This document shows, in pieces, positions 1 to 60,167 of a stretch of DNA of 60,167 bases; positions within the stretch are counted from its first letter, which is position 1, and each line of letters starts with the position of its first letter. The notes under the pieces are model-generated. The model was not told the origin of the DNA and did not search any database. It saw only the letters and a list, made by a program, of their open reading frames with translations. The stretch is from IMG/VR virus record IMGVR_UViG_3300045227_000003; one strand, given 5' to 3'. This DNA is from a virus. A program made the translations under genes and the position numbers.

Positions 1-127
1 AAGGCGATAATGTAGTTCTTAAAGTCTGCAAAATTGCTCACCCATGTTACGTTTGCGCCCTTCTCCCGCATCTGCTTATGCCGGAGAGCCTGTTGCACCG
101 TCGGTTCTTTTCCGGGTCGTTTGAATT
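1..127. repeat. Exact terminal duplication, copy 1 (identical to 60041..60167)
   Basis: Bases 1..127 (aaggcgataatgtagttctt...gggtcgtttgaatt) recur base for base at 60041..60167. This is an overlap at the ends of a closed contig, giving a unique length of 60,040 bp. Confidence 0.95.
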
Positions 128-281
128 CGATAAAAAGCACAACGCCGTCACGGATGAATAAGCGATCCGGGACGGCCTTTTTACCGGGGGCGGTGAATTT
201 GGAAACCCACCACCCACGCCCCTGCGCGTATTCGCAGCAGGTTTTCTCGACCTTCGATTCTCTGATTATCGGCTCGGTCAT
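1..281 (-). CDS. VRR-NUC / PD-(D/E)XK nuclease, 95 aa, split by the window junction
   Basis: Absent from the ORF track because it crosses the junction. ATG at 281..279. My translation is MTEPIIRESKVEKTCCEYAQGRGWWVSKFTAPGKKAVPDRLFIRDGVVLFIEFKRPGKEPTVQQALRHKQMREKGANVTWVSNFADFKNYIIAFE. The D(R)...IEFK core is typical of VRR-NUC. The last two codons and the TAA lie at 60034..60040. Confidence 0.7.
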   Translation of the reverse strand, partial: MTEPIIRESKVEKTCCEYAQGRGWWVSKFTAPGKKAVPDRLFIRDGVVLFIEFKRPGKEPTVQQALRHKQMREKGANVTWVSNFADFKNYIIA

Positions 282-282
282 C

Positions 283-2319
283 TTAATCCTTACGGTAAAA
301 GTATCCTTCCCACCCGGCAGCGCCAAGTGGTAGGCCCGGTGCCCATGACAGCGGCGCGGCCATACAGGTGATCAGGTCGTCCACGGTCAGCTCACTATCC
401 TTCGGCACTTCGGTTACGATTTCATCGTGGATGTGCATGACGATACGGAAGCCCATGCGGTGCGCCTTTTTCAGACCTTCGGCCAACACGTCGCGGGCCA
501 ACGCCTGCACGATGTTTTCCACCAGCTTACCGCCGTGGCTGTAGATCTTGCCCCACTTGTTCGCGCCGTCGACCTTGCCCTCGTACTGGAAGTTGGACTT
601 GGTGTACTTCTGGCCTTTCTTCGGCCCTTTCTGCACGGTCATCTGGCGCTCGACGATGCGTGGGCGGAAGTAATACATCTTGCGGCCAGACGGCAGGCGG
701 ATTGTCAGGAACGGCTTGGTGTACTCAATGACCAGACAGCCCCACGTTACCGGCTGCTTGGAGCGGATGACTTTGAACACCGCGTTTTCAAGGTCGTACC
801 ACGACTGCACGATCTCCGGGCACAGCTCACGGAACGCCTGCACCGATGCTTCGGCTTCGGCTTGGGTCATATGCACGCCCATGTTCTCCGCATAGCCCCA
901 CAGGCCGGTTTTCTTGCCTTGCTCGTCCATGTGGCCGCCTCCGAGGCGATAACCGGCACCAAGGGTCGCAGGCTTCGCTTTTGAGCGGTGTGGTTTTGTC
1001 TCTTCGTACGGCAGGTTAAGCCAGTGAGCTGCGAATGAACGGTACAGGTCGTGTTTAGCGGCCAGCGTGTCCATGAACCATTTGCAGTTTGTCAGCCAGC
1101 CGATCACGACGGATTCGATGGATGACAGGTCGGCCACGATAAACTTGTGCTCCGGGGTCGGGATAAACGCGGAACGGATGCAGCCCACCAAGGCCGACAT
1201 CGGCTCGCCGACGTACAGCGTCAGGGCATCAAGGTCGCGGTCGTGGATCATTTTGTTGACGATTGCCAAGTCCTCTTCGGCCTCGATCAGCTTCGGCGTA
1301 CGTGGCAGGTTTTGCGTCTGGATGCGACGACCGGCCCAACGGTTAGTACGGCTCGCCCCGGCAAACTGCAGTGAGTAGCGGAAGCGCCCGTCAGTACCTG
1401 CAGCGGCCATCATCGTGCCGTATTTAGCCAGTGATGATTTTGCGCTGTTCAGGCGCATTTCCAGTACCTCGGCCACGACTGGTTCTAGGCCCAAGTCACC
1501 CGCTTCGCGGATCACTTTGTTGGCCGTATCGCTGCGTAGGTCGTTGAACGGGTAGCCGCGTTCTTGAAGCCAGCCCAAAAGCTGCGCCGGGGAGTTAGGG
1601 TTGGACAGGCCGGTAATGTCGCGCATTTCCTCCATGATAAGGGGCTTGCGTCGCTCTGCGAGGTCGATGGCCGCCTGCGCGAAGTCGATGTCAATCATTA
1701 CGCCGGTATCGTTGATGTACTGATCCAGTGCGTACATGTCCCATTCGGACTCCATCACCGGGTATTTCTGTAGGCGGTGTTTAATCGCCAGCTCGGTCGT
1801 GACGTCCTGCTTGTTGTACGAACAGAATTCCCACCAGTCGTCCGGGTCAGTCGACTCGTTGCGCCATTCGAAAGGGTTGGCCTTGGTCACGCGTTGCGGC
1901 TTGCTGAACATGTCGATCAGGCGCTTGCCTTCGGTGTTTTTCAGCAGGTGGTCAGGCAGGCCGATGGTCTTGCCGATGGAGAGAAGATCGCCGGAGAACC
2001 CCAGCATGTAGGCCAGCGCCATCGTACAGCGCCATGAGTTGTAGTCAGTCTTTATTTTGAGAACCCGGCGCGTCATCACCCGCTCGAATTGTGCGTTGAA
2101 GGCCCACTTGTAGACTTTTGGGTCTTCCAGTGCATCGCGTAGTTCGCCCGGCAATTTAGCCCCGCGATGTAGGTCAGCGTGTTGCACCTTGCTGTCGTTA
2201 ATCGACCATGCGGCCATCAGGATTTTAGTTGACGGGTCGGAGCTGTACCGGTCGAAGCCTTGCGTCTTCAAGTTAATCCGGCTGCGGCTTTCATAGTCTA
2301 GGTTAATGTGGTCGGTCAC
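283..2319 (-). CDS. Family-A DNA polymerase with 3'-5' exonuclease domain
   Basis: 678 aa. Exo I-like DYESRS near the N-terminus. PolA motif A is VADLSSIE, motif B is RSKAKPATLGAGY and motif C is HIHDE. No 5'-3' exonuclease domain. Confidence 0.9.
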   Translation of the reverse strand: MTDHINLDYESRSRINLKTQGFDRYSSDPSTKILMAAWSINDSKVQHADLHRGAKLPGELRDALEDPKVYKWAFNAQFERVMTRRVLKIKTDYNSWRCTMALAYMLGFSGDLLSIGKTIGLPDHLLKNTEGKRLIDMFSKPQRVTKANPFEWRNESTDPDDWWEFCSYNKQDVTTELAIKHRLQKYPVMESEWDMYALDQYINDTGVMIDIDFAQAAIDLAERRKPLIMEEMRDITGLSNPNSPAQLLGWLQERGYPFNDLRSDTANKVIREAGDLGLEPVVAEVLEMRLNSAKSSLAKYGTMMAAAGTDGRFRYSLQFAGASRTNRWAGRRIQTQNLPRTPKLIEAEEDLAIVNKMIHDRDLDALTLYVGEPMSALVGCIRSAFIPTPEHKFIVADLSSIESVVIGWLTNCKWFMDTLAAKHDLYRSFAAHWLNLPYEETKPHRSKAKPATLGAGYRLGGGHMDEQGKKTGLWGYAENMGVHMTQAEAEASVQAFRELCPEIVQSWYDLENAVFKVIRSKQPVTWGCLVIEYTKPFLTIRLPSGRKMYYFRPRIVERQMTVQKGPKKGQKYTKSNFQYEGKVDGANKWGKIYSHGGKLVENIVQALARDVLAEGLKKAHRMGFRIVMHIHDEIVTEVPKDSELTVDDLITCMAAPLSWAPGLPLGAAGWEGYFYRKD

Positions 2320-2387
2320 GTTGATCCCCTAAAAGAAAAGCCCGCTTTATGGGCGGGCTTGGGTTACTGTTGCCCGGAGGCTTTCGG

Positions 2388-2990
2388 TTAAACTTCGTCT
2401 TCGTCTTCCCACTCTTCGTCGTCATCCCACGCGTCGGACGTGTCTACACGACCTTCACCGAATGGTTCGTCGTCTTTGCGTTTCAGGACGGAGATCAGGT
2501 TGGCGTTAACGCGCTTACCAAACTTGTTTTCCTGCGACCAAGGGCGGATCACAGCGGAAACCCAGCAACCGCCATAAATCTCTTCGGCGATCTCGTTCGG
2601 GCTGTCCAGTTCCTCGCGTTCGATGTTCAGAACGTCCGGGCGCTTGTTCTCACGCGCTGAAATCACCCACATACCTTCGCACTCAGGCTTATCTGGGAAG
2701 TCAGTATCGCCGTCTTTGATGAACAACATGGAAGGGGCGACTTTCAGCGGCCCGGTCTTGTGGTTCTTCTTGGTGACTTCGATCTGCTCACGGATAATCT
2801 TCTCGATTTCGCCGTGGGTCTTTTTAGGCAGCAGCAGGGTGATCGAGTATTTAGGCTCGCCACCATCCTCGCCGCCGTATGGCTTGTCGAGGTGCGGATA
2901 AGAACAACGGGCGTTAGAAATCTTGATGTGCCCAGACTTGTACAGCACGCCATTCTTAACTTTCTTCTGGGGGATTAACTTCTCAGCCAT
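2388..2990 (-). CDS. ssDNA-binding protein, DUF2815-like
   Basis: 200 aa lying between the exonuclease and the polymerase, as in DUF2800/DUF2815/PolA modules. Ends in the acidic tail WDDDEEWEDEDEV. Confidence 0.6.
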   Translation of the reverse strand: MAEKLIPQKKVKNGVLYKSGHIKISNARCSYPHLDKPYGGEDGGEPKYSITLLLPKKTHGEIEKIIREQIEVTKKNHKTGPLKVAPSMLFIKDGDTDFPDKPECEGMWVISARENKRPDVLNIEREELDSPNEIAEEIYGGCWVSAVIRPWSQENKFGKRVNANLISVLKRKDDEPFGEGRVDTSDAWDDDEEWEDEDEV

Positions 2991-3039
2991 GATTACTTCC
3001 TCTCGTTTTACGGGTTTACACGGATTATCGGTTTACGAT

Positions 3040-4377
3040 CTACACTTCGTCGTCATCGTCTTCATCGTCATACGCGCCGTGGTACTTGCCGTCGAGTGGA
3101 AGCCGCTTATCTGTCAGCGGAACCAACGTTGGTTTTCCGTCAGGTTTATAGACATGTTGGTCGATAATGACCGGAGCGCCAGCCCTTGACAGCCCCAATT
3201 TCTCCCGAAGAACATCTTCCATCTGCGCGGGAGACCGCATTTCTGATTTGATGTAGTCCGACTCTTCCAGCCCAAGGAATTCGAAGAGGTCAATTACATC
3301 CTTCTCGTCCTTAAACTTGCGGAACGTCCGCGACTCCACCAACTTCTGCCCGGGGATCTTCTCCCCTTTCAAGGCCCGCTGCTCCAGCTCAAAGTCAAGC
3401 CGGGCAAACCAGTTCTCGATAACCTTACGGTAGGGCAAGATCTTCGCCATTTCAACGGTAGTCAGATTGCCGAATTTGGCCCGGGTCATCTTGTACTCGT
3501 CTTTCAAGGCATCGCGTAATGCACTCATTTCCGCCTCGCCGAATTCTTGGCCTAGAAAATACGTGTCACCACCGACTGCACACTCCATCATGTAGGCCAC
3601 GGCTGCGCAGTTATGTGCGGCCCGGCACCACCGGCACCCCTTCAACGTTGCTCGGCGCGTCGCGTTGAGATCCCAAGCCAAGGCGATCTGCCCGCGTGCA
3701 TACTCTGCAAAGTCCAGCAGGGCGTCGACGGTAACTTCCCACACGTCGAAGTGCTCAAGGCGGGGCTGTGCAATCCGAATGAGTACCCTATCGAATTCGT
3801 AATCATCCGAGAAGGCACGATAAGCACCGTAGGCGTAAAACAGTGCCTGCGTGTTATCCTCGGCGAAAACCTGCACGCCCGTACCATACTTCAAGTCCGT
3901 TATGATAAGGACGCCATCACGGATGATGATGTTGTCCGCCGTACCGCCTTGTGGTGCAAACGGTATGGCCGGTTTATCTGGCTCGTCCGGGTTGGCCCGA
4001 GGCATCAAATCCGTGAACCACACGCGGATCTCGGTAAACATTTCGCCTTCTTCGAACCGGCACCAGTCGACATAATCCTGAATGTAGTCCAGCATGGCCC
4101 GGGTGACTTTTATGTCGTGGGTCACGCCGTTTTCGGTCAGGCTGATCTCGGTACCGATCAGGTGATTCGGGCGTTGGTCTGACTTCAACCACTTCTCGGC
4201 GATGCCGTGAGCGACGGTGCCTTCTGCAGCCTCGAAGCTCGTTTCGTCATCTTCGAAAAGGTTAGCGAGTAGGCTACCAGAACACGATAGCCACATTGCA
4301 CTGCCGGACGGGGCGAATATTGAATGCCCACCCCCGGCGAATTCCCGCATAATGCGGGTCATCAGCGATTCAGCCAT
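3040..4377 (-). CDS. Cas4/DUF2800-type PD-(D/E)XK exonuclease
   Basis: N-terminal HSIFAPSGSAMWLSCSGS plus the C-terminal Cys cluster CRWCRAAHNC give a Cas4-like 4-Cys pattern. I prefer the ATG at 4377 (MAESLM) over the ORF-track start at 4428, which would bury the upstream 110-aa ORF. Tail is YDDEDDDDEV. Confidence 0.75.
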   Translation of the reverse strand: MAESLMTRIMREFAGGGHSIFAPSGSAMWLSCSGSLLANLFEDDETSFEAAEGTVAHGIAEKWLKSDQRPNHLIGTEISLTENGVTHDIKVTRAMLDYIQDYVDWCRFEEGEMFTEIRVWFTDLMPRANPDEPDKPAIPFAPQGGTADNIIIRDGVLIITDLKYGTGVQVFAEDNTQALFYAYGAYRAFSDDYEFDRVLIRIAQPRLEHFDVWEVTVDALLDFAEYARGQIALAWDLNATRRATLKGCRWCRAAHNCAAVAYMMECAVGGDTYFLGQEFGEAEMSALRDALKDEYKMTRAKFGNLTTVEMAKILPYRKVIENWFARLDFELEQRALKGEKIPGQKLVESRTFRKFKDEKDVIDLFEFLGLEESDYIKSEMRSPAQMEDVLREKLGLSRAGAPVIIDQHVYKPDGKPTLVPLTDKRLPLDGKYHGAYDDEDDDDEV

Positions 4378-4702
4378 TTTGGTACCCATGCGTCGCGGCA
4401 ATAAAACGTTTAATGCCGACCTGTTCAATCTTACGCGTTAGTGCCTTGGCCCCGGCAGCGCCGTAATTGTTCCTTCCGGCGTTATACCGGGTGGACACTA
4501 CATCCCGCCAAGAAACTTCGTCTACCCGTCGACCGCTCGCACCGTGCGTGAGCACGAAGGCAAACGGCTTTGTGGTGGAAGAAGTAACTCTGAAAAGTAT
4601 ATCGCGACCGCCAATCTCGTAACGGAACTCAGACCACTGAAAAACCTCAGTGCCAGAACCTGCCGTTGCTACCCTGACGCGCTTAAAACTGTTCACAATC
4701 AC
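4370..4702 (-). CDS. Hypothetical protein, 110 aa
   Basis: ORF-track entry with a GTG start just after GAGG. Same strand as its neighbours, and its stop overlaps the exonuclease ATG by 8 nt. No motif recognised. Confidence 0.5.
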   Translation of the reverse strand: MIVNSFKRVRVATAGSGTEVFQWSEFRYEIGGRDILFRVTSSTTKPFAFVLTHGASGRRVDEVSWRDVVSTRYNAGRNNYGAAGAKALTRKIEQVGIKRFIAATHGYQNG

Positions 4703-4710
4703 CTCACTTT

Positions 4711-4736
4711 GATGAAAACGGCCCCCGAAGGGGCCG
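4711..4736 (-). terminator. Intrinsic terminator/attenuator inside the early operon
   Basis: Minus-strand reading is cggcccc-ttcg-ggggccg followed by ttttcatc. It lies between the 128-aa gene and the 110-aa gene. Confidence 0.55.
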
Positions 4737-4754
4737 AGTTACCGGAAGAGGTTA

Positions 4755-5141
4755 TTAAACCTCGTCTTCGCCTTCTGCGTTGGTTTCTTCCAACTTAGCC
4801 TGACAGGCGTCGAAGATGGCGTCGAATTGGTCTTCTTTCGCTTCCGCGATTTTCGCCAGACCGAACTCGGCGGTGATTGCCTTGGCCGCTGGGGCACCGA
4901 ACGCGTCTTTAACCGCAACTACAGCCGCGACAACTTCGTCTTTGGTGTGAGTTGGTTTTGGCTTCTCGGTGGTTTTGGCCTTACCGGTAGTGGTTTTCTT
5001 GCCGGTAGTGCTGGTGGTCTTACCGGCGTCTGCGCCAGCTACTTCGCCAGCAGGGGCTGCGATACCGTTAGCCAGCAGGGATTCCAGCAGGGTGTTAGTT
5101 TTAACTTGTGCTTCCAGAATTTGCTCAAGGATACCTGACAT
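4755..5141 (-). CDS. Hypothetical protein, 128 aa, first gene of the leftward operon, acidic tail
   Basis: ORF track. It has a low-complexity T/K-rich linker (TTSTTGKKTTTGKAKTTEKPKP) and ends in AEGEDEV. GGAG lies upstream of the ATG. Confidence 0.65.
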   Translation of the reverse strand: MSGILEQILEAQVKTNTLLESLLANGIAAPAGEVAGADAGKTTSTTGKKTTTGKAKTTEKPKPTHTKDEVVAAVVAVKDAFGAPAAKAITAEFGLAKIAEAKEDQFDAIFDACQAKLEETNAEGEDEV

Positions 5142-5195
5142 AATTTCGTGCTCCGTTTCGGTTGTTTAAAAGGTCGTGTCGTGTTGACGGAGTGA

Positions 5196-5225
5196 AGTAT
5201 TGCCCATAGCCGTACACCCTGTCAA
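5196..5225 (-). promoter_or_regulatory. Sigma70-type promoter, leftward
   Basis: -35 TTGACA is the reverse complement of 5220..5225. -10 is AATACT with an 18-nt spacer, or CAATAC with 17 nt. It sits about 50 nt upstream of the ATG at 5141. Confidence 0.55.
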
Positions 5226-5250
5226 ACACTTTTTTAAAACTTTTTACGTC

Positions 5251-5334
5251 GGTACCGTAACTCTTTTACTTTCCGGGTGAAACGTAGCTACGGTACCGCC
5301 GTAAACCTTTAATTGACGGGGGTGGCTACCGTAG
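5251..5334. promoter_or_regulatory. Operator-like repeats between the divergent promoters
   Basis: ggTACCGTAa at 5251..5260, the palindrome CGTAGCTACG at 5283..5292, ggTACCGccGTAa at 5292..5304, and cTACCGTAg at 5326..5334. The last one lies inside the spacer of the rightward promoter. Confidence 0.45.
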
Positions 5335-5342
5335 TCTATTAT
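5313..5342 (+). promoter_or_regulatory. Sigma70-type promoter, rightward
   Basis: -35 TTGACG at 5313..5318, an 18-nt spacer, and -10 TATTAT at 5337..5342. It lies about 40 nt upstream of the ATG at 5384, which is preceded by GGGGG. Confidence 0.6.
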
Positions 5343-5383
5343 CCGCAAATCTATAACACGCGCACACCACGCGAGGGGGCACG

Positions 5384-5665
5384 ATGCGTTTTCCGAAATG
5401 GGCGATCTCCGATGATCGAATGAAGGTTAAATACCTAATGATGCAGATGGCATTAGAGGTAGACCCGAACGGCCGCATGGCTGTTTTGGCAAAAGAGGCA
5501 GACGTTGGGTACGAAACCCTTTTATGGGCAATTCGCAATAACGTGTCATCAGTTGTGGCCGAAAAAGTAAGCGCTGCAGTGCCACAATGCGGGGTTCGGC
5601 CCCATTGGTTGACTAACCCGTCATGGATCAAATTCGATGAAACAACCGGGGAAATCTTTGAATGA
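5384..5665 (+). CDS. Small Cro/YdaS-like HTH regulator, 93 aa
   Basis: First gene after the rightward promoter. The segment AVLAKEADVGYETLLWAIRNN...AAVPQCGVRPHWL resembles the YdaS/Cro-type HTH layout. Its stop overlaps the primase start (ATGA). Confidence 0.5.
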   Translation: MRFPKWAISDDRMKVKYLMMQMALEVDPNGRMAVLAKEADVGYETLLWAIRNNVSSVVAEKVSAAVPQCGVRPHWLTNPSWIKFDETTGEIFE

Positions 5666-8253
5666 ATTTTTGGCAGCTACACGGCTTAGATCTATGGGGT
5701 AACGGCTACACAATTGTGCCGATCTACTCCCCGGACGCCGATAAAAAAGGAGCCGGTAAACGGCCTATCGGCGAAGACTGGCAGCAAACTATCAATTCGA
5801 AGGAGGAAATTCAGGGTTGGGCACGTCGCTACACGAATAACGGTATCGGCATCCTGACCAAACGTACGCCTGCAGTCGACATTGACGTCTACGACGAAGA
5901 CGCCGCCGCGCACATGGCGAGCTGGGTTGAGGAAAACGTCGGTTTCGCCCCATGTCGTATCGGGCAAGAGCCGAAACGCCTGTATCTGTTCCGCACTGAC
6001 GAACCCTTCTCCAAGGTCAAGTCCTGCGTGTGGGAAGATGACTTTGGGCAGCGCCATGCCGTCGAAATCCTCGCAGATGGTCAGCAGTTCGTGGCCTACG
6101 GCATCCACCCGGATACCCGCAAAGAGTATTACTGGACGGGCCTCGATAACCCGCTGAACCATTCAGCCGAACTCGACTTGGAACCGCTGACGTTGGAAGC
6201 CGCGCGCGAGATCGCCGGGGAGTTCGACCGCTACGCAACCGAGCAAGGTTGGTTGAAAGTGAAGCGCGCTATCAACGGGCACGAAGCCGTGGGCGTCGCG
6301 GATGACGATGATTGGGCAAGTATGGCCGACGTCCAGAAATGGGACGGCACGTACGAAGACCTGCGCGACATCGTGATGAAGTACCCGAACCCGGAAGACT
6401 ACGAAAGCTGGATCACCGTACTGGCCGCGCTGCAGATCTCATGTCGCGACCAAGAGGAAGCGAAAGCCATCGCCCGGGAGTGGTCGGCACAGGCCGGTAA
6501 CTACGACGAGGCGGAATTTGACCACAAGTGGGACAAAGGCTTCGACCACAACGCCGGGCGGCTCGTCACTCTTGGCACGATCATCAAAACTGTCCGTGAC
6601 ATCGAGAAAGCCGAGGCCGAAGAGGCAGCGGTAGACTTCCGTGAAGGCTTTTCCACCAGCGAGAACATGTCTGACTGGAACGCATGGGCCGAATCGTTCA
6701 AGAAAGCGCAGATTTTCGGGCTTACACGTAAGGCCGTTGTCATCGTTGCCGCCGAAAAATACCGCCAATTCAACAATTTCCGACTCACTGCAGCCGACAA
6801 AAAGGAGCTTTTGGGCTTCGATTATGGCTCAAAAGACACCCCGACATGGCTTAAAAACTTCGTTTTCTCCAAGTCAAACGACGCGTTTATCGACAAATCG
6901 ACGGGTGATCTGATCTCAAAAGGCGCTTTCGACGTGGCTTACGCGAAGAAATGTACCTTCGAAGAAGAGAAATTTAAGCCAACCATGTACGCATCCGAAG
7001 TAAAACCTGTCCCGATGGTCTGGGATGGCATGTATTACCCGGAAATGCACGGCGACATGACTGGCACGAAGTGGAAACCGAGCGATGACGTCCCGGGGCC
7101 GGAATTCTTCACCGATCACCAAGGCCGTTTGTGGTTTAACACGTTCGACCAGGACTCGATCCCGGAACCGGCAGGCGAATTGTCGAAGTATGACCGCAAG
7201 GCGCTGGAAATCATCAAAGACTTCCTGCTTGTGCTGTTCCCGAACGAGAAAGAGCGCGGTTACGTGATGGATTGGATGGCGTGGGTCGTTCAGAACCCTA
7301 CCAAGCGCGTCAACTACTCACTCCTGATCCGTGGTGCCCACGGTTCCGGTAAAACGACGCTGGGTATCCTCATGTCGGCCATGTTGGGCCGGTCTAACGT
7401 GGGGTATGTGTCCAACTCCGTCATGAATGGCCGCTTCTCGGAATGGGCCGAGGGCCACATCCTGAAAATCGTGGAAGAGATCTACGACAAAGGCGACCGG
7501 TACAGCGCGGTGGAGCGCCAGAAGGAATTCATCACGAATGACCGCTTTCAGGTAGAGCCGAAGGGCCGTAAGGCGAAAGAGGTTGTGAATACTTCCAGCA
7601 AGATGATGTTCACCAACCACTTTAACGCCCTTCCACTGGATGAAAACCAGCGTCGTTATCTGGTGGTGTCCACCCAAGCCGAGAACCACCTCGACATGGA
7701 ACGCGTTTACGGGTCAGCGTCGGAGCGCTCGCGCTTCTTCAAAAACGTGTACCGCGCCATTGAAAGCCACGGCCCGGCCATCAAGAAATGGTTCTTGGAT
7801 TGGGCCATCAGTGACAAGTTTGACGCCAAGGGCCACGCACCTCAAGACACCGAAGCATTTGCCGTTATGTCCGACGCTTCTGGCGACGGTGTGACCGAAG
7901 TAATTGTGCAAATGTTGAGGGAGGAAAACACCCTCGGCGTGAACCGTGACGTGATCTTCTCTCCGGCTCTGAAAGACGCGTTTCTTGAAACGGCAAGTGA
8001 TCTAGAATTCCCTAAAGGGCCACGTCTGAAAAACATCTTAATGGAGTTGGGATTCAAGCCTGCAGGCGTGTTCAGTTATGACTCGGAAAAGGGTCGTTTG
8101 TACGTCCGAAATCGCATGAAAGGAGCGTTTAACGATGATGGCAGTTTAAACCTCTCAACCATCCGATCGATACTCAAAAAGCACAACGATCGGATCGAGG
8201 CGCTTATCGAAAAAGTGCCGAATCCGTTCGACGACGAAGATGACGAAGTGTGA
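5662..8253 (+). CDS. Primase-polymerase (AEP) fused to an SF3/D5-type helicase
   Basis: 863 aa. N-terminal prim-pol signature (GYTIVPIY..KRPIG.DWQ, DIDVYD, AYGIHP) and Walker A GAHGSGKT in the C-terminal half. Tail is PFDDEDDEV. Confidence 0.85.
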   Translation: MNFWQLHGLDLWGNGYTIVPIYSPDADKKGAGKRPIGEDWQQTINSKEEIQGWARRYTNNGIGILTKRTPAVDIDVYDEDAAAHMASWVEENVGFAPCRIGQEPKRLYLFRTDEPFSKVKSCVWEDDFGQRHAVEILADGQQFVAYGIHPDTRKEYYWTGLDNPLNHSAELDLEPLTLEAAREIAGEFDRYATEQGWLKVKRAINGHEAVGVADDDDWASMADVQKWDGTYEDLRDIVMKYPNPEDYESWITVLAALQISCRDQEEAKAIAREWSAQAGNYDEAEFDHKWDKGFDHNAGRLVTLGTIIKTVRDIEKAEAEEAAVDFREGFSTSENMSDWNAWAESFKKAQIFGLTRKAVVIVAAEKYRQFNNFRLTAADKKELLGFDYGSKDTPTWLKNFVFSKSNDAFIDKSTGDLISKGAFDVAYAKKCTFEEEKFKPTMYASEVKPVPMVWDGMYYPEMHGDMTGTKWKPSDDVPGPEFFTDHQGRLWFNTFDQDSIPEPAGELSKYDRKALEIIKDFLLVLFPNEKERGYVMDWMAWVVQNPTKRVNYSLLIRGAHGSGKTTLGILMSAMLGRSNVGYVSNSVMNGRFSEWAEGHILKIVEEIYDKGDRYSAVERQKEFITNDRFQVEPKGRKAKEVVNTSSKMMFTNHFNALPLDENQRRYLVVSTQAENHLDMERVYGSASERSRFFKNVYRAIESHGPAIKKWFLDWAISDKFDAKGHAPQDTEAFAVMSDASGDGVTEVIVQMLREENTLGVNRDVIFSPALKDAFLETASDLEFPKGPRLKNILMELGFKPAGVFSYDSEKGRLYVRNRMKGAFNDDGSLNLSTIRSILKKHNDRIEALIEKVPNPFDDEDDEV

Positions 8254-8280
8254 TTTTCGAAAAAATGGAGTCAAAAATGG

Positions 8281-8303
8281 GGGTCGCTTCGGCGGCCCTT
8301 CTT
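8281..8303 (+). terminator. Possible intrinsic terminator after the primase-helicase gene
   Basis: gggtcgc-ttcg-gcggccc hairpin (7 bp, one G-U pair) followed by the weak T-tract ttctt. Confidence 0.35.
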
Positions 8304-8307
8304 GATC

Positions 8308-8575
8308 GTAACAGTTGCCCGATACTACTGTTACTCGATATGCCCATGAAATTGAAAGAGAAATCGCACTTTTCCCGTGAGTAACAGTTGCAGCTCACTT
8401 CTTTATATATATAAAAAACAGTATATACGGCAATAATTTTATATTTCTCTATCAGTATATCTCTCTTTTAACTGTAACTGTAACTATAGAGAGAAAAAGA
8501 GTAGTAGATTTAAGGACTTACGGAAAGTAACAGTTCCAGACAAACTGTTCCAAACTGTTAACTGTAACTGCTACT
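8308..8575. repeat. Iteron cluster flanking an AT-rich core, putative replication origin
   Basis: At least 9 copies of the core AAC(A/T)GTT, as TAACAGTT or AACTGTTA. Examples are at 8309, 8329, 8382, the run aactgtaactgtaac near 8470, 8528, and aaactgttccaaactgttaactgtaactg at 8543..8570. They bracket an A/T-rich stretch at 8400..8460 that contains cagtatat twice. Confidence 0.55.
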
Positions 8576-8918
8576 GCTGCGAATGGACATTTGGGCAGCG
8601 CCGATCACCACCAGCCCACCGCCCTAAGTGGTTGAAAGTAAAAGCGAATGAGGGGCCAAGACCCTTTCACCCCACACCCCCGGTCAGCACCCAAAACGGC
8701 CTTCCCCTACGGGGAGAACTCGTAAAAACCACGTAAGTCATTGATTTTGAAAGCGGGGCTATGAGAGATCCGGCGCATTTCGCGAGAAAGCGGCTCTGCG
8801 CACCCCCGGGAACACCGAAAACCGGGGAAGTACCTTTTTGAAATGCCGGGCCGAAAATCCCCGCCAGACCCCCGCCACGGCAGGCAGGACACAAAGACAT
8901 AGGGTAGGGTAGGTATGA

Positions 8919-9310
8919 CATAGATCGCCGCGTATAGCCCCCATAGCGGCCCAAATAGAGCTACCAACAAGCCCTATGTGATACCGTATTGCATGATCCG
9001 GCGCATAACACCCCATACAGGCCCACATACCGCCATGTTAGGACACACGCCACGTATACCACGCAGCCCACAACAGGCCGCACCAAGGGGTAACAGGGGA
9101 TAAAGGGCCGCATAAAGCCCTAGATGAAAGCAGGTACAACCGGGAAGGGGTAAGGCAGGGGTAACACTACACGCCGCGTATATCACAACCTAGGCCGTTA
9201 TAGGCCCGATACGGGGTAGGGTTTAATACATGGGGCGTATATCAGATAGGCAATAAAAAAGCCGCCCGGGTAGGCGGCCTATAATACATAGGGCGTATAT
9301 CATAGGCCAC
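8919..9310. repeat. Degenerate direct-repeat array in non-coding DNA
   Basis: Core GC(G/A)(T/C)ATA recurs near 8930, 9003, 9052, 9110, 9176, 9234 and 9293, at a spacing of about 49 to 73 bp. Clear paralogous units are 8919..8955 versus 8991..9026, and taatacat(g/a)gggcgtatatca at 9225..9246 versus 9283..9304. Confidence 0.6.
9255..9278 (-). terminator. Intrinsic terminator ending the minus-strand early block
   Basis: Minus-strand reading is gccgcc-tacccg-ggcggc followed by tttttt. It lies about 55 nt downstream of the stop at 9335. Confidence 0.75.
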
Positions 9311-9334
9311 ACTGTAGGCCCGGGGTAAAGGGGA

Positions 9335-9601
9335 TCATTTTTTCGGCCCTAGATCGCCTACGCGGCCAATGGAGACAAGCGCCGATAGTGCCCCGTCTAT
9401 GCCGTCATATCGTGAGAACGTAACCCCACTAGTCCGCACATCGTACCCAGTGCGCCCCTCTCGCTTGATGGCACGTAATGCGGCCACGGTAACACCGTCT
9501 AGGGCCGCGCTGTAGTCCCCGGGCTTGTGACCGGTCTCTATAGTCAGTACATGCGCAAGGCCGCTTTCCGCTATGAATGTGCGTTTCCTGATAAGCGCCA
9601 T
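9335..9601 (-). CDS. Hypothetical protein, 88 aa
   Basis: ORF track lists 9335..9658. I prefer the ATG at 9601 (MALIRKRTF), which overlaps the upstream stop as TGATG. Confidence 0.5.
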   Translation of the reverse strand: MALIRKRTFIAESGLAHVLTIETGHKPGDYSAALDGVTVAALRAIKREGRTGYDVRTSGVTFSRYDGIDGALSALVSIGRVGDLGPKK

Positions 9602-9792
9602 CAGAACACCCCCGCCTGAATGAGTAGATCCATATACAGCGCACCGAACACGCCACACACCACAACGGACAACGGGACGGACAAGTAAAGCGCGTTATCC
9701 GAATTCTTAGCGCCGAAATAACAAAGGGCATGGATTCCAGCCCCGGCCAAAATAGACATTAAGACCAATACAACCACATGCACGAATATCAT
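9601..9792 (-). CDS. Small membrane protein, 63 aa
   Basis: Two hydrophobic segments (VVLVLMSILAGAGI and VVVCGVFGALYMDLLI). Start and stop overlap the neighbouring genes. Confidence 0.5.
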   Translation of the reverse strand: MIFVHVVVLVLMSILAGAGIHALCYFGAKNSDNALYLSVPLSVVVCGVFGALYMDLLIQAGVF

Positions 9793-10253
9793 GATTGAAC
9801 CTTAACCCAGTGGAGAATATGATTAGAATCGTAACGCTTGCCATTAACCGAAATAGCGCCGCCGCTTTCCCGGGTATCCACGCCAACGCCTACACCCATG
9901 TAAACGCCGGTCTCGCTCCACACCCTAACGATCAGCCCTTGGATCGGCCTTTCCTGTGGGAAGTAAGAAGCATAGCGACCGAACCCCACTAGCAGCCGCT
10001 TAACCCCCATGCGCGGACGTTTGAGCGCCTCAAAGCGGCCTAGCAGGTCGAGCGTTGCAGTTTTCCGCACGTCACAGTACAGACCCGCCCGGGCACTGTA
10101 GGCGACCACGGCGGCGCGTTCTGCCAGTGGATCGGCTTGCTGGCTGCAAAGCACGTCCATGATCGGTGCGGTATCGTCATCCATCCAGCGGAGCGCGTAA
10201 ACCCCGTTATCACGTATTAGGCGACGTGCGGCGCGGTACTGTTCGCGATTCAT
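9789..10253 (-). CDS. Hypothetical protein, 154 aa
   Basis: ORF track. It has 4-nt overlaps with both neighbours. No motif recognised. Confidence 0.55.
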   Translation of the reverse strand: MNREQYRAARRLIRDNGVYALRWMDDDTAPIMDVLCSQQADPLAERAAVVAYSARAGLYCDVRKTATLDLLGRFEALKRPRMGVKRLLVGFGRYASYFPQERPIQGLIVRVWSETGVYMGVGVGVDTRESGGAISVNGKRYDSNHILHWVKVQS

Positions 10254-10564
10254 GCGTGATCCTCGCTGTAATCGGGCAAGCCGTCGATAATAGGGCCGTC
10301 CGCGTCGAATAGTGCCGCGTCAATACCGGCGGCCTGTAATGCCGCAAATACGGCGACAATATCAGGACGGCTAGACAAACAATCTTCACCGCCCGCGTTA
10401 ACGTCAAAGCGCACCGCATAGCCACGGACAATAAAGCCGTGATCGGTAGGATGCACCCAGTAAGGCAAATCGCGATTAATTTCTAGCGCGTTTAATGTTT
10501 TTAAAGTTTCCGGCGTTAAATGCGCTGTACTTAATACGGCAGTTTTAAAAGTCTCGTTAAACAT
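10250..10564 (-). CDS. Hypothetical protein, 104 aa
   Basis: ORF track, tightly packed in the operon. Confidence 0.55.
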   Translation of the reverse strand: MFNETFKTAVLSTAHLTPETLKTLNALEINRDLPYWVHPTDHGFIVRGYAVRFDVNAGGEDCLSSRPDIVAVFAALQAAGIDAALFDADGPIIDGLPDYSEDHA

Positions 10565-10758
10565 TATTTAGCCTCCATTGGTTCACCACGATCACAACGC
10601 AGGGAAAATAGATCCGCGCGGTATGGTTGCGCCTGCATAGCCTTTTTACAATCAGCGAAAGTAAAGCCGCCATCCAAGATATAATCATTACAGTTTTCAG
10701 CCAGTGCGCCCGCGTTAACGTCGCACGTTGTCATTACCAAAAAGAATAAAGCGATCAT
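10564..10758 (-). CDS. Small secreted or membrane protein, 64 aa
   Basis: Hydrophobic N-terminus MIALFFLVMTTCDVNA and four Cys residues. Confidence 0.45.
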   Translation of the reverse strand: MIALFFLVMTTCDVNAGALAENCNDYILDGGFTFADCKKAMQAQPYRADLFSLRCDRGEPMEAK

Positions 10759-10767
10759 GTATTACCC

Positions 10768-11031
10768 TTAAATAATTGAGCGGAATAAAACGAATAAATC
10801 AAAGTGCGATTTAGTTTGCACAACCACGGCGCGATCCCGGTGAATATCCAACGTGTAGGACGTAAACACCCATACCGCACCCTTTACGAATATGTCCGCA
10901 TCGCGGCGCGTGAAGCGTGGCATACCGTCCGCACTACGCGTAATTGTGAAACCCTTGCTCTTTGCCATGCTACGCGCCTTTGATACCTGCAAATCAGCGG
11001 CGACGCGGCTTATTGTGATGCTCTTAGCCAT
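10768..11031 (-). CDS. Hypothetical protein, 87 aa
   Basis: ORF track. Its start overlaps the upstream stop. Confidence 0.5.
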   Translation of the reverse strand: MAKSITISRVAADLQVSKARSMAKSKGFTITRSADGMPRFTRRDADIFVKGAVWVFTSYTLDIHRDRAVVVQTKSHFDLFVLFRSII

Positions 11032-11453
11032 TATTCATCCTTAGCCGGTAATGCGCGATTAATGACAACCAAGTCCACCATTTTATGACCTAGGCAATAA
11101 CTATCACCGAATAAAGACACACCCATAAAATTACAGTGCTTAATATCCTTAATGCCCACGGTGCGATCCTTGCCCTCATGCCGCACCACGTCCCCGGCGC
11201 GAATGTTGCGGATATGCGTCTTAACGATCTCGACGTCGCCCCGGTACGCGGTAGCGTCTACGGCCACCTTTGCCAACATGCAACGCGCTTCAGGTGTGGT
11301 TAGGCTTTCACCGGTAACAACTAACGCCGTTTGCATTACTGATTTTCTAAACTCCGCGCTATCCGCTAATAACGGGTTACGAGAGGTAAAGAAATCCATA
11401 TCAGCCGCGTAACGTGAAACAATTGCTTTTTTAAATCCGATTGAGAGCGCCAT
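11031..11453 (-). CDS. Hypothetical protein, 140 aa
   Basis: ORF track. No motif recognised. Confidence 0.55.
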   Translation of the reverse strand: MALSIGFKKAIVSRYAADMDFFTSRNPLLADSAEFRKSVMQTALVVTGESLTTPEARCMLAKVAVDATAYRGDVEIVKTHIRNIRAGDVVRHEGKDRTVGIKDIKHCNFMGVSLFGDSYCLGHKMVDLVVINRALPAKDE

Positions 11454-11523
11454 TATTTACCCCTTAACAGTTTGACCAATTCCGACCAATTACGGGGCCG
11501 GTTATTACCGTACGTTTTCACCG

Positions 11524-12324
11524 TCATTTGATATACTCCAACGTTTTAATCATTTCAGGCTTCACATAAGAACAAAATTCTTTATTCTCAATCAGATTTA
11601 AACGCATTAACCAACGCTGTGAGAATACCGCCCCGTCATCGTGCATCGCTACGGCATACAGCGGCGCAATTAAAACCATTCCGGCGTTAGTGGTAATTTT
11701 AATGCGCTTCACGTTGGCAATGCCGATCCCGATGAAAGTAGGCGTGAAAGACTCAACCTTGATCGCCGTGCCATAGTCCGAAAGCTTATCTGTCGATTCA
11801 GGCTTAACCATATGCTCTTTTGCGTTATGGCGGTAATAAGTCCACAAGCCCGCGTCCGTTAAAAAGAGTTTTTCGTTTTCGTTGTCCGTCGTGGTCACAA
11901 CGTAGTGCTTAACCTCTTTCGGCGTGGTCTCGCTAGGCAATGGGTTAACCAAGTGATCCCGGGCGTTCTCATACGTGATCCCGGCACTGGCGCGGACATA
12001 GTGAGCGTGTAACTCGTCGAACACTTCCAAGTGAGCGCACAAAGAGAGCGTTTCCAGAATATCGGCGATTGAGTCTGTTTCATACTCCACACGCTCCAAC
12101 ACAACCAACGGGCCGCGCTCGTTAATCATGCCGTGAGTAGTAACGCGGAAAGTGTACTTGCTAAAACGTGTGCAAGGCTTGATCTCAACCTGCACGACGA
12201 ATCCAGTCGATACCATGATGTCGCCCACTTTCACGAATTCCGGCGACGCTTCACCGTTACGAATAGCAGCGCAAGCGACTTTAAGAGCGTTTTTAAACTG
12301 ACCGGTGAAAACCATTTTAGACAT
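11524..12324 (-). CDS. Hypothetical protein, 266 aa
   Basis: ORF track lists 11524..12483, but that N-terminal extension reads through the promoter repeat. The ATG at 12324 (MSKMVFTGQF) follows aaacaggggtctaaaa. Confidence 0.6.
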   Translation of the reverse strand: MSKMVFTGQFKNALKVACAAIRNGEASPEFVKVGDIMVSTGFVVQVEIKPCTRFSKYTFRVTTHGMINERGPLVVLERVEYETDSIADILETLSLCAHLEVFDELHAHYVRASAGITYENARDHLVNPLPSETTPKEVKHYVVTTTDNENEKLFLTDAGLWTYYRHNAKEHMVKPESTDKLSDYGTAIKVESFTPTFIGIGIANVKRIKITTNAGMVLIAPLYAVAMHDDGAVFSQRWLMRLNLIENKEFCSYVKPEMIKTLEYIK

Positions 12325-12388
12325 TTTTAGACCCCTGTTTGACCGTTTAAGAGTGAGGCGGTTAGACACTGCCGCCCCGATACAATCT

Positions 12389-12417
12389 AATCTAATGATA
12401 CACGCCGCGTATGTCAA
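12389..12417 (-). promoter_or_regulatory. Phage promoter-family member, minus strand
   Basis: Reverse complement reads TTGACA-tacgcggcgtgtatcat-TAGATT with a 17-nt spacer. It lies inside a 55-bp segment (12371..12425) that is identical to 15732..15786. Confidence 0.8.
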
Positions 12418-12437
12418 ACGCTTTTTACTATGCAAAC

Positions 12438-12462
12438 AAAAAAGCCCGCGTAAGGGGCGGGC
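12438..12462 (-). terminator. Intrinsic terminator between the two early minus-strand units
   Basis: Minus-strand reading is gcccgc(cc)-ttac-gcgggc followed by tttttt. It is downstream of the stop at 12493 and upstream of the promoter at 12417. Confidence 0.7.
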
Positions 12463-12492
12463 ATCAAGTCGGACAATAGGCACAACGTTTTA

Positions 12493-12711
12493 TTATTCGT
12501 CTGTCTTAAAGTGATCCATAAGGGCTTGCCCCTCGTCCTGAGTGGGCCACAGCAGCTTGATACACACGCCGCCCGAAAAGGTATACAGAAACGCCTTATA
12601 CGGCCCCACGTCGCCGCCTAAGAGCACACACGCCCCTATGACAGCGGCAACCAACACACACCCGCCGAATTTAACAGCGGCCCTTTTAGCGTCACCGGTT
12701 AGATCATCCAT
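12493..12711 (-). CDS. Small membrane protein, 72 aa
   Basis: Hydrophobic segment GGCVLVAAVIGACVLLGG. ORF track. Confidence 0.5.
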   Translation of the reverse strand: MDDLTGDAKRAAVKFGGCVLVAAVIGACVLLGGDVGPYKAFLYTFSGGVCIKLLWPTQDEGQALMDHFKTDE

Positions 12712-13141
12712 GTACGCCCCCGATCCACGCGCCTACGATATCCCACGGTGATTCCCGCAACGGGTAGAATAGGCCGTTGGATTGCCATACCTTAAATTCA
12801 CGCGGGCGGACTTCCCCCCGGTACATTTTCCAGATCCGGCCCTTGATCGGGAAGGTCGGATTTTGCCCGGCCCCGTTCTGCGTTACGATGGCGTCCACGG
12901 TCACACGGTCGCCCGCCCTTGTCACGTAGTCGCCGGGCTTGGTGATGACAAAAGGCGCGGGGCCGGGCTTCCAGCGTCCGCCGTCACGGTGCGCCACGAT
13001 GACCGCCATGTAGCCGCCATGATAACGGGCGCTTATCTCGTTGTAGCCGTTGCGCGTGGCGTAATTCTTAGCGCCTTGTTCGGTTGCGGATGTGTCGCAG
13101 TGCGTGCCATCGGATAGGATAACGCCGTAAATTGTTTGCAT
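12704..13141 (-). CDS. Hypothetical protein, 145 aa
   Basis: Preceded by the conserved junction TAA-GGGGATCACC-ATG. Confidence 0.6.
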   Translation of the reverse strand: MQTIYGVILSDGTHCDTSATEQGAKNYATRNGYNEISARYHGGYMAVIVAHRDGGRWKPGPAPFVITKPGDYVTRAGDRVTVDAIVTQNGAGQNPTFPIKGRIWKMYRGEVRPREFKVWQSNGLFYPLRESPWDIVGAWIGGVHG

Positions 13142-13151
13142 GGTGATCCCC

Positions 13152-13463
13152 TTACAGTTGAGCCGCGTTAAAGAAGGCCGCTTGATCCGCGTCCTGCCAG
13201 TTGGACGGGGTGAATTTTGTCACGTCCAGCGGATACCCAACGCTATATTTAACGCCCTTGATCCGCACCCAGTAAAAAGCCGCTTGCCCACAAGTGCAAT
13301 CGAAATACGCCCGGCGGGTAATCACTTCACCGCTTTTTAATTGGAACACTAGCCAGCCACTCATGCCGCGATAGCCGCCCGCGTCAATGGTGTAATAGTC
13401 CGTGTCGAGGTGAACCACGTTAGCCGATTTAACGATAGTTGAGAGTGAGATATATTTAGCCAC
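13152..13463 (-). CDS. Hypothetical protein, about 103 aa, GTG start
   Basis: ORF track lists 13152..13526. The same junction, TAA-GGGGATCACC-GTG, places the start at 13463 and removes the 53-nt overlap with the upstream gene. Confidence 0.5.
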   Translation of the reverse strand: MAKYISLSTIVKSANVVHLDTDYYTIDAGGYRGMSGWLVFQLKSGEVITRRAYFDCTCGQAAFYWVRIKGVKYSVGYPLDVTKFTPSNWQDADQAAFFNAAQL

Positions 13464-13473
13464 GGTGATCCCC

Positions 13474-13959
13474 TTACGCGATGATTGTGATTGATTTGAA
13501 CGGCGCACCCATGACAGCCGGGCCACCCGATGATCGGGAGGTGGCGATCTCTAAGTGATTAGGCAACCAACCAGTTGAGCGACCAACCCAAAAGCGGCGG
13601 CGTTCACCGTGGCTATCTAACACCTCGACGCGCTTACCCTCCAAGCCGATCAGCTGATCGCACAGCTCAACCGGGCACAACGTGCCGGTATTCATGGCAT
13701 AGATACGGGCCGCGCAAATGATCTTATCGCAGGCGGTGAAATGCTTTTTAGTGCCAACGCGTGCCGGGACTGCCAGCGACTTAACGTCGATCCCTTTCGC
13801 CCCTAGGATCATTTCAGCGGCGCGGCCTTGCGCCCACAACCACGTAAGCAGGCGGGCGGCCTTGTCATTCAACACGTCGAACCCATAGCAGGACACACAA
13901 CCATTAACCGCCATAACATAAAGCCGCTGATCGTGATTGATTGAGCTTAAAGTATTCAT
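13474..13959 (-). CDS. Hypothetical protein, 161 aa
   Basis: ORF track. Cys-rich, with no family recognised. Confidence 0.55.
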   Translation of the reverse strand: MNTLSSINHDQRLYVMAVNGCVSCYGFDVLNDKAARLLTWLWAQGRAAEMILGAKGIDVKSLAVPARVGTKKHFTACDKIICAARIYAMNTGTLCPVELCDQLIGLEGKRVEVLDSHGERRRFWVGRSTGWLPNHLEIATSRSSGGPAVMGAPFKSITIIA

Positions 13960-14162
13960 TATTTTCCACCTTGAATTAAAAGAGTAAAGAAATTATTAGA
14001 GCAACCAATTAAGCGGCCTGTTTTCTTCTCACGCAAATAAACGGTACGCTTGCCGAAAGAATAAAGGCGCTCAACCTTGCAACGATTTAAAACGTGGCGC
14101 ACGTCATGCGCGATAACCGCCGCAATAATGGAGTAACCGATAAAGATAATTAAATAGATCAT
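13959..14162 (-). CDS. Small membrane protein, 67 aa
   Basis: N-terminal hydrophobic helix MIYLIIFIGYSIIAAVIA. Confidence 0.5.
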   Translation of the reverse strand: MIYLIIFIGYSIIAAVIAHDVRHVLNRCKVERLYSFGKRTVYLREKKTGRLIGCSNNFFTLLIQGGK

Positions 14163-14177
14163 AACGTGCGCCCTAGT

Positions 14178-14429
14178 TTAAATCGGTAATGATTTGAATG
14201 AATCCACCGTATAGCCATTATGGAAGTATTCGATCCACGTCCAAATATGCACCCCGTTGTCATCGTGACAGCGGCGAACATGCAGGACATAGGCCGGTGC
14301 AACGTGGTAAACGGTCATAGACGGGGAAATCACTTCCACGGCTACCGCGTCCAAGGCCGCGAGGTTGTGACGCTGGCGCATCGCTTCCACGTCCGCCGCT
14401 TCACGTTCTGTTAGTACCAATGCCGCCAT
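14178..14429 (-). CDS. Hypothetical protein, 83 aa
   Basis: ORF track, within the operon. Confidence 0.5.
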   Translation of the reverse strand: MAALVLTEREAADVEAMRQRHNLAALDAVAVEVISPSMTVYHVAPAYVLHVRRCHDDNGVHIWTWIEYFHNGYTVDSFKSLPI

Positions 14430-14438
14430 GATGCCCCC

Positions 14439-14984
14439 TTATGCCGTAACCAAAGTAAACAGGCGATCCCCGTTGTACAATTCCACGTAATCCGCAAGCG
14501 CCCACGCTAGGCCCGGCGTGAAGTCGCCCTCCGCGCATTTCTCATTAATCATACCCAGCATGACCCCGGCGGCATAACGTGCGTTTCCTTGGATGTCCGA
14601 CCCGTTCGCCACGTCCGCCGAGTAATGCACCTTAACGCCTTTCGGGAACAGCCACGAATAAGCCCGCATGTAGGCCGGGCCTGTATTAGTGCCCGCCATG
14701 AATTTAACGGTAATAGACATATGACAAGGCGCTACCGCTGGCGCGTATTCGATGATGAATACCCAACCGCCATCCGCACCACGTAAACCCGGTACGCCCG
14801 GCGCGGAGCATTTAACACGCCATGATACAGATTTATTCGCGTTTAACTTCTTAACCAGTTTATCAGCGGCGGCGCGGTGATTGGCCTCGCTAGATAAAGC
14901 AGCGTCAAAATCCGCTTTAACCCAACCATTCCAGCTTTTAGCGTAAATGCGACCGTTTTTATAATGAGTGGTAATAGTTTGCAT
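14439..14984 (-). CDS. Hypothetical protein, 181 aa
   Basis: Preceded by the junction TAA-GGGGATCACC-ATG. Confidence 0.6.
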   Translation of the reverse strand: MQTITTHYKNGRIYAKSWNGWVKADFDAALSSEANHRAAADKLVKKLNANKSVSWRVKCSAPGVPGLRGADGGWVFIIEYAPAVAPCHMSITVKFMAGTNTGPAYMRAYSWLFPKGVKVHYSADVANGSDIQGNARYAAGVMLGMINEKCAEGDFTPGLAWALADYVELYNGDRLFTLVTA

Positions 14985-14994
14985 GGTGATCCCC

Positions 14995-15696
14995 TTAATT
15001 AAATTCGCGTGTAGTAATTACTGTGAAAATTTCGCGCCCGTAAAGTTGATACATGGTGCGTAATAGATGATCGTCATTCAATATTTCGGCGTCGCTGTAA
15101 TCATTGCCCCATGTATTACGCATGGTATGCGACACGTTAACATGGAACCGGCTACGCGTTTCAACCGTGGCGCGTCCGTCCGCATCGCGGCGAATAACAA
15201 TAGATAACCAATCTTGCAACGGTTCACCTTTCAACACGTTGTAGACGCGTTCACCGCGTTCACCTTGTGGAGCGGGGATAACGTGATCGCCTGCAACCGG
15301 TGCGGACAAGGCCGCGTCCATTTCCAGCGCTTCACCGTGGGCCGCCTCAACCTGCAACGCTTTTAACATCTTTTCAAACTTGCGCTTTTGAGTAGCCAAG
15401 GCCGCCGCGCTTTTGTGGTGTGACAGGTCGAACAATAAAACATTTTTCCCGGCGGCGTTTTTATATGAAATTTGCACCGCGTTATAAATGATCGGCGCGG
15501 GCAGTGCGATCCCGTTGGCACGTTTGATGGCGTCCGCCTCTTCCATTGCCGCCACCTCACTAGCCGGGCAAACGTAAGAGGTGATAAACAACTGGCGCAC
15601 GTCCGTTACGCTGTAGTCATTACTGCCGGTTACGTGGGCCAACACGGCGGCGAACACGTCCGCTTTTTTCAGGTCAGAAAACTTGTGATTGATCAT
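14995..15696 (-). CDS. Hypothetical protein, 233 aa, first gene of the unit
   Basis: ORF track. It lies about 50 nt downstream of the promoter at 15750..15778. Confidence 0.6.
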   Translation of the reverse strand: MINHKFSDLKKADVFAAVLAHVTGSNDYSVTDVRQLFITSYVCPASEVAAMEEADAIKRANGIALPAPIIYNAVQISYKNAAGKNVLLFDLSHHKSAAALATQKRKFEKMLKALQVEAAHGEALEMDAALSAPVAGDHVIPAPQGERGERVYNVLKGEPLQDWLSIVIRRDADGRATVETRSRFHVNVSHTMRNTWGNDYSDAEILNDDHLLRTMYQLYGREIFTVITTREFN

Positions 15697-15749
15697 TGTG
15701 AACCCCTGTTTATCTAGTTGGGGGCCGCCACGCCGCCCCGATACAATCT

Positions 15750-15778
15750 AATCTAATGATACACGCCGCGTATGTCAA
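15750..15778 (-). promoter_or_regulatory. Phage promoter-family member, minus strand, exact duplicate of the one at 12389..12417
   Basis: The same TTGACA-17-TAGATT sequence, inside 15732..15786, which is identical to 12371..12425. Confidence 0.8.
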
Positions 15779-15984
15779 ACGCTTTTCTAAAATAATTCTA
15801 TCACGCCCCCTTTCCTTTATACGCGAAAAGCGAAAACGCCTAAGTCGCTGAATTGTATACGTTTTTACGATGTCACCCCCCGACCTGACCCCCTGCGGCA
15901 CGTCATCGACGGGCGACACCCCCGATCCGCACGCCGCGCCGGGCCGCTGGAATTCTCCACGAAAAACCAGCGCCACCCCGGCGG

Positions 15985-16225
15985 CTTACTTCAAAAACCT
16001 AGCCGGTTGCTAAATTTTGAACGCCGATCCCGGGGCTTACTTCAAAAACCTAGCCGGTTGCTGTTCAGCCCGGCGGCGATCAGGAAAAACCTCCACGTTC
16101 TCCCGGCTTACTTCAAAAACCTAGCCGGTTCTCGTTCGCACCATCGGCCCTTACTTCAAAAACCTAGCCGGTTGCTGTGTAGGCCCGGGGGTTCGCGGCT
16201 TACTTGACGAACCTAGCCGGTTGCT
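15985..16225 (+). repeat. Five direct copies of a 27-bp repeat, CTTACTTCAAAAACCTAGCCGGTTGCT
   Basis: Copies start at 15985, 16036, 16107 (ends ggttctc), 16150 and 16199 (variant cttacttGACGaacc). The spacing is irregular at 51, 71, 43 and 49 bp. All copies have the same orientation and sit between divergent promoters. Confidence 0.9.
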
Positions 16226-16271
16226 GTATTTCGCGTGAGCTTTTACTGGAAGGTGTCCTCGAAGGAAAAGT

Positions 16272-16300
16272 TTGACATACGCGGCGTGTAGCACTATTGT
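16272..16300 (+). promoter_or_regulatory. Phage promoter-family member, plus strand
   Basis: TTGACA-tacgcggcgtgtagcac-TATTGT with a 17-nt spacer. Confidence 0.75.
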
Positions 16301-16342
16301 TTGCCGAATGAATCTGCACCACACCACCACGGAGTAACAGAC

Positions 16343-16717
16343 ATGAGCAATACTTACCCCGGCGTAGCCCCGGCTGCGCTTACAGCGGCGATGATGACCA
16401 CCGAGCAAGACGTCGAGCTGCCATCCCGCGTGCGTGCGCACAGCGTGGTGGGCAACCTGATTGCACTGAAAGTTGGCGAGGTCTTCACCCTGTCCCAAGA
16501 GCTGCCAGTCGAGCGGGCACTGAAACAGGTACAGGACGAGGCCAACGCGATGAAGGCCAAGATCCGGGCCAGCCTCAATTCATCCATTCGCAACGCCATG
16601 AAACACCACGGCCAGCAGTTCAGCATGGAGTCAGCGCTGATCTCCTACCCGTCTGGCCGTATGTTCATTCAGGTTGTCGTTACCTGCGTGAGCGTGGACG
16701 AAGACGACGAGGTTTAA
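16343..16717 (+). CDS. Hypothetical protein, 124 aa, acidic DDEV tail
   Basis: The ATG at 16343 follows GGAG (ORF track lists 16301). Ends in VSVDEDDEV. Confidence 0.6.
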   Translation: MSNTYPGVAPAALTAAMMTTEQDVELPSRVRAHSVVGNLIALKVGEVFTLSQELPVERALKQVQDEANAMKAKIRASLNSSIRNAMKHHGQQFSMESALISYPSGRMFIQVVVTCVSVDEDDEV

Positions 16718-16789
16718 GCCTGTAGGCCGGGTACGTCTGAAAACGGCGTACCACCCTATTACCCCTACCACCCCATAGGACGAGCACAC

Positions 16790-17260
16790 ATGAAAACTAC
16801 CCACCACCCTATCGCGTTGTCTCCGGTACGCGACATTGAGCGAAACGCTTTTGTATACCTCAAGCCGGAATCAAAAGACGGCGAGATCTACATCGAGAAA
16901 GAGAACGGCGACGTGGACATCGTTACCCCGCTGACTAAGGCGGACGCCATGTTACTGATCGCCGGGCTGAAAGAAGCCTTCGGCATCCGCGACACCGAGG
17001 ACGAGCTGCGCAGACTGCTGCAGTCCAAGGAAGACAACGTGGAGCAATACATCGAGTCGTTCACCACGACCTGCATCGCCAACGTCATGTATGAGAACGG
17101 CCTGAAAACGGCAGTCCTCACCCCGTCCCGCATCCTGTCCGGTGAAGTGCCGAACGTTGCTATCGACAACACCATCATGGGCGCGATCAAATACACCTTG
17201 TTAGGAGAACCACTGAATGTTCCATACCCAACCGACAACACCAGCGCTGATAATCAATAA
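16790..17260 (+). CDS. Hypothetical protein, 156 aa
   Basis: ORF track. Confidence 0.55.
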   Translation: MKTTHHPIALSPVRDIERNAFVYLKPESKDGEIYIEKENGDVDIVTPLTKADAMLLIAGLKEAFGIRDTEDELRRLLQSKEDNVEQYIESFTTTCIANVMYENGLKTAVLTPSRILSGEVPNVAIDNTIMGAIKYTLLGEPLNVPYPTDNTSADNQ

Positions 17261-17561
17261 CCTGATCCACGGTCGTGAGCCTATCAACGCACTACCGGCG
17301 TTCCGTTCTATCGAGACCGCCTACCGGGTCGACATCAAACTGACCCACACCGGCATTCGTGTTCGTTCGCGTGTCGGCATGGGGCAGAAGGTGTACGAGC
17401 AAGGCAACGTGGACAAGGCGGTCTACGGTAAGGCGAAGGGCCGGGCAGAGTGCGACGCACAACGGGCTTTCGTGCTCAACTTCTTGATGTGGGCGCGGGA
17501 GAACATGCCTACCGATGAAGTCAAATCAACCGTGGAGCGACTGACAGGTGGCCGACAATAA
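17217..17561 (+). CDS. Hypothetical protein, 114 aa
   Basis: ORF track. GGAGAA lies 7 nt upstream of the ATG. It overlaps the previous ORF by 44 nt. Confidence 0.45.
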   Translation: MFHTQPTTPALIINNLIHGREPINALPAFRSIETAYRVDIKLTHTGIRVRSRVGMGQKVYEQGNVDKAVYGKAKGRAECDAQRAFVLNFLMWARENMPTDEVKSTVERLTGGRQ

Positions 17562-17907
17562 AACCGTAGCCGTGATCGGCGAAGAGTACCGGCAACTGCG
17601 CGCGGTGCGCCTTGATCAGCTGATCGAGAAGACCCGCTACATGGAAGTTTGGTACGACGCGCTGGAAGAGGATGCGCAAACATTCTTTAACAGCCAACTG
17701 GCCCTACTGGAAAGCGGTACGACCCCTGACCATGAGCGCCTGTATAACCAGATCAGTGACCGGTTCGCCGAAACGATGGCAAACATCCGGTCAGCACGCG
17801 AAGCACAACGCATGGCCTGCGCCCACATCACGGCGGCTATGTACCACGGCCTTCCGGCCAACCTGATAAATATCGAGGCACTGGACAATGAAAGTAAAGA
17901 ATTTTGA
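17548..17907 (+). CDS. Hypothetical protein, 119 aa, GTG start
   Basis: ORF track. Confidence 0.45.
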   Translation: MADNKTVAVIGEEYRQLRAVRLDQLIEKTRYMEVWYDALEEDAQTFFNSQLALLESGTTPDHERLYNQISDRFAETMANIRSAREAQRMACAHITAAMYHGLPANLINIEALDNESKEF

Positions 17908-18958
17908 CAAGCTGGTGGCGCTGCACCTCGGCGCACTGTATGACGCGGCCAACGATAACAGCGAGAAGGTGACACCGTTCCACCGCCTGCTGTTGAGCAC
18001 GCCAGACATGGATGAAGAGACCATCCATAAATTCGCGACCAAAACCCTGTCCGATAAGTTGAAACCCGAGGCGATCACTGACCCGGCAGAAGCGTCGTAC
18101 TCGTCTATGGGCTTCGCACCGTTCAGCGAGGAAGTCGGCAACACGTTCGCCCTATCCATCCCGGGCACGAAAGCCATCGTCCTGCAGGTCGAGAAGCGCG
18201 AGCGTGTATTGCCGGGCGTGAGCGTCCGTAACGCCGTGGTAGAGCGTATGAAGGCGCTGCAGGCCAAAGAGATCGACGGCTGGACGCCGACCCGGAAGGA
18301 TTGGGCCGAGCTGAAAGAGGACGTCGAAGCCAACATGCTGAAAACCGCGCCGATCCGTCCGTCCAAGATCTTCATCATGCTGTCCATGCCATACGTGTTC
18401 GTGTTCACCAGCAGCGCCAAGAACGCCGAAGCCTGCACGGCCATGCTGCGTAAAGCCGTGGGCACCTTCCCTACCGAAAGCCTGCTGATCGACGAGTACA
18501 GCCTACGCCAGTTCATGAAAGGCGTGGTGGCGAAGAAGTACAGCGACTACGAGCCTGACCACTACGTCCACGTTAAGCACGAAGACGGCGACGACGTGAA
18601 GGTCAAGGACATCGACATCGGCAACTGTACGATGGTCAACGACCTACTGGACAACGACTACACGCCTCGCGCGCTGGACTTCTCGGTCGACACCCAGACC
18701 ATCGGCATTGACCGCGTGTGGCTGCGCCTGACCGATAAGGCCATCGTATCCGGGCTGCATATCGGCGAGGCTGACGTTGACGCCAACTACGACGCCACGC
18801 TGGAACACTACGGCACTGACGGCGGGCTGTTCCTGTCCATGATGGCTAACCTGTTCCAGCTCGACAAGTCCCTCCACGCGCTGTTCCGCTCACTGGATGA
18901 AACCGGCGAGATCGTGGTCGAGTACACGGCCACACTGGAAGATGACGACGAGGTTTAA
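17888..18958 (+). CDS. RdgC-like recombination-associated protein with DDEV tail
   Basis: 356 aa. The stretch IVLQVEKRERVLPGVSV...TRKDWAELKEDVEANMLKTAPIRPS...TSSAKNAEACTAMLRKAVGTFP runs parallel to E. coli RdgC as I remember it: ICARKEEKILPSPVI...[21 protein letters not shown]...[22 protein letters not shown]. Ends in LEDDDEV. Confidence 0.55.
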   Translation: MKVKNFDKLVALHLGALYDAANDNSEKVTPFHRLLLSTPDMDEETIHKFATKTLSDKLKPEAITDPAEASYSSMGFAPFSEEVGNTFALSIPGTKAIVLQVEKRERVLPGVSVRNAVVERMKALQAKEIDGWTPTRKDWAELKEDVEANMLKTAPIRPSKIFIMLSMPYVFVFTSSAKNAEACTAMLRKAVGTFPTESLLIDEYSLRQFMKGVVAKKYSDYEPDHYVHVKHEDGDDVKVKDIDIGNCTMVNDLLDNDYTPRALDFSVDTQTIGIDRVWLRLTDKAIVSGLHIGEADVDANYDATLEHYGTDGGLFLSMMANLFQLDKSLHALFRSLDETGEIVVEYTATLEDDDEV

Positions 18959-18960
18959 CG

Positions 18961-19170
18961 ATGGATAGCGACCTGCAGAAGCAACACGAAAAACTGCTGG
19001 ACGGGATGAAAGAAGGCGAGTCCTTCTTCATTCCAGACGTTAAGCCGGATCAGCTCGGCTACGTGCGCCGCCTTGGGTACAAGCTGGGCCTGAAACTATC
19101 AATCCGCTACACCCTGAAAGACCCGATCTACGGGAAGATGGGCACCCGCGTGCGTCGCGAGAAGGAATGA
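18961..19170 (+). CDS. Hypothetical protein, 69 aa
   Basis: ORF track. Confidence 0.5.
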   Translation: MDSDLQKQHEKLLDGMKEGESFFIPDVKPDQLGYVRRLGYKLGLKLSIRYTLKDPIYGKMGTRVRREKE

Positions 19171-19448
19171 GTATGGGCGCGTATGGCTCTAAGCTGGTAA
19201 CACGTTACTGGCAGGACAAGAAATCGGCGCAGGTCATCATGACTCGCCAACCGGATAACTATAAGCCATCACAAGAATGGTTCATCTATTTCCGCGAGGT
19301 GCGACTGCTGCGCCACCCGGAAAGTGATAGTGTATTCGCCGAGGATGTGGGCACCTGTCTATCGGCACTGGATAACCCGGAGGTCGTCGAGATCGATCTG
19401 GAAGATTATAATTACTGGAATCTCATTTACAGCAACCCGGACATATGA
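19167..19448 (+). CDS. Hypothetical protein, 93 aa
   Basis: ORF track. It has a 4-nt overlap with the previous gene. Confidence 0.5.
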   Translation: MSMGAYGSKLVTRYWQDKKSAQVIMTRQPDNYKPSQEWFIYFREVRLLRHPESDSVFAEDVGTCLSALDNPEVVEIDLEDYNYWNLIYSNPDI

Positions 19449-19537
19449 TTTACTTGGGCCAAGGCATAGTGTGCTCGCGTGTCTTTGTCCTGTTGTTCGG
19501 AACGTTGCCAGCGGTGTCTTCGCGCCGCAATTCACAG

Positions 19538-19570
19538 CCCGCCTATCTGTTTTGAGGCGGGTTTCTTTTT
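19538..19570 (+). terminator. Intrinsic terminator
   Basis: cccgcct-atctgttttg-aggcggg followed by tttcttttt. Confidence 0.8.
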
Positions 19571-19586
19571 GCCCCTATAAATGTGT

Positions 19587-19615
19587 TTGACATACGCGGC
19601 GTGTGTAGCTAAGAT
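19587..19615 (+). promoter_or_regulatory. Phage promoter-family member, plus strand
   Basis: TTGACA-tacgcggcgtgtgtagc-TAAGAT with a 17-nt spacer. Confidence 0.75.
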
Positions 19616-19647
19616 TCCTGTGTTCCCATAACAGCAGGACTACAACG

Positions 19648-20394
19648 ATGAAACACCCAACGCCCTTGTTTGCCCCGTTTAACCAACTCCTGATCGGCAA
19701 AAGCCCGATTTACATCTTCCCCCTGCCATACGGGCCACGCGCGGTAATCTCATGTGACGGCTGCGACGTGTCTGTATTCGTTGACGAGTACGGCGGCCGC
19801 AAAGACATCACCGGTTTCGCCCCAAGCCTAGAAGACCAGATCCTCCGCCTGTATGCGGCCATGTTCTCCGAGCCTAACCCGAAGTACACGAAGAACGGCA
19901 CGCAGGTCGTGTTCCCGACTTTGGTGTTCGACGTCATCCTGTCCGACGCAGCCGAGGCAGAAGACACGGACGGCAGCGCAGACGCGTTAATGGAGCACCT
20001 GTCCAACTTTGACGATTTAGGCGCGCCAGCACCGACTGGCAGCGTTAGCGCCTTGGTTCTGTGCGTCATGTTGGAGGAAGAGTTTAAGAATGGCCGCACC
20101 ACACACGATATCTGGTGGCAACGCTCATGGCTGATCCGTGGCCTCATGAAGATCGGAATGGGCAATCCTTACAGTTACCCTCGCCCGGAGATCAAGCCGC
20201 TGACACAATCGCCGCGTGAGTGGCGCTTCGAGTACAACGGTATCGCCTCCGACCTGCCGGACGTGTGTTGGAACATGATCTACAACTGCTTCAAGCGCCA
20301 GTATGCCGGGGCGCTAATCGTGGACGTCTGGCAGGGCTGGAAGGCCCGGGGCGACGCTTACCGTGTTCTCTATGAGGATGATGTTGAACTATGA
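19648..20394 (+). CDS. Hypothetical protein, 248 aa
   Basis: ORF track. Ends in the near-tag YEDDVEL. No family recognised. Confidence 0.6.
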   Translation: MKHPTPLFAPFNQLLIGKSPIYIFPLPYGPRAVISCDGCDVSVFVDEYGGRKDITGFAPSLEDQILRLYAAMFSEPNPKYTKNGTQVVFPTLVFDVILSDAAEAEDTDGSADALMEHLSNFDDLGAPAPTGSVSALVLCVMLEEEFKNGRTTHDIWWQRSWLIRGLMKIGMGNPYSYPRPEIKPLTQSPREWRFEYNGIASDLPDVCWNMIYNCFKRQYAGALIVDVWQGWKARGDAYRVLYEDDVEL

Positions 20395-21011
20395 GCCTAC
20401 AACACAAAAACATCGTGCGGATGCAGGAAGAGTACCTATGCACGTTCTGCGGCAAGTCGTGGGACGTGAATGACGCCGAGCCACCAGCCTGTTCCGTCGA
20501 GCAAGTCGAAGCCACGGTTCGTACGGTTGAGCGCAGGACTTGGCGCAGCGCAACGGTACCATCGCTGCAAAACCTGCCCAAGTCGACCCCAACGCGGCCC
20601 GTAAGTACCGTGGCATTTAGGCCCGCTGGGTACTCGTACGATCCGCCAGTCGACCCGGCGTTTCTCAACTACATGATGCACGACCTGAAAAACTCGCAGC
20701 CATTGGTGCCGGTGGCCTACCTGATCTACATAGACAGCGGGTACGGCACGATTATCTATGGCGATTCCATCACGAACACCATTCAGTTCTTTGAGCGTAC
20801 GATGGGCCACATGCTGACGATGGAACAGCTCTACAGCATAGGCATCCACCGCTTTGCAGCAATGGATAAATACTGCACCGGGCGATCACCTCGGGTCGAA
20901 ATGAACCCGTCGGTCATGGCCGAGGCGAGTAGCCGGGCCACCAACTCCGGCAAGCAATACAACGTCGTTAACATCACCACTTTCGTATCCAAATTAAAGG
21001 GCCAAAAATGA
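20391..21011 (+). CDS. Hypothetical protein, 206 aa
   Basis: ORF track. It has a CTFCGKSW...PPAC Cys pattern near the N-terminus and 4-nt overlaps on both sides. Confidence 0.55.
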   Translation: MSLQHKNIVRMQEEYLCTFCGKSWDVNDAEPPACSVEQVEATVRTVERRTWRSATVPSLQNLPKSTPTRPVSTVAFRPAGYSYDPPVDPAFLNYMMHDLKNSQPLVPVAYLIYIDSGYGTIIYGDSITNTIQFFERTMGHMLTMEQLYSIGIHRFAAMDKYCTGRSPRVEMNPSVMAEASSRATNSGKQYNVVNITTFVSKLKGQK

Positions 21012-22192
21012 GCGAGCAAAAACTGACATACATCACTACCCCGGCAGAGATCCGCACCTTCCTGAACATGGCGCTGGACGCCGGACTACAGCCGAACGCG
21101 AGCGGCCTGCACATCGTGGCCGAAGAGTTCCTGATTAAAGAATGCAAGGTTCCATTGGAAAACATCATGCAGGTGACAGGCGTGAAGGTCATTGAAGGCC
21201 CGAACAACGGCCTGCCGGAGCACATCACAATCGAGTGGGATCGAACCCCACGCATCAGTGTAGCCCCGACCCCGGCGCAAGAGACTGCATGGAGCCGTGA
21301 ACAGGCGGACTACATCATCAAAGAGATCGTTGGGCAGCTCCGCAAGCCACGCGCCACGTCGAACCCGGAATTCACTATCAGCATGACACCGCGAGAAACG
21401 GGAATGAGCGAAGCCTTTGCCGCCCCATACGGCCTGAGCACCATGCCGCGCATGTCCGTTGAGGATGCCTTGCGCCAGTTCGGTCGTGCCGCGAGCAAGA
21501 TATCCGACGCTACTGCAAGTAACTTCGAGAAGTTGGCCGAGCACTTCGACGAAATGGAGTTTAAGCGTGTGGCCGGAGTCTCCCCGGAAGAGTGGGCGGC
21601 GAAGGTCGACGAACTAGACAGCGCCAAGGCCACCATCACCAGTCTGCAGATCCAAATGGAAGAGTCCCGCCGCAACCATGCCGAGGACATTGCCGAGTAT
21701 GAGCGCAAGGTCAAGATGTTGCAGGTCGATAAGGACACCATGCGGGCCACGTCCAAGTCGATCCGCGACACCTACCGCCATGCCCCACGGACATGCAGCG
21801 TAAGCGCGATATGGGCCGAGCTGTTCTACATGAACCCTATCACCGCGCGCTGGATCATTGAGTCCGCCTACAAGCTGTTCAACGTCGCCATACCGGATAA
21901 CGGTTTCGATGTCGATGTCCGTCAGGCGAAGAAAGACCTGCCGACGGCGGCGATGCACTACATCCACGGCATGTGTGACAACCTCATGATCGTGCCGGTG
22001 CCGAAGCCTGTAACGCGCCAGATGTTGAAGACGGCAATGACCATGCTGGTGCAAAAAATCGGCCACGATGAAGCGCTGGCGCTGCTGACCCGCCAAACTG
22101 GGGCAGGCCGCATAGATCAGGTTCCTGACGATCAGGTCGAACCGCTGTATCATGCCGCCATCACCGCCACGCACAACGAGGATTTCATTTAA
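21008..22192 (+). CDS. Hypothetical protein, 394 aa
   Basis: ORF track. The central segment is coiled-coil-like (ITSLQIQMEESRRNHAEDIAEYERKVKMLQVDKD). Confidence 0.6.
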   Translation: MSEQKLTYITTPAEIRTFLNMALDAGLQPNASGLHIVAEEFLIKECKVPLENIMQVTGVKVIEGPNNGLPEHITIEWDRTPRISVAPTPAQETAWSREQADYIIKEIVGQLRKPRATSNPEFTISMTPRETGMSEAFAAPYGLSTMPRMSVEDALRQFGRAASKISDATASNFEKLAEHFDEMEFKRVAGVSPEEWAAKVDELDSAKATITSLQIQMEESRRNHAEDIAEYERKVKMLQVDKDTMRATSKSIRDTYRHAPRTCSVSAIWAELFYMNPITARWIIESAYKLFNVAIPDNGFDVDVRQAKKDLPTAAMHYIHGMCDNLMIVPVPKPVTRQMLKTAMTMLVQKIGHDEALALLTRQTGAGRIDQVPDDQVEPLYHAAITATHNEDFI

Positions 22193-22878
22193 TGAGCGAG
22201 TACCTTGACCACCTGAACAACCTGAAAGCCCGGCTCGAACATGAGCCGAAGGAGATTGGCGACCAATGGCGCACCCCGGAATGGCTGTTTCAGGCGATTA
22301 ACCACCTGTACGGGCCTATCGTGCTCGACCTGTTTACCGACGGCCAGAATGCCAAATGCCCGCGTTTCTTCACCGCCGAGGATAACGCGCTGCAGCAGGA
22401 TTGGGCCGGTAAACTGCAGGCGATCCACGCCGAGATAGGGGCCGACCCTTGCGAAATGGTATGGGGCTACGCGAACCCGCCATACAGCCAGAAGCGCGCC
22501 GGGAAGGAACCGCTGACCGGGATGACCCACATCATGCGCAAGGCGGACGAGGAACGTAAGCGCGGCGCGGGCACCATATGGCTAACCAAGTCCGCCACGT
22601 CCGAAAGCTGGTGGCCCGACGAGACCGCGACCCGGATCATCTTCATCAAAGGCCGCATCGGTTTCGAGCCGCCGGTCTGGTTCAACGCCAAGGCAGGCAG
22701 CAGCGAGATCACCGGGGCCGGGTTCGGCGCGTCCATCATGGTGTTCGACCCATGCGACGACCGCATCTACCCGAACGAGTACGTCAGCCGGGAGTACCTG
22801 CTGGAGATTGGGTCGAAACTGGCGGACATCAGTCAGGCCGAACGTGACGCGTGGATCGCGTTATGGGATGAAATCTAG
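22192..22878 (+). CDS. Phage Dam-type DNA N6-adenine methyltransferase
   Basis: DQWRTPEWLF, LDLFTDGQNAKCPRFFT and GYANPPYS match the phage N-6-adenine methyltransferase layout. Confidence 0.7.
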   Translation: MSEYLDHLNNLKARLEHEPKEIGDQWRTPEWLFQAINHLYGPIVLDLFTDGQNAKCPRFFTAEDNALQQDWAGKLQAIHAEIGADPCEMVWGYANPPYSQKRAGKEPLTGMTHIMRKADEERKRGAGTIWLTKSATSESWWPDETATRIIFIKGRIGFEPPVWFNAKAGSSEITGAGFGASIMVFDPCDDRIYPNEYVSREYLLEIGSKLADISQAERDAWIALWDEI

Positions 22879-22887
22879 AGAAAGCGT

Positions 22888-22916
22888 TTGACACACGCCG
22901 CATGTACAACTAACAT
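22888..22916 (+). promoter_or_regulatory. Phage promoter-family member, plus strand
   Basis: TTGACA-cacgccgcatgtacaac-TAACAT with a 17-nt spacer. Confidence 0.7.
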
Positions 22917-22918
22917 TA

Positions 22919-22952
22919 CTCCCGAAGGCCAACAAACCAACGGGAGTTTTTT
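22919..22952 (+). terminator. Intrinsic terminator starting 2 nt after the -10 of the promoter above
   Basis: ctcccg-(16-nt loop)-cgggag followed by tttttt, with the ATG at 22953. The right arm GGGAG also serves as the Shine-Dalgarno sequence. Confidence 0.65.
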
Positions 22953-23909
22953 ATGTCTGAGAATCAAGTGTTAGTCAAGATCCCTGCCGGGCTGCACCCG
23001 GATACCACCGCCGAGCTGCAGAAGGTCGTGGCGGTAATGGCGGAGAGCCTAATGGAGAAGCAGCGCGGAGGCACCCCGCCGCTGTCATGGATGGCAGATA
23101 ATTGGGAGGCTGATTGTGCCCGTAAGATCCAGAAGTGCATCCATGAATCCCGCTATGCGGACGCCATGAACTACCTCATGTTCGCCCGCCACCACGGCTT
23201 TAACCTCCGCCTCAAGTCGTCGTCGGCGGTGCCGTACCACGTCAGTCTGTGCAACCTGCTAGGCATCCAAGCCGACTGCACCACCGACGAGGTATCCAAG
23301 GTGATCGCCTGCGCCATTCAGTCTAAGGGGAAAGCCGCCGCGTTTAGAACCGACCTACTAAAGCTCCTAGGCTACGGCGGTAGCGACTGGACAGACGCGG
23401 CGATCCTGCACGACATCGCGGAGTTGAAGAAACGCCAAGATGTCCATACGGCGCTTAAAATGTTCCAAGAGGTGATGTTGCAAGAGTTGAAAATCGACCT
23501 TAGCCAATATCCAACCGACCAAGAATTGATCCTCGCCGCCCGCGATAGACTGCGTGCATCTATGCCGGTGGCAAACTCCTGCCCGACCACGGCGTACGTC
23601 TTCCAGTCAGTCAAGGATCAGGAGGACTATTCTGATTTACTGGCGGTATTACTTGGCGCACTGGATCAAGCCGCGTACGGTAAAGGCCGTGAACGTCACG
23701 CCAACGACGCCCCCTTTGCCGAACAGCCTATGCAGGCTATTTCAGACCTACTCGCGTCGCCGCTTGGCATGGCCTATCAGGTGGCTAAGAAGGTCGTTGA
23801 GGCGACAAACATGCCGTCCATTGAACAGCAGGAAAGGGAGTTGTTCGGGGCGATCAATTATACTGCCGGGATGATAATCTGGCTGCGCCGCCACAATAAG
23901 GCGCAATAA
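22953..23909 (+). CDS. Hypothetical protein, 318 aa, possible dNTP pyrophosphohydrolase-like C-terminal domain
   Basis: The C-terminal AYGKGRERHANDAPFAEQPMQ...AYQVAKKVVEA...ELFGAINY resembles, from memory, the phage dATP/dGTP diphosphohydrolase-type helical domain. The functional call is weak. Confidence 0.6.
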   Translation: MSENQVLVKIPAGLHPDTTAELQKVVAVMAESLMEKQRGGTPPLSWMADNWEADCARKIQKCIHESRYADAMNYLMFARHHGFNLRLKSSSAVPYHVSLCNLLGIQADCTTDEVSKVIACAIQSKGKAAAFRTDLLKLLGYGGSDWTDAAILHDIAELKKRQDVHTALKMFQEVMLQELKIDLSQYPTDQELILAARDRLRASMPVANSCPTTAYVFQSVKDQEDYSDLLAVLLGALDQAAYGKGRERHANDAPFAEQPMQAISDLLASPLGMAYQVAKKVVEATNMPSIEQQERELFGAINYTAGMIIWLRRHNKAQ

Positions 23910-23925
23910 ACCATCAGGGGATACC

Positions 23926-24117
23926 ATGAAAAAGATTGCTGCGTTAGTCCTGTTCACTGTGATTATGTTCTTCGTTCTGTTCGTACTGGTGTGGGTTGGC
24001 GCGGCAATCCGCTGCAGTGATGTCCAAGAACAAACGGAAGTATCCACCAAATACAGCCCGCTATCCGGTTGCTACTGGTTCGTTGGCGGGAAATGGAAAC
24101 CTTTACCTTGGGAGTAA
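23926..24117 (+). CDS. Small membrane protein, 63 aa
   Basis: N-terminal TM helix ALVLFTVIMFFVLFVLVWVGAAI. Confidence 0.5.
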   Translation: MKKIAALVLFTVIMFFVLFVLVWVGAAIRCSDVQEQTEVSTKYSPLSGCYWFVGGKWKPLPWE

Positions 24118-24123
24118 CTATCC

Positions 24124-24330
24124 ATGTCATGCAAATGTGAAGAACGTCAGAAGCCAGTGGCCGACCGCGCGTGGTTTATCATGAACTACCGCTGCAATTA
24201 CAGCTCATTTAACGGTGGCCGCCGGGCCACGTCGGACTACAGCGAGATCTGCTGCCATGTATGTCGCTGTGTCTGGCGCACGAAAGCCGGGTACGTCGAG
24301 ACCCTGCGCCAGAAAGGGAAGAAGCTATGA
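24124..24330 (+). CDS. Cys-rich small protein, 68 aa
   Basis: Has CKC, RCN and CCHVCRC, a zinc-binding-like pattern. Its stop overlaps the next ATG (ATGA). Confidence 0.5.
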   Translation: MSCKCEERQKPVADRAWFIMNYRCNYSSFNGGRRATSDYSEICCHVCRCVWRTKAGYVETLRQKGKKL

Positions 24331-25217
24331 AACAGGAATATCAGGAACGCCGGTTTACCCCGGAAAACTGCGACCTGCTGCGTGTGATCGATGACATCGT
24401 TGGCGAGTACCAAGAGCAAGGGTACATGCTGACCACACGTCAGGTGTACTACCAGTTGGTAGCGCGCGACACGGTGCCCAACACCCTGAACAGCTACAAG
24501 CGCATCGCCGGGCTGATCAACGACGGCAAACTGGCCGGGGTTCTGGACTGGGACGCACTGGAAGACCGCACCCGCGAGTTCAAGACCCGCGCCCACTGGA
24601 CATCCCCGGCGGGCATCTTGTCGGCCTGCGCTAACCAGTACCACGAAGACTTGTGGCACCGCCAGTCGGCCCGGGTGTTCGTCATCATTGAGAAAGAGGC
24701 GCTGGTGGGCGTGCTCGAAGACCTGTGCCACCGCTACGATGTCCCGCTGCTGGCGGCGCGCGGATACCCAAGCGGCACGGTATTACGGGCCTTTGCGCAG
24801 GAGCACTTACTTCCGGCCACGTCCGAGGGCGTCTTCTGTAAAATCCTGCACCTCGGAGACCACGACCCGAGCGGCATCGACATGACCCGGGATCTCGACG
24901 ACCGCATCGACATGTTCACCGAGCGCAACGGCGGCTACCACCTTGAGCGTATCGCGCTGAACATGTCGCAGATCGAAGAGGTCAAGCCGCCTGAGAACCC
25001 GGCCAAGCCTACCGACGCCCGGTTTAAGAAGTACCGCCAGCGCTTCGGCAATTCGAGCTGGGAGTTAGATGCGCTGCCGCCGTCATACCTGAACAATCTG
25101 GTGGAGACCAACATCACCAAGATGATCGACGACGACCTGTGGCAGAAGCAGGTAGACCGCATCAGCGAGTACCGCCGCCAGATCAGTAAAATCGCAGACC
25201 AGTTTGAAGAGGAATAA
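24327..25217 (+). CDS. Stand-alone Spo11/Topoisomerase-VI-A-like protein (5Y-CAP winged helix plus Toprim)
   Basis: 296 aa from the ATG at 24327. TTRQVYYQL matches the catalytic-Tyr motif (R-x-[ILV]-[YF]-Y). VFVIIEKEALVGVL matches the Toprim Glu. ARGYPSGTVLRAF...ILHLGDHDPSGIDM matches the G-x-P...DxD metal site. SWELDAL matches the closing E-x-x-AL motif. Confidence 0.6.
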   Translation: MKQEYQERRFTPENCDLLRVIDDIVGEYQEQGYMLTTRQVYYQLVARDTVPNTLNSYKRIAGLINDGKLAGVLDWDALEDRTREFKTRAHWTSPAGILSACANQYHEDLWHRQSARVFVIIEKEALVGVLEDLCHRYDVPLLAARGYPSGTVLRAFAQEHLLPATSEGVFCKILHLGDHDPSGIDMTRDLDDRIDMFTERNGGYHLERIALNMSQIEEVKPPENPAKPTDARFKKYRQRFGNSSWELDALPPSYLNNLVETNITKMIDDDLWQKQVDRISEYRRQISKIADQFEEE

Positions 25218-25220
25218 GTA

Positions 25221-25685
25221 ATGTTTGAGCACACTAAGGTCGGGGACGTTGTTCTCGTCATCCGCGAGATCCGTATCCGCAACTATTCGGGCGTACACTT
25301 CGCGGTAAAAGAAGAGGTGGGCCACACCACCAAGACGCAGATCGTGGTCAACGGCATCCGATACTACCGCAAGAACGGCAAGGCGGTGGGGGACTGGAAC
25401 CAAGGCATCTACCACATCGGGGATGACATGGCCGGGCGTTGGCTCGCATCCCCGCCGGAAGAAGTGGACAAGGCGGAGTTTAAGCGACTGGAGAACTACA
25501 GCCGTCGTTTCAGGGAGTTGATAGACGTCTTCCTGCCTAACCTAAAGAGTCCTGAAATGGCCGCTATATTCCGGCAGAAAACCCTGCGTGACCAACTGGC
25601 CCGCGACGCCAACGCACTGTACGCCTCGCTGACCGAAGGCATCAAGGACGCCGGACTGGGTAGCATACTCGAACCTAAGAAATAG
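25221..25685 (+). CDS. Hypothetical protein, 154 aa
   Basis: ORF track. Confidence 0.55.
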   Translation: MFEHTKVGDVVLVIREIRIRNYSGVHFAVKEEVGHTTKTQIVVNGIRYYRKNGKAVGDWNQGIYHIGDDMAGRWLASPPEEVDKAEFKRLENYSRRFRELIDVFLPNLKSPEMAAIFRQKTLRDQLARDANALYASLTEGIKDAGLGSILEPKK

Positions 25686-25686
25686 T

Positions 25687-25715
25687 TTGACACACGCGAC
25701 GTGTACAACTAATAT
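25687..25715 (+). promoter_or_regulatory. Phage promoter-family member, plus strand
   Basis: TTGACA-cacgcgacgtgtacaac-TAATAT with a 17-nt spacer. The spacer holds the palindrome ACACG-cga-CGTGT. Confidence 0.75.
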
Positions 25716-25717
25716 TA

Positions 25718-25749
25718 CTCCCGAAGGCAACAACGGGAGTTTTTCTTTT
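25718..25749 (+). terminator. Intrinsic terminator starting 2 nt after the -10 of the promoter above
   Basis: ctcccg-aaggcaacaa-cgggag followed by tttttctttt. Confidence 0.65.
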
Positions 25750-25762
25750 GGAGGGCATTACC

Positions 25763-26041
25763 ATGATGACAATCACCGCGCGGGCTATGTACCGCAAATC
25801 TGTAGAAGCGCACCTGAGCGACGCCGAGAAAGTCCGTGACGCTATCGAGCCGATTATCAACCGCGCCTCGGAAGCCGAGCTGACCAGTACCGTCGTCAGT
25901 TTCGTTATCAACAACCACATGCCGTCCGATGCCACGCGCGCTACGGTCATCAAGTGGCTAAATGACGCAGGCTTTACGGTCGCAACAGACCCTGACCTGC
26001 ACCCCGGATCATTTCACGTATATTGGAACCAACCAGAATGA
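25763..26041 (+). CDS. Hypothetical protein, 92 aa
   Basis: ORF track starts at a TTG at 25748. The ATG at 25763 lies 7 nt after GGAGGG. Confidence 0.55.
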   Translation: MMTITARAMYRKSVEAHLSDAEKVRDAIEPIINRASEAELTSTVVSFVINNHMPSDATRATVIKWLNDAGFTVATDPDLHPGSFHVYWNQPE

Positions 26042-26103
26042 GCAAACGCGGGTCAATCATTGCAGCCGAAGTCCAGCGACATCAATCACTGTAGGAGCAC
26101 CGC

Positions 26104-26343
26104 ATGGCAAGTAAACGACGTCTGCGTCGCAGGCAATGCGAAGGGAAGGTTAAGCACGCAACGGCGGAGAACGCGGCTATCGCGATCCGCAAGGTTCACC
26201 GGGCGAAGGGCCACCAAGGCCAGATGCACGCCTATCGGTGCCCATTTTGCGGGCAGTTTCACGTCGGCCACGTTCAGGGCCGTAACGGTATTGGTTCAGC
26301 TTACGGAGGCCCGGCATGGGGTGGACGAAATACAAAACGATGA
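26104..26343 (+). CDS. Small zinc-ribbon protein, 79 aa
   Basis: QCEGK...YRCPFCGQFHVGH resembles a common small phage Zn-ribbon pattern. Confidence 0.55.
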   Translation: MASKRRLRRRQCEGKVKHATAENAAIAIRKVHRAKGHQGQMHAYRCPFCGQFHVGHVQGRNGIGSAYGGPAWGGRNTKR

Positions 26344-27023
26344 AGGAGCGCCACATCAAGCCGCACTTCACGTACAGCGGCGGGATCTGGCACTGCTTCC
26401 GGCAGTTCGATAACGACGGTGCGTACCCATGCCATTTCCCGGTTAAGCACGCGCACCTGTTCTTCAACGCCGAACGCATGGCGGATATGCTCGCCTCCTA
26501 TGCTTGGTGGAAACGCAAAGACCCGAAGAACGCCCGGCTGACCGACGCCATGCTGATCCGCTACGCCTCCGTGTACCGCTTCTGGGATACCGTGGGCCGC
26601 AAGCGGTTCGAGTACGTCGGCTCGTCCACGCTGTTCGCCATGCACCGGGGCAGCAAGCACGCCCGGGACTACACGGCCTACCTGCAGCGCCGCATCAAGC
26701 CCAAGGCCGGACGGCGGACAGTCATCACCGCCGACATGGTGCAAGCGCTGATCGCCTCCGGGTACTGCCGGGTATCGAACAACTACAAGACCGTGGCGCG
26801 CATCGATCGGGAAGACTGGCGCGAGGTTCTGGCGCTGGACTACAGCTCGAACGATCCGACGGGTGACGGCATGGCCCGGGCTTTGGGCGACCGGTCAGGT
26901 GATTACTACCGCCGTGGGTTCAGCAAGGACACGCTGACCATTGATGACGAGTACCTGTTTAAACTGTTCCCCGGGTCAGGTGACGGCCCGGACTACTACC
27001 TACCGTTATGCGAGGACGAATGA
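26316..27023 (+). CDS. Hypothetical protein, 235 aa
   Basis: ORF track. Ends in LCEDE. Confidence 0.55.
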   Translation: MGWTKYKTMKERHIKPHFTYSGGIWHCFRQFDNDGAYPCHFPVKHAHLFFNAERMADMLASYAWWKRKDPKNARLTDAMLIRYASVYRFWDTVGRKRFEYVGSSTLFAMHRGSKHARDYTAYLQRRIKPKAGRRTVITADMVQALIASGYCRVSNNYKTVARIDREDWREVLALDYSSNDPTGDGMARALGDRSGDYYRRGFSKDTLTIDDEYLFKLFPGSGDGPDYYLPLCEDE

Positions 27024-27154
27024 GCCAACGAGCCAGACCGATACCGCCGCACCTGATCGGCAAGAAACGCCCGGCACCGCCACCAGCTCCGCCAAGACTG
27101 GTTGGCCGTGACCCGCAAATCATCATCAAGATTATCGTGGAGAAAGAGAAATGA
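27020..27154 (+). CDS. Unlisted 44-aa Pro-rich ORF, translationally coupled at both ends
   Basis: My reading is ATG at 27020 (ATGA with the upstream stop) through TGA at 27152..27154 (ATGA with the next start). Translation is MSQRARPIPPHLIGKKRPAPPPAPPRLVGRDPQIIIKIIVEKEK. Confidence 0.4.
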   Translation: MSQRARPIPPHLIGKKRPAPPPAPPRLVGRDPQIIIKIIVEKEK

Positions 27155-27603
27155 AACTGATCTACATCGCCGGGCCATACCGGGCCTTCAAAGATGCAAC
27201 GGGCGAGGTGACTACAGTGGCCCACAACATCCGGGTAGCGAAGGGTGTGGCGGCGGACGTGGTTAAGTGTTTTGGGCACAAAGGTATCTTCCCCGTCACC
27301 CCTCACCTGAATACCGCCCAATTTGAGAGCCTGCCGGGCCTTGAGGCGGTCGAAGACGATTACTGGCTAAATGGTACTGCCGAGCTGCTAAAACGCTGTG
27401 ACGCTGTTCTGCTGACGTTTCCTGACGCCGGGAGAGTTAGCGCTGGAACCGCGAATGAAATACTGCTGGCATTGAAACTAGGGAAGCCGGTTTACCGGTC
27501 GATAATGGAGTTGGACGCTTGCATTACATACTGCCCGGAGAGAATGGCGCACTTCCTTGTGCCAGCGTTTGACATCCCTATGATGAATATAGCTAGGCGT
27601 TAG
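27151..27603 (+). CDS. Nucleoside 2-deoxyribosyltransferase-fold protein (DUF1937/DUF4406-like)
   Basis: MKLIYIAGPYRA..., FPVTPHL and RVSAGTANEI fit that Rossmann-like family as I remember it. Confidence 0.4.
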   Translation: MKLIYIAGPYRAFKDATGEVTTVAHNIRVAKGVAADVVKCFGHKGIFPVTPHLNTAQFESLPGLEAVEDDYWLNGTAELLKRCDAVLLTFPDAGRVSAGTANEILLALKLGKPVYRSIMELDACITYCPERMAHFLVPAFDIPMMNIARR

Positions 27604-27807
27604 TTATTTCCAGCCGCATAACCGCTCGCCGATCTCGTCGTGTGTGAGAATCTGGCGGGCGGTCTGGTCAGAGAGAACATCCTCTTCACCGATGTAGATG
27701 GCCCGGGCCACCGCGCAAAACGATGGTGCCGGGTCAATTTTATTTACGCATCCACTTACGACGGAGCTGATCATTAGCGCCGCCATCAGGGAGTTTATTG
27801 GTTTCAT
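27604..27807 (-). CDS. o-spanin (outer-membrane lipoprotein), overlapping the i-spanin gene
   Basis: From the ATG at 27807, MKPINSLMAALMISSVVSGC carries the lipobox VSGC. The gene starts inside the i-spanin gene in another frame. Confidence 0.65.
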   Translation of the reverse strand: MKPINSLMAALMISSVVSGCVNKIDPAPSFCAVARAIYIGEEDVLSDQTARQILTHDEIGERLCGWK

Positions 27808-27988
27808 GCTGTACCTCGGCCACAACGTCATCCGCTTCTGCCTGCTTCCGCAACGTGTCCTGATCGTGCTCGGCGCGCTGCTCCTGCTTGCCCTTCGAAC
27901 GTCCTGCCCACCAGACGGCGAAGACAACACCAACGAAAACGAGCGCCGCTAAGACGCCCGCTTTAATCCGGGCAAGGATGCCCGTCAT
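27740..27988 (-). CDS. i-spanin
   Basis: 82 aa with an N-terminal TM helix (VLAALVFVGVVFAVWW) followed by a charged periplasmic segment. It lies immediately after the endolysin gene. Confidence 0.6.
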   Translation of the reverse strand: MTGILARIKAGVLAALVFVGVVFAVWWAGRSKGKQEQRAEHDQDTLRKQAEADDVVAEVQHETNKLPDGGANDQLRRKWMRK

Positions 27989-28698
27989 ACTGCTGAACCG
28001 ACTTTGTGCTTACGGTACGCCACCCAGCCCATGTACAGACCGATGGCAATGGTGCCCACACCGAACGCGATGCGAACCCAATCCCCGGAAGAGATATCCC
28101 CATGCGCGCTGTCCATTGCTGCCTTGACCGGCGTTACCAGATCCACCAGTTGGGCCGCACCAAGGCCGGTCACGCTCGTAGCGGTCACGGTTGCACGGTT
28201 TACAGTGGCTTGTGGCTTGGCGACACCTGCACGGCGCAGACCTTCCTCGATCACGTCGTCCGGGTACCACTCGTTCGCGTTGTTGTACGGTGCCAGACCG
28301 TAGCGCTCCGGGTCGCCGTTCTCATGGCGGATGATCCCTTCAACGATGCCGCGCAAGGTCGCATAGTCGTGGAGGTTCAGGGTCTCGCTATTCGGGTCAA
28401 CGTTGATAACAGCGGCTACCTGCTTGGCGTAGGCGGACGTGTTGTTTTCGGAAGGTGGTGCCCATCGTTCGATAATCTCACGAATAGAATCAATCTTGCT
28501 GCCGTCCCGGGCGAGTCGCTTGTCATAGTAGGTCAGCAGTACAACGGCCAGTGCCCGGATGCCCGAGGCTGGGTCGACAAACTGACAGAAGCGTGGATCG
28601 GTAGCCTTGGCGCGCGGTACTAGACCCTGCCAAGGGGAACCCCATTCAATGTTGCCCGGGTTGTTATTACGAATGCCACGCGGCTTTTGCTGGGCCAT
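27985..28698 (-). CDS. Putative endolysin (RNNNPGN-motif muralytic family) with a C-terminal transmembrane helix
   Basis: 237 aa. N-terminal GIRNNNPGNIEW...GIRA...ERWAPPSENN. The C-terminal WVRIAFGVGTIAIGLYMGWVAY is followed by RKHK. The gene sits in the lysis cassette. Confidence 0.55.
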   Translation of the reverse strand: MAQQKPRGIRNNNPGNIEWGSPWQGLVPRAKATDPRFCQFVDPASGIRALAVVLLTYYDKRLARDGSKIDSIREIIERWAPPSENNTSAYAKQVAAVINVDPNSETLNLHDYATLRGIVEGIIRHENGDPERYGLAPYNNANEWYPDDVIEEGLRRAGVAKPQATVNRATVTATSVTGLGAAQLVDLVTPVKAAMDSAHGDISSGDWVRIAFGVGTIAIGLYMGWVAYRKHKVGSAV

Positions 28699-28701
28699 AC
28701 G

Positions 28702-29028
28702 TTACTTCCTCATTTGAGTTGCAAGGGTGTCGATGCTTTGCTTCAAGTCGCGCATATCTGCACGCATGTCGGAGCGCAGCGCCGAGTTCTGGGACAGGGT
28801 TTCGGCACGCAACATCGTAAACGCGGCGTCCGTCGAGTCCTGACGCTTCTCGACATTGGACAGCCGCGCATCCACCTGCGTGTTCTGGTTGGATAGATCA
28901 GAGAACCGGTTGTTCACGTAAAGCACCGCGCCAACCAACATCGACACCATAGTCAGGATGGTCGGGAGATTGATGGAGAGATCCAGCTTAACGCCCCCGG
29001 TACCGTCTTCCCGTTCCGTTTCGTTCAT
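28702..29028 (-). CDS. Holin-like single-TM protein, 108 aa
   Basis: I prefer the ATG at 29028 (MNETERED), which follows GAGGAA. It has one TM helix (LPTILTMVSMLVGAVLYV) and then a coiled-coil-like tail. It is the first gene of the lysis cassette. Confidence 0.45.
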   Translation of the reverse strand: MNETEREDGTGGVKLDLSINLPTILTMVSMLVGAVLYVNNRFSDLSNQNTQVDARLSNVEKRQDSTDAAFTMLRAETLSQNSALRSDMRADMRDLKQSIDTLATQMRK

Positions 29029-29042
29029 CGGGTATTCCTCAC

Positions 29043-29068
29043 AAAAAATTAGCGGGACTAAGCCCGCT
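29043..29068 (-). terminator. Intrinsic terminator after the fibre gene
   Basis: Minus-strand reading is agcggg-cttagt-cccgct followed by aatttttt. Confidence 0.65.
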
Positions 29069-29072
29069 AAGA

Positions 29073-29101
29073 ATATTAACCCGTCGACTGCTAGTAGACA
29101 A
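29073..29101 (-). promoter_or_regulatory. Candidate sigma70 promoter for the lysis cassette
   Basis: Minus-strand reading is TTGTCT-actagcagtcgacgggt-TAATAT with a 17-nt spacer. The -10 ends 4 nt before the terminator stem. Confidence 0.45.
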
Positions 29102-31178
29102 ACCGGCAACTGATTTGCACCCGATGTTTCCGGGGCGGCGTGGGCATCACATACATCGTGGTGTCACGCATCATCACCTGCTCGAATACCTGACGGACTC
29201 GTAGCGTGGACTGGGGAGCATTTTTGTCTGGGTAATTAGCTTTATCGGCGACGTGCTCCAAAACTTGAGTAATTTTTACAAAAGATTGTGGCACATCTTT
29301 ATCCGGGTAGCTCGCTGTCACCGAGACCTGCTGAATGACCTGCTGAACGACTACAGGCTTATGCAATGTCGACCAATCCGGGTACGTCGTTTCCTGCGAA
29401 ACCTGCTGGATAACCTGATTGACCACCAGAGGCCGGAACATAGTACCGGGATCAGGAAACTCGTCAACGGCTGCGACGTGTTCCAATAGCTGATTTACAA
29501 TCGCGTCGGACGTCGGTAGATGCACATCCGGGTATTCCGCGACCATCGCTACCTGCTCCAACAACTGGCTGACCGTCAGGGTGGAGTACGGGATGTACGG
29601 GTCAGGATACTTCGCAACACGCGCGACTGGCTGTGTCACCTGCCACACTTTTATGCCGGAGTTAGCGATAACGTCCGGTGGCGGCATGTACAGGTATGAC
29701 GTGACCAGCTCGACAACCTGATACGCCGGGGCGTAGGAGATTGGCAGCGGAAGCGGACGACGTTGCGGCACCAGCTCGACGTATTGGCCGACGGTCTGGT
29801 ACCGGCTTCGCTCGTAGATGTCCTCCGGGCTATCGTAGGTCGCGGGCTGCGCGTTCAGAATGGCAACGGTGTCCACGCGGACGGTAGTCGTCGGGATCCC
29901 CGGGTTAGGGTAGTCGTCAGCGATCTGCGTCACGGCCATGCGGACAGCCCCGGACTGCGACTTCACGATCAGCTCGTCAGGCGGAAGGTACCCGGAAGCC
30001 GCCGAGGTAACGGCCATGCGCGCCGCTGCTGTGCGGATCAGGGATACCGGCGGGAAGATGTCAGTCGTGCGCAGGACTAACGCCGTCACGGTACCGACGC
30101 GGGTCTGGCTTTGCGGGATGCCGTGAAGGTCGTCACTTTCTTGCAGCACGGTATTGACGTACGACGCTACGATGTCCGGGCCGGTTGGCGTGCCCATCGG
30201 TAAGGCGGATACGCTGTAGGACGTGACCGAAGCGGCGTGCTCGACACCCACGGTATGCTCGTCGAAGTCTGCCGGGATGACAGCCTGCGATAGCAGTTGG
30301 GCCGCGTCAACGTCTGACCGGTGCATCGGCAGCGGCAAGGCAGTGACAGCCTGTGTCAACTGTTGGGCCGTGTCGATGTTAGACCGAGGCAGGCGCTCCG
30401 TCGGGCGTTTCTGCGCCACCAGCATACCGTTGAAGCCAACGGACGCCGGGGTCGTGTACATGGGCAGCGGCGCGGCCTGAACGACCATCGACAATGCCTG
30501 TTTCGCAAACACCCCGGAGGTTGGGACGTACGGGATATCCAGCGACTGCAGCACCATCAGGCTAACGTGATTCGTGCTGACCTTTGACCACATCTGATCT
30601 GGGAGAGGGTAGTCCCCGAGGCGCGATGCTTGGACGGCATACGACCATGCCTGCTTAATCTGTTCGTATGAAATCGCGGTGATAGGGGAGGCCAGTACCG
30701 CCAGCGTGACCGTCTGGCCCACGATATTGTAGGAGATCGAAGGGTCGATAGGCATCTGCACGATGGCGTATTGCCACACCGTCCAAAGGCTTTCCGTGGA
30801 GATCGTGTCGGCCAATGTAGGCCACGTATTATCGTTCTGAGTTACAGCAGTAGTAACGACGTCGGCGAACAACGGCAGCAGCGTTTGGGGACTGGTGCCG
30901 AGGACTTCCAGTATAGTCTGCGCAACGTTACCCGGGGGAGTGCGGGTCAGCACCTCCCCAATGGTCTGCGCAAACCGCGTTTCCGGTGCCGGGAAACCGA
31001 TCACTTCGATGATCGACTGCGCGACATTGAATTGACGCTGGTAGGACGGGATGTACGTCCATGAAAGGGCTTCGCCGACGGAGCCTGCCACGTTCACGTA
31101 ACGGATCAGCGTGGGGGTCGGTGTGTAGGTCAACACCTCCCCCTGAGACCCTGCTACATTATGGATTGGATCCGCCAC
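29091..31178 (-). CDS. Long tail fibre protein built of degenerate repeats, 695 aa
   Basis: The C-terminal third holds six clear units of about 22 aa, each with x-[YF]PD-...-Q-[VL]-[LIF]-[EQ]-[HQ]-V, for example AKYPDPYIPYSTLTVSQLLEQVA and NYPDKNAPQSTLRVRQVFEQVM. Related N-terminal units include NVAGS.GE.L and NVAQ.I.EVLG. Confidence 0.65.
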   Translation of the reverse strand: MADPIHNVAGSQGEVLTYTPTPTLIRYVNVAGSVGEALSWTYIPSYQRQFNVAQSIIEVIGFPAPETRFAQTIGEVLTRTPPGNVAQTILEVLGTSPQTLLPLFADVVTTAVTQNDNTWPTLADTISTESLWTVWQYAIVQMPIDPSISYNIVGQTVTLAVLASPITAISYEQIKQAWSYAVQASRLGDYPLPDQMWSKVSTNHVSLMVLQSLDIPYVPTSGVFAKQALSMVVQAAPLPMYTTPASVGFNGMLVAQKRPTERLPRSNIDTAQQLTQAVTALPLPMHRSDVDAAQLLSQAVIPADFDEHTVGVEHAASVTSYSVSALPMGTPTGPDIVASYVNTVLQESDDLHGIPQSQTRVGTVTALVLRTTDIFPPVSLIRTAAARMAVTSAASGYLPPDELIVKSQSGAVRMAVTQIADDYPNPGIPTTTVRVDTVAILNAQPATYDSPEDIYERSRYQTVGQYVELVPQRRPLPLPISYAPAYQVVELVTSYLYMPPPDVIANSGIKVWQVTQPVARVAKYPDPYIPYSTLTVSQLLEQVAMVAEYPDVHLPTSDAIVNQLLEHVAAVDEFPDPGTMFRPLVVNQVIQQVSQETTYPDWSTLHKPVVVQQVIQQVSVTASYPDKDVPQSFVKITQVLEHVADKANYPDKNAPQSTLRVRQVFEQVMMRDTTMYVMPTPPRKHRVQISCRFVY

Positions 31179-31189
31179 CTTTTACCGCC

Positions 31190-32362
31190 TTATGCTTTTA
31201 CTTGTGTGCCGATTTTAAGCGCCGCTACAGTCGCCGGAGTCCAGCGCGTCCCGTTCGGGTCGTTGGTCATGAGAAGGCGGCTATGGCGAAACCCGGTGTT
31301 GAACGGCACGGCGATAGGGTCGGCCTCCGCCAGAATACCATTTAGCGTTACTCGCGAAGAAAACTGGCGAGTTCCTGCCAGCGGGTTCTGCCCGTACCCC
31401 CTGACCTGCACCGCCTCAATCGTCGCCAGTTTAACCGCGATGTCCTCGGCGTTTGTATTGTACATGTCGTACTGGCCCAACTCGGTAGCGGATAGGAACG
31501 AGGTGGACGGGTTCGGGATCGCCGTCGGGTTAGCGAACATATCCCCAGCGGCTACGGCGGCGTTTGAGTTGAAGGCCGGAGGTCTGAGGTAGCTGACGTC
31601 ATCATCTGAGGACGGCTTAAAGGCCCATACGCGAGTTGCGGATCCCAAGCGGATATCAGCGGCGGAGTCGATGCGCTGGATATACAGGTCTTTGAACTCC
31701 ATATTCGTCCCAGCGATAGGCGTACCCCCGTTGTACACCTCCTTGAAGAAGCAGATCGACTCCCAAGGATTGTACGTGGTGAAGCCCGGCCCGGTAGTCG
31801 TGACCAATTCATCGTCAATGTACATGTTGAATGTCTTGGTGTCCGCGAACCACTCGAACTCGTAATACTTCTCCGTCCCTAGAGGCTGGTCATTCTGGAA
31901 TCGAACGAGGCTGCGCGCATTGGTTGACATTACCGAGACCTGCATCGCATACGGGGAGAATCGGTTGGCTTGGTAGACTCGCAGTCCAACGCGGTACGAC
32001 GTTGTGCTCGTAAACCCTAGCTCACCGAAGTACATCCCCCACCCACACCACCAGTCTGACGAGTTCCCGAGGTTGGCTGAAATGGCGAGGCAGCCGCTAT
32101 TGGCGTCCGTAGACGACGGCCCCACAGTGATGAAAGGGTTCCCAACATACGTTGGCGTGCTGTACTTGCTACCAAGTGCCGCGAAACGCGGCCCCGGAGA
32201 GTCGTTGACGTTAAACTGGCCGAAGACCCGGTTGATCCCGTTATCCACAGGCAATAGCGTCATCGACGCGTTATACATGTTGTTATTGATAACGAGGTTG
32301 GATAGCTGCTGGTTATGCGCGAACGCTGTCCCATTAAACCCGGTCAAATACACGATAGGCAT
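31190..32362 (-). CDS. Tail fibre/receptor-binding paralogue 4, 390 aa, most divergent
   Basis: Shares KYYEFEW...FNMYIDDELV...FKDLYIQ with the WYY.E...Y.NN...DD.Y pattern of the three upstream paralogues. Same SD junction, GGAGCACAC. Confidence 0.55.
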   Translation of the reverse strand: MPIVYLTGFNGTAFAHNQQLSNLVINNNMYNASMTLLPVDNGINRVFGQFNVNDSPGPRFAALGSKYSTPTYVGNPFITVGPSSTDANSGCLAISANLGNSSDWWCGWGMYFGELGFTSTTSYRVGLRVYQANRFSPYAMQVSVMSTNARSLVRFQNDQPLGTEKYYEFEWFADTKTFNMYIDDELVTTTGPGFTTYNPWESICFFKEVYNGGTPIAGTNMEFKDLYIQRIDSAADIRLGSATRVWAFKPSSDDDVSYLRPPAFNSNAAVAAGDMFANPTAIPNPSTSFLSATELGQYDMYNTNAEDIAVKLATIEAVQVRGYGQNPLAGTRQFSSRVTLNGILAEADPIAVPFNTGFRHSRLLMTNDPNGTRWTPATVAALKIGTQVKA

Positions 32363-32374
32363 AGTGTGCTCCTG

Positions 32375-33394
32375 TTATCGGGTGATGATGCCGAATTGCA
32401 ATGATTCGACGTTGTTCTGGTTCCAGTTGCCACCGCCCGGCGCTTGCTCGTACGTGGCCTGATAATACTTATACGCCTCGGTCAGCGGCACCTGAATTTC
32501 AGAGGGAGTCCCACCCTCGGCATTCACTACCAGACCTAGTTTACGGTCGTCGAGGTCGCCTTTACGGGCGTACGCAATGACAGATACCGCGAAGACTTGG
32601 TTGGCGGTTGGCAACGTAACGTTCGAGCGGTACATGTCCGTAGCCCCTGCAGTGTTCGACTGCAAGTACGGCTTGCCTGCGCCGCCCGGGGAGAGCTGCG
32701 AAACGATCTGGTAGTGAGGGGTTGACGAGGTTGCCCCGACGACTTCCCACGCGGTTGCCACGTCTGCCGTAGGCATACGACTGGTCACTTCTACCGGCGT
32801 CAGGCGCTCGTTGTTGTAGCTGCCGGAGCCGTCGATCACGTAGAAGTCATCCAGCGTTTGTTCACCTGCGTTGGCCGCTGTGCCGGTCTGGCCCCAAACG
32901 ATGGTGTACAACGTAGTCGGCGCGCTCGACGGTGCCACAGTCAACTGCAGCTCGTTGTTCGCGTAGATCTTGACAGTATTGGCGGTCTTGTCGATCTCGA
33001 TCTCGAAGTAGTACCAAGCGTTCAGGATCAGCGGGTTCACCCCCAACTCTTCGCCTACGCGGATCTTACCGGTGGTCGCGTCCCAGTCGATGTCGACGAT
33101 GTTCTCGATACGCGCGATACGCATACGGGACAGCCCGGCTTTCAAGGCGAACCCGAATACGACCTTGGCGTTAGTCGTGGTGAAGCCCCATGACAGAGAG
33201 GCGTTGATTGACGAGCTGGCCGCCACGGTGAATTTAAGCGCCTTGGCCCCAGTGCGACGACCCTCGACAACCGAGAAGGTCGCGTCGTTGGCGTTACGCA
33301 CGGTGTACCCGGCGGCCTCAAGATACCCTTGCAGTACGGTGCCCTTCACGCCGAGTTCAGCGTAGTGGTCATAGCCGTCACAGAATTTAAACAT
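32375..33394 (-). CDS. Tail fibre/receptor-binding paralogue 3, 339 aa
   Basis: Starts MFKFCDGYDHY. Has WYYFEIEIDKTANTVKIYANN and LDDFYVIDG, and ends LQFGIITR. Confidence 0.6.
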   Translation of the reverse strand: MFKFCDGYDHYAELGVKGTVLQGYLEAAGYTVRNANDATFSVVEGRRTGAKALKFTVAASSSINASLSWGFTTTNAKVVFGFALKAGLSRMRIARIENIVDIDWDATTGKIRVGEELGVNPLILNAWYYFEIEIDKTANTVKIYANNELQLTVAPSSAPTTLYTIVWGQTGTAANAGEQTLDDFYVIDGSGSYNNERLTPVEVTSRMPTADVATAWEVVGATSSTPHYQIVSQLSPGGAGKPYLQSNTAGATDMYRSNVTLPTANQVFAVSVIAYARKGDLDDRKLGLVVNAEGGTPSEIQVPLTEAYKYYQATYEQAPGGGNWNQNNVESLQFGIITR

Positions 33395-33406
33395 GTTGTG
33401 TGCTCC

Positions 33407-34369
33407 TTACGGTCTTACGATCACGCCAAAAGGCGCGGCGTTCAGACGTTCATCGTTCCAGTCTTGGTTAGACTGGTTGGTTTCGAATACAGCATAACTG
33501 TACTTTTCGGTCGTGGATAGCGCCACGTCAATAACTTCTTTTTGTGTCTGCCCTTTCTGGCCGATAACCATGCCCAACTGACGGTTGTCAACGTCGGACT
33601 TTTTATTCAGCACAGTAAGGCCCACCGCCAAGATGTTCTGCGTGTCCGGGATCGGCGTATTCGATAAGAACGTGTCGATGGCCCCGGACGTGTTCGACTG
33701 AATGTACTTGGTGTCGACTGGCGGCTGATTGTATACCAGCGGGTAGTGACTGGTGCCGGACGATGGCGACCACTCGGTGTCAACGTCGACCAACGGCAAG
33801 CGCGCCGTGATCTGGATTGGCCCGATGCGGCCGGTGTATTTGCCCGGGGAGTTGTCGATAAACTGCAGGTCGTCCAGAAGGTACTGCGCTTGGGCTACGG
33901 ATGCCCATGTGACTTCGTAACTCGTCACCGGGTTGGCGCTCGACGGCGATGGTGCGGTAACGTCGACGCTGTTATTCACATAGACTTCGAGCGTGGAAGT
34001 CGTCTTGTCCAGTACCACCTCAATGTAGTACCACAAGTCCAGCAGCAGGATCGCCGTGCCGGTACCACCAGCGCAAGAGATCTTACCGGTGGACTCGTCC
34101 CACGTTACGGTAGCCACGTCTTTAATCGTGACAAGCGTGTGGCGTTTGCCCACAGCCCGGAACGCGAAGCCGAATACCACCTTGCTGTTCTGCGAGGTAA
34201 ACACGCGCTTCAAGGTGGCGTTGTCTGGCAGAGAGACCGCCAACTGCGCGGCGGTTCTCCCTTCTTCGAGTGTTGGCGTGCCAGACACGGTGTACCCGCA
34301 TTTGGTTAGCCCGGCCACGATATCGGTCTGCCCTTTGAGCTGATCGAAGCCGTCCATAAATTTCAACAT
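33407..34369 (-). CDS. Tail fibre/receptor-binding paralogue 2, 320 aa
   Basis: Starts MLKFMDGFDQL. Has WYYIEVVLDKTTSTLEVYVNN and LDDLQFIDN, and ends APFGVIVRP. Confidence 0.6.
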   Translation of the reverse strand: MLKFMDGFDQLKGQTDIVAGLTKCGYTVSGTPTLEEGRTAAQLAVSLPDNATLKRVFTSQNSKVVFGFAFRAVGKRHTLVTIKDVATVTWDESTGKISCAGGTGTAILLLDLWYYIEVVLDKTTSTLEVYVNNSVDVTAPSPSSANPVTSYEVTWASVAQAQYLLDDLQFIDNSPGKYTGRIGPIQITARLPLVDVDTEWSPSSGTSHYPLVYNQPPVDTKYIQSNTSGAIDTFLSNTPIPDTQNILAVGLTVLNKKSDVDNRQLGMVIGQKGQTQKEVIDVALSTTEKYSYAVFETNQSNQDWNDERLNAAPFGVIVRP

Positions 34370-34384
34370 AGTGTGCTCCTGTTA

Positions 34385-35389
34385 TTAGATGACCGAGCGA
34401 ACGCCAAATTCGGCGGCCTCGATACCGGCCTTATCATATCCGTTCGGTGACATGAGAGTGTAGCGGTATTCCCACCCACGGCTGATATTTGACATGGTGA
34501 CAGTGTTCCCGTCAATGTTGGCAATCACCGATACCGGGTCAGCCGTCGCCTTACGGACGAGCGCTACGACACCGTGGGACAAGATGGCCCCGTCATCCGG
34601 CAGCGTGCCACCGGAGATAAACGAGTCGTGGCGGTCATTGGTGCCGGTGTAGATGAAGCGGTCGTTCACGTCAGGCGGCAGCACGCCGACCATCAGGTAA
34701 TGCGGCCCGGATACGTCCGAGGCTGACGTCCCCCACTCTTTCGCCCGGTCGCCGCTTGGCAGTCTGCCGCTGATCTGGATGGCCCCGTAGCGCCCGCCGT
34801 CCTGTGCGTACATGTCGTCGAAAATCTTGGTGTCCTCAATGTACGGCTTACCCTCCGGCCAGTTCGTCGGCATCATGTCGTACGGGTTGAACACCATGCG
34901 CACGGTAGGCGCTGACGTCAGCTCTACAGGGATTTGGTACTCGACGTCGGCCTTACCATTCACGAATACCTGAACGACGCGTGTGGCCCGGTTCATCACC
35001 ACTTCGTAGTAATACCAGCGGTTAGGCAACGGGGTGACGTAGCCCACGTCTGACCGATCCAGACCGGTGTCAATCGTGATAAGCGCGGAAACCGGGTCGA
35101 CGTAGACCAACATGAAATTCGTGTTACGCCCGGTCATATCGCCAACCTTGAGGCCGAACAGCGGCCCCCGGGCAATCTGTTTACAGGCGAACCCAACGGT
35201 CAGCGTATCACCGGCCCACGTCCAGTCACGTTCGTACGCGCTGTTGAGGGTCGTGATCCCGATACTGGAAGGCAGGCGGCCACTACCGGCAGATAGTTGG
35301 CCCCGCACCCTGTAGCCCGCCCACGTCATCGTTTCAGTGGGCGACTCGATAGTCCTAAATTGTTCGTAGCCGTCAAAAAATTGTGCCAT
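34385..35389 (-). CDS. Tail fibre/receptor-binding paralogue 1, 334 aa
   Basis: Starts MAQFFDGYEQF. Has WYYYEVVMNRATRVVQVFVNG and FDDMYAQDG, and ends AEFGVRSVI. Confidence 0.6.
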   Translation of the reverse strand: MAQFFDGYEQFRTIESPTETMTWAGYRVRGQLSAGSGRLPSSIGITTLNSAYERDWTWAGDTLTVGFACKQIARGPLFGLKVGDMTGRNTNFMLVYVDPVSALITIDTGLDRSDVGYVTPLPNRWYYYEVVMNRATRVVQVFVNGKADVEYQIPVELTSAPTVRMVFNPYDMMPTNWPEGKPYIEDTKIFDDMYAQDGGRYGAIQISGRLPSGDRAKEWGTSASDVSGPHYLMVGVLPPDVNDRFIYTGTNDRHDSFISGGTLPDDGAILSHGVVALVRKATADPVSVIANIDGNTVTMSNISRGWEYRYTLMSPNGYDKAGIEAAEFGVRSVI

Positions 35390-35399
35390 GAGAGATCCC

Positions 35400-36140
35400 T
35401 TATACCAGTCCGAGCCGGATGACGAAGCCGTAATTCTTGAACCCGGCCACGACTTCTTGCGGCGCGCGCACAGTCAGGCGGTCGCCTTTCGCGAACGACA
35501 CGATGGTGCCGCCGGACGTGGTAAACGTTGCGTTGAAGTTGCCTTGGTCGACAGTGATGGTGCCGACGTTATTGCCGTTACGCTGCACGCGCAGTTGCAC
35601 GTACGCCGGGCTGGAATCGTCGGCCATGTCGAGCTGTGAACCGACCATGTTGGCCGGTAGGTACATCGGGTCAAGGATCGGCAGGTGAACAATCGGTTCA
35701 TTGCTGTACATGGTATCGGACACGGTGACGCCAATGTCGTACCACTTCGGCTTGACGGTTGGATCCGGGTTAGGGTTAACCGGGTCTTCCCCGGTAGCCT
35801 CTTCCACCCACGTCGTGCCGTTGTACCAGATAAACTTGTTGTACGACACCGAGTACGCGCGCCAGCCAAGTTTCGGCGTGTAGAAGACCCACGCCTTTTC
35901 GACGTAGGTGGCAACATCGCCTTCGTGGCCTGACCATGCACCGGTCGGGTTCGCGGCAACGACATACGTGCTGCCGTCTACCACGCTGCCCGGCGGGGAT
36001 GAAAACGTCAATGACTGGATGACGGGGTAAAACATCGTGTCGATGAATACCTGAGAGTCGGACATCGGGCCGCCCCAATAGTCCTCCCCTCTGATCCATC
36101 CGTAGGGTAGCCCCTGATTCGGGGCTATCTTTTTCGGCAT
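35400..36140 (-). CDS. DUF2793-like tail protein, 246 aa
   Basis: GSTYVVAANPTGAWSGHEGDVATYVEKAWVFYTPKLGW fits the DUF2793 signature as I remember it. It lies directly after the J-like gene. Confidence 0.5.
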   Translation of the reverse strand: MPKKIAPNQGLPYGWIRGEDYWGGPMSDSQVFIDTMFYPVIQSLTFSSPPGSVVDGSTYVVAANPTGAWSGHEGDVATYVEKAWVFYTPKLGWRAYSVSYNKFIWYNGTTWVEEATGEDPVNPNPDPTVKPKWYDIGVTVSDTMYSNEPIVHLPILDPMYLPANMVGSQLDMADDSSPAYVQLRVQRNGNNVGTITVDQGNFNATFTTSGGTIVSFAKGDRLTVRAPQEVVAGFKNYGFVIRLGLV

Positions 36141-39100
36141 TATTCTGTGTCCTCTGTTGCTGGTGGAACATATCTTGCGTCAGGTAACGTCGTTGCCCAT
36201 CCGTGATCCCAACTGATTGACCATCCCGGTACGTTGGTTGGGTCTACCGGAGGAATCGGTGGATCCGGCGGGTCAGTGTCCGGGTTCTCCGGGTCAACCG
36301 GTGGTGTCGGTGGATCCGGCTCGTCCGTACCACCATCGCCCGGATCGCCGGGTTCGCCCGGGTCTGGTCTGTCTGGCGGCTCTACCGGTGGGTTAGTTCC
36401 GCCGCCGTTGTTTCCGCCGCCCGGTGGTTGCCAAGGCCCGGTTCCGCCGCCCGGCTTCTGGCCCGGTGGTAACGGATAGGATGGCGCTTGGAACGTCATG
36501 CTGTAACCCTGCCAGTTGAGCATACCATCGCGAACAGCGTTGACGGTAACGTTCAGCGTAGCCCAACCGCCTGCCCGTTGCGCATAACCGGCCTGACGGC
36601 CCCACGATTCGATGTCTGCTGCGCGTAGAGTAAACCCGGCGTCTTCCGTGGTGAACTCGCTTAACAGTTGGAACGCGCCGCCCGGGGCTGACGATGAATA
36701 CGCATAGCCAACACGCACGCGGTACACGACGCCCGGCTCCGGCTGAATGCCCACATGGAAGTGGTCGCGGGCGATACTGCCTTGCGAGATACGGTTGCGG
36801 TGGGCATACGTGACCAGCAAGTCTTTCGCTTTCAGGTTGTTGTACGGGTTGAAGTCCGCTGCCAGTGCCGAGGCTTGGTTGAAGAACGGCTGGCCGCCAA
36901 TCATCATTAAGCCCGGTGGATATGGGCGTTTCGGACGGTACTGCATTTGCAACTGCAGCGGGTAGAAACGGTCTAGCGGAATGGTGATCCCGTAGCTGTC
37001 CGGGCGGATGATGACCATTGCTTTCTCGTCGTCCCCAAACGGCATATCGGAGAAGCCGGAGCCATTGGAGATCAGCCACGCCGGTCTTGCGCTGTAGTGC
37101 TGTGCCGGAATGGTATCGGCAGCGCCACGGCCAACTTTAAACGTGTTGCCGCTGACTGACTTGATAAGCATGATTTCCTGATCGATAAGAATCAGGTCGC
37201 CCGGTTGGGCCATCGCAATCGGCACGCCGTCTTTATCGGACGTACTGCGCATCGTTACTTCGTCTGAGAAGAAGCCCATGCCAAGCGCGGTCACGCCCCA
37301 CGGTGTCCACGGTTGAGACCCGGACGACGTGTAGTTTGCATCGCTTTCGTGCTTCGTGAACAGGGTGTAGCTGTCAACGGTACGATCTGACGAGCGGGCC
37401 ACGTAGGCGGACACCTTGGACTCGTTCAGGTTCTTGCCGGTGCGCGACAACTGGATGTACGGGGTTTCGTACAGCAGCGTATCGAGCGGCGTCACCATTA
37501 CCGATTCCTGCGTCACTTGGTGTGGCAGCAGCGCGATGTTCGGGCCGTTCATGCTATCGGCTTCGAAGAACGTCGCCGGTTGTACCGCTTGGTGCATCAT
37601 GCTCGCTACCGCCGGGCCACCTTGAGGTTCGTACGGTGGTTCGGTTGTGCTGTCAGCATTGAACGGCTGAACGGCGGCGTGCATCAGGCTCGCGTCATAA
37701 ACGAATTGCGGCGGCTTCTTATAAACGCTGACCTTAGTCTCGTAGTATTCCCAGCATTCACGACCGTTGCGAACGGAGGTCAAACGTAACGTCGCCAATA
37801 CAGGGTCTACCGTGCTCGCCTCGACGTTCACGTCGTTAGCGGCAGTTGCGTACGGCCATTGCCACGTAGTCCCGGTGATGCCCGTTTCTGTGCGAACTAG
37901 CGCACCTTGTTGGTCATAGATGCGAACGGTGTACGTCGTGCCGCTTTCTGGCCCGATATCCCCTTCCATGTGGCCCACAAGTTTATCCGCTTGCATCAGA
38001 CGGTCGCGGTGCGCCCAAATCAGGTAGTAGGTGTCAGGCGTTTCGCCGGAATTGGCCGTGTAAGACAGGGATGACGGCGTATACCAGTGGAGTAGCGTCG
38101 GGGACGAGGCCAAGTAGTGCTGCACCGCGCCCGGCGGGTATGGTCGTGCGTGACGGAAGTCCATGTCGAGGTGGTCGACCGGTGCGTCGTCAATCGGATA
38201 GCGGCCACCGCCCAACGTCCACGGCAGGATCTTGATGTCGATACCTTCGTTACCTGCGTAGCGCTGCCAGTCGGTACCGCCGTCAAACGTCGTAACCCAC
38301 AACACTTCGCCTTTCTGGTGACGCCAAGGGATCGTATCCATGACACCGCGAGAAACGGTGATGATGTTCCCCTGAATGTTGTCAATGCGGACGAACTCTT
38401 CCGAGATTTCCATCTGAGTAGTCTGCCCGGCCAATACCGGCTTCGCGATACGGGCGGCCATACCGACCTGCACGTCCGCCCACTCGGCGGTCATCCCGCT
38501 TAGGATAAACGTATTGTCGAGGTAACTCACGTCAGCGGCCAGATCCCCCAGCGCGCCGAAGTCCCCGTTGCCCCGGACATCGTACGTCGCCTCGCCCTCG
38601 GCCATGATGCCCATGTCATATGCGGCGGACATAGCGGTCGGCTTCTCGGCTTGGCTGTTGATGAAGGACTGGTCATCGGATACGGAATTCAGCTCGCCTT
38701 GCGGGATTTGCTGCACCATATCGACCCACGGCATTTCGTAGACGATGCGACGTGCGAGCGCCGGTTGAAGGTCAGGCACATAACCGGTAGGCGGCTCAAC
38801 TTGGTTGAACGTGTTGAGCTGGAACGCAAACTGATCTTGCAGCGCGACAATCTTAATCTTGCCGTCGGTCAGGGTGCCATCTTCCACGGTGCCCACACGC
38901 ACGACAACTTCGGTCAGGCCGCGTTGCTTAGGGTCGCGGATCTTGAACACGTCGCCCGGGTTGATGTTCCATGCCCGGCGGTCGCACACTACGGTGAAGC
39001 GGCGGACGTTGGTAGACGAGACCCGGAGGTCACGCTGCGCTACCTGCATCGCCAGTTTACCGGTAGGGATGCCCATGTACTCAACCGTGTTGCTGTTCAG

Positions 39101-40024
39101 ACATTGCTGGTTCTGAATCTGCGCGAGGTTGTGGCAGCGTACTTGCTGATCCTCGTCCATGATTGGGTTGTGGTACGTGACGATAACCTCGTTCACGAAG
39201 TTGGCCGGGCTGGCGTTGGTGGCCTCGTCAATGGACAGCAGCCCCGAGTCGCTATCGAAGATCGGTAGGCTATCGAAGTTGTAGTCCTTGCGGATCAGTT
39301 TCAGCGTCAGCTTGCCGGTCTGCTTGGACACGTACATCGCCCCGCCGATATGGTCAAGGATGATCTGCTGGAACGCTTCGAGCGTGTCCTGACGCTTCCA
39401 CGCGATGCACAGACCGAAGCCTTCCTCGTACAACTGGTCAGCCGCCTTACGGAAGGACACGTCATCCACCAAGTCCCGGTTCAGGCCACGACCCCACTCG
39501 AAGTTTGACTGGCACTCGTACAGGATGTGCGCCGGGTTCATCGCGTGGATCTCGGACTGATTGCCCGCACCGTCATACCCCAACATCTTGATAAGGCACT
39601 TCGGCTCGTACCAGACACCGCCATACCACCCGGCAGTAGACCGGCGCGTCTTGAACTTCCACGCTTTCGGGTATGGGTTCATGGCGCAGATCATGCCGTC
39701 GAAGAACGCTGTCACCACGCCACGGTATTGAGGTTGACGCCCGCCCAACATGGAGCGCAGTGCTTGGCTGATAGTCTGCGTCTGGCCGCCCATGTACAGC
39801 TCGAAGCGCCCGTCGATGCCGCCTTCTGCCTTGGTGCCGCCGAACAGTTCCGACTGGTTAATGCTGATCGTGCTGTTCTGGGTTAACGAGCCAGTCCACG
39901 CGGTACGGTCGCCCACGCGGATCTCGGTGATTTCGTTTACCGGGCCACGGAAAAGGCCCATGAACAGGCCCATGTAGTATTTATAACCTACCGTGATTTT
40001 CTTGGCTTTACTTCCCATGCCCAT
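36140..40024 (-). CDS. Host-specificity / central tail tip protein, lambda gpJ-like, 1294 aa
   Basis: Assigned by size, by position after the M/L/I-position genes, and by a J-like central region. The C-terminal 100 aa or so is P/D/G-rich low complexity. Confidence 0.75.
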   Translation of the reverse strand: MGMGSKAKKITVGYKYYMGLFMGLFRGPVNEITEIRVGDRTAWTGSLTQNSTISINQSELFGGTKAEGGIDGRFELYMGGQTQTISQALRSMLGGRQPQYRGVVTAFFDGMICAMNPYPKAWKFKTRRSTAGWYGGVWYEPKCLIKMLGYDGAGNQSEIHAMNPAHILYECQSNFEWGRGLNRDLVDDVSFRKAADQLYEEGFGLCIAWKRQDTLEAFQQIILDHIGGAMYVSKQTGKLTLKLIRKDYNFDSLPIFDSDSGLLSIDEATNASPANFVNEVIVTYHNPIMDEDQQVRCHNLAQIQNQQCLNSNTVEYMGIPTGKLAMQVAQRDLRVSSTNVRRFTVVCDRRAWNINPGDVFKIRDPKQRGLTEVVVRVGTVEDGTLTDGKIKIVALQDQFAFQLNTFNQVEPPTGYVPDLQPALARRIVYEMPWVDMVQQIPQGELNSVSDDQSFINSQAEKPTAMSAAYDMGIMAEGEATYDVRGNGDFGALGDLAADVSYLDNTFILSGMTAEWADVQVGMAARIAKPVLAGQTTQMEISEEFVRIDNIQGNIITVSRGVMDTIPWRHQKGEVLWVTTFDGGTDWQRYAGNEGIDIKILPWTLGGGRYPIDDAPVDHLDMDFRHARPYPPGAVQHYLASSPTLLHWYTPSSLSYTANSGETPDTYYLIWAHRDRLMQADKLVGHMEGDIGPESGTTYTVRIYDQQGALVRTETGITGTTWQWPYATAANDVNVEASTVDPVLATLRLTSVRNGRECWEYYETKVSVYKKPPQFVYDASLMHAAVQPFNADSTTEPPYEPQGGPAVASMMHQAVQPATFFEADSMNGPNIALLPHQVTQESVMVTPLDTLLYETPYIQLSRTGKNLNESKVSAYVARSSDRTVDSYTLFTKHESDANYTSSGSQPWTPWGVTALGMGFFSDEVTMRSTSDKDGVPIAMAQPGDLILIDQEIMLIKSVSGNTFKVGRGAADTIPAQHYSARPAWLISNGSGFSDMPFGDDEKAMVIIRPDSYGITIPLDRFYPLQLQMQYRPKRPYPPGLMMIGGQPFFNQASALAADFNPYNNLKAKDLLVTYAHRNRISQGSIARDHFHVGIQPEPGVVYRVRVGYAYSSSAPGGAFQLLSEFTTEDAGFTLRAADIESWGRQAGYAQRAGGWATLNVTVNAVRDGMLNWQGYSMTFQAPSYPLPPGQKPGGGTGPWQPPGGGNNGGGTNPPVEPPDRPDPGEPGDPGDGGTDEPDPPTPPVDPENPDTDPPDPPIPPVDPTNVPGWSISWDHGWATTLPDARYVPPATEDTE

Positions 40025-40247
40025 GCGCCTCGTCCCATTCCGTTTGTGCCAGCGTTGCGGCCTTGTGCAATAACGGATTTGATGACTTCAAGGCATCCTC
40101 AACCGGATAGCCTTCCCGTAAAAACTGTTCGAAGGTCAGGCCGAATCGCTCGGCCAACCGTTCGGATCCCGAGGCGCAGTACCCCAACGCCCGGGCGTGC
40201 CGCATGAAGATGCGCGGCTTGTCCTTCGGCTCGTTTGCTCTACTCAT
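40008..40247 (-). CDS. Hypothetical tail-region protein, 79 aa
   Basis: ORF track. It overlaps the J start by 17 nt. Confidence 0.45.
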   Translation of the reverse strand: MSRANEPKDKPRIFMRHARALGYCASGSERLAERFGLTFEQFLREGYPVEDALKSSNPLLHKAATLAQTEWDEAHGHGK

Positions 40248-40477
40248 TATTTCTTCGCCTGTTTCGCTTTAACTGCACTGGTGCGGAAGTTGCCAAAACC
40301 CAACACCTGCCAATCCGATGTCCACACCTCGCCGAAGACAACCGTCTGCGGGGTGCCTTCCTTCACTTGGGGGATGTCGAAGTCTTCAATCGTTGCTGGT
40401 TTTGCCTCGGCTGGTTTCGGTGCCAGTGCCGCGTTGATCAGCACGGAGGCTACCAGCATTGCTAATGCCCACCACAT
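40247..40477 (-). CDS. Small tail assembly protein, lambda gpI position, 76 aa
   Basis: The ATG at 40477 follows TAAGGAGCGAACT. It has an N-terminal hydrophobic helix, then IPQVKEGTPQTVVFGEVW. The longer ORF-track form overlaps the upstream gene. Confidence 0.5.
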   Translation of the reverse strand: MWWALAMLVASVLINAALAPKPAEAKPATIEDFDIPQVKEGTPQTVVFGEVWTSDWQVLGFGNFRTSAVKAKQAKK

Positions 40478-40487
40478 AGTTCGCTCC

Positions 40488-41303
40488 TTAGAAGATTGGA
40501 TTGCCGTCGAACGGAGAACGGTCAGGCATTGTAGGACAGCCGCCGTAATTGTCGAGGTTGTTAAAGATGGTATCACACGCGACTGTAGTGCGTGGACAGC
40601 CCGGGTACGTTTTCAGGATGTAGCCCCCGGCCAGACCGTCGACGGTGCCGAAGATCGTAATGGTGTCGCCAACGTGGGTTTCGATGCCGCGACGTTCGGT
40701 GCCGTACGCCGGGTCGATCCACTCAATGAAGCCGCCCGCGAAATACCCGTCTGGCCGAGTCTTGTATGCGTCAGACACAACGGTACCCGCACCAACGGTT
40801 TTGATGGTGGCGTCCAGTCGGAATGACTCTTTGTTAACGCGGCATTGGGAGTCGTACAGGGCGTGCGGGCAACCTCGGCTCCACGCAAGGCGCAGACCAT
40901 TCCTATCCATCGTGGCGGACAGTGTGGCGCATGTGACGGTTGATACGGAGGGACTGCCTTCGTTGATGCTGGTTACTTCGCCGACGTAGCAGACGACTGC
41001 ATCGTTATCGCCGAGGTGGAAGCGGCGCATGATAAGTGATACGGGGGAACCGGGGGGAGTCCCAATGAAGAGACCGACGACGGGGCAGGTGTTCGGCATA
41101 GTCAGATTTAGCGCATCCGTCTTGGCCTCGCCAGTCTGCTTGATCCCGTCGTCGGTCATCCCCATTGGTTCCCAAATGCTCCCCAGCATGGATACTTTAG
41201 CGTCTGCGGACGTATAACGCCAGTATTTATCTAGCAGGCGGAACTCATACAGATAGACCGGCCTGCCGTTGTCGTTCGATGTCTCGATAATGTTGTAAGT
41301 CAT
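40488..41303 (-). CDS. Minor tail protein, lambda gpL-like, 271 aa
   Basis: The N-terminal VYLYEF...YWRYTS...W.P pattern and the C-terminal Cys cluster (GCPHALYDSQC, GCPRTTVAC, GGCP) parallel gpL/BR0599-type tip proteins. Confidence 0.55.
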   Translation of the reverse strand: MTYNIIETSNDNGRPVYLYEFRLLDKYWRYTSADAKVSMLGSIWEPMGMTDDGIKQTGEAKTDALNLTMPNTCPVVGLFIGTPPGSPVSLIMRRFHLGDNDAVVCYVGEVTSINEGSPSVSTVTCATLSATMDRNGLRLAWSRGCPHALYDSQCRVNKESFRLDATIKTVGAGTVVSDAYKTRPDGYFAGGFIEWIDPAYGTERRGIETHVGDTITIFGTVDGLAGGYILKTYPGCPRTTVACDTIFNNLDNYGGCPTMPDRSPFDGNPIF

Positions 41304-41312
41304 GTCGCCCTC

Positions 41313-43001
41313 TTATGGTAATGGTACGGGCGTTGCAGCTCTCCTATCATCAAATGACTTGAAGGTTAGGGAAACTTGACTTACGCCCGCCGCATCAGTC
41401 AAACGTTTTATTTCGATGCCGTCAACATCTAATCGCGAAACTGGCATATATCCAATGCGCCGGACTTCGCTTCTCGGTGTCGCCGGGATGGACTGAGACA
41501 GGAATAACCACTCTTCATCCTGCACTGTTCGGCTAGAAATAATGGTAGTCGGGATCTTTGTGCCGTCATACAGCTCGACAAGAATATCGCGTTTTGTCTC
41601 CTGCTTGCCACCTACGAATTGTGTGTACCCGGAACGCCGCACTACCAAGGCACCGTCCGCCGGGTTGATATCGCGGGTCAGGATAAAGTCGTTGGTGTCG
41701 AGCGGCAGGTGGAACGTCTTGGTGCGACCTTGCAGCGCAAAGAGGATCTGGCGGAATTGGCGGTCGGCTGTCCGGCCATAAATCGTGTAAGACTTCTTCA
41801 CGCTGCCGATGTTCTGATCGCCCGGGTCGACGATGACCACCGGGCCGGTGTCGTTGTCATAGTTGAACGTGTAGCGGTCAGACGTGATGTCGTTGGCCGA
41901 ACCCCAGTCCTCCGGCAGCGCGAAGATATGCAGCCCGGTGCGCGCGTACGAAGGCAAGTCTGACCATGAGGCCGGGAGGTCGTACGGCTCGGTACAGTAA
42001 AAGCGCACCTGCGTACGGCTGACTGAATCGGTCATCTGCTCGCCGTTCATGGCCTCGCGGATCTGTGCAACTCGAACCGGGTACAGGCGCGTGCCCTTGG
42101 GCATGTCCTGCTGCAGCCCGAATTGCAGGGTCATGTGGCCGCCGTCGATATCCAGCCCGGCGATGATGTTCGTTTCGTAGTCCCACTTGAGATCCCGGCG
42201 GAACATCACCACGTCGCCAACGTTGAAATCCTTCACCCGGAATTGGCCGAAGATGTCAATGGAACCCGCCGGGGCCGCATTCTCGGTCGCCGTCATGTCG
42301 TGCCACAACGGCAGCAGCAGCGGCGCTTGGCCGACACCCGCGATAGTCGAGTCGAGCACCGTACGGTTTTCCTCCCAGCGCAGGAAGGTCGCCTCGAACG
42401 AACGACGGGGATGCAGGCGCACCGGGCGGCGTTGTTCCGCGCCAGACTCGGACATCATCACATCGGTAAGCCATTCGATCCGCTCGGTAACGCCGTCTTT
42501 CCAGTTGGGCAGCGGCAGGAACACCGGGTAGGTCAGGCGCACGTCATCCGAGTAGGGCGGGCGTGGCCCGAGCGCGGAGTCAGGGATCGGCACGATGTCA
42601 GCAATGTAATCGCTGGCCCGGGATACCTCGTACACCGCACCGTCGAGAAGCAGCTCAAAGGCGAAACTGGCCGGAGTCTCCGGCGGCACGTTTTGGTAGA
42701 TCGCGTCGAACCGGTAGACCCCGTTCTCGGTTACGGTGAAGGTGCCGTGGTTCGGGTTGGAGCCGATGGCCGCGTCGAACACGATATTGTGCTCCACGCT
42801 CAAAGAGCCGTAGTCATCCACGTAGGCGTTCACCACGTAGGTGCCCGCTTTCAGCTTAAACCACTTCGCCATGTAGTAGGTCTGGTTCCCGGCTGCTTGC
42901 GCGTAGGCATCCTGCACGAATAAATCATACGCCCCATGCAGGGCGTTGAAGTGATCCGGGATTAGGATTTCGCGGGCTGGCCTTAGTCCTGTCAATGCCA
43001 T
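41313..43001 (-). CDS. Distal tail protein, gpM position, with N-terminal extension, 562 aa
   Basis: Lies immediately after the tape measure. The segment WKDGVTERIEWLTDVMMSESGAEQRRPVRLHPRRSFE is typical of distal tail proteins of this module. Confidence 0.55.
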   Translation of the reverse strand: MALTGLRPAREILIPDHFNALHGAYDLFVQDAYAQAAGNQTYYMAKWFKLKAGTYVVNAYVDDYGSLSVEHNIVFDAAIGSNPNHGTFTVTENGVYRFDAIYQNVPPETPASFAFELLLDGAVYEVSRASDYIADIVPIPDSALGPRPPYSDDVRLTYPVFLPLPNWKDGVTERIEWLTDVMMSESGAEQRRPVRLHPRRSFEATFLRWEENRTVLDSTIAGVGQAPLLLPLWHDMTATENAAPAGSIDIFGQFRVKDFNVGDVVMFRRDLKWDYETNIIAGLDIDGGHMTLQFGLQQDMPKGTRLYPVRVAQIREAMNGEQMTDSVSRTQVRFYCTEPYDLPASWSDLPSYARTGLHIFALPEDWGSANDITSDRYTFNYDNDTGPVVIVDPGDQNIGSVKKSYTIYGRTADRQFRQILFALQGRTKTFHLPLDTNDFILTRDINPADGALVVRRSGYTQFVGGKQETKRDILVELYDGTKIPTTIISSRTVQDEEWLFLSQSIPATPRSEVRRIGYMPVSRLDVDGIEIKRLTDAAGVSQVSLTFKSFDDRRAATPVPLP

Positions 43002-43002
43002 G

Positions 43003-46000
43003 TTATTTGCTCACCAAGTTTTTTAAGGTCGGGACGTTACGTTTCAAAATCTGCATGATCGCCACCTCGCCTTCCGGGGTATTCATCGCTTCCGGTACCT
43101 TGGAGCGGTCATCCACCAGCACGAACCTCAAGCCTTGCGGAGTCTGTGAGGACTGGCCGCCGCCCGTTTGGTTCAGGACGTTGTTTGGATCATTTTTCGA
43201 TAATACCTGCTCGCCTTTTTGAAGGATAGCCGGAACCTCGTCAGATTTCAGGCCCGGGAGACCGCCTGAGTGGAACCGTGGCGCGCCGTTGAACAGTGCC
43301 GGGGATACGCCGCCTTTCGTCTGCATACCGCCGGTAGTCTTGCTGCCGACTACACCACCGTTGTGTTTGGCCGCCACCCCGCCGAGCGCTACTGCTGCCC
43401 CACCGATACCGCCGCCCATTGAGGCCAACGCGTTCAGCGCCATCTGTTGCAGGATCGCCATCGCAATCTTCTGCAGGAAGTCCGCGAAGAACCGGGCGAT
43501 GGTCACGCCGAGGTTCGAGAACGCGTCACCAATGCTCTGCGACCCGGCCACGACCTGCGCCATTTCGCTGACCACTGAACTAAGCGCCGTGCTCATGCCA
43601 TCCAGTACGCCTTGAACGACGGTTGTGTCCATCGTAGTGAACGTACCGGTCAGGTCAGTAAGCCCGGCCTTGACGGTGGCGATTTGGGCCATGATGCGCG
43701 AGAACTCTTCCGGCGACATCGTTTCTTTGATTTTCTGAGCGAAGGCGTCGAGCTGATCGGCAGACGATGCGATGCCCGCGTTCATGTTCTGATACAGCGC
43801 CACGGTCTGAGCGACCGCCTCGTCTTCCGAGATAATCCCGGCCTGACGCTTGGCGTTGATTTCGTCCAGCAGGTTCTTCTTGGTTTCCTGTTGTGCGTTG
43901 AGCTGGTCTTCAATGCGTTTCAGTTCTTCCAGTTTGGCCTGCGTGGTGGAGTATTCGATGTTGCGCTGGCGCAGCACTTCGAGGTCAGCCGCGACTTGCT
44001 TACCGCCAGCCCCACCGATTTTATTGGCCTTCGCGATCAGCTGATCGTACTGACCATTCACCGCTGCCAGTTTAGCGGCCAGACGGTCGTCGAACGTGGC
44101 GTTCGGGTCTTGCTTGGCCTCTTTGATGCCGACGGCGGCGTTCAGCTCGTTGTACTTGTTGATTAACGCCTGCAGTGCGTTCTCTTGGGTCTTCGTACCT
44201 TTGGTCGTACGTTGCTGCGCGTTAAACAGGGTGGTCTCTGCCTTCTTGCGCGCCGCTACAACGGCATCTAGGCGTTTAGTGATAGCTGCCCCTTCCTCAC
44301 CGCCGATCCCCTTAGCGCGGGCGTACTGAGGCGCGAATTCCTCGTCTACCAACTTGAGTCGGCCCGGCAGGTTCTTGCGTTCCTCGGCCTTGCGTGCTGC
44401 GACGTCTGCTTTCTTGGCAGCGTCTTCCATCTTCGCCAGCTCTTTAGTAAGCCCGGCAATTTCACGCGCACGTTTGGTTACGCCGGTATTCGGGTCAGCG
44501 GTGAACTCAAACGCGTTTGCCCCGGATGCGGCCTTGACGTCGGCCATTAGCTGCGCCACACGCTCACGGATGATCTTCGTGGAGTCGGCGTTCTTCGCGA
44601 CCATATCGTCGTTCAGCTTCACCCACTGCTTGTTGACGTCATCCCAGATCTGCCCGGTAGATTCCAGCAGGTTGCGGTGTTCTTTGGTCAGGTCATCCGA
44701 GATAGACAGCGCCCACTCTGACAGCCCTTGGCCGACGCCCGGGATCATTTTCAGCAGGTCGGCAATCCACCCCATGATGGTCTTCGTGGCACCCGCGAAC
44801 AGCGTGGTGATCGGGCGCAGGATACTGATAGCCAAGTCGTAGAAGATTGTCGGGATAGATTTGGCGATGGCGGCCAACTGGTTGCCAAGGTTCTTGAAGT
44901 CGCGCACCACCGCGTTCACACCTTCGCGGAACGTCTGGGATTGCTCGTAGAAGATGGCACCGATGTCGTACGCCAGCAGCGCCCAACCGACAAACGGGAT
45001 GGCCCGGGTAAGCCCTTTCAGGACTACACCTAACGCCCCGGCAGCGCCACCAGCGGCTACCAGTCGAGCGGCCCAACCTTCCAGTACGGTGATGATGCCT
45101 TGACCTACGCGGGCCAGACCGTTGACCAGCGGGATTAGTTTCGCGATGTTCTGCGCCAGCCCGACCACGAAGGTCACGGCTTTCAGCCCGGCGAAGATCC
45201 CGAGCACCGTGATAAGGCCGTCAATGTTCTCCGTCACCCACACCACGGCATCCGCGACTTTCGAGAAGGCGTTGCCAAGTTTAACGGCGGCTTCTCTGCC
45301 GTCCGGGCTGCTTAGGAAGTCGGTGATCTTTTGCAGCATACGCACGTACGCGTCGATAAACCCGGAGTCGGCTAGGGCCAAGCGGAACATCGTCATGGCG
45401 TTGGCTGCGCGGGCTTCCATCGCATCCACACCTTTCGATGCGGTAGCGATCTGCGCGTCAACTGCAGCGGCCTGTTCGCGGGCGAAGTTGATAACCGCCT
45501 CGCCGGAGATCTCCCCGTTTTCCAGCGCCTTCGTCAACTGCAAGGTTGTCATGTCCATGCCTTTAGCGAACAGCGCAAACGCCGCCGGGAGTCGTTCACC
45601 CAACTGGCCGCGCAGTTCTTCGGCGTAGACCTGACCTTTCGACAACATCTGCTCAAGCGCGCGGAACACGCCTTGCATGTCATCTTGGGATAGGTGGAAT
45701 ACACGACCGGCCTTCGCTACCGACTCGAAGATATACTTCGTGTCCTGTAGGGACAGGCCCACCGATTTAGCGGAAATCGCGAATTTGGTGTACGACTGTG
45801 ACAAGGTGGCGAGGTCGATACCGAGCTTATTGGAAAGCCCAATCATGTACTCCCACTCTTTGTTCACCGCCGCTTGGCTGTTGCCCACCACGTTCGAGAT
45901 CTTAATCATCGCCTGTTGGCGCATCTTGTACGCTTCGATGGATCCCGTCGCCAGTTTAATCGCGCCTTGGAAGCCGACGTAACTGGTTGCCAGCGCCAAC

Positions 46001-47301
46001 ACTTCACCTTTCAATCGCTGAACGGCTGACAGGGTAGTACGGCCATTGTCTTCGAAGAAGGAGAACGCTTTCGCCCCATCGCGTGCTGCGCCTGCGTTGT
46101 TTCGCAGCGCCCCGGTCAGGTCGTTGATAGCGGTGGTGGATGCACGGCTTGACCGAACCAGACGGTCTTCGGCGTCGGAAAGGTTACGCGTGTCTACCCC
46201 GGCGTTGCGAAGTGCGGCTTGGGTTGAACGGGCGGAACTACCGGTGGTTCTTAGGGCGGCGGAGGCTGCTGCGAGGCGCTGTTGAGCGGCCTGCATCTGA
46301 ATACCAAGGGCACCAGTGTCGGTCGTCGCTGTTCGCATCTGCTGCGCGAGATTCATCACATTCTGGCGGGCCGCTTGGTATTCAGTGCGGGCACTGCGCA
46401 ATACTGACACCTGTTGGCGGTACATGTCAATCTGTTGTGCAATAGCCGCGATTGACTTGTTGGCATCGTTCAACATGCGGATCTTCTGAGCCGCGTTCTC
46501 GACCTGCTTGCCATTCCGGGCAAGGTCAGTCGTCACCGTATTAATCTGGTTTTGCAGCCCGCGCAGGGTTGAGCGAGCGGCTTCTGCCGGGTTGACGATT
46601 GACTGGATTTGGCGGCCAAGCGGGCCGAGCTGACCGGTAGCCTGTTGCACCACTCGGCCTAAAGTCTGGTAGCCCCGGGCAGACGCGACGGCCTGATCTG
46701 CCTGCTGGCGGAGACCACGGATAATCTTGGCTTGGGCTGCAGCGGCGGCAGACGTCGAGATAATGGCGTCCTGACGTTCCAGTACCTTGTTGACCTGAGA
46801 TACGCTGTTGATGATGCTCGACTGAGCCTGACCAAGTTTTGAGGTCTCGATCCCGTAGCGTTGCAGCTCGGCGGTAGTCCGGGCCACGCGGGCCGCTTGG
46901 TTGGCCTCGGCTTTCGCGGCGGCCTCGACCTGACGGTTTACCCGGGCCAGTGCGTTTTCCTGCCGCTGCGTTACCTTGGCCGTGTTGTCGTAGGCTTGCT
47001 GCAGTTGCGCCTGTTTGGCGCGCAGGGCTTCGGTCTTGGCCGCTGCCTCCGTCATCTGCTGATTCTGGCGCTTGAACACCTCGATCAGCGAGTTGAGTTT
47101 CAGCAGTTGTTGTCCGGCCTGTTCGAGTTTCTTATAGGAGGCTTCCAGATCCCGAGTCGAGACTTCTCCGCGCTCGGCTGCCTTGCGCTGTTCTTCCTGT
47201 GCCCGGGCCATATGGTTGATGGCCGTGGTTACGGATTTGAGCGGCTTCTGGCTATAGTCCCTAGCCCGGATTCTTAGCTCGACGTCTTTGCTGTTAGCCA
47301 T
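43003..47301 (-). CDS. Tape measure protein, 1432 aa
   Basis: Long alpha-helical A/Q/L-rich sequence with hydrophobic central segments, lying after the G/GT chaperones. Confidence 0.9.
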   Translation of the reverse strand: MANSKDVELRIRARDYSQKPLKSVTTAINHMARAQEEQRKAAERGEVSTRDLEASYKKLEQAGQQLLKLNSLIEVFKRQNQQMTEAAAKTEALRAKQAQLQQAYDNTAKVTQRQENALARVNRQVEAAAKAEANQAARVARTTAELQRYGIETSKLGQAQSSIINSVSQVNKVLERQDAIISTSAAAAAQAKIIRGLRQQADQAVASARGYQTLGRVVQQATGQLGPLGRQIQSIVNPAEAARSTLRGLQNQINTVTTDLARNGKQVENAAQKIRMLNDANKSIAAIAQQIDMYRQQVSVLRSARTEYQAARQNVMNLAQQMRTATTDTGALGIQMQAAQQRLAAASAALRTTGSSARSTQAALRNAGVDTRNLSDAEDRLVRSSRASTTAINDLTGALRNNAGAARDGAKAFSFFEDNGRTTLSAVQRLKGEVLALATSYVGFQGAIKLATGSIEAYKMRQQAMIKISNVVGNSQAAVNKEWEYMIGLSNKLGIDLATLSQSYTKFAISAKSVGLSLQDTKYIFESVAKAGRVFHLSQDDMQGVFRALEQMLSKGQVYAEELRGQLGERLPAAFALFAKGMDMTTLQLTKALENGEISGEAVINFAREQAAAVDAQIATASKGVDAMEARAANAMTMFRLALADSGFIDAYVRMLQKITDFLSSPDGREAAVKLGNAFSKVADAVVWVTENIDGLITVLGIFAGLKAVTFVVGLAQNIAKLIPLVNGLARVGQGIITVLEGWAARLVAAGGAAGALGVVLKGLTRAIPFVGWALLAYDIGAIFYEQSQTFREGVNAVVRDFKNLGNQLAAIAKSIPTIFYDLAISILRPITTLFAGATKTIMGWIADLLKMIPGVGQGLSEWALSISDDLTKEHRNLLESTGQIWDDVNKQWVKLNDDMVAKNADSTKIIRERVAQLMADVKAASGANAFEFTADPNTGVTKRAREIAGLTKELAKMEDAAKKADVAARKAEERKNLPGRLKLVDEEFAPQYARAKGIGGEEGAAITKRLDAVVAARKKAETTLFNAQQRTTKGTKTQENALQALINKYNELNAAVGIKEAKQDPNATFDDRLAAKLAAVNGQYDQLIAKANKIGGAGGKQVAADLEVLRQRNIEYSTTQAKLEELKRIEDQLNAQQETKKNLLDEINAKRQAGIISEDEAVAQTVALYQNMNAGIASSADQLDAFAQKIKETMSPEEFSRIMAQIATVKAGLTDLTGTFTTMDTTVVQGVLDGMSTALSSVVSEMAQVVAGSQSIGDAFSNLGVTIARFFADFLQKIAMAILQQMALNALASMGGGIGGAAVALGGVAAKHNGGVVGSKTTGGMQTKGGVSPALFNGAPRFHSGGLPGLKSDEVPAILQKGEQVLSKNDPNNVLNQTGGGQSSQTPQGLRFVLVDDRSKVPEAMNTPEGEVAIMQILKRNVPTLKNLVSK

Positions 47302-47626
47302 CGGATAACCTCTTAATCATTTTCTTATATTCAGGCCCGCCCTTCTTCGGATTCAAGATCCCAGCGATACACGTTTGCATCAGTAGTGATTGTGTGACGT
47401 GTTCCGCATTGATACGGCGACGGGCAATCTTGGTTTCTGTCCACAAATAACCTAGCGGGTAATGCCGGGCAGCGGGGTGGCCCTCCGTCATCAGGAGGGA
47501 CACCGTGGCGCGTAGGTTGTTATGGAAGTCTAGAACTATTTCGCGTTTTGACCGAACGTCAGGCTGTTCGGGCCTTCTTTCTTGAGCCGCCCCACCTGCT
47601 CCATCACCTGAGCGAAGATCTTTTTT
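47294..47626 (-). CDS. T extension of the tail assembly chaperone, reached by -1 frameshift
   Basis: The -1 frame is open from 47632 down to the stop at 47294. The slippery heptamer A_AAA_AAG (reverse complement of 47620..47626) is in the correct zero-frame register, GTA AAA AAG. Confidence 0.75.
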   Translation of the reverse strand, partial: KKDLRSGDGAGGAAQERRPEQPDVRSKREIVLDFHNNLRATVSLLMTEGHPAARHYPLGYLWTETKIARRRINAEHVTQSLLMQTCIAGILNPKKGGPEYKKMIKRLSDG

Positions 47627-48000
47627 ACTTCTTCAACGTCCGAGAAGGTCAGCCGGGCAATCTTCTGCAGCGCGTCATACTGAGTGAGCACCGGCAGCAT
47701 GGCTACCTTTTCGAGCTGTTCTTCTTCGTCGGCGGCCAACGCGATGATGTGCGAGACAATGCCCGGGGCATCACTGACCAAGCGAACGGCGAAGCGCCCG
47801 GCAGCCAAGGCTGACAGGTCTTGCCCGGCAGAAGTCTCGTACAGATCAAACAGGCCATCCAGATCACTGTAGTGAACCCGGACGATTTTAGAAATGTCGT
47901 GGAAGGACAGGCCGCGTACTTGGAATGAGCTGTCATCCCTGCCGCGTGTGCCTTTGATAATTACTTGTTCGTAGTCTGGTTCGAAGTTTGCTAATGACAT
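47536..48000 (-). CDS. Tail assembly chaperone, gpG analogue, 154 aa
   Basis: Lies between the major tail protein and the tape measure, and contains the slippery site near its 3' end. Confidence 0.8.
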   Translation of the reverse strand: MSLANFEPDYEQVIIKGTRGRDDSSFQVRGLSFHDISKIVRVHYSDLDGLFDLYETSAGQDLSALAAGRFAVRLVSDAPGIVSHIIALAADEEEQLEKVAMLPVLTQYDALQKIARLTFSDVEEVKKIFAQVMEQVGRLKKEGPNSLTFGQNAK

Positions 48001-48057
48001 TTGACGGATCTCCTTTGCGCTAATCCGTCGTTAATGTAGCACAGCTTTCAGCGGGGG

Positions 48058-48085
48058 ATAAAAGAAAAGCGCCCGGAGGCGCTTT
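48058..48085 (-). terminator. Intrinsic terminator after the major tail gene
   Basis: Minus-strand reading is aaagcgcc-tccg-ggcgcttt followed by tcttttatc. Confidence 0.75.
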
Positions 48086-48106
48086 CCTGTACTGCTTGAC
48101 CATCCC

Positions 48107-49246
48107 TTATTCAGAAATGGTGATAGTCCCGGTGGTCGCGGACTTGCCGCCTGCCAGCGTGGCCGTGACAGTCACGGTACCGGCAGTGGTACGTTTCACC
48201 AGCGTTTGCGCGGTGCCGGTTGACCCGGTGGTGGCGCTCGTTGGGGTAACGGTACCGCCGGAAGATGCGGTGAAGTTAACTGCATCGCCTTGCACCACGT
48301 CGCCATTGCCGTCACGTACGGTGGCCGTCACCTGCACCCCCGCCGCTACCGTACCGGTGGATGACGCCGGGCTGATAGTGATAGAGCGCTGCGTGGTCGG
48401 GTCAACCGTCTTGGCCGCGTCCAGAATGTCGATGTACACGCGCTTGGTGATGTTGTTGAGCTGCATCGCCTTGAACGTGAACGACATCACCTGCCAGTCG
48501 TCGCCTTTCAGCGCGTAGTCACCATCTGGTGCCACGGAGACTTTAGGGAAGTAGTAGTTCTTGTTGGTGCCGACCGGGTTGTCCGAGATCATGCGCAGTG
48601 CGCCGTAGACCATGTTGGAGTTGCCGATCACCAGCGTACGTTTCTGCGCACCGACGTCGTACTGCACGGCGATCTGCACGTTGCCGGACAGGTCAGTCGA
48701 ATCCGGCTCGATGTAGATGCGGCCCGCTTCCAGATCGATTTCATAGTTACCGGCTGGGTTAACTACGGTAGCCCCGACAATCGAGGTGATGTCCCCAGCA
48801 CCCAAAGAGATCGCCACGGAAGCGTCAGCCTTGACCATCTGGAAGTTATCAACGGAGCGCACGCCAGTCGGGTTGTCATCGCTGGTGCCGAGCTGATAGA
48901 AGCGACCACGCATAATCGGGTTGAACACTTCTTTCGCATCGGTCTGCTGGGTCTGAGTGGTGGTAGCCACGTCGCCCAAGAACCACAACGCCAAGTTATC
49001 GGAGTTGATGTTATCGCAGGTGAAGGTACCACCTTGTGACGCTTCCAGCAGGACAGACGCATCCATCACGCGCATACCGTGATCGGAAGAGTAGTGATCC
49101 AGCGTTTCAGAGTCGGTGTTGATAGTGAACTCCGGGGTGTTCCCAAAGTACATTTCACCGGTCTTACGGTTGGTACCGTCTTGGAAGCGGTCGAAATACA
49201 CCGTCCCACGGCCAACGACGTAGTTGTTTGAGTAGTTGTCGTTCAT
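48107..49246 (-). CDS. Major tail protein with C-terminal bacterial Ig-like domain
   Basis: 379 aa at the lambda V position. The C-terminal VQVTATVRDGNGDVVQGDAVNFTASSGGTVTP...TVTVTATLAGG is a Big_1/invasin-type Ig repeat. Confidence 0.8.
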   Translation of the reverse strand: MNDNYSNNYVVGRGTVYFDRFQDGTNRKTGEMYFGNTPEFTINTDSETLDHYSSDHGMRVMDASVLLEASQGGTFTCDNINSDNLALWFLGDVATTTQTQQTDAKEVFNPIMRGRFYQLGTSDDNPTGVRSVDNFQMVKADASVAISLGAGDITSIVGATVVNPAGNYEIDLEAGRIYIEPDSTDLSGNVQIAVQYDVGAQKRTLVIGNSNMVYGALRMISDNPVGTNKNYYFPKVSVAPDGDYALKGDDWQVMSFTFKAMQLNNITKRVYIDILDAAKTVDPTTQRSITISPASSTGTVAAGVQVTATVRDGNGDVVQGDAVNFTASSGGTVTPTSATTGSTGTAQTLVKRTTAGTVTVTATLAGGKSATTGTITISE

Positions 49247-49271
49247 GTATGTGTCTCTCCTGTTGAGGACG

Positions 49272-49772
49272 TTAAGGGTTCCGCAAATCTACTTTCAAGC
49301 CTACCCGAAGCGGGAGGAAGAAAAACGCCGTGTCCGATAGCCCTTCTTCGGGAGGCCGAACAACCGGCTGCGCGACTGTCAGTTTAGCAATAAGACCGCC
49401 GAGGCGATAGACCCCCGGGAAAACAGGGACGCCTTTCTCGTTATCGACAATCATGGACAATCGTCTTTCCACGTCCGCCAGCAGTAGGTAAGCCGGGTCA
49501 GTGGGGTTTCTCGGGTCATCCTTGGCCCAACCTTGTACGAGCAAGACCCAATCGTCCTGACGCACCATTTGTTCTTCATCTGCGAAGTTACCGTAGTCCG
49601 TGGCCTTAGCCTCAAGGACAGACAGGATCGGCATCTTGGAGAGGAAGTCCGCACCGAAGCGATCCCGGCCACGGTACACTTTTCCTTTCAGGTCGTGGTG
49701 ATACCCATTGGCGACGTTAATGCCCTCAAGGTGTTCTGTCAATTTTTTAAGTATGGTCAAGCGTTGACTCAT
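49272..49772 (-). CDS. Tail terminator, lambda gpU position, 166 aa
   Basis: Assigned by synteny only. Confidence 0.5.
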   Translation of the reverse strand: MSQRLTILKKLTEHLEGINVANGYHHDLKGKVYRGRDRFGADFLSKMPILSVLEAKATDYGNFADEEQMVRQDDWVLLVQGWAKDDPRNPTDPAYLLLADVERRLSMIVDNEKGVPVFPGVYRLGGLIAKLTVAQPVVRPPEEGLSDTAFFFLPLRVGLKVDLRNP

Positions 49773-50395
49773 TTCGAAAGCCTCGCGAAATTACGGTGGA
49801 ATTCAGCCGCTACCAAGTCACCAATCGTCGGGGCCACCTTGTCCGCGACCTCGGCGAACACCTGATCTACGGACGGGCCGTACAGCAGCGCCACGCGTCC
49901 CGGCACCAGCCAAGACTTATGCTGTGTCCGTTTGTTCGCCAGTGCTTCCCCGGCAGACAGACGAACGGCCAGCCCGAGGTTGTAGTGGTCTTCTGAAAAG
50001 CTGGCCCCTTTGTTCAGTTTGACGAGGAACGCATTTTTCAGGTAGGTGGTCTTGCCCTTCTGCACGCGAACCTGTACGCCGCCGCTTTTCTTGCTGTTAG
50101 CGACGACGGCCCCACCGGTAACGAAACGGGCGAGGCTGGTGGCGCGTTTACGCCCGGTGATGGTTGCTTCGAGGTTGGTCTGCGTGGCGCGCTTAGTCAG
50201 CTTTAGGCGGTCGCCGTTGAGGTACCCGGAGGGAAAGGCCACCTCGTCCAGCATTGACTTCTTGATAAGGGTCATGCCCTTGCCGGAGGCCGTGCTATTA
50301 ATCGCCATGCGGATCGATTGGTTGGCAATGGACGGCACGCGATTGATGTACTCTTCCAGCTCGGTGCCGCCGATAGAAATGATATTTACAGGCAT
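49769..50395 (-). CDS. Tail completion protein, lambda gpZ position / HK97 gp10-like, 208 aa
   Basis: Assigned by synteny and size. Confidence 0.5.
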   Translation of the reverse strand: MPVNIISIGGTELEEYINRVPSIANQSIRMAINSTASGKGMTLIKKSMLDEVAFPSGYLNGDRLKLTKRATQTNLEATITGRKRATSLARFVTGGAVVANSKKSGGVQVRVQKGKTTYLKNAFLVKLNKGASFSEDHYNLGLAVRLSAGEALANKRTQHKSWLVPGRVALLYGPSVDQVFAEVADKVAPTIGDLVAAEFHRNFARLSK

Positions 50396-50396
50396 G

Positions 50397-50759
50397 TTAT
50401 GCCCTCGCTACCTGCCAAACAACTTCGGTTGGGCCGACAATCGGCTCCTGAGTTTTTAGGGTCAGTCGGGCGTTGTCGAAGCCTTCGGCGGTGATGACAA
50501 TCGTGTCGCCCTCGTCCAGCGGCACGCCCAATTCTACTAGTTCAGCTCGTAGGAAAATGATGCGCTCGATGCCCTCTACAACACTGGCATAGCCGCCATT
50601 CTCTAAGTCACCGAGGATCGCAATCTTGTTGTGCCAACGTACGGATAGGCCGTCGATAATGACATCCTGCGCATAACTCTCATAGCGGGCAGAAACGGAA
50701 AGGGACGCGTGAACGTCCCCCCGCATCTTCGCTTTAACTGCCGCGAAGTTAGAAGCCAT
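50397..50759 (-). CDS. Head-tail joining protein, lambda gpFII position, 120 aa
   Basis: Assigned by synteny and size. Confidence 0.5.
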   Translation of the reverse strand: MASNFAAVKAKMRGDVHASLSVSARYESYAQDVIIDGLSVRWHNKIAILGDLENGGYASVVEGIERIIFLRAELVELGVPLDEGDTIVITAEGFDNARLTLKTQEPIVGPTEVVWQVARA

Positions 50760-50762
50760 TAC

Positions 50763-51050
50763 TTAGACCTCTTCGTCCTGCACTGGCTTGGCGTTCTTTT
50801 CTGCCTTGCCGGGCTTACCCGCTGGCGCTGCTGCTTTGGCTTCGGCGTCTGCCTTTTCCTGAGCTTCTTTCTGCGCCTGCAGGTTTTCCACGTCCACTTC
50901 AATAATCGGGCGGGTCAGGGCTTCCGGGTTGATACCCATGATGTTGTCCAGTTCGTCCTGCTTGAAGTCGAAGATCTCACCGACTGCAGGGCGGATACGC
51001 TGACCGTCGCGGTACACGATTACTGTCTGGACTACTTTACGTTTTGGCAT
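50763..51050 (-). CDS. gpFI-position protein, 95 aa, with flexible A/E/K/P linker and DEEV tail
   Basis: The ATG at 51050 follows GAGGAT (ORF track starts at a TTG at 51065). Ends in KPVQDEEV. Confidence 0.6.
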   Translation of the reverse strand: MPKRKVVQTVIVYRDGQRIRPAVGEIFDFKQDELDNIMGINPEALTRPIIEVDVENLQAQKEAQEKADAEAKAAAPAGKPGKAEKNAKPVQDEEV

Positions 51051-51061
51051 AGTTCTTATCC

Positions 51062-51089
51062 TCAAAACCGAACCGCCCGGAGGGGGCGG
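51062..51089 (-). terminator. Intrinsic terminator/attenuator after the capsid gene
   Basis: Minus-strand reading is ccgccc-cctcc-gggcgg followed by ttcggtttt. Confidence 0.55.
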
Positions 51090-51112
51090 AGCGATGGATT
51101 ATTGTTGGGGGT

Positions 51113-52177
51113 TTAGGACATCACGGTCAGCAGGAATGACGCGTTCGGATCTGCTGGAACCATCAGCGGAGCACCTTGGGACATCAGGTATTCCACGCTT
51201 GGATCTTCTTCTTCCCACATTTTAGGGAAGTATTCAAGCGCCTGATAACCAGCAGACTTGTCGAGGATCGCGCCGAAGCAGCGGACGCCTTCGATAGCCT
51301 GTGAGATACCCATGACAGCTTTCTGCTTCATCAGGTATTGCTCTTGGTTCTTGTCGTCGCGGTACTTCTGAGTGTTCACCCAGATACGCATACGACCGGC
51401 ACCGTTGATGCCCACCAGCTCACCCATGTACTGCACGCCTTCAACGTCGTCCCACAGACGGGTAACGTTGGTCTCGGATCCACGGATGTTACTGTCCATC
51501 AGGCCGTCTTTGCCCCACAAGGCGTCGCCGCCAACTTTGACAAACTGATCCCAAGCGTCGCCGCCGAAGATGTAGTCACGGACTACGGTACCGGAGAGAG
51601 ACTTGTCGGACACCAGACGTTGACCGTCACGCAGGTCAGCAATCATGTCCATCAGGGTAACGCCACCAGCAGCCCAGTTGGTAGTCATGGTCAGCGCTGC
51701 GTCACGACCGAAGTCTACGCGCACCAATGGATAGTCCTGACCCTGCACGTCGACATAACCGTACTGAGCGGCCTGCGCGGCCATCCATTCCCATGTGTTT
51801 TCGTGCATGGCGCGATGCTTCTGCAGCAGGAACGCGATTACACGGTCACGTCGTTGGGCGATAGACAGGCTACCGGTACCCAGTGCTTCACCCGGTTGAC
51901 GCGGGACGAACATGTTAGGGTCGATAACGTGTTTCGGTTTCACGTACGCTGGCTTGAAGGTCTTGGTCGAATAACCTTCTTCCTTGATCACTCGGCCTTG
52001 AACGTTAGGCGCAACGAACGGGGCAACGCGGGTGATGTCTTGGATCACTTTGTCGAAGGCAATCATGTCTTCTTCGAAGGCGATCTGGCGCGGGAACCAC
52101 TGCAGGAAGAACGCAGGCAAGGCTTTTAACTTGCGCTGTACCGCCAGCAGTTGATAGGTAGTATACAGTCCAGCCAT
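51113..52177 (-). CDS. Major capsid protein, lambda gpE family
   Basis: From the ATG at 52177, which follows TAAGGAGCAGCATAAA. MAGLYTTYQLL, KPAYVKPKH and APLMVPADPN parallel lambda gpE (YTTAQLL, PGYVKPKH, APLMLLADPD). Confidence 0.9.
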   Translation of the reverse strand: MAGLYTTYQLLAVQRKLKALPAFFLQWFPRQIAFEEDMIAFDKVIQDITRVAPFVAPNVQGRVIKEEGYSTKTFKPAYVKPKHVIDPNMFVPRQPGEALGTGSLSIAQRRDRVIAFLLQKHRAMHENTWEWMAAQAAQYGYVDVQGQDYPLVRVDFGRDAALTMTTNWAAGGVTLMDMIADLRDGQRLVSDKSLSGTVVRDYIFGGDAWDQFVKVGGDALWGKDGLMDSNIRGSETNVTRLWDDVEGVQYMGELVGINGAGRMRIWVNTQKYRDDKNQEQYLMKQKAVMGISQAIEGVRCFGAILDKSAGYQALEYFPKMWEEEDPSVEYLMSQGAPLMVPADPNASFLLTVMS

Positions 52178-52190
52178 TTTATGCTGCTCC

Positions 52191-52610
52191 TTAGTACAGG
52201 TTGCCGATGTGGATGTTGGTGCGGTCAAATACAGCTTGACGCTTCACCAAAGTATCCAACGAGGAATGCCACGTCAGCGCAGCACCGTTAAACACGCCGC
52301 CGATGTAGTACGGGACGTTCTGGCCGTTCTTCGCAGGCTGTGCCGCGATACCGATAGCCACGGACTGCGGAGCGGGTACGATATCTTCCCCGGTGCCAGT
52401 CGTTGCGGTCGGATCATGCGGAACCATTGCACCGGCTGCGTTCTTCGCGATCACCTGATAGATAGTGATGTCAGCGGCACAGACGCCACCTTCGGTCACG
52501 ATGTCAGATTCACCCGCGAAGATCTGGGTCGGTTCCCAAGTCCCGAGGTCGCCGTTACCGGCAAGGTAGTTCGGCAGGCTAGTAGCCGCCATCAGAAGTG
52601 CTAATGACAT
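52191..52610 (-). CDS. Head decoration protein, lambda gpD-like, 139 aa
   Basis: Position between protease/scaffold and capsid, size, and gpD-like sequence character. Confidence 0.6.
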   Translation of the reverse strand: MSLALLMAATSLPNYLAGNGDLGTWEPTQIFAGESDIVTEGGVCAADITIYQVIAKNAAGAMVPHDPTATTGTGEDIVPAPQSVAIGIAAQPAKNGQNVPYYIGGVFNGAALTWHSSLDTLVKRQAVFDRTNIHIGNLY

Positions 52611-52625
52611 GTCAGTGTCCTCTCA

Positions 52626-53939
52626 TTAAGCCCATTGTTCGCCAGCTACAGACTTAGCAGCAGCCATCAGCCCGGCAGTTTCTTTATCTTCCTGCGTGCC
52701 TTCCTGACCAGCGTCGGCACCTGCATTCGGATGTTGTGCGTTAGCCATTACGTTATCGAAAGGACTATCGCCTTTGGCTGCTGCAGGGTTCGCTGGCGCA
52801 GCAGGTGCGGCAGGTGCGGCGGCCGATTTTTCTTCGGCGGATACAACCAACATGTCGCCAGCTTCGGCAACGGTCATGGAGGTTTTGAAAGCCAAATGCG
52901 ACGCCAGATTAGGGCGGTTCGCGGCGGCTTCGCAGCCCATGATCCCGGCGATGCGGGTACGTTCTGCGGTGGTCGCTTGCGCTGCTGCTTCTTGGCGCGC
53001 GGCGTCCATTTCTTCTTGAGTAAAGCTCATGGCATTTGCTCCTGATTGTTCTGAGCCGTCGGAAGGCCCGTTTAGAAATTCTGCTACGGCCTGCATCGGG
53101 GTCGTAACTGCGTCGATTAGCCCGATTGCCTTCGCGTCCTGAGCGTTATAGCACATTGCCTCGGTGTCGCGCACTACCTTCGGATCTAAATTCCTGTTTT
53201 GGGCCACCAGATTAACGAAATCTGTACGCATACTATCGACGCTTGCCTGATAGTTTGCCCGGACTTCATCTGACAGTTCCTCGTAGGGGTTGCCATCGGC
53301 TTTGTGTGCGCCTGACTTGATGATGCTGACCTTGATGCCGATGTCTTCCAGCATTTTCGACATGTCGACGTGCATGGAAATCACACCAATGCTGCCAGCA
53401 CCACCCGACGGGATGACCGTCATCTTGTCTGCCGCACTACCGATGGCATACGCAGCAGAATAGCAATTAGAATCGATTACCGCCAGCGAAGGTTTCACGC
53501 CGCGTGTGTCGAACATTTCTTGCGCCAGTTCAAAACAGCCTGCGGCCTCGCCACCGTTCGAGTTGATGTCGTAAATAATCCCCTCGACATCCGGGTCAGT
53601 CAGGGCCGCATTACGTTGGCTGCGAATGAAGTTGTAACCGGTAACGTAGCCGTAGTAGTACCCGCCGTAACGGTTGATAAGCGTGCCGTGTACCGGGATG
53701 ATTGCTAGGCCGTTGGAGAACGCAAACGGCTTACCTTGGCCCGGCTGGCCGATGCCATATGCTGCGCACAGGTTCTCGCGCATCTGCTGCTCTGCGCGTT
53801 CCTGATAGTCGTCATCTTCGCACATCATCATTTGCTGCAGGTTCGACATCATGGTGGTGTCGTTGTCACGTACGGCGATGGCGTTACCGTTCATGCGATT
53901 GAGCGCCATCATGACGCTTGCTCTTACCTGATCATTCAT
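52626..53939 (-). CDS. S49 (SppA/ClpP-fold) head maturation protease with scaffold-like C-terminal region, lambda gpC-like
   Basis: IPVHGTLINR...DINSNGGEAAG...NCYSAAYAIGSAADK...GGAGSIGV fits the S49 peptidase signature. The C-terminal part is Ala-rich. Confidence 0.8.
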   Translation of the reverse strand: MNDQVRASVMMALNRMNGNAIAVRDNDTTMMSNLQQMMMCEDDDYQERAEQQMRENLCAAYGIGQPGQGKPFAFSNGLAIIPVHGTLINRYGGYYYGYVTGYNFIRSQRNAALTDPDVEGIIYDINSNGGEAAGCFELAQEMFDTRGVKPSLAVIDSNCYSAAYAIGSAADKMTVIPSGGAGSIGVISMHVDMSKMLEDIGIKVSIIKSGAHKADGNPYEELSDEVRANYQASVDSMRTDFVNLVAQNRNLDPKVVRDTEAMCYNAQDAKAIGLIDAVTTPMQAVAEFLNGPSDGSEQSGANAMSFTQEEMDAARQEAAAQATTAERTRIAGIMGCEAAANRPNLASHLAFKTSMTVAEAGDMLVVSAEEKSAAAPAAPAAPANPAAAKGDSPFDNVMANAQHPNAGADAGQEGTQEDKETAGLMAAAKSVAGEQWA

Positions 53940-55620
53940 TTGGTTGATCCTCTTTGTCCGTTGGTTCAGACCCGCCGCCTGTGCTGCTCGTCTGGGTTTC
54001 GGTGCCTTCGACTACCTTGCCGCTAAAGTCGAGACCGAGTTTTTTAATCACACCCTCTTCGCGAGCGCGCTGTTTGAACACTTCGCGGAAGTCGCCACCA
54101 AGGCGGGCAATTTCTGCCTCGTACGTTGACAGGCCATTCTTGATGCGAAGGATTGCCGCTTCGGTTTCTTTCTTCTCGTCAATCTGGCCGCGACTTGCGC
54201 CGATCCACTCTGAGTTGCAAAGGGCATCGCGCTTCATCGGGTCGTAGAAATCACGCCAAGTCATGCCCGGCGGTAACGGAACATTACCAGCGTTGATTTC
54301 TTCTTCCAACCACAATGTATAAATCATTGAGGCCATCTTGTCGGCCACCAGCTTTTTACGGCTCTCCATGTACTTCCACGTTTCGGCCATTGACGCACGC
54401 GCGGACGAGTAGTTTGTCTTCGTGTAGTCGCGGCTGAATTGCTCGTAGGACAGGCCGAGTGACGCGGCGATGTTGCGAAGCAGTGATTCCTCATAGTCGG
54501 TGCCCACGCCACCCGGTGTTCCGGCAGGCTGCATTTTCAGCTTAGTGCCGGGGAACAGGTGCGGGATCTTGGCACCGTCGATTGAGATATTTTTCGACCC
54601 GGCCAGATACTCGGCCAGACTGCTCATGTAGCCGTTTAGGATGTCGCCGAAAGGTTTCTGGCCCATGCCCAACTGACCGAAGACAACCTCGGACGGCAGC
54701 TCGGACTCAATGGCCGCCGCGTAGGTCGCATTGACGATGGCGTTCTGCAGCGTGATCTCTTGGAAATTCCGAGTCATCTTCATCTGCTTGAGCGCCGAGA
54801 CCATTTCGCTGATACCGCGAGTCTGGCCCGGGAGCAATGCTTCGAGAACGTGGATCACGCGACGGCGGCCCCAATCGAAGCGCGCAGGCTCGTATTTCCA
54901 CGACCAGTTATCGAGGTCGGTAGGATCGCCCGGGAATGCCTTACGGATGTGGTACCCGATAGGCGCGCCGTTCTGGTCAAGCGCTACCCCAGATCGAAGC
55001 GTAGGCGTGTCCATCACGTTGTTCGGGTTGGACAGGCGGAACGGGCTGATCATCTGAATGGCCGTGCCGAATGGCCGGTTTTGCATCATCGTGCGCCCGG
55101 GGTTCTTCAACCACTCACAGGTAGCGAGGATCTCCCCGGTCATCACGAAGCCGCCGACGCCGAGGCGGATAAGCCCGGTGAAGGTGTTCATGCGTCGCGC
55201 GTCAAACCAGTTCTCCGGCGACTCGGACACCATGTTGAATCTGGCCTCCACAACCTCTTGGAAGTCTTCTGCCCAACCTTCCGGCGCGCCAAGAACAAGG
55301 GCGTTTGGCTTGGCGTTCAGCTTGTACTGCGAGCCGACCACCGAGTCCTTGTGCATTGCCACGGCACCGGCTGCGTAGCCGTCGTTCTGCACCATGTCCT
55401 GTGCCCGGGCAGACGCCATCGTTTGGTCTTGGGAAATCTGCTGATCCGGGGAAATGATAGCCGGGTTCCAGCGGAACAGTTCTCGCGTGTTTCTGTCAGC
55501 GCCTTCCATGCCGCCGCCGAAGGCTTGGCCCTCGACTGGCGTTGCATCGGCTACCGGGGCGATCTCGGTTTTCTTCGCCCGAGGTGCGCGTGGTTTCTGT
55601 TGCTTCGGTGTCTGGTTCAT
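53932..55620 (-). CDS. Portal protein, lambda gpB family
   Basis: 562 aa lying between gpW and the protease. Confidence 0.8.
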   Translation of the reverse strand: MNQTPKQQKPRAPRAKKTEIAPVADATPVEGQAFGGGMEGADRNTRELFRWNPAIISPDQQISQDQTMASARAQDMVQNDGYAAGAVAMHKDSVVGSQYKLNAKPNALVLGAPEGWAEDFQEVVEARFNMVSESPENWFDARRMNTFTGLIRLGVGGFVMTGEILATCEWLKNPGRTMMQNRPFGTAIQMISPFRLSNPNNVMDTPTLRSGVALDQNGAPIGYHIRKAFPGDPTDLDNWSWKYEPARFDWGRRRVIHVLEALLPGQTRGISEMVSALKQMKMTRNFQEITLQNAIVNATYAAAIESELPSEVVFGQLGMGQKPFGDILNGYMSSLAEYLAGSKNISIDGAKIPHLFPGTKLKMQPAGTPGGVGTDYEESLLRNIAASLGLSYEQFSRDYTKTNYSSARASMAETWKYMESRKKLVADKMASMIYTLWLEEEINAGNVPLPPGMTWRDFYDPMKRDALCNSEWIGASRGQIDEKKETEAAILRIKNGLSTYEAEIARLGGDFREVFKQRAREEGVIKKLGLDFSGKVVEGTETQTSSTGGGSEPTDKEDQPNE

Positions 55621-55871
55621 CAGTATAGGAATCCAGCAGGCCCGCTTGGTACGCCCATGAAGGCGTTGCAGGGATTGTCAGAATTAAGCGCGTTCTGCAA
55701 TCGCACAATGTAGGCCCACAAGTTTTGTTTGTTGGCCGCCGTGTACTCGACGCGCTCGCTATTTTGGTCGACGACAACGCGGACTGACCCGCCCGTCATC
55801 AAGGCATGATAGGCTTTTAATGCCTCGTCGAGCAATTTCTGGTACATCACCCGGCATTCATCTGGGGTCAT
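55620..55871 (-). CDS. Head-tail connector, lambda gpW-like, 83 aa
   Basis: ALMTGGSVRVVVDQNSERVEYTAANKQNLWAYI parallels gpW ([32 protein letters not shown]). Confidence 0.75.
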   Translation of the reverse strand: MTPDECRVMYQKLLDEALKAYHALMTGGSVRVVVDQNSERVEYTAANKQNLWAYIVRLQNALNSDNPCNAFMGVPSGPAGFLY

Positions 55872-55884
55872 TTGGTCTCTCCTG

Positions 55885-57978
55885 TCAGGCTAGTAGTGCC
55901 GCTAAGTCTTTAAAACTGTATTCGCTATCCGAAGACTGTTCAAACTTTTTGTCCTCTTCGGGCTTGCGGATCATGAAGTTGGTCTCCCAACCGGCGGCCC
56001 AGCCCGGAGGGTTCTCCCAATCAAGCTGCTCGACTGCGAGAACACGCCCGCTGACGCACATGCCAAGCACATAGTAACTCAAGTCCCACGTTTCGTTTCG
56101 GGAGTTATTCGGGTTTTCCCAACCTTTGTCGGTTCTGATCTCCACGCACAGCTCCGAAAACACGTAGTCCGCTGACCAGTCGCCGATATGATACATGCCT
56201 TTGCCCGGCTCCATTACGTCCAGTCGACCGTTCAGGGTGTCTTTCATCACGTTGGAGTTAATCATCAGTACCGGAACGTCGCCCCGGGCGATGGCTTTCT
56301 TATCCTTCTGGTTGGAGTCAGGAAGCGCTATACGCGTACGTGGGTTGTTTACCCTATGGTCGCCCTTGACTAAGCAGAAACGTTGGTTGTGGCCCTCGTT
56401 ACGCAGCTTCCTGTAATACTCATACGCGTTACCTGTAACCCCTGCCTCCCCGCCGGAGTCACACCCGGTCATTTTGATAGGCATCATTCGGCCCGATCCA
56501 TCGGCCAACGGGTACTCTTTGTCCATCACCAGTTCTTTGATTAGATCCCAGTCTTCCAGATACGCCGCCGGGTTGAGGATCAGCGGGTCGCCGTCAACGT
56601 CGAGGCGTTTGGACTTCGCGATGTTGAAGCGGTCGACGACAAACGTGTCAAACGGGTAGCCCGGGCCAATGCCCATGACCAACACCTCGAAGCGGTTTTT
56701 CTGCACGTCGACGGTCGCTACCAAGAAGTGCGCACCGTCCGGCACGGTCTGTTCCGGCCATGCCTCTGCGCGGGATTTCAGCAGCTCCGGCACGCGCATA
56801 GACTCGACTGATTTCGGGCGGTACGGCTCGCCCATGTCGTTGTTCCAGAATTTCTTCAAGGACTCTTCGGACAGGGTGCGCTCGTAGTCGTCGGACGCGT
56901 CCAGATAGTTGAGCACCAGTTTCTGCCATGTGATGAATGCCGCCGCTGTACCGCGCAGCCAGAAGGAGGCGAATGACGAGCGAGGCTTCTCACCGACGAG
57001 CTGGCCCACCTCGTTGATGCGGCAACCTTCCGGCACCCACATACCCCAGATATTCATTTCGTACTTATCAACCGGCGCGATCTCGCTGCCACAATGCGGG
57101 CAGGCCATCCGGGTAGTCTCGGACTTTTCGAGGTTCGATAGCGGCGCGCCATCTTTGCCCTTGGTGTCCCAGCGAAGCAGGTCAAACGTGCCTTCGAAAT
57201 ACTGATCGCAGTGCGGGCACGGCCAATGCCAGCGGCGACGGTCGCCACGGTTATACAGGCCGATGATCCCTTCGCATGGCGGGGCTTCGTGAGGGGAGCG
57301 CTTGATCCAGCTCGGGTCGATAATCGGGCGGGATGGCGATGACTCGGCGATGCACATGGCAAACGAGCCAAAGGTGGTCGTACGTTTCGAGGCGAGGTCG
57401 AAGGCATTACCGTCCCCGCCGATGTCGTCGTCGATACGGTCGTAGTCCGTGATGATGATGCGGCCAACCGGTCGCCCGGCCAGTTCGGTTACGGACGGGT
57501 AACTCAACGTCAGGATGATGCCGGTGATGTAGTGCTTGTCAAACTTGTTGTCGGCGTCGCGGTTCTTCATCAGCATTTTGCCGATTTCCGGGCTGTGCCG
57601 GTGAAGACGGTCTACACGTCGCATTGAGAAGTCGCGGGCGGCTGTGCTGGTGGGGCAAAAGATCATCGTGTCCATCGGGTCGACGCGGACAGAGTAGGCA
57701 ATGCCGTTCAGGATCAGGGCATCCGTTTTACCTGTCTGCGCCGGGCCGACAAACGCCATCTTGTCGTACTCCCGGCTGTTAAGCATGTTCATCGGGTCGA
57801 CCATGTACGGCGTCGTGATGTTCATCCACGGCCCGACATACGCGCCGGGCTGATTGACGTAGCGGTACTTGCTCGCAGCCTCGGCCACGGTCATTCGCAT
57901 CGGCGGCTTTAGCTGCTCCGCCACTGAGCAAATGATTTGAGCGATGCTATCAAACTTCATCGTCGCCCACCTTGTCAT
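55885..57978 (-). CDS. Terminase large subunit, lambda gpA family
   Basis: Walker A VGPAQTGKT. The probable true start is the ATG at 57960 (MKFDSIAQ), 6 nt after GGTGG, which overlaps the last codons of TerS. Confidence 0.9.
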   Translation of the reverse strand: MTRWATMKFDSIAQIICSVAEQLKPPMRMTVAEAASKYRYVNQPGAYVGPWMNITTPYMVDPMNMLNSREYDKMAFVGPAQTGKTDALILNGIAYSVRVDPMDTMIFCPTSTAARDFSMRRVDRLHRHSPEIGKMLMKNRDADNKFDKHYITGIILTLSYPSVTELAGRPVGRIIITDYDRIDDDIGGDGNAFDLASKRTTTFGSFAMCIAESSPSRPIIDPSWIKRSPHEAPPCEGIIGLYNRGDRRRWHWPCPHCDQYFEGTFDLLRWDTKGKDGAPLSNLEKSETTRMACPHCGSEIAPVDKYEMNIWGMWVPEGCRINEVGQLVGEKPRSSFASFWLRGTAAAFITWQKLVLNYLDASDDYERTLSEESLKKFWNNDMGEPYRPKSVESMRVPELLKSRAEAWPEQTVPDGAHFLVATVDVQKNRFEVLVMGIGPGYPFDTFVVDRFNIAKSKRLDVDGDPLILNPAAYLEDWDLIKELVMDKEYPLADGSGRMMPIKMTGCDSGGEAGVTGNAYEYYRKLRNEGHNQRFCLVKGDHRVNNPRTRIALPDSNQKDKKAIARGDVPVLMINSNVMKDTLNGRLDVMEPGKGMYHIGDWSADYVFSELCVEIRTDKGWENPNNSRNETWDLSYYVLGMCVSGRVLAVEQLDWENPPGWAAGWETNFMIRKPEEDKKFEQSSDSEYSFKDLAALLA

Positions 57979-58525
57979 CCTTCTTAAACTTGTCGATCAG
58001 CGCCACGGCCAAGTCGTTCAGCATTCCATCCACCGACGACTGCACCACGTTGCGCTGCGCTTCGGTCAGACCTGCTTGGCGGGCCAGCGTATCGGGGATA
58101 AGCAGCATGGACATGCGAAGCAGTTTTACCGCCTCGCCGAAATGCTCGACCACCTGCTCGGTCTCCCACAAATTACCGGCCTTGATGTCGAAGTCCTGCT
58201 TGGCGCGCTGCCCGGCCCAAAACTCTTTTGACAGCTCCTTGGGCAGATCCTTGAAATTCATGCGACGCAGGTAGGTCTCCACGTCATACAACGGCTTGAT
58301 CAGGTACGGGGCCACCTCATGCACCGCGTAGATCGGATACCCGCCGCGCTCTCCGATTGGCGGGACATCCATGATTTTAGGGGTGACGTCACGACGCTCC
58401 ATGCGAAACAGCTTCGCGATCTGCGTGATGTTGCACCCCTGAAAGATCATCGCCTCGGTATCAGCGTCCGGGGCGTTAGACCGGCGTTTGCCGGTCGCTA
58501 CTTCTGGTCTAGTCGTCTTCGTCAT
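57950..58525 (-). CDS. Terminase small subunit candidate, 191 aa, with DDEV tail
   Basis: Lies immediately upstream of TerL and overlaps it. It has an HTH-like segment, CNITQIAKLFRMERRDV, and ends in KVGDDEV. Confidence 0.6.
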   Translation of the reverse strand: MTKTTRPEVATGKRRSNAPDADTEAMIFQGCNITQIAKLFRMERRDVTPKIMDVPPIGERGGYPIYAVHEVAPYLIKPLYDVETYLRRMNFKDLPKELSKEFWAGQRAKQDFDIKAGNLWETEQVVEHFGEAVKLLRMSMLLIPDTLARQAGLTEAQRNVVQSSVDGMLNDLAVALIDKFKKDDKVGDDEV

Positions 58526-60071
58526 CCCATATCACCGTTTTCTTAGATTTACGTCGCCGGGCCACGCGGCCCTTAATTCGTTCGAGTAGCGCAAAGAACT
58601 CTTCTTGCACATCGCGCTTTTCTATCAGCGCTTCGATTACCGTTTCGTCGACTGTTGGTACCACATTGCCGTTTGGCGTTACCAGTTCGGTCTTCATCTG
58701 GTAGACCGTCACCGGGAATAGCTGCCCTTGGCGGTGGAGTCGTCCGTTAAACTGCTGGAACCTTTCGAGCGACCACGGATTGTCGACGTATACAATGACG
58801 TGGCCCCCGCGCTGCAAGTTTAGTCCGTGCCCGGCAGACTGCGGGTGGGCGGCCAGCAGGCGGATCTTACCGGCGTTCCACTTCTTGATGCACTTGCCTT
58901 CATCGTCCATGACCACCAAGTCCTTGAACCTCTCTTGCAGGCGCGCGAGGGTGGGCTTGAAGTGGTAGGCGATCAGCACGTTCTTGCCTTCGAGCGTGGT
59001 TTCCAGCAGTTCTTCCAGTGCATCGAATTTCAGGTCATGCAGCCGGTACATGTCCTTCTGCTTAATAACCTTGTCGTCTTCCGTGATCCCGACGATTTTG
59101 GTGTCGTAGATGAACCCGGAGGACATCTGCAGCAGTTTGGATTGAAGGCTGGCCGCCTGCTCCGCCTCGATAGCAATCGGGTCATCCAGATACTCGTCGA
59201 AATCCGGCGGCAGCATTTCGATGACCGACTCTTCTTCCATCTGCCGGTACAGCTCCGAAGTCCGCTCGTCGAGCCTTACCGGGACGGGCACAAAATGTAA
59301 TTCGTGCATGTCGAGGTAGTCTTCGGCTTTCATGACTAAACATATATCAGAAATCTTCCGGGTAATCTCTTTTTCCGCACCATCGCGCAGTTTCCACTTG
59401 AAGTTGTAGCGGTTCTGCGTGAAGTAGTTCTCCTGATACTTCGTGATGGCCGAGCCGAAGCGTTTGCCCTCGTCGATCAGGTAGATTTGCGAGAAGATGC
59501 CCATGTAGCCCTCTGCCGCCGGGGTGGCCGTCAGCTCGACAAAACGCTTCATGTACTTGCGCACCCGGCGCAGCAGTTTGAAGCGCTGCGACGTATGAGA
59601 CTTGAACATGCTGGACTCGTCAAGGATCACCATGTCAAACGGCCATTTGGTCTTGAAGTGCTCCACCAGCCAAGCGATGTTGTCCACGCTGACCGTGTAG
59701 AAATGGCAGTCCGTATGGGCCGCTATGGTGCGCTCTTTGGCGTTACCGGCGATGACCGACATCTTGTAGAAGCACAGGTGGCCCCACTCTTCGAACTCCG
59801 TCGGCCAGCCCACCCGGGCAACGCGCTTCGGCCCGATAACCAGCACTTTGTTGATCTCGCCATCCACGATTAAATCCAGCGCAGCGGTGCCGGACATAAC
59901 CGACTTGCCCAAGCCCAAGTCCACGAACAGGGCGCAGGCCGGGTTGTCCTTGATAAACTGGACGCCCGTTTCTTGGTAGCCGTGCATGTCGCCGCGTTCC
60001 AGTCGAACGTTGCGGCGCATGTACGCGAATGCCTTACTCAAAGGCGATAATGTAGTTCTTAAAGTCTGCAA
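58509..60071 (-). CDS. SNF2-family (SF2) helicase
   Basis: Motif I DLGLGKS, motif II ILDESSMFKS and motif VI GRLHRQGQ. The start is more likely the ATG at 60020 (MRRNVRL), just after the VRR-NUC stop. Ends in IWDDEDD. Confidence 0.85.
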   Translation of the reverse strand: MQTLRTTLSPLSKAFAYMRRNVRLERGDMHGYQETGVQFIKDNPACALFVDLGLGKSVMSGTAALDLIVDGEINKVLVIGPKRVARVGWPTEFEEWGHLCFYKMSVIAGNAKERTIAAHTDCHFYTVSVDNIAWLVEHFKTKWPFDMVILDESSMFKSHTSQRFKLLRRVRKYMKRFVELTATPAAEGYMGIFSQIYLIDEGKRFGSAITKYQENYFTQNRYNFKWKLRDGAEKEITRKISDICLVMKAEDYLDMHELHFVPVPVRLDERTSELYRQMEEESVIEMLPPDFDEYLDDPIAIEAEQAASLQSKLLQMSSGFIYDTKIVGITEDDKVIKQKDMYRLHDLKFDALEELLETTLEGKNVLIAYHFKPTLARLQERFKDLVVMDDEGKCIKKWNAGKIRLLAAHPQSAGHGLNLQRGGHVIVYVDNPWSLERFQQFNGRLHRQGQLFPVTVYQMKTELVTPNGNVVPTVDETVIEALIEKRDVQEEFFALLERIKGRVARRRKSKKTVIWDDEDD

Positions 60072-60167
60072 AATTGCTCACCCATGTTACGTTTGCGCCC
60101 TTCTCCCGCATCTGCTTATGCCGGAGAGCCTGTTGCACCGTCGGTTCTTTTCCGGGTCGTTTGAATT
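60034..60167 (-). CDS. 3' end of the VRR-NUC gene, second partial copy created by the terminal duplication
   Basis: 60041..60167 duplicates 1..127. The TAA stop is the reverse complement of 60034..60036. Confidence 0.7.
   Translation of the reverse strand, partial: FKRPGKEPTVQQALRHKQMREKGANVTWVSNFADFKNYIIAFE
60041..60167. repeat. Exact terminal duplication, copy 2
   Basis: Identical to 1..127. Confidence 0.95.

Follow-up and report, generated by a model that had tools for sequence, protein, structure and literature searches.

The closest described system is that of phage T7, in which acidic C-terminal tails on gp2.5 (SSB, ...EDGDF) and gp4 (helicase-primase, ...NDTDF) bind the gp5 polymerase, and in which the terminal Phe232 of gp2.5 is functionally essential. 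A single basic patch on gp5 receives both tails (PMC12339929), i.e., several clients are served by a single reader. T7 gp2.5 has been grouped with the Enc34 family, for which a crystal structure has shown the SSB tail in a beta-sheet groove of the neighbouring SSB, and deletion of the Enc34 tail alters DNA specificity in that dsDNA binding is gained (PMC5686142). The bacterial SSB C-terminus (...DFDDDIPF) is read by a basic ridge together with a hydrophobic pocket, and organises replication, recombination and repair enzymes. Clamp-binding peptides form a further class, comprising the beta-clamp motif QL[SD]LF, the PIP box and the T4 gp45-binding C-termini of gp43, gp33 and gp55; docking on T4 gp45 couples replication to another late process.

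The window analysed here (60,167 nucleotides, IMG/VR record IMGVR_UViG_3300045227_000003) is the complete, circularly assembled genome of a Chi-like siphophage (Casjensviridae), in which a C-terminal acidic peptide, [DE][DE]EV, is common to eight unrelated proteins of replication, recombination, packaging and head assembly. An earlier note, made from the sequence alone, had listed these proteins, and all eight C-termini read exactly as written there. The motif occurs eight times in the 19,022-residue proteome, each time as a C-terminus. In a curated set of 76 genes, EV ends are found on eight proteins vs 0.31 expected (binomial P=1.2e-9) and DEV ends on seven (P=1.7e-16); taken over the different counts, enrichment and terminal position of [DE][DE]EV reach P values of 1e-9 to 1e-24. 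The permutation check proposed in the note likewise places these ends far beyond chance: when the 20 C-terminal residues of each protein were shuffled, EV ends averaged 0.33 and did not exceed four in 20,000 trials, eight never being reached, and none of the 213 non-gene ORFs (at least 60 aa) in the window ends in EV. Conservation had been attributed to the peptide rather than to a DNA copy, with which the codons agree, as Val is written GTT, GTG or GTC and the stops are TAA, TAG or TGA; with codons and stops this unlike between copies, the tag is not a copied DNA segment. Frame errors, raised in the note as a worry, are excluded, since the stop positions are identical in orthologues across many genomes. 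No earlier description of such a tag has been found in the literature library searched.

The SSB (gp2.5/Enc34-type ssDNA-binding protein of 200 aa, 2388..2990, minus strand; Pfam PF10991, E=1e-29) ends in EDEDEV, with the tag codons at 2391-2408, and its C-terminal sequence reads ...DDDEEWEDEDEV. AF2 predicts an OB-fold core up to about residue 178 (pLDDT >90), followed by a disordered acidic tail in which the pLDDT falls from 69 to 55. The DUF2800 exonuclease (Cas4-like PD-(D/E)XK, 3040..4428, minus strand; PF10926, E=2e-66) ends in Y-DDEDDDDEV here, and elsewhere in DDDEV (Smarc5, Chi, Redjac), MDDDL (Pectobacterium MA11), DDDEI (Aeromonas BUCT551), DADEL (Xanthomonas FoX4) and DDGL (BcepNazgul). 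The 128-aa protein p128 (4755..5141, minus strand; PHROGs phrog_7721), to which no function is assigned, ends in EGEDEV. Its predicted layout (AF2) consists of an N-terminal helix, a K/T-rich disordered linker, a three-helix bundle and the tag, and a structural match was not found in the PDB; its 120 database relatives have variable linkers and end in V (114) or I (6). The primase(-helicase) (5662..8253, plus strand; Prim-Pol, PriCT_2 and DUF5906 by Pfam) ends in F-DDEDDEV. Positions 2388-8253, under which the tag had been filed, span only four of the eight tagged genes.

Further along the window, the DUF7609 protein (16301/16343..16717, plus strand, 124-138 aa depending on the start codon; PF24582) ends in VDEDDEV, its tag being limited to Chi-like genera (DDDEV in Smarc5, Chi and Redjac) and absent in E21 and BUCT551. 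The RdgC-like recombination-associated protein (17888..18958, plus strand; PF04381, phrog_724) ends in LEDDDEV, and elsewhere in EDDEL (MA11), DDGEI (BUCT551), DDGEL (FoX4) or VEDDM (E21); RdgC was not found in the tag-less phages Salvo and eiAU. The remaining two proteins belong to packaging and the head, and the claim that the tag reaches packaging has thus been borne out. One is the FI-position protein (p100, DUF7443; 50763..51065, minus strand; PF24227), which ends in QDEEV and is encoded directly downstream of the major capsid gene (the lambda FI position) in a lambda-like head module. It combines a small N-terminal domain with an A/K/E-rich linker of variable length and the tag, which tracks lineage in most of 79 MCP-anchored loci (e.g., DDDI, DDEI, EEEL, ASGL). 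The other is the small terminase subunit TerS (DUF1441, phrog_141; 57950..58525, minus strand), which ends in GDDEV here and in AAGL in BcepNazgul, and which tracks the SSB tail best.

Three near-variants had also been proposed, two of which are conserved. The SNF2-family helicase (58509..60071, minus strand; Pfam) ends in W-DDEDD, an acidic tail with an upstream aromatic residue that lacks the aliphatic end here and is fully tagged in other lineages: WDDE[DE] in the Chi-likes is replaced by DDDEL in MA11, EDDEI in BUCT551, ADLEL in FoX4 and AAGL in BcepNazgul. A 248-aa protein (19648..20394, plus strand; phrog_6886) ending in YEDDVEL carries a conserved but different terminal motif, E-x-x-V-E-[LI], and its membership in the tag set is uncertain. 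The third candidate, the LCEDE end at 27023, shows no conservation in orthologues. Missing from the earlier list is the Dam-type DNA methyltransferase (22192..22878, plus strand; PF05869), the LWDEI end of which is probably an Ile variant of the tag, judging by orthologues ending in WDEI (Smarc5, Chi, Redjac), FDDL (E21) and EEEEI (BUCT551).

Across relatives, the tail is retained and the segment preceding it is not. Chi-like orthologues keep the tail on linkers that differ in length and sequence, as seen for p100 and p128, which is the outcome foreseen for an orthologue check, and among 117 database relatives of the SSB, 115 end in L, I, V, M or F (L 75, I 28, V 9) and 116 have at least three D/E among the seven residues before the end. 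These comparisons show that selection preserves the tail as a peptide. Val as the last residue, taken in the note as a hallmark of the tag, holds for the Chi-like genera only; in the group at large, Leu ends are the most frequent. What is new is that the terminal residue, as read from the aligned C-termini, depends on the lineage and shifts jointly in its proteins: Chi-like phages use Val, MA11 and FoX4 Leu, BUCT551 Ile and BcepNazgul Gly-Leu. By a uniform criterion, MA11 has eight acidic tails, all with L (11 by direct listing), BUCT551 nine, all with I, and FoX4 nine, eight of them with L and with portal and exoribonuclease included (11 proteins by direct listing), while the GL end of BcepNazgul is found on six proteins. 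The last residue has switched repeatedly among Val, Ile, Leu, Phe and Gly-Leu in all clients of a lineage together, i.e., jointly in 5 to 10 unrelated proteins.

This concerted change is also seen in statistical terms. Identical tail pairs within genomes number 105 vs 37.6 +/- 5.1 in a permutation test, and the last residue equals that of the SSB in 36/42 lineages for TerS (tree-aware P<0.0002) and in 24/37 for the primase (tree-aware P=0.007); agreement with the SSB in tree-aware tests is also seen for p128 (P=0.012) and the exonuclease (P=0.04). Clients that have been added in single lineages carry the local tag (portal in FoX4, methyltransferase in BUCT551, ParB in R22L), which fits a portable motif. 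Some lineages are mixed, such as E21 with I, M, L and F ends, and any binding pocket must therefore tolerate related residues. No shared tag is present in Salvo and eiAU despite the same replication genes, and the tag system is thus dispensable.

A joint change of the last residue across unrelated proteins is what one would expect if a single reader were shared and co-evolved with the tails. It suggests that one probably phage-encoded putative receptor reads all tails, and we regard it as rather likely, from the pattern of C-termini, that the tail serves as a short linear motif for docking to one or few such readers. In the common layout, a disordered acidic run, in many cases with an aromatic residue ahead of it, leads to a single aliphatic end with a free carboxylate. 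In the proposed mechanism, the phage would encode a single binding pocket for all tails, or at most a few, in co-evolution with the tails. The Asp/Glu run would lie on a basic surface of the reader, and the last residue would enter a small hydrophobic pocket equipped with a carboxylate-binding residue. By analogy to T7, docking would gather primase, exonuclease, RdgC, methyltransferase, SNF2 helicase, TerS and the FI-like protein on SSB-coated or replicating DNA, may help to pass DNA between these enzymes, and could thereby couple cos-packaging to replication. The rationale for docking TerS and a head-completion protein at such a replication hub is not evident, and this counts against it.

Which protein would act as the reader has been addressed for several candidates. 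The untagged family-A polymerase PolA (...GYFYRKD; 283..2319, minus strand; Pfam DNA_pol_A, phrog_17) suggests itself by analogy to T7 and had been named in the note, but is unlikely as a universal receptor, because FoX4 keeps a full tag set with a polymerase (phrog_1252) that shows no detectable similarity to PolA. PolA is also undetected in several other tag-bearing IMG/VR loci, and none of its columns covaries with the tag class (FWER P=0.18). A host factor, likewise named, is unlikely, given that Val, Leu or mixed Ile/Met ends occur in phages whose Enterobacterales hosts are close relatives. In a tree-aware, family-wise scan of eight proteins, the sole strong match to the tag class has been obtained for the SSB core residues D119 and E127 (P<0.0025), the two-state tag class changing 3 to 5 times per family tree, so that independent switches are modest in number. 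At this site, in the 117 database SSBs plus that of the window, K/S goes with Leu in 41/41 and D/E with Val in 9/10. Residue 119 lies seven residues past Arg112, a DNA-phosphate contact. The covariation was replicated marginally (P=0.05; FWER 0.08) and could reflect only the relation of the SSB to its own tail, which in the AF2 model of the full-length protein is not confidently docked (pLDDT 55-69). With a weak preference, we tentatively take the SSB itself as the reader, through the DNA-binding face of its OB fold; PolA, RdgC, p128, TerL or several receptors are possible readers as well.

The same covariation would suit tails that act independently in cis, each mimicking DNA and folding onto the basic DNA-binding surface of its own protein as an autoinhibitor or specificity filter, with no common receptor. 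Most clients bind DNA, the Enc34 SSB binds dsDNA once its tail is removed (PMC5686142), and the T7 gp2.5 tail is cited, in passages of PMC5686142 and PMC12339929, as occupying its own cleft. Nevertheless, cis-acting tails offer no reason for the same last residue, or for its joint switching, in 5 to 10 unrelated folds, and the tag is also found on a small head-module protein without known DNA binding. In BcepNazgul, moreover, GL is kept where acidity is largely lost (AAGL on TerS and SNF2), so that the end is conserved rather than the charge; we consider the cis explanation unlikely. A single reader, and with it the joint change, would also be expected of a stability or turnover signal, by which a protease, unfoldase or chaperone of host or phage sets the lifetime or folding of tagged proteins. 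C-terminal residues with a free carboxylate are indeed classical recognition elements (ssrA-type tags, tail-specific protease). Known bacterial C-terminal degrons are, however, non-polar or basic rather than poly-acidic, and unlike ssrA-like degrons, in which a non-polar tripeptide such as LAA is read by ClpX or a tail-specific protease, the terminal tripeptide here is DEV or EEV. The tagged set includes the abundant and essential SSB, primase and TerS, and a host reader that is conserved would not fit the differing use of Val, Leu and Ile/Met among phages of closely related Enterobacterales. Among about 59 window proteins scanned with Pfam, the only protease found is the S49 prohead protease. 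D-E-V-COOH formally fits the PDZ class III ligand pattern ([DE]-x-hydrophobic-COOH), but no PDZ domain was detected in these proteins, and the PDZ proteases of the host reside in the periplasm. As T7 provides a direct functional precedent for docking, a turnover signal appears improbable.

A localisation or encapsidation signal, directing proteins to the procapsid interior, portal vertex, membrane or a polar site instead of the replisome, would account for the tags on TerS and the FI-position protein, which act at the prohead, and on the FoX4 portal, and C-terminal targeting peptides exist for capsid-like compartments. The oldest and most constant clients are, however, SSB and primase, and packing SSB, exonuclease and methyltransferase into heads is without precedent in this group, which leaves this reading very improbable. 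Finally, the ends might be an artefact at the nucleotide or compositional level, produced by the RBS of the next gene, a terminator, gene conversion or an acidic proteome. GAG GTN does contain GAGG, and two of the tagged genes, RdgC (followed by p69) and p100, have the next start codon 2-3 nt past their stop. None of the other six has a start codon close behind it: four are separated from the next real gene by 49-72 nt, TerL begins upstream of the TerS stop, and the ORF that overlaps the stop of the primase is doubtful. Codons vary between copies, the Leu/Ile codons of other lineages contain no GAGG, and composition-matched shuffles never give the observed count. Shuffles, codon variety and gene spacing effectively refute the artefact, the chance of which is negligible.

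If the docking reading is followed further, the tails can be pictured, still speculatively, as a C-terminal 'address code' in Casjensviridae and relatives, in which a phage hub, possibly the DNA-binding face of the SSB, would receive replication, recombination, DNA-modification, terminase and head-completion proteins through lineage-specific tails (…DEV, …DEL, …DEI, …DDF, …GL). Replication and cos-packaging would then form one factory, and tag-reader pairs would have diverged into orthogonal codes. If true, such codes would make the proteins of co-infecting relatives incompatible, which would hinder mosaic recombination and drive lineages apart, and would provide ready-made orthogonal docking pairs for engineering.

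Compared with the bacterial SSB C-terminus, the tag shares the acidic run, the hydrophobic end and the free carboxylate after a disordered linker. The polarity is reversed, as one tail serves many readers in bacteria and at least eight tail carriers would serve one or few readers here; in addition, the SSB belongs to PF10991 and not to the bacterial tetrameric family, the end is EDEV with no Pro-Phe, and the tag extends to the packaging machinery. As with clamp peptides, unrelated proteins would be brought to one hub by a short terminal peptide, but the motif is poly-acidic and not hydrophobic (QLxLF or LDFLF type), and no sliding-clamp gene or domain was found among about 59 window proteins (Pfam). 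The likeness to T7 goes further, and the analogy drawn in the note fits. The SSB is of the same gp2.5/Enc34 OB-fold type (PF10991), with a disordered acidic tail and one hydrophobic end residue bearing a free carboxylate, and the primase bears the same kind of tail (FDDEDDEV). That the last residue may be essential here, as Phe232 is in gp2.5, is suggested by its conservation and joint switching. T7, taken as a control, has two tagged proteins, and basal 43-kb relatives carry the tail on SSB and primase only, as T7 does on SSB and helicase. Unlike the two clients of T7, there are eight here and up to 11 in relatives, with exonuclease, RdgC, methyltransferase, SNF2 helicase, TerS and FI-position protein added, and portal in one lineage; V, I, L or GL takes the place of Phe, and the polymerase is probably not the common reader. 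We know of no description of joint lineage-specific switching for T7-like phages. By this comparison, the tag system resembles the T7 gp2.5/gp4 tails in an enlarged form.

The main new result of this analysis is that the acidic C-terminal tag ([DE][DE]EV) of the window proteins is lineage-specific, and that its last residue changes in concert across the proteins carrying it. Bases 1-127 of the window are identical to bases 60041-60167, which shows the window to be a complete phage genome of 60,040 bp, assembled as a circle. The gene of a VRR-NUC nuclease, located between those of PolA and the SNF2 helicase, crosses the junction and for this reason has been missing from every ORF list. The phage is a Chi-like siphophage of the Casjensviridae. 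At the nucleotide level it is ~81% identical to Serratia phage Smarc5, its closest record, and ~75% identical to Salmonella phage Chi and relatives, which come next; its gene order agrees with that of the annotated relatives. The replication module comprises PolA, a gp2.5-type SSB (2388-2990, Pfam PF10991), an exonuclease (DUF2800) and a primase (Prim-Pol, PriCT_2 and DUF5906), and the early genes form two blocks. The packaging and head module is lambda-like, with TerS (DUF1441, phrog_141), a gpA-type TerL (55885-57978), gpW, a lambda-family portal, an S49 protease, gpD and the capsid protein, and is followed by the tail and lysis genes. Besides SSB, exonuclease, primase and TerS, the tag is carried by RdgC (PF04381), a protein of 124-138 aa (DUF7609), the FI-position protein p100 (DUF7443), and p128, a 128-aa protein whose sole assignment is a PHROG of unknown function (phrog_7721).

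All eight C-termini listed in the earlier note have been verified, and the statistics and the genomes of relatives have revealed a shared tag that is stronger and more general than had been proposed there. Among the 76 curated genes, eight end in EV, against 0.31 expected (P=1.2e-9), and seven in DEV (P=1.7e-16), while all eight occurrences of [DE][DE]EV in the proteome of 19,022 residues are C-terminal. A shuffling test, akin to the permutation test suggested in that note, has pointed in the same direction, as the observed eight EV ends compare with a maximum of four in 20,000 trials in which the 20 C-terminal residues were shuffled protein by protein; among 213 non-gene ORFs, none ends in EV. 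A cause of the shared end at the level of the DNA is excluded. The variation of codons and stop codons between the copies has been seen again, and the frame errors that might have misplaced the stops are excluded by the identical stop positions in orthologues from many genomes. The GAGG contained in the codons of some tails has also been considered as a ribosome-binding site, a role in which it could serve the downstream neighbours of just two of the eight genes.

Orthologues in Smarc5, Chi, Providencia phage Redjac and 15 Chi-like IMG/VR contigs have kept the acidic run and the Val, with the exception of a few Ile ends and of the Redjac primase (VWGDD). The 120 database relatives of p128 end in Val (114) or Ile (6), and the residues preceding their tags vary; conserved terminal residues behind variable linkers are what had been anticipated for a docking peptide. 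The common layout of p100 and p128, in which a small folded domain is followed by a low-complexity linker, variable in both length and composition, and then by the tag, is typically the look of a tethered short linear motif. Many standard tags have an aromatic residue immediately ahead of the acidic run. A second tail type with an aromatic and acidic end and without the aliphatic residue (W-D-D-E-[DE], ...VWDD, ...VWGDD, ...EFDD) has been observed among the SNF2 helicases, exonucleases and primases of several lineages (E21, L026, L046, L050 and Redjac), including the SNF2 helicase of the window (58509-60071, W-D-D-E-[DE]), and two loci (L072 and L084) show F-D-D on SSB, exonuclease and TerS. 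The 248-aa protein of unknown function at 19648-20394 has an end of its own, E-x-x-V-E-[LI] (EDDVEL, EEDVEL, EGEVEI, EEDVEI), which differs from the main tag.

Outside the Chi-like phages, other versions of the tag have been found on largely the same set of proteins. Pectobacterium phage MA11 carries an acidic run with Leu on SSB, exonuclease, the p128 homologue, primase, RdgC, the FI-position protein, TerS, SNF2 and three more proteins; Aeromonas phage BUCT551 has ...E-Ile on nine proteins, the methyltransferase among them; and Xanthomonas phage FoX4 has mostly ...E-Leu on eleven, with the portal and an exoribonuclease. Erythrobacter phage R22L ends mainly in ...D-Ile (SSB, FI-position protein, TerS and others), and Escherichia phage E21 shows a mixture of Ile, Met, Leu and Phe on SSB, the p128 homologue, RdgC, FI-position protein and primase. 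Xylella phage Salvo and Edwardsiella phage eiAU have no shared tag despite the same replication genes, and T7, taken as a control, has ...D-Phe on gp2.5 and gp4 only. Two IMG/VR scans have added ~60 new SSB-anchored and 79 capsid-anchored loci to these whole-genome tables. Leu is the commonest last residue in the scanned loci; Ile has arisen separately in a number of clades, Val is confined to the Chi-like clade, and Phe to one small group. Burkholderia phage BcepNazgul (L070, L152) ends in Gly-Leu on six proteins: SSB (NGGL), exonuclease (DDGL), primase (GCGL), TerS and SNF2 (both AAGL) and the FI-position protein (ASGL). Most of the acidity has been lost from several of these tails, namely those of TerS, SNF2 and the FI-position protein, which suggests that the recognition core would consist of the two terminal residues together with the free carboxylate.

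In a permutation test over seven lineages and eight protein families, 105 identical within-genome pairs have been counted, compared with 37.6 ± 5.1 after permutation and a maximum of 72 in 200,000 trials. Under a tree-aware null, in which the last residue of each protein has been evolved on the SSB tree, agreement with the last residue of SSB has been obtained for TerS in 36 of 42 lineages (P<0.0002), for the primase in 24 of 37 (P=0.007), for p128 in 20 of 28 (P=0.012) and for the exonuclease in 24 of 42 (P=0.04). The agreement of the SNF2 helicase, which is tagged in some lineages only, is not significant under this null. Basal relatives of 43 kb have the tail on SSB and primase only, which is the T7 state, and in the simplest history a T7-like two-protein system would have recruited further clients. 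Newly recruited proteins would pick up the local version of the tag, as in the case of the FoX4 portal and the BUCT551 methyltransferase.

The earlier note had proposed that the tag docks its bearers on a common receptor. Comparative genomics bears out the first part of this interpretation, showing a shared terminal motif that is under selection and co-evolves across the proteins, and from it we infer the second, that the clients dock on a common receptor. Acidic tails acting independently in cis, with no common reader, would account for neither a common last residue nor joint switching across unrelated folds, as they need neither. A conserved host reader, which corresponds to the host factor considered in the note, is unlikely since phages of closely related Enterobacterales differ in the tag. 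The pattern is best explained by a single reader, or a very small number of them, that would be phage-encoded and would co-evolve with the tag.

Among the candidates for such a reader, PolA is disfavoured. FoX4 keeps the full tag set with a dissimilar polymerase at the same position (L039:7349-9400), which matches Chi-type PolA in BLASTP with E=0.39 only, belongs to phrog_1252 instead of phrog_17, has no Pfam match, and looks like a replacement within an otherwise syntenic replication module; in addition, no column of PolA covaries with the tag (P=0.18). PolA itself is without the tag in all genomes, has not been detected in several more tag-bearing loci (e.g., L051, L054, L062, L063, L067, L068, L075), and has yielded no PDB relative by sequence. 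A Pfam search of ~59 window proteins has yielded no peptide-binding domain, be it of the clamp, PDZ, TPR or any similar kind. TerL has been rejected, with nothing above the tree-aware null (FWER P=0.47); at its residue Y160, most Leu lineages have Trp and most lineages with Ile or Val have Tyr or Phe, a pattern broken by MA11, L049, L141 and L162. Nor is p128 a recognisable receptor or adaptor, as its AF2 model (pLDDT 70; a helix, a disordered linker and a three-helix bundle) has no fold relative in the PDB by Foldseek at E<=0.001. In the phylogenetic profile, p128, RdgC, p69 (phrog_7200, 69 aa, 18961-19170, 2 nt downstream of RdgC) and p100 are present in tagged genomes and not found in Salvo or eiAU, and the profile names no receptor because all four are clients and p128 is undetected in several tagged lineages. 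p69 is kept in nearly all tag-bearing genomes; its end is basic in the window, but MA11 has the local tag there (KDEEL), as does FoX4, whose p69 is contained in a larger protein with the end EEDDEL.

Eight proteins have been scanned for columns that covary with the tag class (Leu as opposed to Ile or Val) in a tree-aware test with family-wise P values; the sole clear signal lies in the SSB core, at window residues D119 and E127 (P<0.0025), with a weaker one in SNF2 (P=0.013) and none in TerL, PolA, primase, portal or capsid protein. A strict scan for convergent substitutions between Ile and Leu lineages has shown no convincing column in SSB, exonuclease, primase, TerS, SNF2, PolA or TerL. For replication, 117 database SSBs and that of the window have been used. 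At the site that follows the conserved Arg-Pro, all 41 proteins with K or S end in Leu, 9 of the 10 with D or E end in Val, 9 of the 11 with P end in Ile, and those with T, V, I or A have mixed ends; the tree-aware result is marginal (P=0.05; family-wise 0.08). Next to D119 and E127, an otherwise conserved V-R-D is replaced by V-[YL]-N in Val-type phages. The covarying site lies seven residues past Arg112, which touches a DNA phosphate in the structure of the Enc34 SSB with ssDNA. The Enc34 crystal shows an SSB tail occupying the beta-sheet groove of the neighbouring SSB, and the SSB without its tail binds dsDNA (PMC5686142). The OB-fold face of SSB, also named in the earlier note, is the leading candidate, though only a lead; the covariation could reflect no more than the contact of SSB with its own tail. 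AF2 has placed the tail of the full-length SSB monomer with low confidence only.

If the reading of a common receptor is true, the T7 replisome-tail idea grows from two proteins to proteome-wide clients reaching terminase and head, and in a lambda-like cos phage replication would be tied to packaging in a concrete, physical way; for specialists, this reach and the concerted switching would be the surprise. phrog_7721, DUF7609 and DUF7443 would then likely be clients of a hub for DNA transactions, and annotation gains a simple rule to spot members of the system. The switching between Val, Ile, Leu, Phe and Gly-Leu is a natural experiment on a short linear motif co-evolving with its reader, and the interaction is directly testable with peptides and tail swaps in the genetically tractable Salmonella phage Chi.

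A full-text literature search, with subscription journals mostly outside its reach, has returned no earlier account of a tag shared by several proteins of these phages, and the Enc34 SSB paper describes the SSB tail only (PMC5686142). Similar chemistry is found in the tip of bacterial SSB-Ct. A 137-aa ORF of R22L without Pfam match (L036:42028-42441, minus strand) ends in the bacterial SSB-Ct motif DDDIPF, and several primases of distant relatives (L090, L100, L101) end in D-[IVC]-P-F; these ends may mimic the host SSB tip. Clamp-binding peptides have the same inferred topology of many clients and one reader. The window tag is a member of neither system, nor of the known degrons. It would work like the tails of T7 gp2.5 and gp4, and SSB fold type, SSB tail and primase tail are shared with T7. 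The front basic patch of the T7 polymerase is common to both tails and holds the DTDF peptide in PDB 6P7E (PMC12339929), and the gp2.5 tail is described, in a reference cited in PMC5686142, as vying with ssDNA for its own cleft. Unlike in T7, the clients are more numerous and of other kinds (TerS, the FI-position head protein and a portal among them), a role of the polymerase as common reader is improbable, and the tag has an aliphatic end that switches in a concerted, lineage-specific manner.

Follow-up and report, generated by a model that had tools for sequence, protein, structure and literature searches.

What purpose does a T-poor tract of DNA without genes serve at positions 8590-9334 of a phage genome? 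In the window, i.e., the whole 60,167-nucleotide stretch of viral DNA that was analyzed, this tract occupies a convergent zone: the primase ORF (5662-8253, plus strand) stops at 8253, and a long operon of small genes on the minus strand runs toward it, with the end of its first gene at 9335. A preliminary description had called the tract non-coding, convergent and poor in T, all of which we could verify. The T content of 8590-9334 is 15.0% in comparison to 22.4% for the whole genome, and its AT skew of 0.32 is reached by just 1.3% of 745-bp segments. The same description proposed an array of repeats resembling decayed promoters or operators and offered, as its leading candidate, a cos site with terminase or IHF-type binding sites, and as alternatives a sink for a promoter-binding regulator or a structured RNA. 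The explanation that we favor, and hold to be reasonably probable, is that the tract represents the cos region of a Chi-like siphophage and combines two functionally separate parts, a lambda-type core and an outer operator-type array.

The entire 60-kb stretch is the complete, circularly assembled genome of a Chi-like (Casjensviridae) siphophage. The final 127 nt duplicate the first 127 nt, and since this overlap joins the ends of the contig, the latter represents a circularly closed assembly with a closed circle of ~60,040 bp. Its gene order is that of Chi, i.e., the terminase large subunit TerL (55885-57978, minus strand), the terminase small subunit TerS (57950-58525, minus strand), helicase, endonuclease, DNA polymerase, primase, the non-coding zone and the small right-end genes. 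When compared by BLAST with phage records, the replication genes showed ~76% identity to Salmonella Chi-like phages and 82% identity to the Serratia phage Smarc5, and none of the records compared reached an identity of 90% or more. We regard the phage as a new species-level relative of the Chi-like phages.

Primer extension on the Salmonella phage Chi identified its cohesive end as a 5' extension of 12 bases, 5'-GGTGCGCAGAGC (PMC4342425), and run-off sequencing of the E. coli phage Utah yielded an end identical to that of Chi (PMC5374247). For the Proteus phage Jing313, the 12-mer GGTGCGCAGAGC was predicted as the end by PhageTerm, and the six phage genomes of Proteus and Klebsiella described in that study all have these ends (PMC9022528). 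In the whole genome analyzed here, 5'-GGTGCGCAGAGC has one exact match, located at 8793-8804 on the minus strand, where the predicted 12-nt 5' cohesive end corresponds to GGGTGCGCAGAGC minus its leading G. The records of SPN19, FSL SP-124, BP12C, YSD1, BSPM4 and others start or stop exactly at the base matching position 8793, the iEPS5 record starts one base in (8794), and in the Enc34, Seifer and Smarc5 records a cos overhang is annotated at the homologous 12-mer. The flanks of the 12-mer are likewise homologous, and it occupies the same place, with the primase to one side and the operon of small right-end genes to the other. Based on the single exact 12-mer match, the record ends of relatives, the annotated overhangs and the Chi-type gene order, we place cosN with high confidence at 8793-8804, inside the non-coding tract. 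The proposal of a cos site within this tract is thus borne out as to the tract, yet the 12-mer puts the cut site at least 115 bp to the left of the array in which it had been sought. TerS and TerL do not adjoin this cos but are encoded ~10 kb away.

To the sides of the cut site, an alignment of ~16 lineages, drawn from GenBank records and from a scan of IMG/VR for the cos 17-mer, revealed a ~270-bp core (8690-8960) that is conserved family-wide; loci L013, L014, L017, L021 and L029 of the scan were excluded for their non-homologous flanks. Further out, the outer part of the proximal left cos arm (8590-8692), T-poor on the plus strand, is conserved in the closer relatives Enc34, Smarc5 and Chi. 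The core itself contains a hairpin or dyad of 5 bp, TCCCC-TAC-GGGGA (8703-8715), at a distance of ~80 bp from the cut site. A comparison with relatives for covariation had been suggested beforehand, and this element covaries: in an alignment of nine lineages, 91% of cells are paired as compared to 33-56% in slid controls, three of the five pairs show two-sided changes (10 cells), and 0 of 500 shuffles reach the score. Stem variants comprise CCCC/GGGG, TCCC/GGGA, TACC/GGTA, GCCC/GGGC and CACC/GGTG around the TAC center.

A perfect IHF consensus, WATCAANNNNTTR (AATCAATGACTTA), follows at 8734-8746 on the minus strand, 47-59 bp from the cut site. It is one of just two perfect matches in the 60-kb genome, and the block GTAAGTCATTGATTTTGAAAG at this position is conserved across the family; we infer that IHF binds here. 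The expectation of an IHF-type site was correct in that such a site is present, and incorrect in its position, as it lies left of the array and outside the element that had been proposed. Between the IHF consensus and the cut site, the family-wide block AAAGCGGGGCTATG...CGCATTT...GCG (8747-8792) shows the peak of homology to Klebsiella, Yersinia, Providencia and Hafnia phages and is a candidate terminase recognition sequence, placed like cosB of lambda. The left part of the core (8690-8792) contains such conserved blocks and showed no clear repeated (R-type) element. Two other candidates, an inverted repeat flanking cosN (8693-8707 and 8824-8838) and the exact 12-mer GATCCGGCGCAT at 8767 and 8995, are not conserved in Chi or Smarc5 and were rejected.

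Directly right of the cut site, a dyad CCCGG-N12-CCGGG (8805-8826) occurs in most lineages and pairs in the predicted fold. It is followed by the most conserved block of the right arm, GGGAAGTACCTTTTTGAAAT (8825-8844), near-invariant in 15 of 16 lineages; over 8793-8850, 72% of columns are invariant among the window, Smarc5, Enc34 and Chi. Next come the family-wide blocks TAGGGTA(GGGTAGG) and GATCGCCGCGTATAGCCCCCATAGCGGC, the latter with a GATC (8899-8950). TAGGGTA and GATCGNCCCGTCT..GTAGCGG are recognizable in nearly all lineages at ~+103 and ~+128 from the cut. Viewed in Chi orientation, the core thus reads conserved block, cut site, IHF-bearing arm.

According to the model that we propose for the core, terminase would recognize these conserved sequences with the help of IHF and introduce staggered nicks, leaving the 12-nt 5' overhang at 8793-8804. 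With its IHF consensus, hairpin or dyad and cut-adjacent block, the left arm could play a cosB-like role for the near-invariant TerS, and on the right arm GGGAAGTACCTTTTTGAAAT would take the position that cosQ has in lambda, a placement by analogy only. Confidence in this assignment of arm roles is lower than for the cut site itself. The same analogy would have the left end packaged first and the right end last.

The outer right arm contains sequences of a different kind. Six strong promoters of the sigma-70 type (TTGACA-17-TAnnnT) elsewhere in the genome share a 21-bp palindromic operator, TGAYAYACGCSGCGTRTRTCA, which covers the -35 element and the spacer; two are minus sense (12396-12416 and 15757-15777) and four plus sense (16273, 19588, 22889 and 25688). 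A genome-wide search for sites with up to four mismatches to TGAYAYACGCSGCGTRTRTCA returned 11, namely the six promoters, four sites in the right arm and one other. The four arm sites fall within 262 bp (9041-9302), ~240-500 bp right of the cut site, lie around and beyond the terminator of the last operon, and differ from the 21-bp operator by 3-4 mismatches each. All are on the minus strand, so that they share one orientation in which the promoter sense faces the cut site. Site 1 (9041-9061; promoter sense GTGGTATACGTGGCGTGTGTC) has three mismatches to the 21-bp consensus. Site 2 (9165-9185; promoter sense GTGATATACGCGGCGTGTAGTG) is the best copy, without a mismatch to ACGCCGCGTATATCA, and has TACCCC at the -10 position. 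Site 3 (9224-9244) reads TAATACATGGGGCGTATATCA on the plus strand, and site 4 (9282-9302; plus strand TAATACATAGGGCGTATATCA) lies transcriptionally upstream of a terminator. The ACGCSGCGT dyad reported as common to array units and promoter spacers was found again. The wording of decayed promoter or operator copies also proved accurate: in a promoter-anchored stack, the array shows nTGATA instead of TTGACA at -35 and TACCCC, ACCCTA, AGGCCG or AACATG at -10, i.e., no usable -10 element, and a promoter scan of 8000-9800 found none.

Repeat counts needed some revision. The motif GC[GA][CT]ATA is clearly enriched, with copies on the plus strand throughout 8930-9299 (~0.06 expected, P ~7e-9), although these are five exact copies rather than the seven initially counted. 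GGGGTA recurs five times in the tract, in line with the earlier count, and on the plus strand only (P ~3e-8; both P values are Poisson estimates with the rest of the genome as reference), and one of these repeats is accounted for by the TACCCC at the -10 position of site 2. Three of the four genomic copies of TGATATAC lie within the tract, whose array has a G+C content of 51-57%. The near-identical 21-mer pair TAATACATRGGGCGTATATCA is indeed found either side of the terminator, its two copies being 95% identical. This intrinsic terminator of the rightmost operon (9259-9280, minus strand) has a 9-bp stem followed by a T run; six of its pairs are G-C, 72% of its columns are invariant, and the homologous position is an annotated terminator in Seifer.

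Conservation of sites versus spacers was assessed in a four-lineage alignment (window, Smarc5, Enc34 and Chi). Invariant columns amount to 48% in site 1 and 62% in site 2, as opposed to 21% in the rest of the arm. Of the seven units listed at the outset, those at 8991-9029 (17%) and ~9104-9120 (6%) are at or below this background and are probably not real sites, and the unit at 8919-8955 belongs to the cos-proximal blocks described above and is not an operator copy. Offsets of +254, +375 and +434 from the cut recur in Chi, Smarc5 and other Salmonella phages. More specifically, the offset of site 1 (+254/255) is common to Chi, Smarc5, L011 and L023, site 3 has homologues at +434 in Chi and Smarc5 and is poorly conserved in Enc34, and homologues of site 4 exist in Chi, Smarc5 and Enc34.

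Across the family, nearly every lineage has a same-strand site at +358 to +377, the sequence of which varies: TGATATACGCGGCGTGT here, TTGCACNCGNTGCAGGTGCA in the Klebsiella group, TGACACATGCGGCGTGTGT in L028 and TGACACATCCGAAGTGT in L030. For at least four lineages, the motif in the arm corresponds to a regulatory motif that the lineage itself carries at dispersed sites. In the window type, the minimum is one mismatch in 19 between the arm motif and its own promoters, L030 has an identical 17-mer in the arm and in a promoter spacer, the arm motif of Seifer matches TTGCACTC..GTGCA promoters, and the distant L016 has the palindrome GAAGTTACTTC in one arm copy and five copies elsewhere. L022 showed a poor match of the arm to its own promoters. 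Within some lineages the central bases vary among promoters, and the shared motifs could therefore reflect repeated copying instead of shared binding. Scans of IMG/VR and metagenomes for closer relatives with the window-specific unit found none.

How could such an array work? We envision that the four sites descend from early promoters and have lost the TTGACA -35 element (now nTGATA) and the -10 element. As arm copies without these elements are expected to bind the operator factor without a transcription start, we lean toward the view that the operator-type sites are bound by the factor acting on the early promoters and do not initiate transcription, a view somewhat better than even by our estimate. 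The result would be a nucleoprotein array at a fixed distance from the cut site, and because of this fixed distance a structural role is favored. The array might reinforce the terminator in the convergent zone as a roadblock or insulator, store the regulator, or be an accessory element for ending packaging or for DNA entry. We consider it most likely that an insulator or roadblock, or else a reservoir of the regulator, is placed here at the end that would be packaged last and injected first. Among the functions put forward in the preliminary description, the regulator-binding alternative fits the array best.

As to the binding protein, a candidate for binding array and operators is the gp3-like protein (5384-5665), which the records of Chi and Seifer list as a transcriptional regulator. 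The protein is found in this phage and is conserved, no covariation with operator type is evident, and its AlphaFold model from a single sequence (pLDDT 44) was unusable. In searches against Pfam, PHROG and PDB, no DNA-binding domain was called in the gp3-like protein or in 18 further small early proteins, and TerS matched DUF1441 and phrog_141. The HTH protein gp1 of Chi was rejected as array binder, its gene, found in the left arm of Chi and Seifer, being absent from this phage.

A more active function is conceivable but doubtful: the array could be a working part of packaging or ejection, in which the bound regulator couples early-gene shut-off to cos recognition or packaging termination, or protects or insulates the entering end. 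If true, this would add an accessory cos element, undescribed for lambda-type phages and conserved across Casjensviridae.

We regard it as improbable that the array is the equivalent of cosB, i.e., a row of TerS binding sites that position terminase on cos. The repeats are regularly spaced, share one orientation and keep fixed offsets from the cut site, and cosB of lambda likewise contains repeated R sites together with IHF. However, the N-terminal region of TerS is ~95% identical in this phage, Chi and Seifer, whereas the array motif differs (TGATATACGCGGCGTGT versus TTGCACTCGATGCAGGTGCA). A near-invariant TerS N-terminus cannot explain a lineage-specific array, and the sites of TerS should therefore be located in the core; the earlier idea of terminase binding to the array is disfavored on this point. 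Moreover, the same motif occupies the spacers of six promoters, the array starts ~240 bp from cosN, and the IHF consensus and the blocks of highest conservation lie across the cut or far nearer to it.

There is also little to recommend the view that the operator-type sites have no function and are what remains of duplicated promoters that decay neutrally where there are no genes. In keeping with such decay, the copies are degenerate, the seven units first listed include two that are unconserved, and the GGGGTA repeats are lineage-specific. Against this, the offsets are kept across genera that are just ~67% identical in the right arm, sites 1 and 2 are conserved 2-3 times more than the spacers, and the arm-specific variant TGATATAC is common to the window, Chi, Smarc5 and Enc34. 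An arm length of ~520-545 bp is likewise kept in the window, Enc34 and Chi; the arms of Seifer, at 608 bp, and of Smarc5, at 985 bp as measured to its last annotated gene, are longer.

Quite unlikely is a replication origin, at which an iteron-binding initiator would also repress promoters via inverted-repeat operators, as plasmid Rep proteins do. The arrangement of direct-repeat partial sites in the arm and palindromic full sites at promoters, together with the primase gene and an AT-rich stretch nearby, would be in line with this. However, the direct repeats of the array do not adjoin an AT-rich unwinding element: the AT-rich element (8300-8590) is at least 450 bp away, beyond cosN, and has its own dense cluster of the iteron-like 9-mer GTAACAGTT (10 of 16 genomic copies). 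More iteron-like arrays are found in the divergent intergenic region of other lineages, and an origin at this place would be split by the cut site and thus interrupted in virion DNA.

Finally, a small minus-strand protein or a structured non-coding RNA encoded by the tract is highly improbable: three overlapping minus-strand frames of 87-95 codons are open, as reported initially, and some GenBank relatives have hypothetical proteins annotated here, but the frames are not genes, since tblastn scores are alike in all frames, the best frame switches between relatives and the ORFs cross the cut site. The RNA option is disfavored by folding of the right arm, which on both strands is no better than shuffles (z-scores -0.8 and +1.0), by Rfam and tRNA/tmRNA scans that found nothing in the whole genome, and by the location of most of the arm downstream of a strong terminator with no promoter-like site.

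One property of the tract falls outside the two-part cos explanation and is counted against it, namely the T-poor strand asymmetry of both arms. The A+C-rich asymmetry covers both cos arms and is common to most lineages. RecBCD Chi sites (GCTGGTGG/CCACCAGC) were considered as a cause of the A+C-rich strand and rejected, as they occur in only 2 of 22 arms and are missing from the right arm of this phage.

With the cut site placed, the genome ends of this phage can be predicted, and cut site, IHF consensus, hairpin and conserved blocks make up a first internal map of a Chi-type cos. Such a map can help to annotate these phages of Salmonella, Klebsiella, Proteus and Serratia, which are widely isolated, to assemble their genomes with correct ends, and to construct engineered or cosmid-like vectors. 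If functional, the array would tie the control of transcription to the packaging or entry of DNA in a little-studied lytic phage family. The end sequence of the Casjensviridae cos was already known; for its internal anatomy and for a family-wide array we found no description in the searchable literature, where publications on Chi-like phages give end sequences only and describe neither promoters nor the anatomy of cos.

Among known systems, the closest are the cos regions of Chi, Utah and other Chi-like phages. They share the identical 12-nt 5' overhang and flanks that are ~68% identical over 8734-9302, and in Chi-like phages, too, cos has the primase on one side, the small right-end genes and terminator on the other, and the terminase genes ~10 kb away. 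Unlike this phage, Chi and Seifer carry the left-arm gp1 HTH gene.

The cos of lambda resembles the core in several respects: the cohesive ends are 5' extensions of 12 nt, one arm carries an IHF consensus at ~50 bp from the cut, the opposite arm has a short element that is conserved at a distance of ~20-40 bp, and TerS is conserved and has a DNA-binding region at its N-terminus. In Chi orientation, the core even mirrors the cosQ-cosN-cosB order of lambda, despite terminase genes that are 10 kb off and, unlike in lambda, non-adjacent. Further differences to lambda are that clear R-site repeats were not found and that any sequence similarity is lacking, and the right arm of lambda, in turn, is without a promoter-operator-like array.

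At the concatemer junction of T7, DNA maturation involves promoter elements close to the ends of the genome. Both phages have promoter-type sequences beside a genome terminus and pointing at it; however, those of T7 are active promoters of the phage RNA polymerase in a genome with terminal repeats, whereas here sigma-70-type copies without a -10 element accompany cos ends. Plasmid Rep initiators use one motif in two ways: promoters contain it as a palindrome, and a non-coding array contains partial copies of it that all point the same way. The palindromic operator at promoters and the same-orientation partial copies in the right arm follow this pattern, with the differences that the array described here lies beside a packaging site and not an AT-rich unwinding element, and that six promoters carry the operator instead of one autoregulated gene.

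The distal left arm, on the primase side of the cut site, has a G+C content of only 33% between positions 8300 and 8590 of the window. Ten of the 16 genomic copies of GTAACAGTT-like 9-mers (with at most one mismatch) fall within this segment, where they occur in both orientations and surround an AT-rich core at 8397-8460. The same layout of 9-mers and AT-rich core is present in Chi, Enc34, Smarc5 and Seifer, the 9-mer variants differing by lineage (GTTACAAGTT, ATTACAAAT and GTAACAAG). Judged from this arrangement, the segment 8300-8590, which adjoins the primase gene, looks like an origin of the iteron-plus-unwinding-element type and is regarded here as a putative one.

The left arm of Serratia phage Smarc5 measures 970 bp and is annotated as non-coding. 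It appears to contain an unannotated ORF (Smarc5 locus L005, 638-947), located at the place occupied by the gp1 HTH gene in Chi and Seifer. The gp1 HTH gene is absent from the window and from Enc34.

Six strong sigma-70-type promoters (12396-12416, 15757-15777, 16273-16293, 19588-19608, 22889-22909 and 25688-25708) share the architecture TTGACA, 17 bp, TAnnnT, and a common 21-bp palindromic operator spans the -35 element and the spacer of each. All of them drive transcription of the non-structural gene cluster of the right arm; replication-module promoters, as read in Seifer, are without the operator. Besides these promoters and the arm sites, the sole operator-like site in the window (53491-53511, four mismatches) sits within a structural-gene ORF on the minus strand (52626-53939).

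Directly behind two of the promoters, 22889-22909 and 25688-25708, lie leader hairpins of the form CTCCCG..CGGGAG followed by a T run (22915-22955 and 25714-25745, respectively). This leader is kept behind the homologous promoters of Chi and Seifer, and at 22953 the hairpin arm GGGAG doubles as the first gene's Shine-Dalgarno sequence. The hairpin may serve in attenuation or in the control of translation.

Other lineages possess a large divergent intergenic region, found at 15484-16270 in Seifer (L035) and ~4.3-4.95 kb from cos in the relatives L030 and L022. In all three, it carries lineage-specific motifs of ~15 bp (e.g., TACTTCAAAAAGTTA and AAAAACCTAGCAGGC) in five to six tandem copies; in L030 and L022, their spacing is ~42-71 bp. 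The counterpart gap in the window (15976-16301) is far shorter.

Positions 60041-60167 of the window repeat positions 1-127 identically. This 127-nt end repeat is an assembler overlap, and the contig is therefore circular, at ~60,040 bp, with its junction within the endonuclease gene. Chi-like sequence is present in GenBank records labelled as Staphylococcus, Listeria or Enterococcus phages, e.g., SA1 (GU169904), LM 4-14-1 and Efm 3-10, which suggests contamination or mislabelling.

Providencia phage Redjac (L009, ~1280-1300) shares the cos core, with one substitution in the 12-mer (GCTCTCCGCACC); cos is unannotated in its record because the record was opened at another position. In the window, an exact 12-mer, GATCCGGCGCAT, flanks the cut site at 8767-8778 and 8995-9006, 228 bp apart; neither Chi nor Smarc5 has kept it. 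A GATC at 8923-8926, in the right-arm block ~130 bp from the cut, is kept family-wide at homologous positions. Since these Chi-like phages encode a DNA adenine methylase, it is conceivable that cos recognition is sensitive to methylation at the conserved GATC, by analogy with the pac site of P1.

Follow-up and report, generated by a model that had tools for sequence, protein, structure and literature searches.

How a type IIB topoisomerase A subunit might work without its B subunit is the question raised by a gene at positions 24327 to 25217 of a 60,167-nucleotide stretch of viral DNA (IMG/VR record IMGVR_UViG_3300045227_000003; the whole stretch is referred to here as the window). A first-pass annotation had called the product a stand-alone A subunit of the Mini-A type and had listed its motifs as RQVYY, a Toprim glutamate, GYPS, DxD, and ELDAL. 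All of these are present in the translated protein of 296 amino acids (aa), whose coding sequence on the plus strand ends with a TAA stop. A longer alternative open reading frame (ORF) opens at an ATG at 24261; we placed the start at 24327 because all homologues begin at the MKQ(E/K)Y position. The annotation had also described the gene as coupled to the 68-aa Cys-rich ORF upstream, and an ATGA overlap does join the two, showing coupling in position only. The upstream ORF varies among relatives in our locus comparison. The features of the gene, and two other genes of the window that are considered below, are as follows.

24327-25217, plus strand: Mini-A gene (translation, full-length PHROG 6247 match, N termini of homologues)
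24327-24330, plus strand: ATGA start/stop overlap with the upstream 68-aa ORF (24124-24330)
24360-24560, plus strand: winged-helix/5Y-CAP-like domain, residues ~12-78 (AF2 helices, hhalign, subthreshold TP6A_N)
24438-24452, plus strand: RQVYY, residues 38-42, with Y42 the putative catalytic tyrosine and R38 the arginine of a putative clasp
24663-24956, plus strand: Toprim domain, residues ~113-210 (secondary structure of both models, Foldseek, subthreshold Pfam)
24690-24692, plus strand: E122 in VFVIIEKEA, Toprim metal-site glutamate at the end of strand 1 (invariant)
Residues 146-149 of the protein: GYPS motif
24855-24875, plus strand: GDHDPSG, residues 177-183, DxD metal-binding motif at the end of strand 3 (conservation)
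25059-25076, plus strand: WELDAL, residues 245-250, the Mini-A "T2BI" box signature as defined by Takahashi et al. (invariant)
25131-25211, plus strand: C-terminal amphipathic helix, residues 269-295 (AF2 helix, heptad-like conservation)
17888-18958: RdgC (Pfam scan of window ORFs)
3040-4428: DUF2800/Cas4-like protein (Pfam scan of window ORFs)

Of the CAP domain of Top6A, the winged-helix region covers the second half only. In the AF2 model it is built from helices at residues 12-30, 37-46, and 54-70, and hhalign paired residues 13-105 with the winged-helix region of Top6A. RQVYY aligned with the R-E-x-Y-Y of Top6A, the counterparts in the M. mazei protein being R102 and Y106. In both predicted models the Toprim domain consists of four strands alternating with three helices; E122 aligned with the glutamate of Top6A "IETGG" and Spo11 "VEKEA," and GDHDPSG aligned with Top6A "TDGDPWS" and Spo11 "TDADPYG." The C-terminal helix has conserved heptad-like hydrophobic positions (272, 279, 282, 286, 289/290, and 293) and nothing in the part of Top6A that could be aligned corresponds to it, as the hhalign alignments stop at residues 247-260.

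To follow the motifs across the family we used two alignments, a narrower one of 39 Mini-A homologues (54 to 94% identity) and a wider one that adds members at 23 to 42% identity from a haloarchaeal virus and from Cellulophaga, Bacteroides, Listeria, and cyanobacterial phages. R38, Y41, Y42, E122, D178, D180, G183, and W245-L250 were invariant among the 39 homologues, while R38, Y42, E122, D178, P181, G183, and E246 remained invariant down to 23% identity. The tyrosine that had been proposed as catalytic is thus conserved in both alignments. Because the motifs are invariant in the narrower set and largely kept in the wider one, they are not chance matches, and we infer that catalysis has been retained. 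A noncatalytic DNA-binding or regulatory protein, in which the fold was kept and the chemistry lost, would fit the lack of reported activity for any Mini-A in the literature, as well as the haloarchaeal virus HCIV-1, the sole member of the wider alignment with Asn in place of D180, the second Asp of DxD. However, the invariance of the nucleophile, its arginine, and the metal ligands at 23 to 94% identity is hard to explain without catalysis, and we regard loss of activity as highly improbable.

Takahashi et al. (2020, NAR Genom Bioinform, PMC7671362) described Mini-A as a subfamily of type IIB topoisomerase A-subunit homologues of ~300 aa that are encoded by viruses or proviruses, with a shortened 5Y-CAP/winged-helix domain lacking the N-terminal CAP half, then a Toprim domain, and with no Bergerat-fold "Mini-B" nearby. 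The published motifs are R-x-x-[YF]-Y, the Toprim glutamate, DxDxxG, and a C-terminal T2BI box, xWELDAL, which separates Mini-A from Topo VI and Topo VIII; Mini-A also forms a separate clade in the published type IIB trees (PMC7671362). In the window protein, which is 296 aa long, three winged-helix helices precede a four-strand Toprim domain, and the motifs read R38-Q-V-Y41-Y42, E122, D178-H-D180-P-S-G183, and S244-W-E-L-D-A-L250, the last invariant in the 39 homologues. The window carries structural and packaging genes (capsid, portal, lambda-type terminase, and tail), and a GHKL/Bergerat-fold domain was found in none of the 59 window ORFs scanned with Pfam. By these sequence features we confirm that the gene product is a member of the published Mini-A family, so that the earlier identification was correct; the protein itself shows no difference from the published description and is an ordinary member.

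The family is large. At E ≤ 1e-3 the matches listed include more than 7,700 homologues (protein clusters), and PHROG 6247, "DNA topoisomerase," covers the whole of the protein (E = 6e-128). Mini-A occurs in 84 sequenced phages, and the RefSeq proteins of many phages already bear the label "DNA topoisomerase." The window protein is 81% identical to that of Serratia phage Smarc5 and 74% identical to that of Salmonella phage SPN19, and full-length homology, with E values down to 1e-9, extends to proteins of Listeria, Pseudomonas, and Salmonella phages and of a haloarchaeal virus. The same types of virus (Listeria, Salmonella, and Pseudomonas phages and archaeal viruses) were named as Mini-A carriers by Takahashi et al. 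(PMC7671362). Our literature search found no functional work on Mini-A or on its gene in Chi-like phages; biochemical activity has been reported for no Mini-A, and reviews up to December 2024 term its role unexplored.

The annotation had proposed a comparison with Top6A and Spo11, and the homology that emerged is remote but supported. Using a profile built from Top6A plus M. jannaschii, S. shibatae, and yeast sequences, hhalign aligned Mini-A with Top6A/Spo11 over 204 collinear columns (score, 42.3; E = 4.5e-5), with R38, Y41-Y42, E122, and D178xD180P paired with R, YY, E, and DxDP, respectively. The maximum score in 60 column shuffles was 24.6. Earlier hhalign comparisons with single Top6A/Spo11 sequences or a narrow Top6A profile were weak (E = 1e-3 to 0.1), and block-shuffled nulls equaled the score of the first, weaker comparison; the signal comes mainly from the motif blocks. 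When a model of the Toprim domain was searched with Foldseek, the top match was Top6A of M. mazei (9o0g_A; E = 6.7e-6; TMq, 0.64), followed by a C. glutamicum nuclease (8b7f; E = 9.4e-4; TMq, 0.53), with type IIA Toprims, RecR, and a small Toprim protein ranking lower (E ~0.01 or worse). The whole-chain AF2 model returned no Top6A or Spo11 from the PDB and BFVD, giving generic Rossmann/CheY-like matches (TM ~0.2), because long, poor alignments swamped the search. HMM searches of PDB sequences, started from a single sequence or from a profile, gave no relevant match. Even the Top6A profile reaches Spo11 at just E = 7e-6 and JetD not at all, indicating that these clades lie beyond the reach of HMM-versus-sequence comparison. 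Neither TP6A_N nor TOP6A-Spo11_Toprim of Pfam gave any match to the window protein, and none of the homologues reached the gathering score of either model. Among the 39 homologues, subthreshold matches were limited to the Top6A/JetD Toprim clade and TP6A_N, with TOP6A-Spo11_Toprim in 11 (best E = 1.5e-3) and TP6A_N in 4 (best E = 0.016).

Mini-A shares with Top6A and Spo11 (reference entries, Pfam TP6A_N, Topo_VI_alpha, and TOP6A-Spo11_Toprim; PDB 1D3Y, 2Q2E, 9O0G, and 8URQ) the order of winged helix and Toprim and the alignable Tyr, Glu, and DxD. It differs in being ~70 to 100 residues shorter and in lacking the N-terminal half of CAP, through which the B subunit is bound; the alignment begins after just 12 residues, at a position equivalent to about residue 89 of M. 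mazei Top6A. It also has its own C-terminal signature and the additional amphipathic helix. Topo VIII, a plasmid-borne type IIB enzyme, is likewise encoded by mobile elements and, as in Mini-A, the first 5Y-CAP half is missing and the T2BI box is reinforced (PMC7671362). Mini-A differs in having neither the RVELNAM box of Topo VIII nor a GHKL/transducer B moiety, which in Topo VIII is fused or adjacent.

A different Toprim family would have undercut this assignment. We rejected JetD, OLD, and primase readings of the protein, with Pfam, domain-level Foldseek, and PADLOC all standing against them and no such family model claiming Mini-A. The match of DUF2399 to the window protein (E = 0.011, 15.9 bits) is under the cutoff of 23.4, although DUF2399 is the most frequent subthreshold Pfam match, occurring in 33 of 39 homologues. 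Neither JetD nor any other defense model of PADLOC matched the window protein, and the JetD model gave marginal matches of 27 to 40 residues around DxD in two remote Mini-A members. No Pfam or PADLOC matches to OLD/GajA, DnaG primase, or type IA or IIA topoisomerase Toprims were found among 39 Mini-A members. The second Foldseek match, PDB 8B7F ("Nuclease from C. glutamicum"), we take to be MksG, going by its description and release date. JetD and MksG (of Wadjet and MksBEFG) have a Toprim of the same clade as Mini-A. However, JetD has N-terminal domains that are absent from Mini-A, and these proteins belong to host defense operons with the SMC-like JetABC or MksBEF, whereas Mini-A is phage encoded and SMC or kleisin domains were not found in the window ORFs. 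Mini-A, unlike JetD/MksG, carries the invariant RxxYY tyrosine motif aligned with Top6A.

Top6A and Spo11 have a GHKL/transducer B partner (Top6B, TOP6BL, or Rec102/104), and Mini-A has none that we could identify, as the annotation had concluded from the absence of a GHKL B subunit in this genome. Top6A is inactive without Top6B, and Spo11 requires partners; stand-alone activity is therefore not a given for Mini-A. The two partners that had been suggested for it did not hold up. The 68-aa Cys-rich ORF and the 154-aa neighbor were both absent from 85 other Mini-A loci, and a homologue of the 154-aa protein is kept in phage Chi, which itself lacks Mini-A. We therefore rejected either as a "Mini-B," since they are not conserved with Mini-A. 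A de novo search of 86 Mini-A loci likewise found no recurrent adjacent ORF family, the largest neighbor cluster occupying 6 of 43 downstream and 5 of 50 upstream positions.

These results bear on whether Mini-A could be an ATP-independent topoisomerase that transiently breaks and reseals circular phage DNA during replication and so relaxes or decatenates it. The protein is homologous to the cleavage/religation core of topoisomerase VI, transesterification chemistry of this kind is reversible, and the lambda-type terminase suggests that the genome probably circularizes via cohesive ends and would need its topology managed. The database label "DNA topoisomerase" points the same way, although it derives from homology and not from an assay. 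Type II strand passage relies on the ATPase-transducer module, and the 59 ORFs include no ATPase or gate of this kind; the CAP half that binds Top6B is missing, the host supplies gyrase, topoisomerase IV, and topoisomerase I, and the gene is dispensable in phage Chi. We consider a topoisomerase role quite unlikely.

In other phages Mini-A sits among genes of replication and recombination. Those that recur beside it encode a primase-polymerase/helicase, ResIII and SNF2 helicases, an ATP-dependent ligase, ThyX, RNase H, and a DUF669 protein. Phage NP1 has a ligase gene first, then Mini-A and Sak4 and, further on, a Cas4-like exonuclease and a helicase, and throughout the genus Nipunavirus Mini-A is stably retained beside Sak4. 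The window also encodes an Enc34-type SSB, DNA polymerase A, and a primase-helicase. Of the nucleases that the annotation had named, the RdgC-like and Cas4-like proteins were recovered, while a VRR-NUC domain was not found at E ≤ 0.01 in the scanned ORFs.

The locus comparison showed that the gene is not a fixed part of this set. Neither Chi nor most Chi-like phages have Mini-A, which occurs in ~6 of 87 Salmonella Chi-like records. In Chi the synteny is kept and an unrelated 84-aa ORF fills the Mini-A slot; in sister lineages of the Queuovirinae the ligase adjoins Sak4 and Mini-A is absent. The gene is accessory and dispensable within the Chi-like lineage, and this speaks against an essential function, for example in the processing of concatemers. 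Since Chi and most of its relatives lack Mini-A, any replication role it has in Chi-like phages is nonessential. The accessory, swappable slot in Chi-like phages, the lack of a conserved partner, and the replication and recombination genes around Mini-A elsewhere are the new findings of this work.

Two further readings turn on this context; they take up roles raised in the annotation (recombination-dependent replication and attack on host DNA) and are speculative. In the first, Mini-A would serve as a phage "Spo11," introducing programmed nicks or double-strand breaks into phage DNA. Once processed by an exonuclease, an annealing protein, and a ligase that the phage itself encodes, these would start recombination-dependent or rolling-circle replication. 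Its 5'-phosphotyrosyl chemistry would leave a 3'-OH primer, like that of HUH Rep proteins. Krupovic and colleagues proposed a rolling-circle initiator of this kind for skuldviruses, which have no other replication protein. The invariant catalytic residues of the wider alignment fit this reading, as do the neighboring ligase, Sak4 annealing protein, Cas4-like exonuclease, and helicases and, in the window, RdgC, the DUF2800/Cas4-like protein, SSB, polymerase, and primase-helicase. However, a full primase/polymerase set is present in the window phage, Mini-A is not needed for replication in Chi and most Chi-like phages, and the sister Queuovirinae lineages keep ligase beside Sak4 in its absence. 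We regard an initiator role as possible but doubtful.

In the second, Mini-A would be a conflict gene, either an accessory nuclease directed against host DNA, competing phages, or plasmids, or a counterdefense factor, or a selfish nuclease cassette of the homing type, spreading from one related phage to another. Its patchy distribution within the genus, its hypervariable slot, and its lack of a conserved partner are consistent with this, and related Toprim dimers are the nucleases of the Wadjet and Gabija defense systems. In contrast, Chi offers no clean presence/absence junction, having a different gene in the slot, and across Nipunavirus Mini-A stays next to Sak4. The protein is strongly conserved, being 74 to 81% identical to those of relatives in which its neighbors are 31 to 67% identical, unlike typical decaying homing endonucleases, and no PADLOC defense model matches it. 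Retention of the apparent Tyr/Arg/Glu clasp may also suggest controlled, reversible cleavage over destructive nuclease action. We judge a role in conflict unlikely.

The reading that we favor, and hold to be probable, is that Mini-A is a homodimeric, Mg-dependent enzyme that breaks and rejoins DNA through Tyr42 and is an optional part of the replication/recombination gene set. Within the predicted homodimer, Tyr42 of one protomer, placed by Arg38, would attack a DNA phosphodiester beside the Mg2+ site (E122/D178/D180) of the other protomer. The attack, yielding either a nick or a staggered double-strand break, would leave a covalent 5'-phosphotyrosyl-DNA intermediate and the 3'-OH free, and the cleavage would in principle be reversible. 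Its control may follow Top6A, in which cleavage is coupled to the state of the B subunit, E342Q is a hyper-cleaving mutant, and the pair R102-E342 forms a "clasp" that is conserved in Spo11. A counterpart of this Arg-Glu clasp in Mini-A is probable. On the basis of the published alignment we infer that E246 corresponds to E342; in our own analysis the alignment of the WELDAL segment to Top6A was not clear-cut (E = 0.017). By analogy, an Arg38-Glu246 contact probably restrains the enzyme from cutting before it meets the right DNA substrate or state. Mini-A would function with neither a GHKL B subunit nor a conserved partner encoded by the phage; most probably it would feed replication or recombination by making or resealing breaks in phage DNA, and it would not be an ATP-driven strand-passage topoisomerase.

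A bolder version of this proposal, which we put forward only tentatively as a minority possibility, is an autonomous, B-independent Spo11-like homodimer, perhaps held together by the extra C-terminal helix, whose regulated covalent breaks either feed the phage recombination machinery or cut rival genomes. If true, it would be a living example of the stand-alone A-type ancestor that has been proposed for type IIB topoisomerases and for meiotic double-strand break formation.

The interest of Mini-A lies in its being a large family related to the initiator of meiotic recombination and to archaeal and plant topoisomerase VI. What the window gene adds is not a new kind of protein but the presence of a typical Mini-A in an enterobacterial Chi-like phage. 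As the Arg-Glu clasp appears to be retained, E246Q is a mutant that might unmask cleavage, and close relatives that naturally lack Mini-A, together with genetically tractable hosts such as Salmonella, make for a convenient test system. Among these phages, the slot holds gp49-gp48 in Chi and gp25-MiniA in SPN19; in Smarc5 it holds Cys72, a 120-aa ORF, MiniA, and a 93-aa ORF, and in the window it holds Cys68-MiniA.

To place the Mini-A gene of the window, we located it, its two neighbours and the motifs of its product.

24124-24330, + strand: upstream 68-aa protein with seven Cys and one His, pattern CxC...C...CCHxCxC
24327-25217, + strand: Mini-A coding sequence, 296 aa by translation, TAA stop
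25221-25685, + strand: downstream 154-aa protein, PHROG 9072 "thymidylate synthase complementing protein" (E=2e-12)
Mini-A residues 38-42: RQVYY
Mini-A residue E122, within VFVIIEKEA: Toprim Glu
Mini-A residues 146-149: GYPS
Mini-A residues 177-183: GDHDPSG
Mini-A residues 245-250: WELDAL

All of the motifs called in the first-pass annotation were recovered where it had placed them when residue positions were checked in the translation. A longer ORF with an ATG at 24261 is available, and 24327 is the likely start because the homologues without exception have their N terminus at MKQ(E/K)Y. The Mini-A ATG shares an ATGA overlap with the TGA of the 68-aa ORF and is immediately preceded by the purine-rich AAAGGGAAGAAG; GAGGA precedes the next gene, which starts 3 nt past the Mini-A stop. 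Residues R38, Y41, Y42, E122, D178, D180, G183 and W245-L250 are invariant in 39 homologues (54-94% identity), and R38, Y42, E122, K123, D178, P181, G183, R208 and E246 remain so when more distant members (23-42% identity) are added, drawn from phages of Cellulophaga, Bacteroides, Listeria and cyanobacteria and from a haloarchaeal virus. Judged by this invariance, which extends from the 39 homologues to the remote members, the motifs are not chance matches, and the candidate tyrosine, on whose conservation the earlier assignment depended, is Y42.

The passages on Mini-A in Takahashi et al. 2020 (PMC7671362) describe proteins of ~300 aa from bacterial and archaeal viruses that carry RxxY/FY, a Toprim Glu and DxDxxG, lack a nearby Bergerat-fold partner, and end in a T2BI box of the form xWELDAL, as opposed to R/KxExxA/S in Topo VI and RVELNAM in Topo VIII. 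Each feature listed in those passages is found in the window protein, including WELDAL as its T2BI box, and PHROG 6247 ("DNA topoisomerase") covers it at full length (E=6e-128). On sequence grounds it is thus an ordinary member of the already published Mini-A family, as first proposed. Homologues occur in 84 phage records, many labelled "DNA topoisomerase" in RefSeq, and at least 7,774 protein clusters of a large protein collection are homologous at E≤1e-3; the family is without an NCBIfam model. In Salmonella phage SPN19 (NC_019417), the gene spans 4001-4888 of the locus compared, with homology beginning at 4001, in an ATGA overlap with gp25. The RefSeq start at locus position 4130 (252 aa) appears to drop ~43 residues from the N terminus, the catalytic RxxYY among them, and a 252-aa Salmonella enterica entry (P0009) is truncated in the same way.

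We next compared Mini-A with Top6A/Spo11 and other Toprim proteins. The only Pfam match to the window protein was sub-threshold DUF2399 (JetD Toprim, E=0.011), and PDB sequences searched with the single sequence and two family profiles yielded nothing relevant. Modelled at full length with AlphaFold2 (pLDDT 84, pTM 0.75), the protein shows the expected topology, with helices 12-30, 37-46 (bearing Y42) and 54-70 followed by a four-strand/three-helix Toprim in which E122 ends strand 1 and the DxD ends strand 3. Foldseek searches of PDB and BFVD with this model returned only generic Rossmann/CheY-like folds (TM ~0.2), a negative that was resolved by hhalign with a diverse profile and by Foldseek with residues 105-268 only. 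For hhalign we used genuine Top6A sequences with Pfam TP6A_N, Topo_VI_alpha and TOP6A-Spo11_Toprim, and chain sequences from PDB alignments of M. jannaschii, S. shibatae and M. mazei Top6A and yeast Spo11. Against a narrow Top6A profile the score was 31.3 (P=0.002), which block-shuffled nulls also reach, indicating that this signal resides in the motif blocks. With the diverse Top6A/Spo11 profile, 204 columns aligned collinearly at a score of 42.3 (E=4.5e-5, probability 69%), placing R38, Y41-Y42, E122 and D178-x-D180-P against R, YY, E and D-x-D-P, respectively; none of 60 column shuffles exceeded 24.6, and the reversed profile scored 16.4. The top Foldseek match of a model of residues 105-268 alone (pLDDT 89, pTM 0.85) was M. 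mazei Top6A in a DNA-cleavage state (9o0g_A; E=6.7e-6, probability 1.00, TMq 0.64). The next-best match, 8b7f_A (E=9.4e-4, TMq 0.53), is described as "Nuclease from C. glutamicum" and is, judging by that description and its release date, probably MksG; CheY-like receivers, type IIA Toprims, RecR and a small Toprim protein ranked far below.

Among the 39 members, sub-threshold Pfam matches were most often to the JetD Toprim (DUF2399, 33/39), then to TOP6A-Spo11_Toprim (11/39) and TP6A_N (4/39), with no other Toprim clade. The PADLOC defence models, among them JetD, OLD/GajA and PARIS, have no match in the window protein, and a JetD or OLD identity was rejected. Mini-A belongs to the Top6A/JetD Toprim clade and has kept a Top6A-type tyrosine domain, which bears out the proposed Top6A/Spo11 kinship over a different Toprim family. 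It is not a canonical Top6A, because it falls below Pfam thresholds, lacks the N-terminal CAP half with which Top6A binds Top6B, and has no B subunit.

The analysis shows how the protein folds, how its domains are ordered and that its nucleophile motif and metal ligands are invariant, and it finds neither a B subunit nor a conserved partner. By analogy with Top6A/Spo11, Mini-A would act as a homodimer, with Tyr42 from one subunit attacking DNA at the E122/D178/D180 Mg2+ site of its partner and giving a 5'-phosphotyrosyl link and a 3'-OH in a reversible reaction; the analogy draws on established knowledge of these enzymes, including Nichols et al. 1999. ATP-driven strand passage is unlikely, since Mini-A has no ATPase gate. 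A 2026 cryo-EM study of M. mazei Top6A describes a salt bridge, R102-E342 (the "electrostatic clasp"), that keeps the tyrosine off the Toprim. The substitution E342Q makes the enzyme hyper-cleaving, Spo11 conserves both residues of the pair, and R102 is the RxxYY arginine. In the passages of PMC7671362 that treat it, the WELDAL Glu is the T2BI Glu; its M. jannaschii Top6A counterpart is E340, which bonds R99 and Y103. Because R38 and E246 are both invariant, a similar clasp probably exists in Mini-A. The putative equivalence of E246 and Top6A E342 follows the published alignment; our direct alignment of the short T2BI segment reached only E=0.017 and needs a ~14-residue deletion in Mini-A after a shared "TDxRF...W" motif. 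This motif, Mini-A "TD(S/A)RF ... W" (residues ~228-250; window 25008-25076, + strand) and Top6A "TDPRF ... W", is short and lies just upstream of the T2BI box; we saw no discussion of it in the Mini-A passages of PMC7671362. Outside the region alignable to Top6A, AlphaFold2 places an extra C-terminal amphipathic helix at 269-295 (window 25131-25211, + strand), with W272, I279, Y282, I286, I289/A290 and F293 conserved as a heptad-like hydrophobic pattern in an otherwise variable sequence; it could pack on the protein body or aid dimerisation.

The window comes from a Chi-like siphovirus of the Casjensviridae, and the nearest sequenced relatives of its Mini-A are those of Serratia phage Smarc5 (81% aa) and of Salmonella phages BP12C, SPN19 and 118970_sal1 (74%); SPN19 is classified in Casjensviridae, Chivirus. 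Pfam assigned the following window genes.

DNA polymerase A, Enc34-type SSB, DUF2800 (Cas4-like) protein, primase-polymerase/helicase
Lambda-type terminase, portal, protease, decoration and capsid module; tail genes
RdgC, Dam methylase, nucleoside 2-deoxyribosyltransferase-like protein, SNF2 helicase

No GHKL/Bergerat fold or Top6B transducer was found in the 59 window ORFs scanned with Pfam, so the reported lack of a B subunit holds; of the nucleases said to be co-encoded, RdgC and the Cas4-like protein were confirmed and VRR-NUC was not found in the ORF scan. The Dam-type N6-adenine methyltransferase lies at 22192-22878, + strand (Pfam Dam, E=8e-33). Its SPN19 counterpart, gp22, is named "phosphoadenosine phosphosulfate reductase" in RefSeq after a secondary PHROG label, probably a mis-annotation.

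A total of 148 phage records, including 87 from Salmonella phages, have the conserved flanking gene (26316-27023), and Mini-A occurs in only 6 Salmonella phage records. The type phage Chi has intact synteny (Dam, gp51, gp50, ..., gp47, the 154-aa homologue, gp46, ..., gp43, gp41), lacks Mini-A at the protein and DNA level, and carries an unrelated 84-aa gp48 in its place. The slot between the conserved 63-aa (membrane-like) ORF and the 154-aa ORF is therefore hypervariable in Chi-like phages, with alternative cargos.

Window, 23926-25685: Cys-rich 68-aa ORF, Mini-A
Chi locus, 2736-3886: gp49, gp48
SPN19 locus, 3598-5391: gp49 homologue, Mini-A
Smarc5 locus, 3220-5649: Cys-rich 72-aa ORF, 120-aa ORF, Mini-A, 93-aa ORF

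Within Queuovirinae, Mini-A is kept throughout the genus Nipunavirus, adjoining Sak4, and is missing from sister lineages such as Sphingomonas phage MMDA13, where the ligase abuts Sak4. Given its absence from Chi and these lineages, Mini-A is accessory and not essential for this phage type. Given this patchy distribution, a role in conflict, in which Mini-A would cut host or rival DNA, act in counter-defence or spread selfishly, is a serious rival to one in replication or recombination. A rolling-circle initiator, an idea raised for skuldviruses, which have no other replication proteins, fits poorly here, since primase and polymerase are both encoded by this phage and related phages manage without Mini-A.

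The genes that recur within ~5 kb of Mini-A are a replication/recombination set: primase-polymerase/helicase (18 loci), ResIII helicase (16), ATP-dependent DNA ligase and integrase (11 each), SNF2 helicase and ThyX (9 each) and, in fewer loci, RNase H and a DUF669 protein. The best-supported guess is that Mini-A would act in nicking/closing or break formation during replication or recombination. In Pseudomonas phage NP1 (Nipunavirus), the genes run from primase through dUTPase, RNase H, ThyX and ligase to Mini-A, and then on to a Sak4-like annealing protein, ..., a Cas4-like exonuclease and a helicase. At 2950-7678 of this locus, the ATP-dependent ligase and the Sak4-like protein flank Mini-A, with the Cas4-domain exonuclease and helicase downstream; jointly the set would span break, resection, annealing and sealing. 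In reviews published between 2021 and December 2024, the activity and role of Mini-A are described as unknown or unexplored, and our literature search found no functional characterisation of any Mini-A and nothing on this gene in Chi-like phages. The gene itself would not surprise a specialist; its value as an optional cassette is a practical route into this open question, in a tractable phage group with natural Mini-A-lacking relatives.

The 68-aa and 154-aa neighbours had been put forward as candidate partners. We surveyed 80 viral contigs with Mini-A at 43-65% identity and five remote phage loci by tblastn and jackhmmer, and homologues of both were absent near Mini-A in all of them. De novo clustering of all ORFs revealed no recurrent adjacent family in 86 Mini-A loci, the biggest cluster filling 6/43 downstream and 5/50 upstream positions. 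Both were cleanly rejected as partners, and the 154-aa protein is not Mini-A-specific, since its homologue gp47 is present in Chi. The proposed translational coupling to the 68-aa ORF stands as an ATGA overlap and not as a conserved pairing: the Smarc5 homologue (67% identical) is separated from Mini-A by the 120-aa ORF, and SPN19 lacks the Cys-rich protein and has an unrelated 79-aa ORF forming the same overlap, so the coupling is positional. The Cys pattern of the 68-aa protein suggests a small zinc-binding protein; six Cys are kept in the Smarc5 homologue, and Pfam, PHROGs, NCBIfam and PADLOC gave no family match. RefSeq repeats the "thymidylate synthase complementing protein" label of the 154-aa family for SPN19 gp27. 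The 154-aa protein has no Pfam Thy1 hit, against 1e-43 for genuine ThyX genes in the vicinity of other Mini-A loci, which makes the label look like a propagated annotation error.
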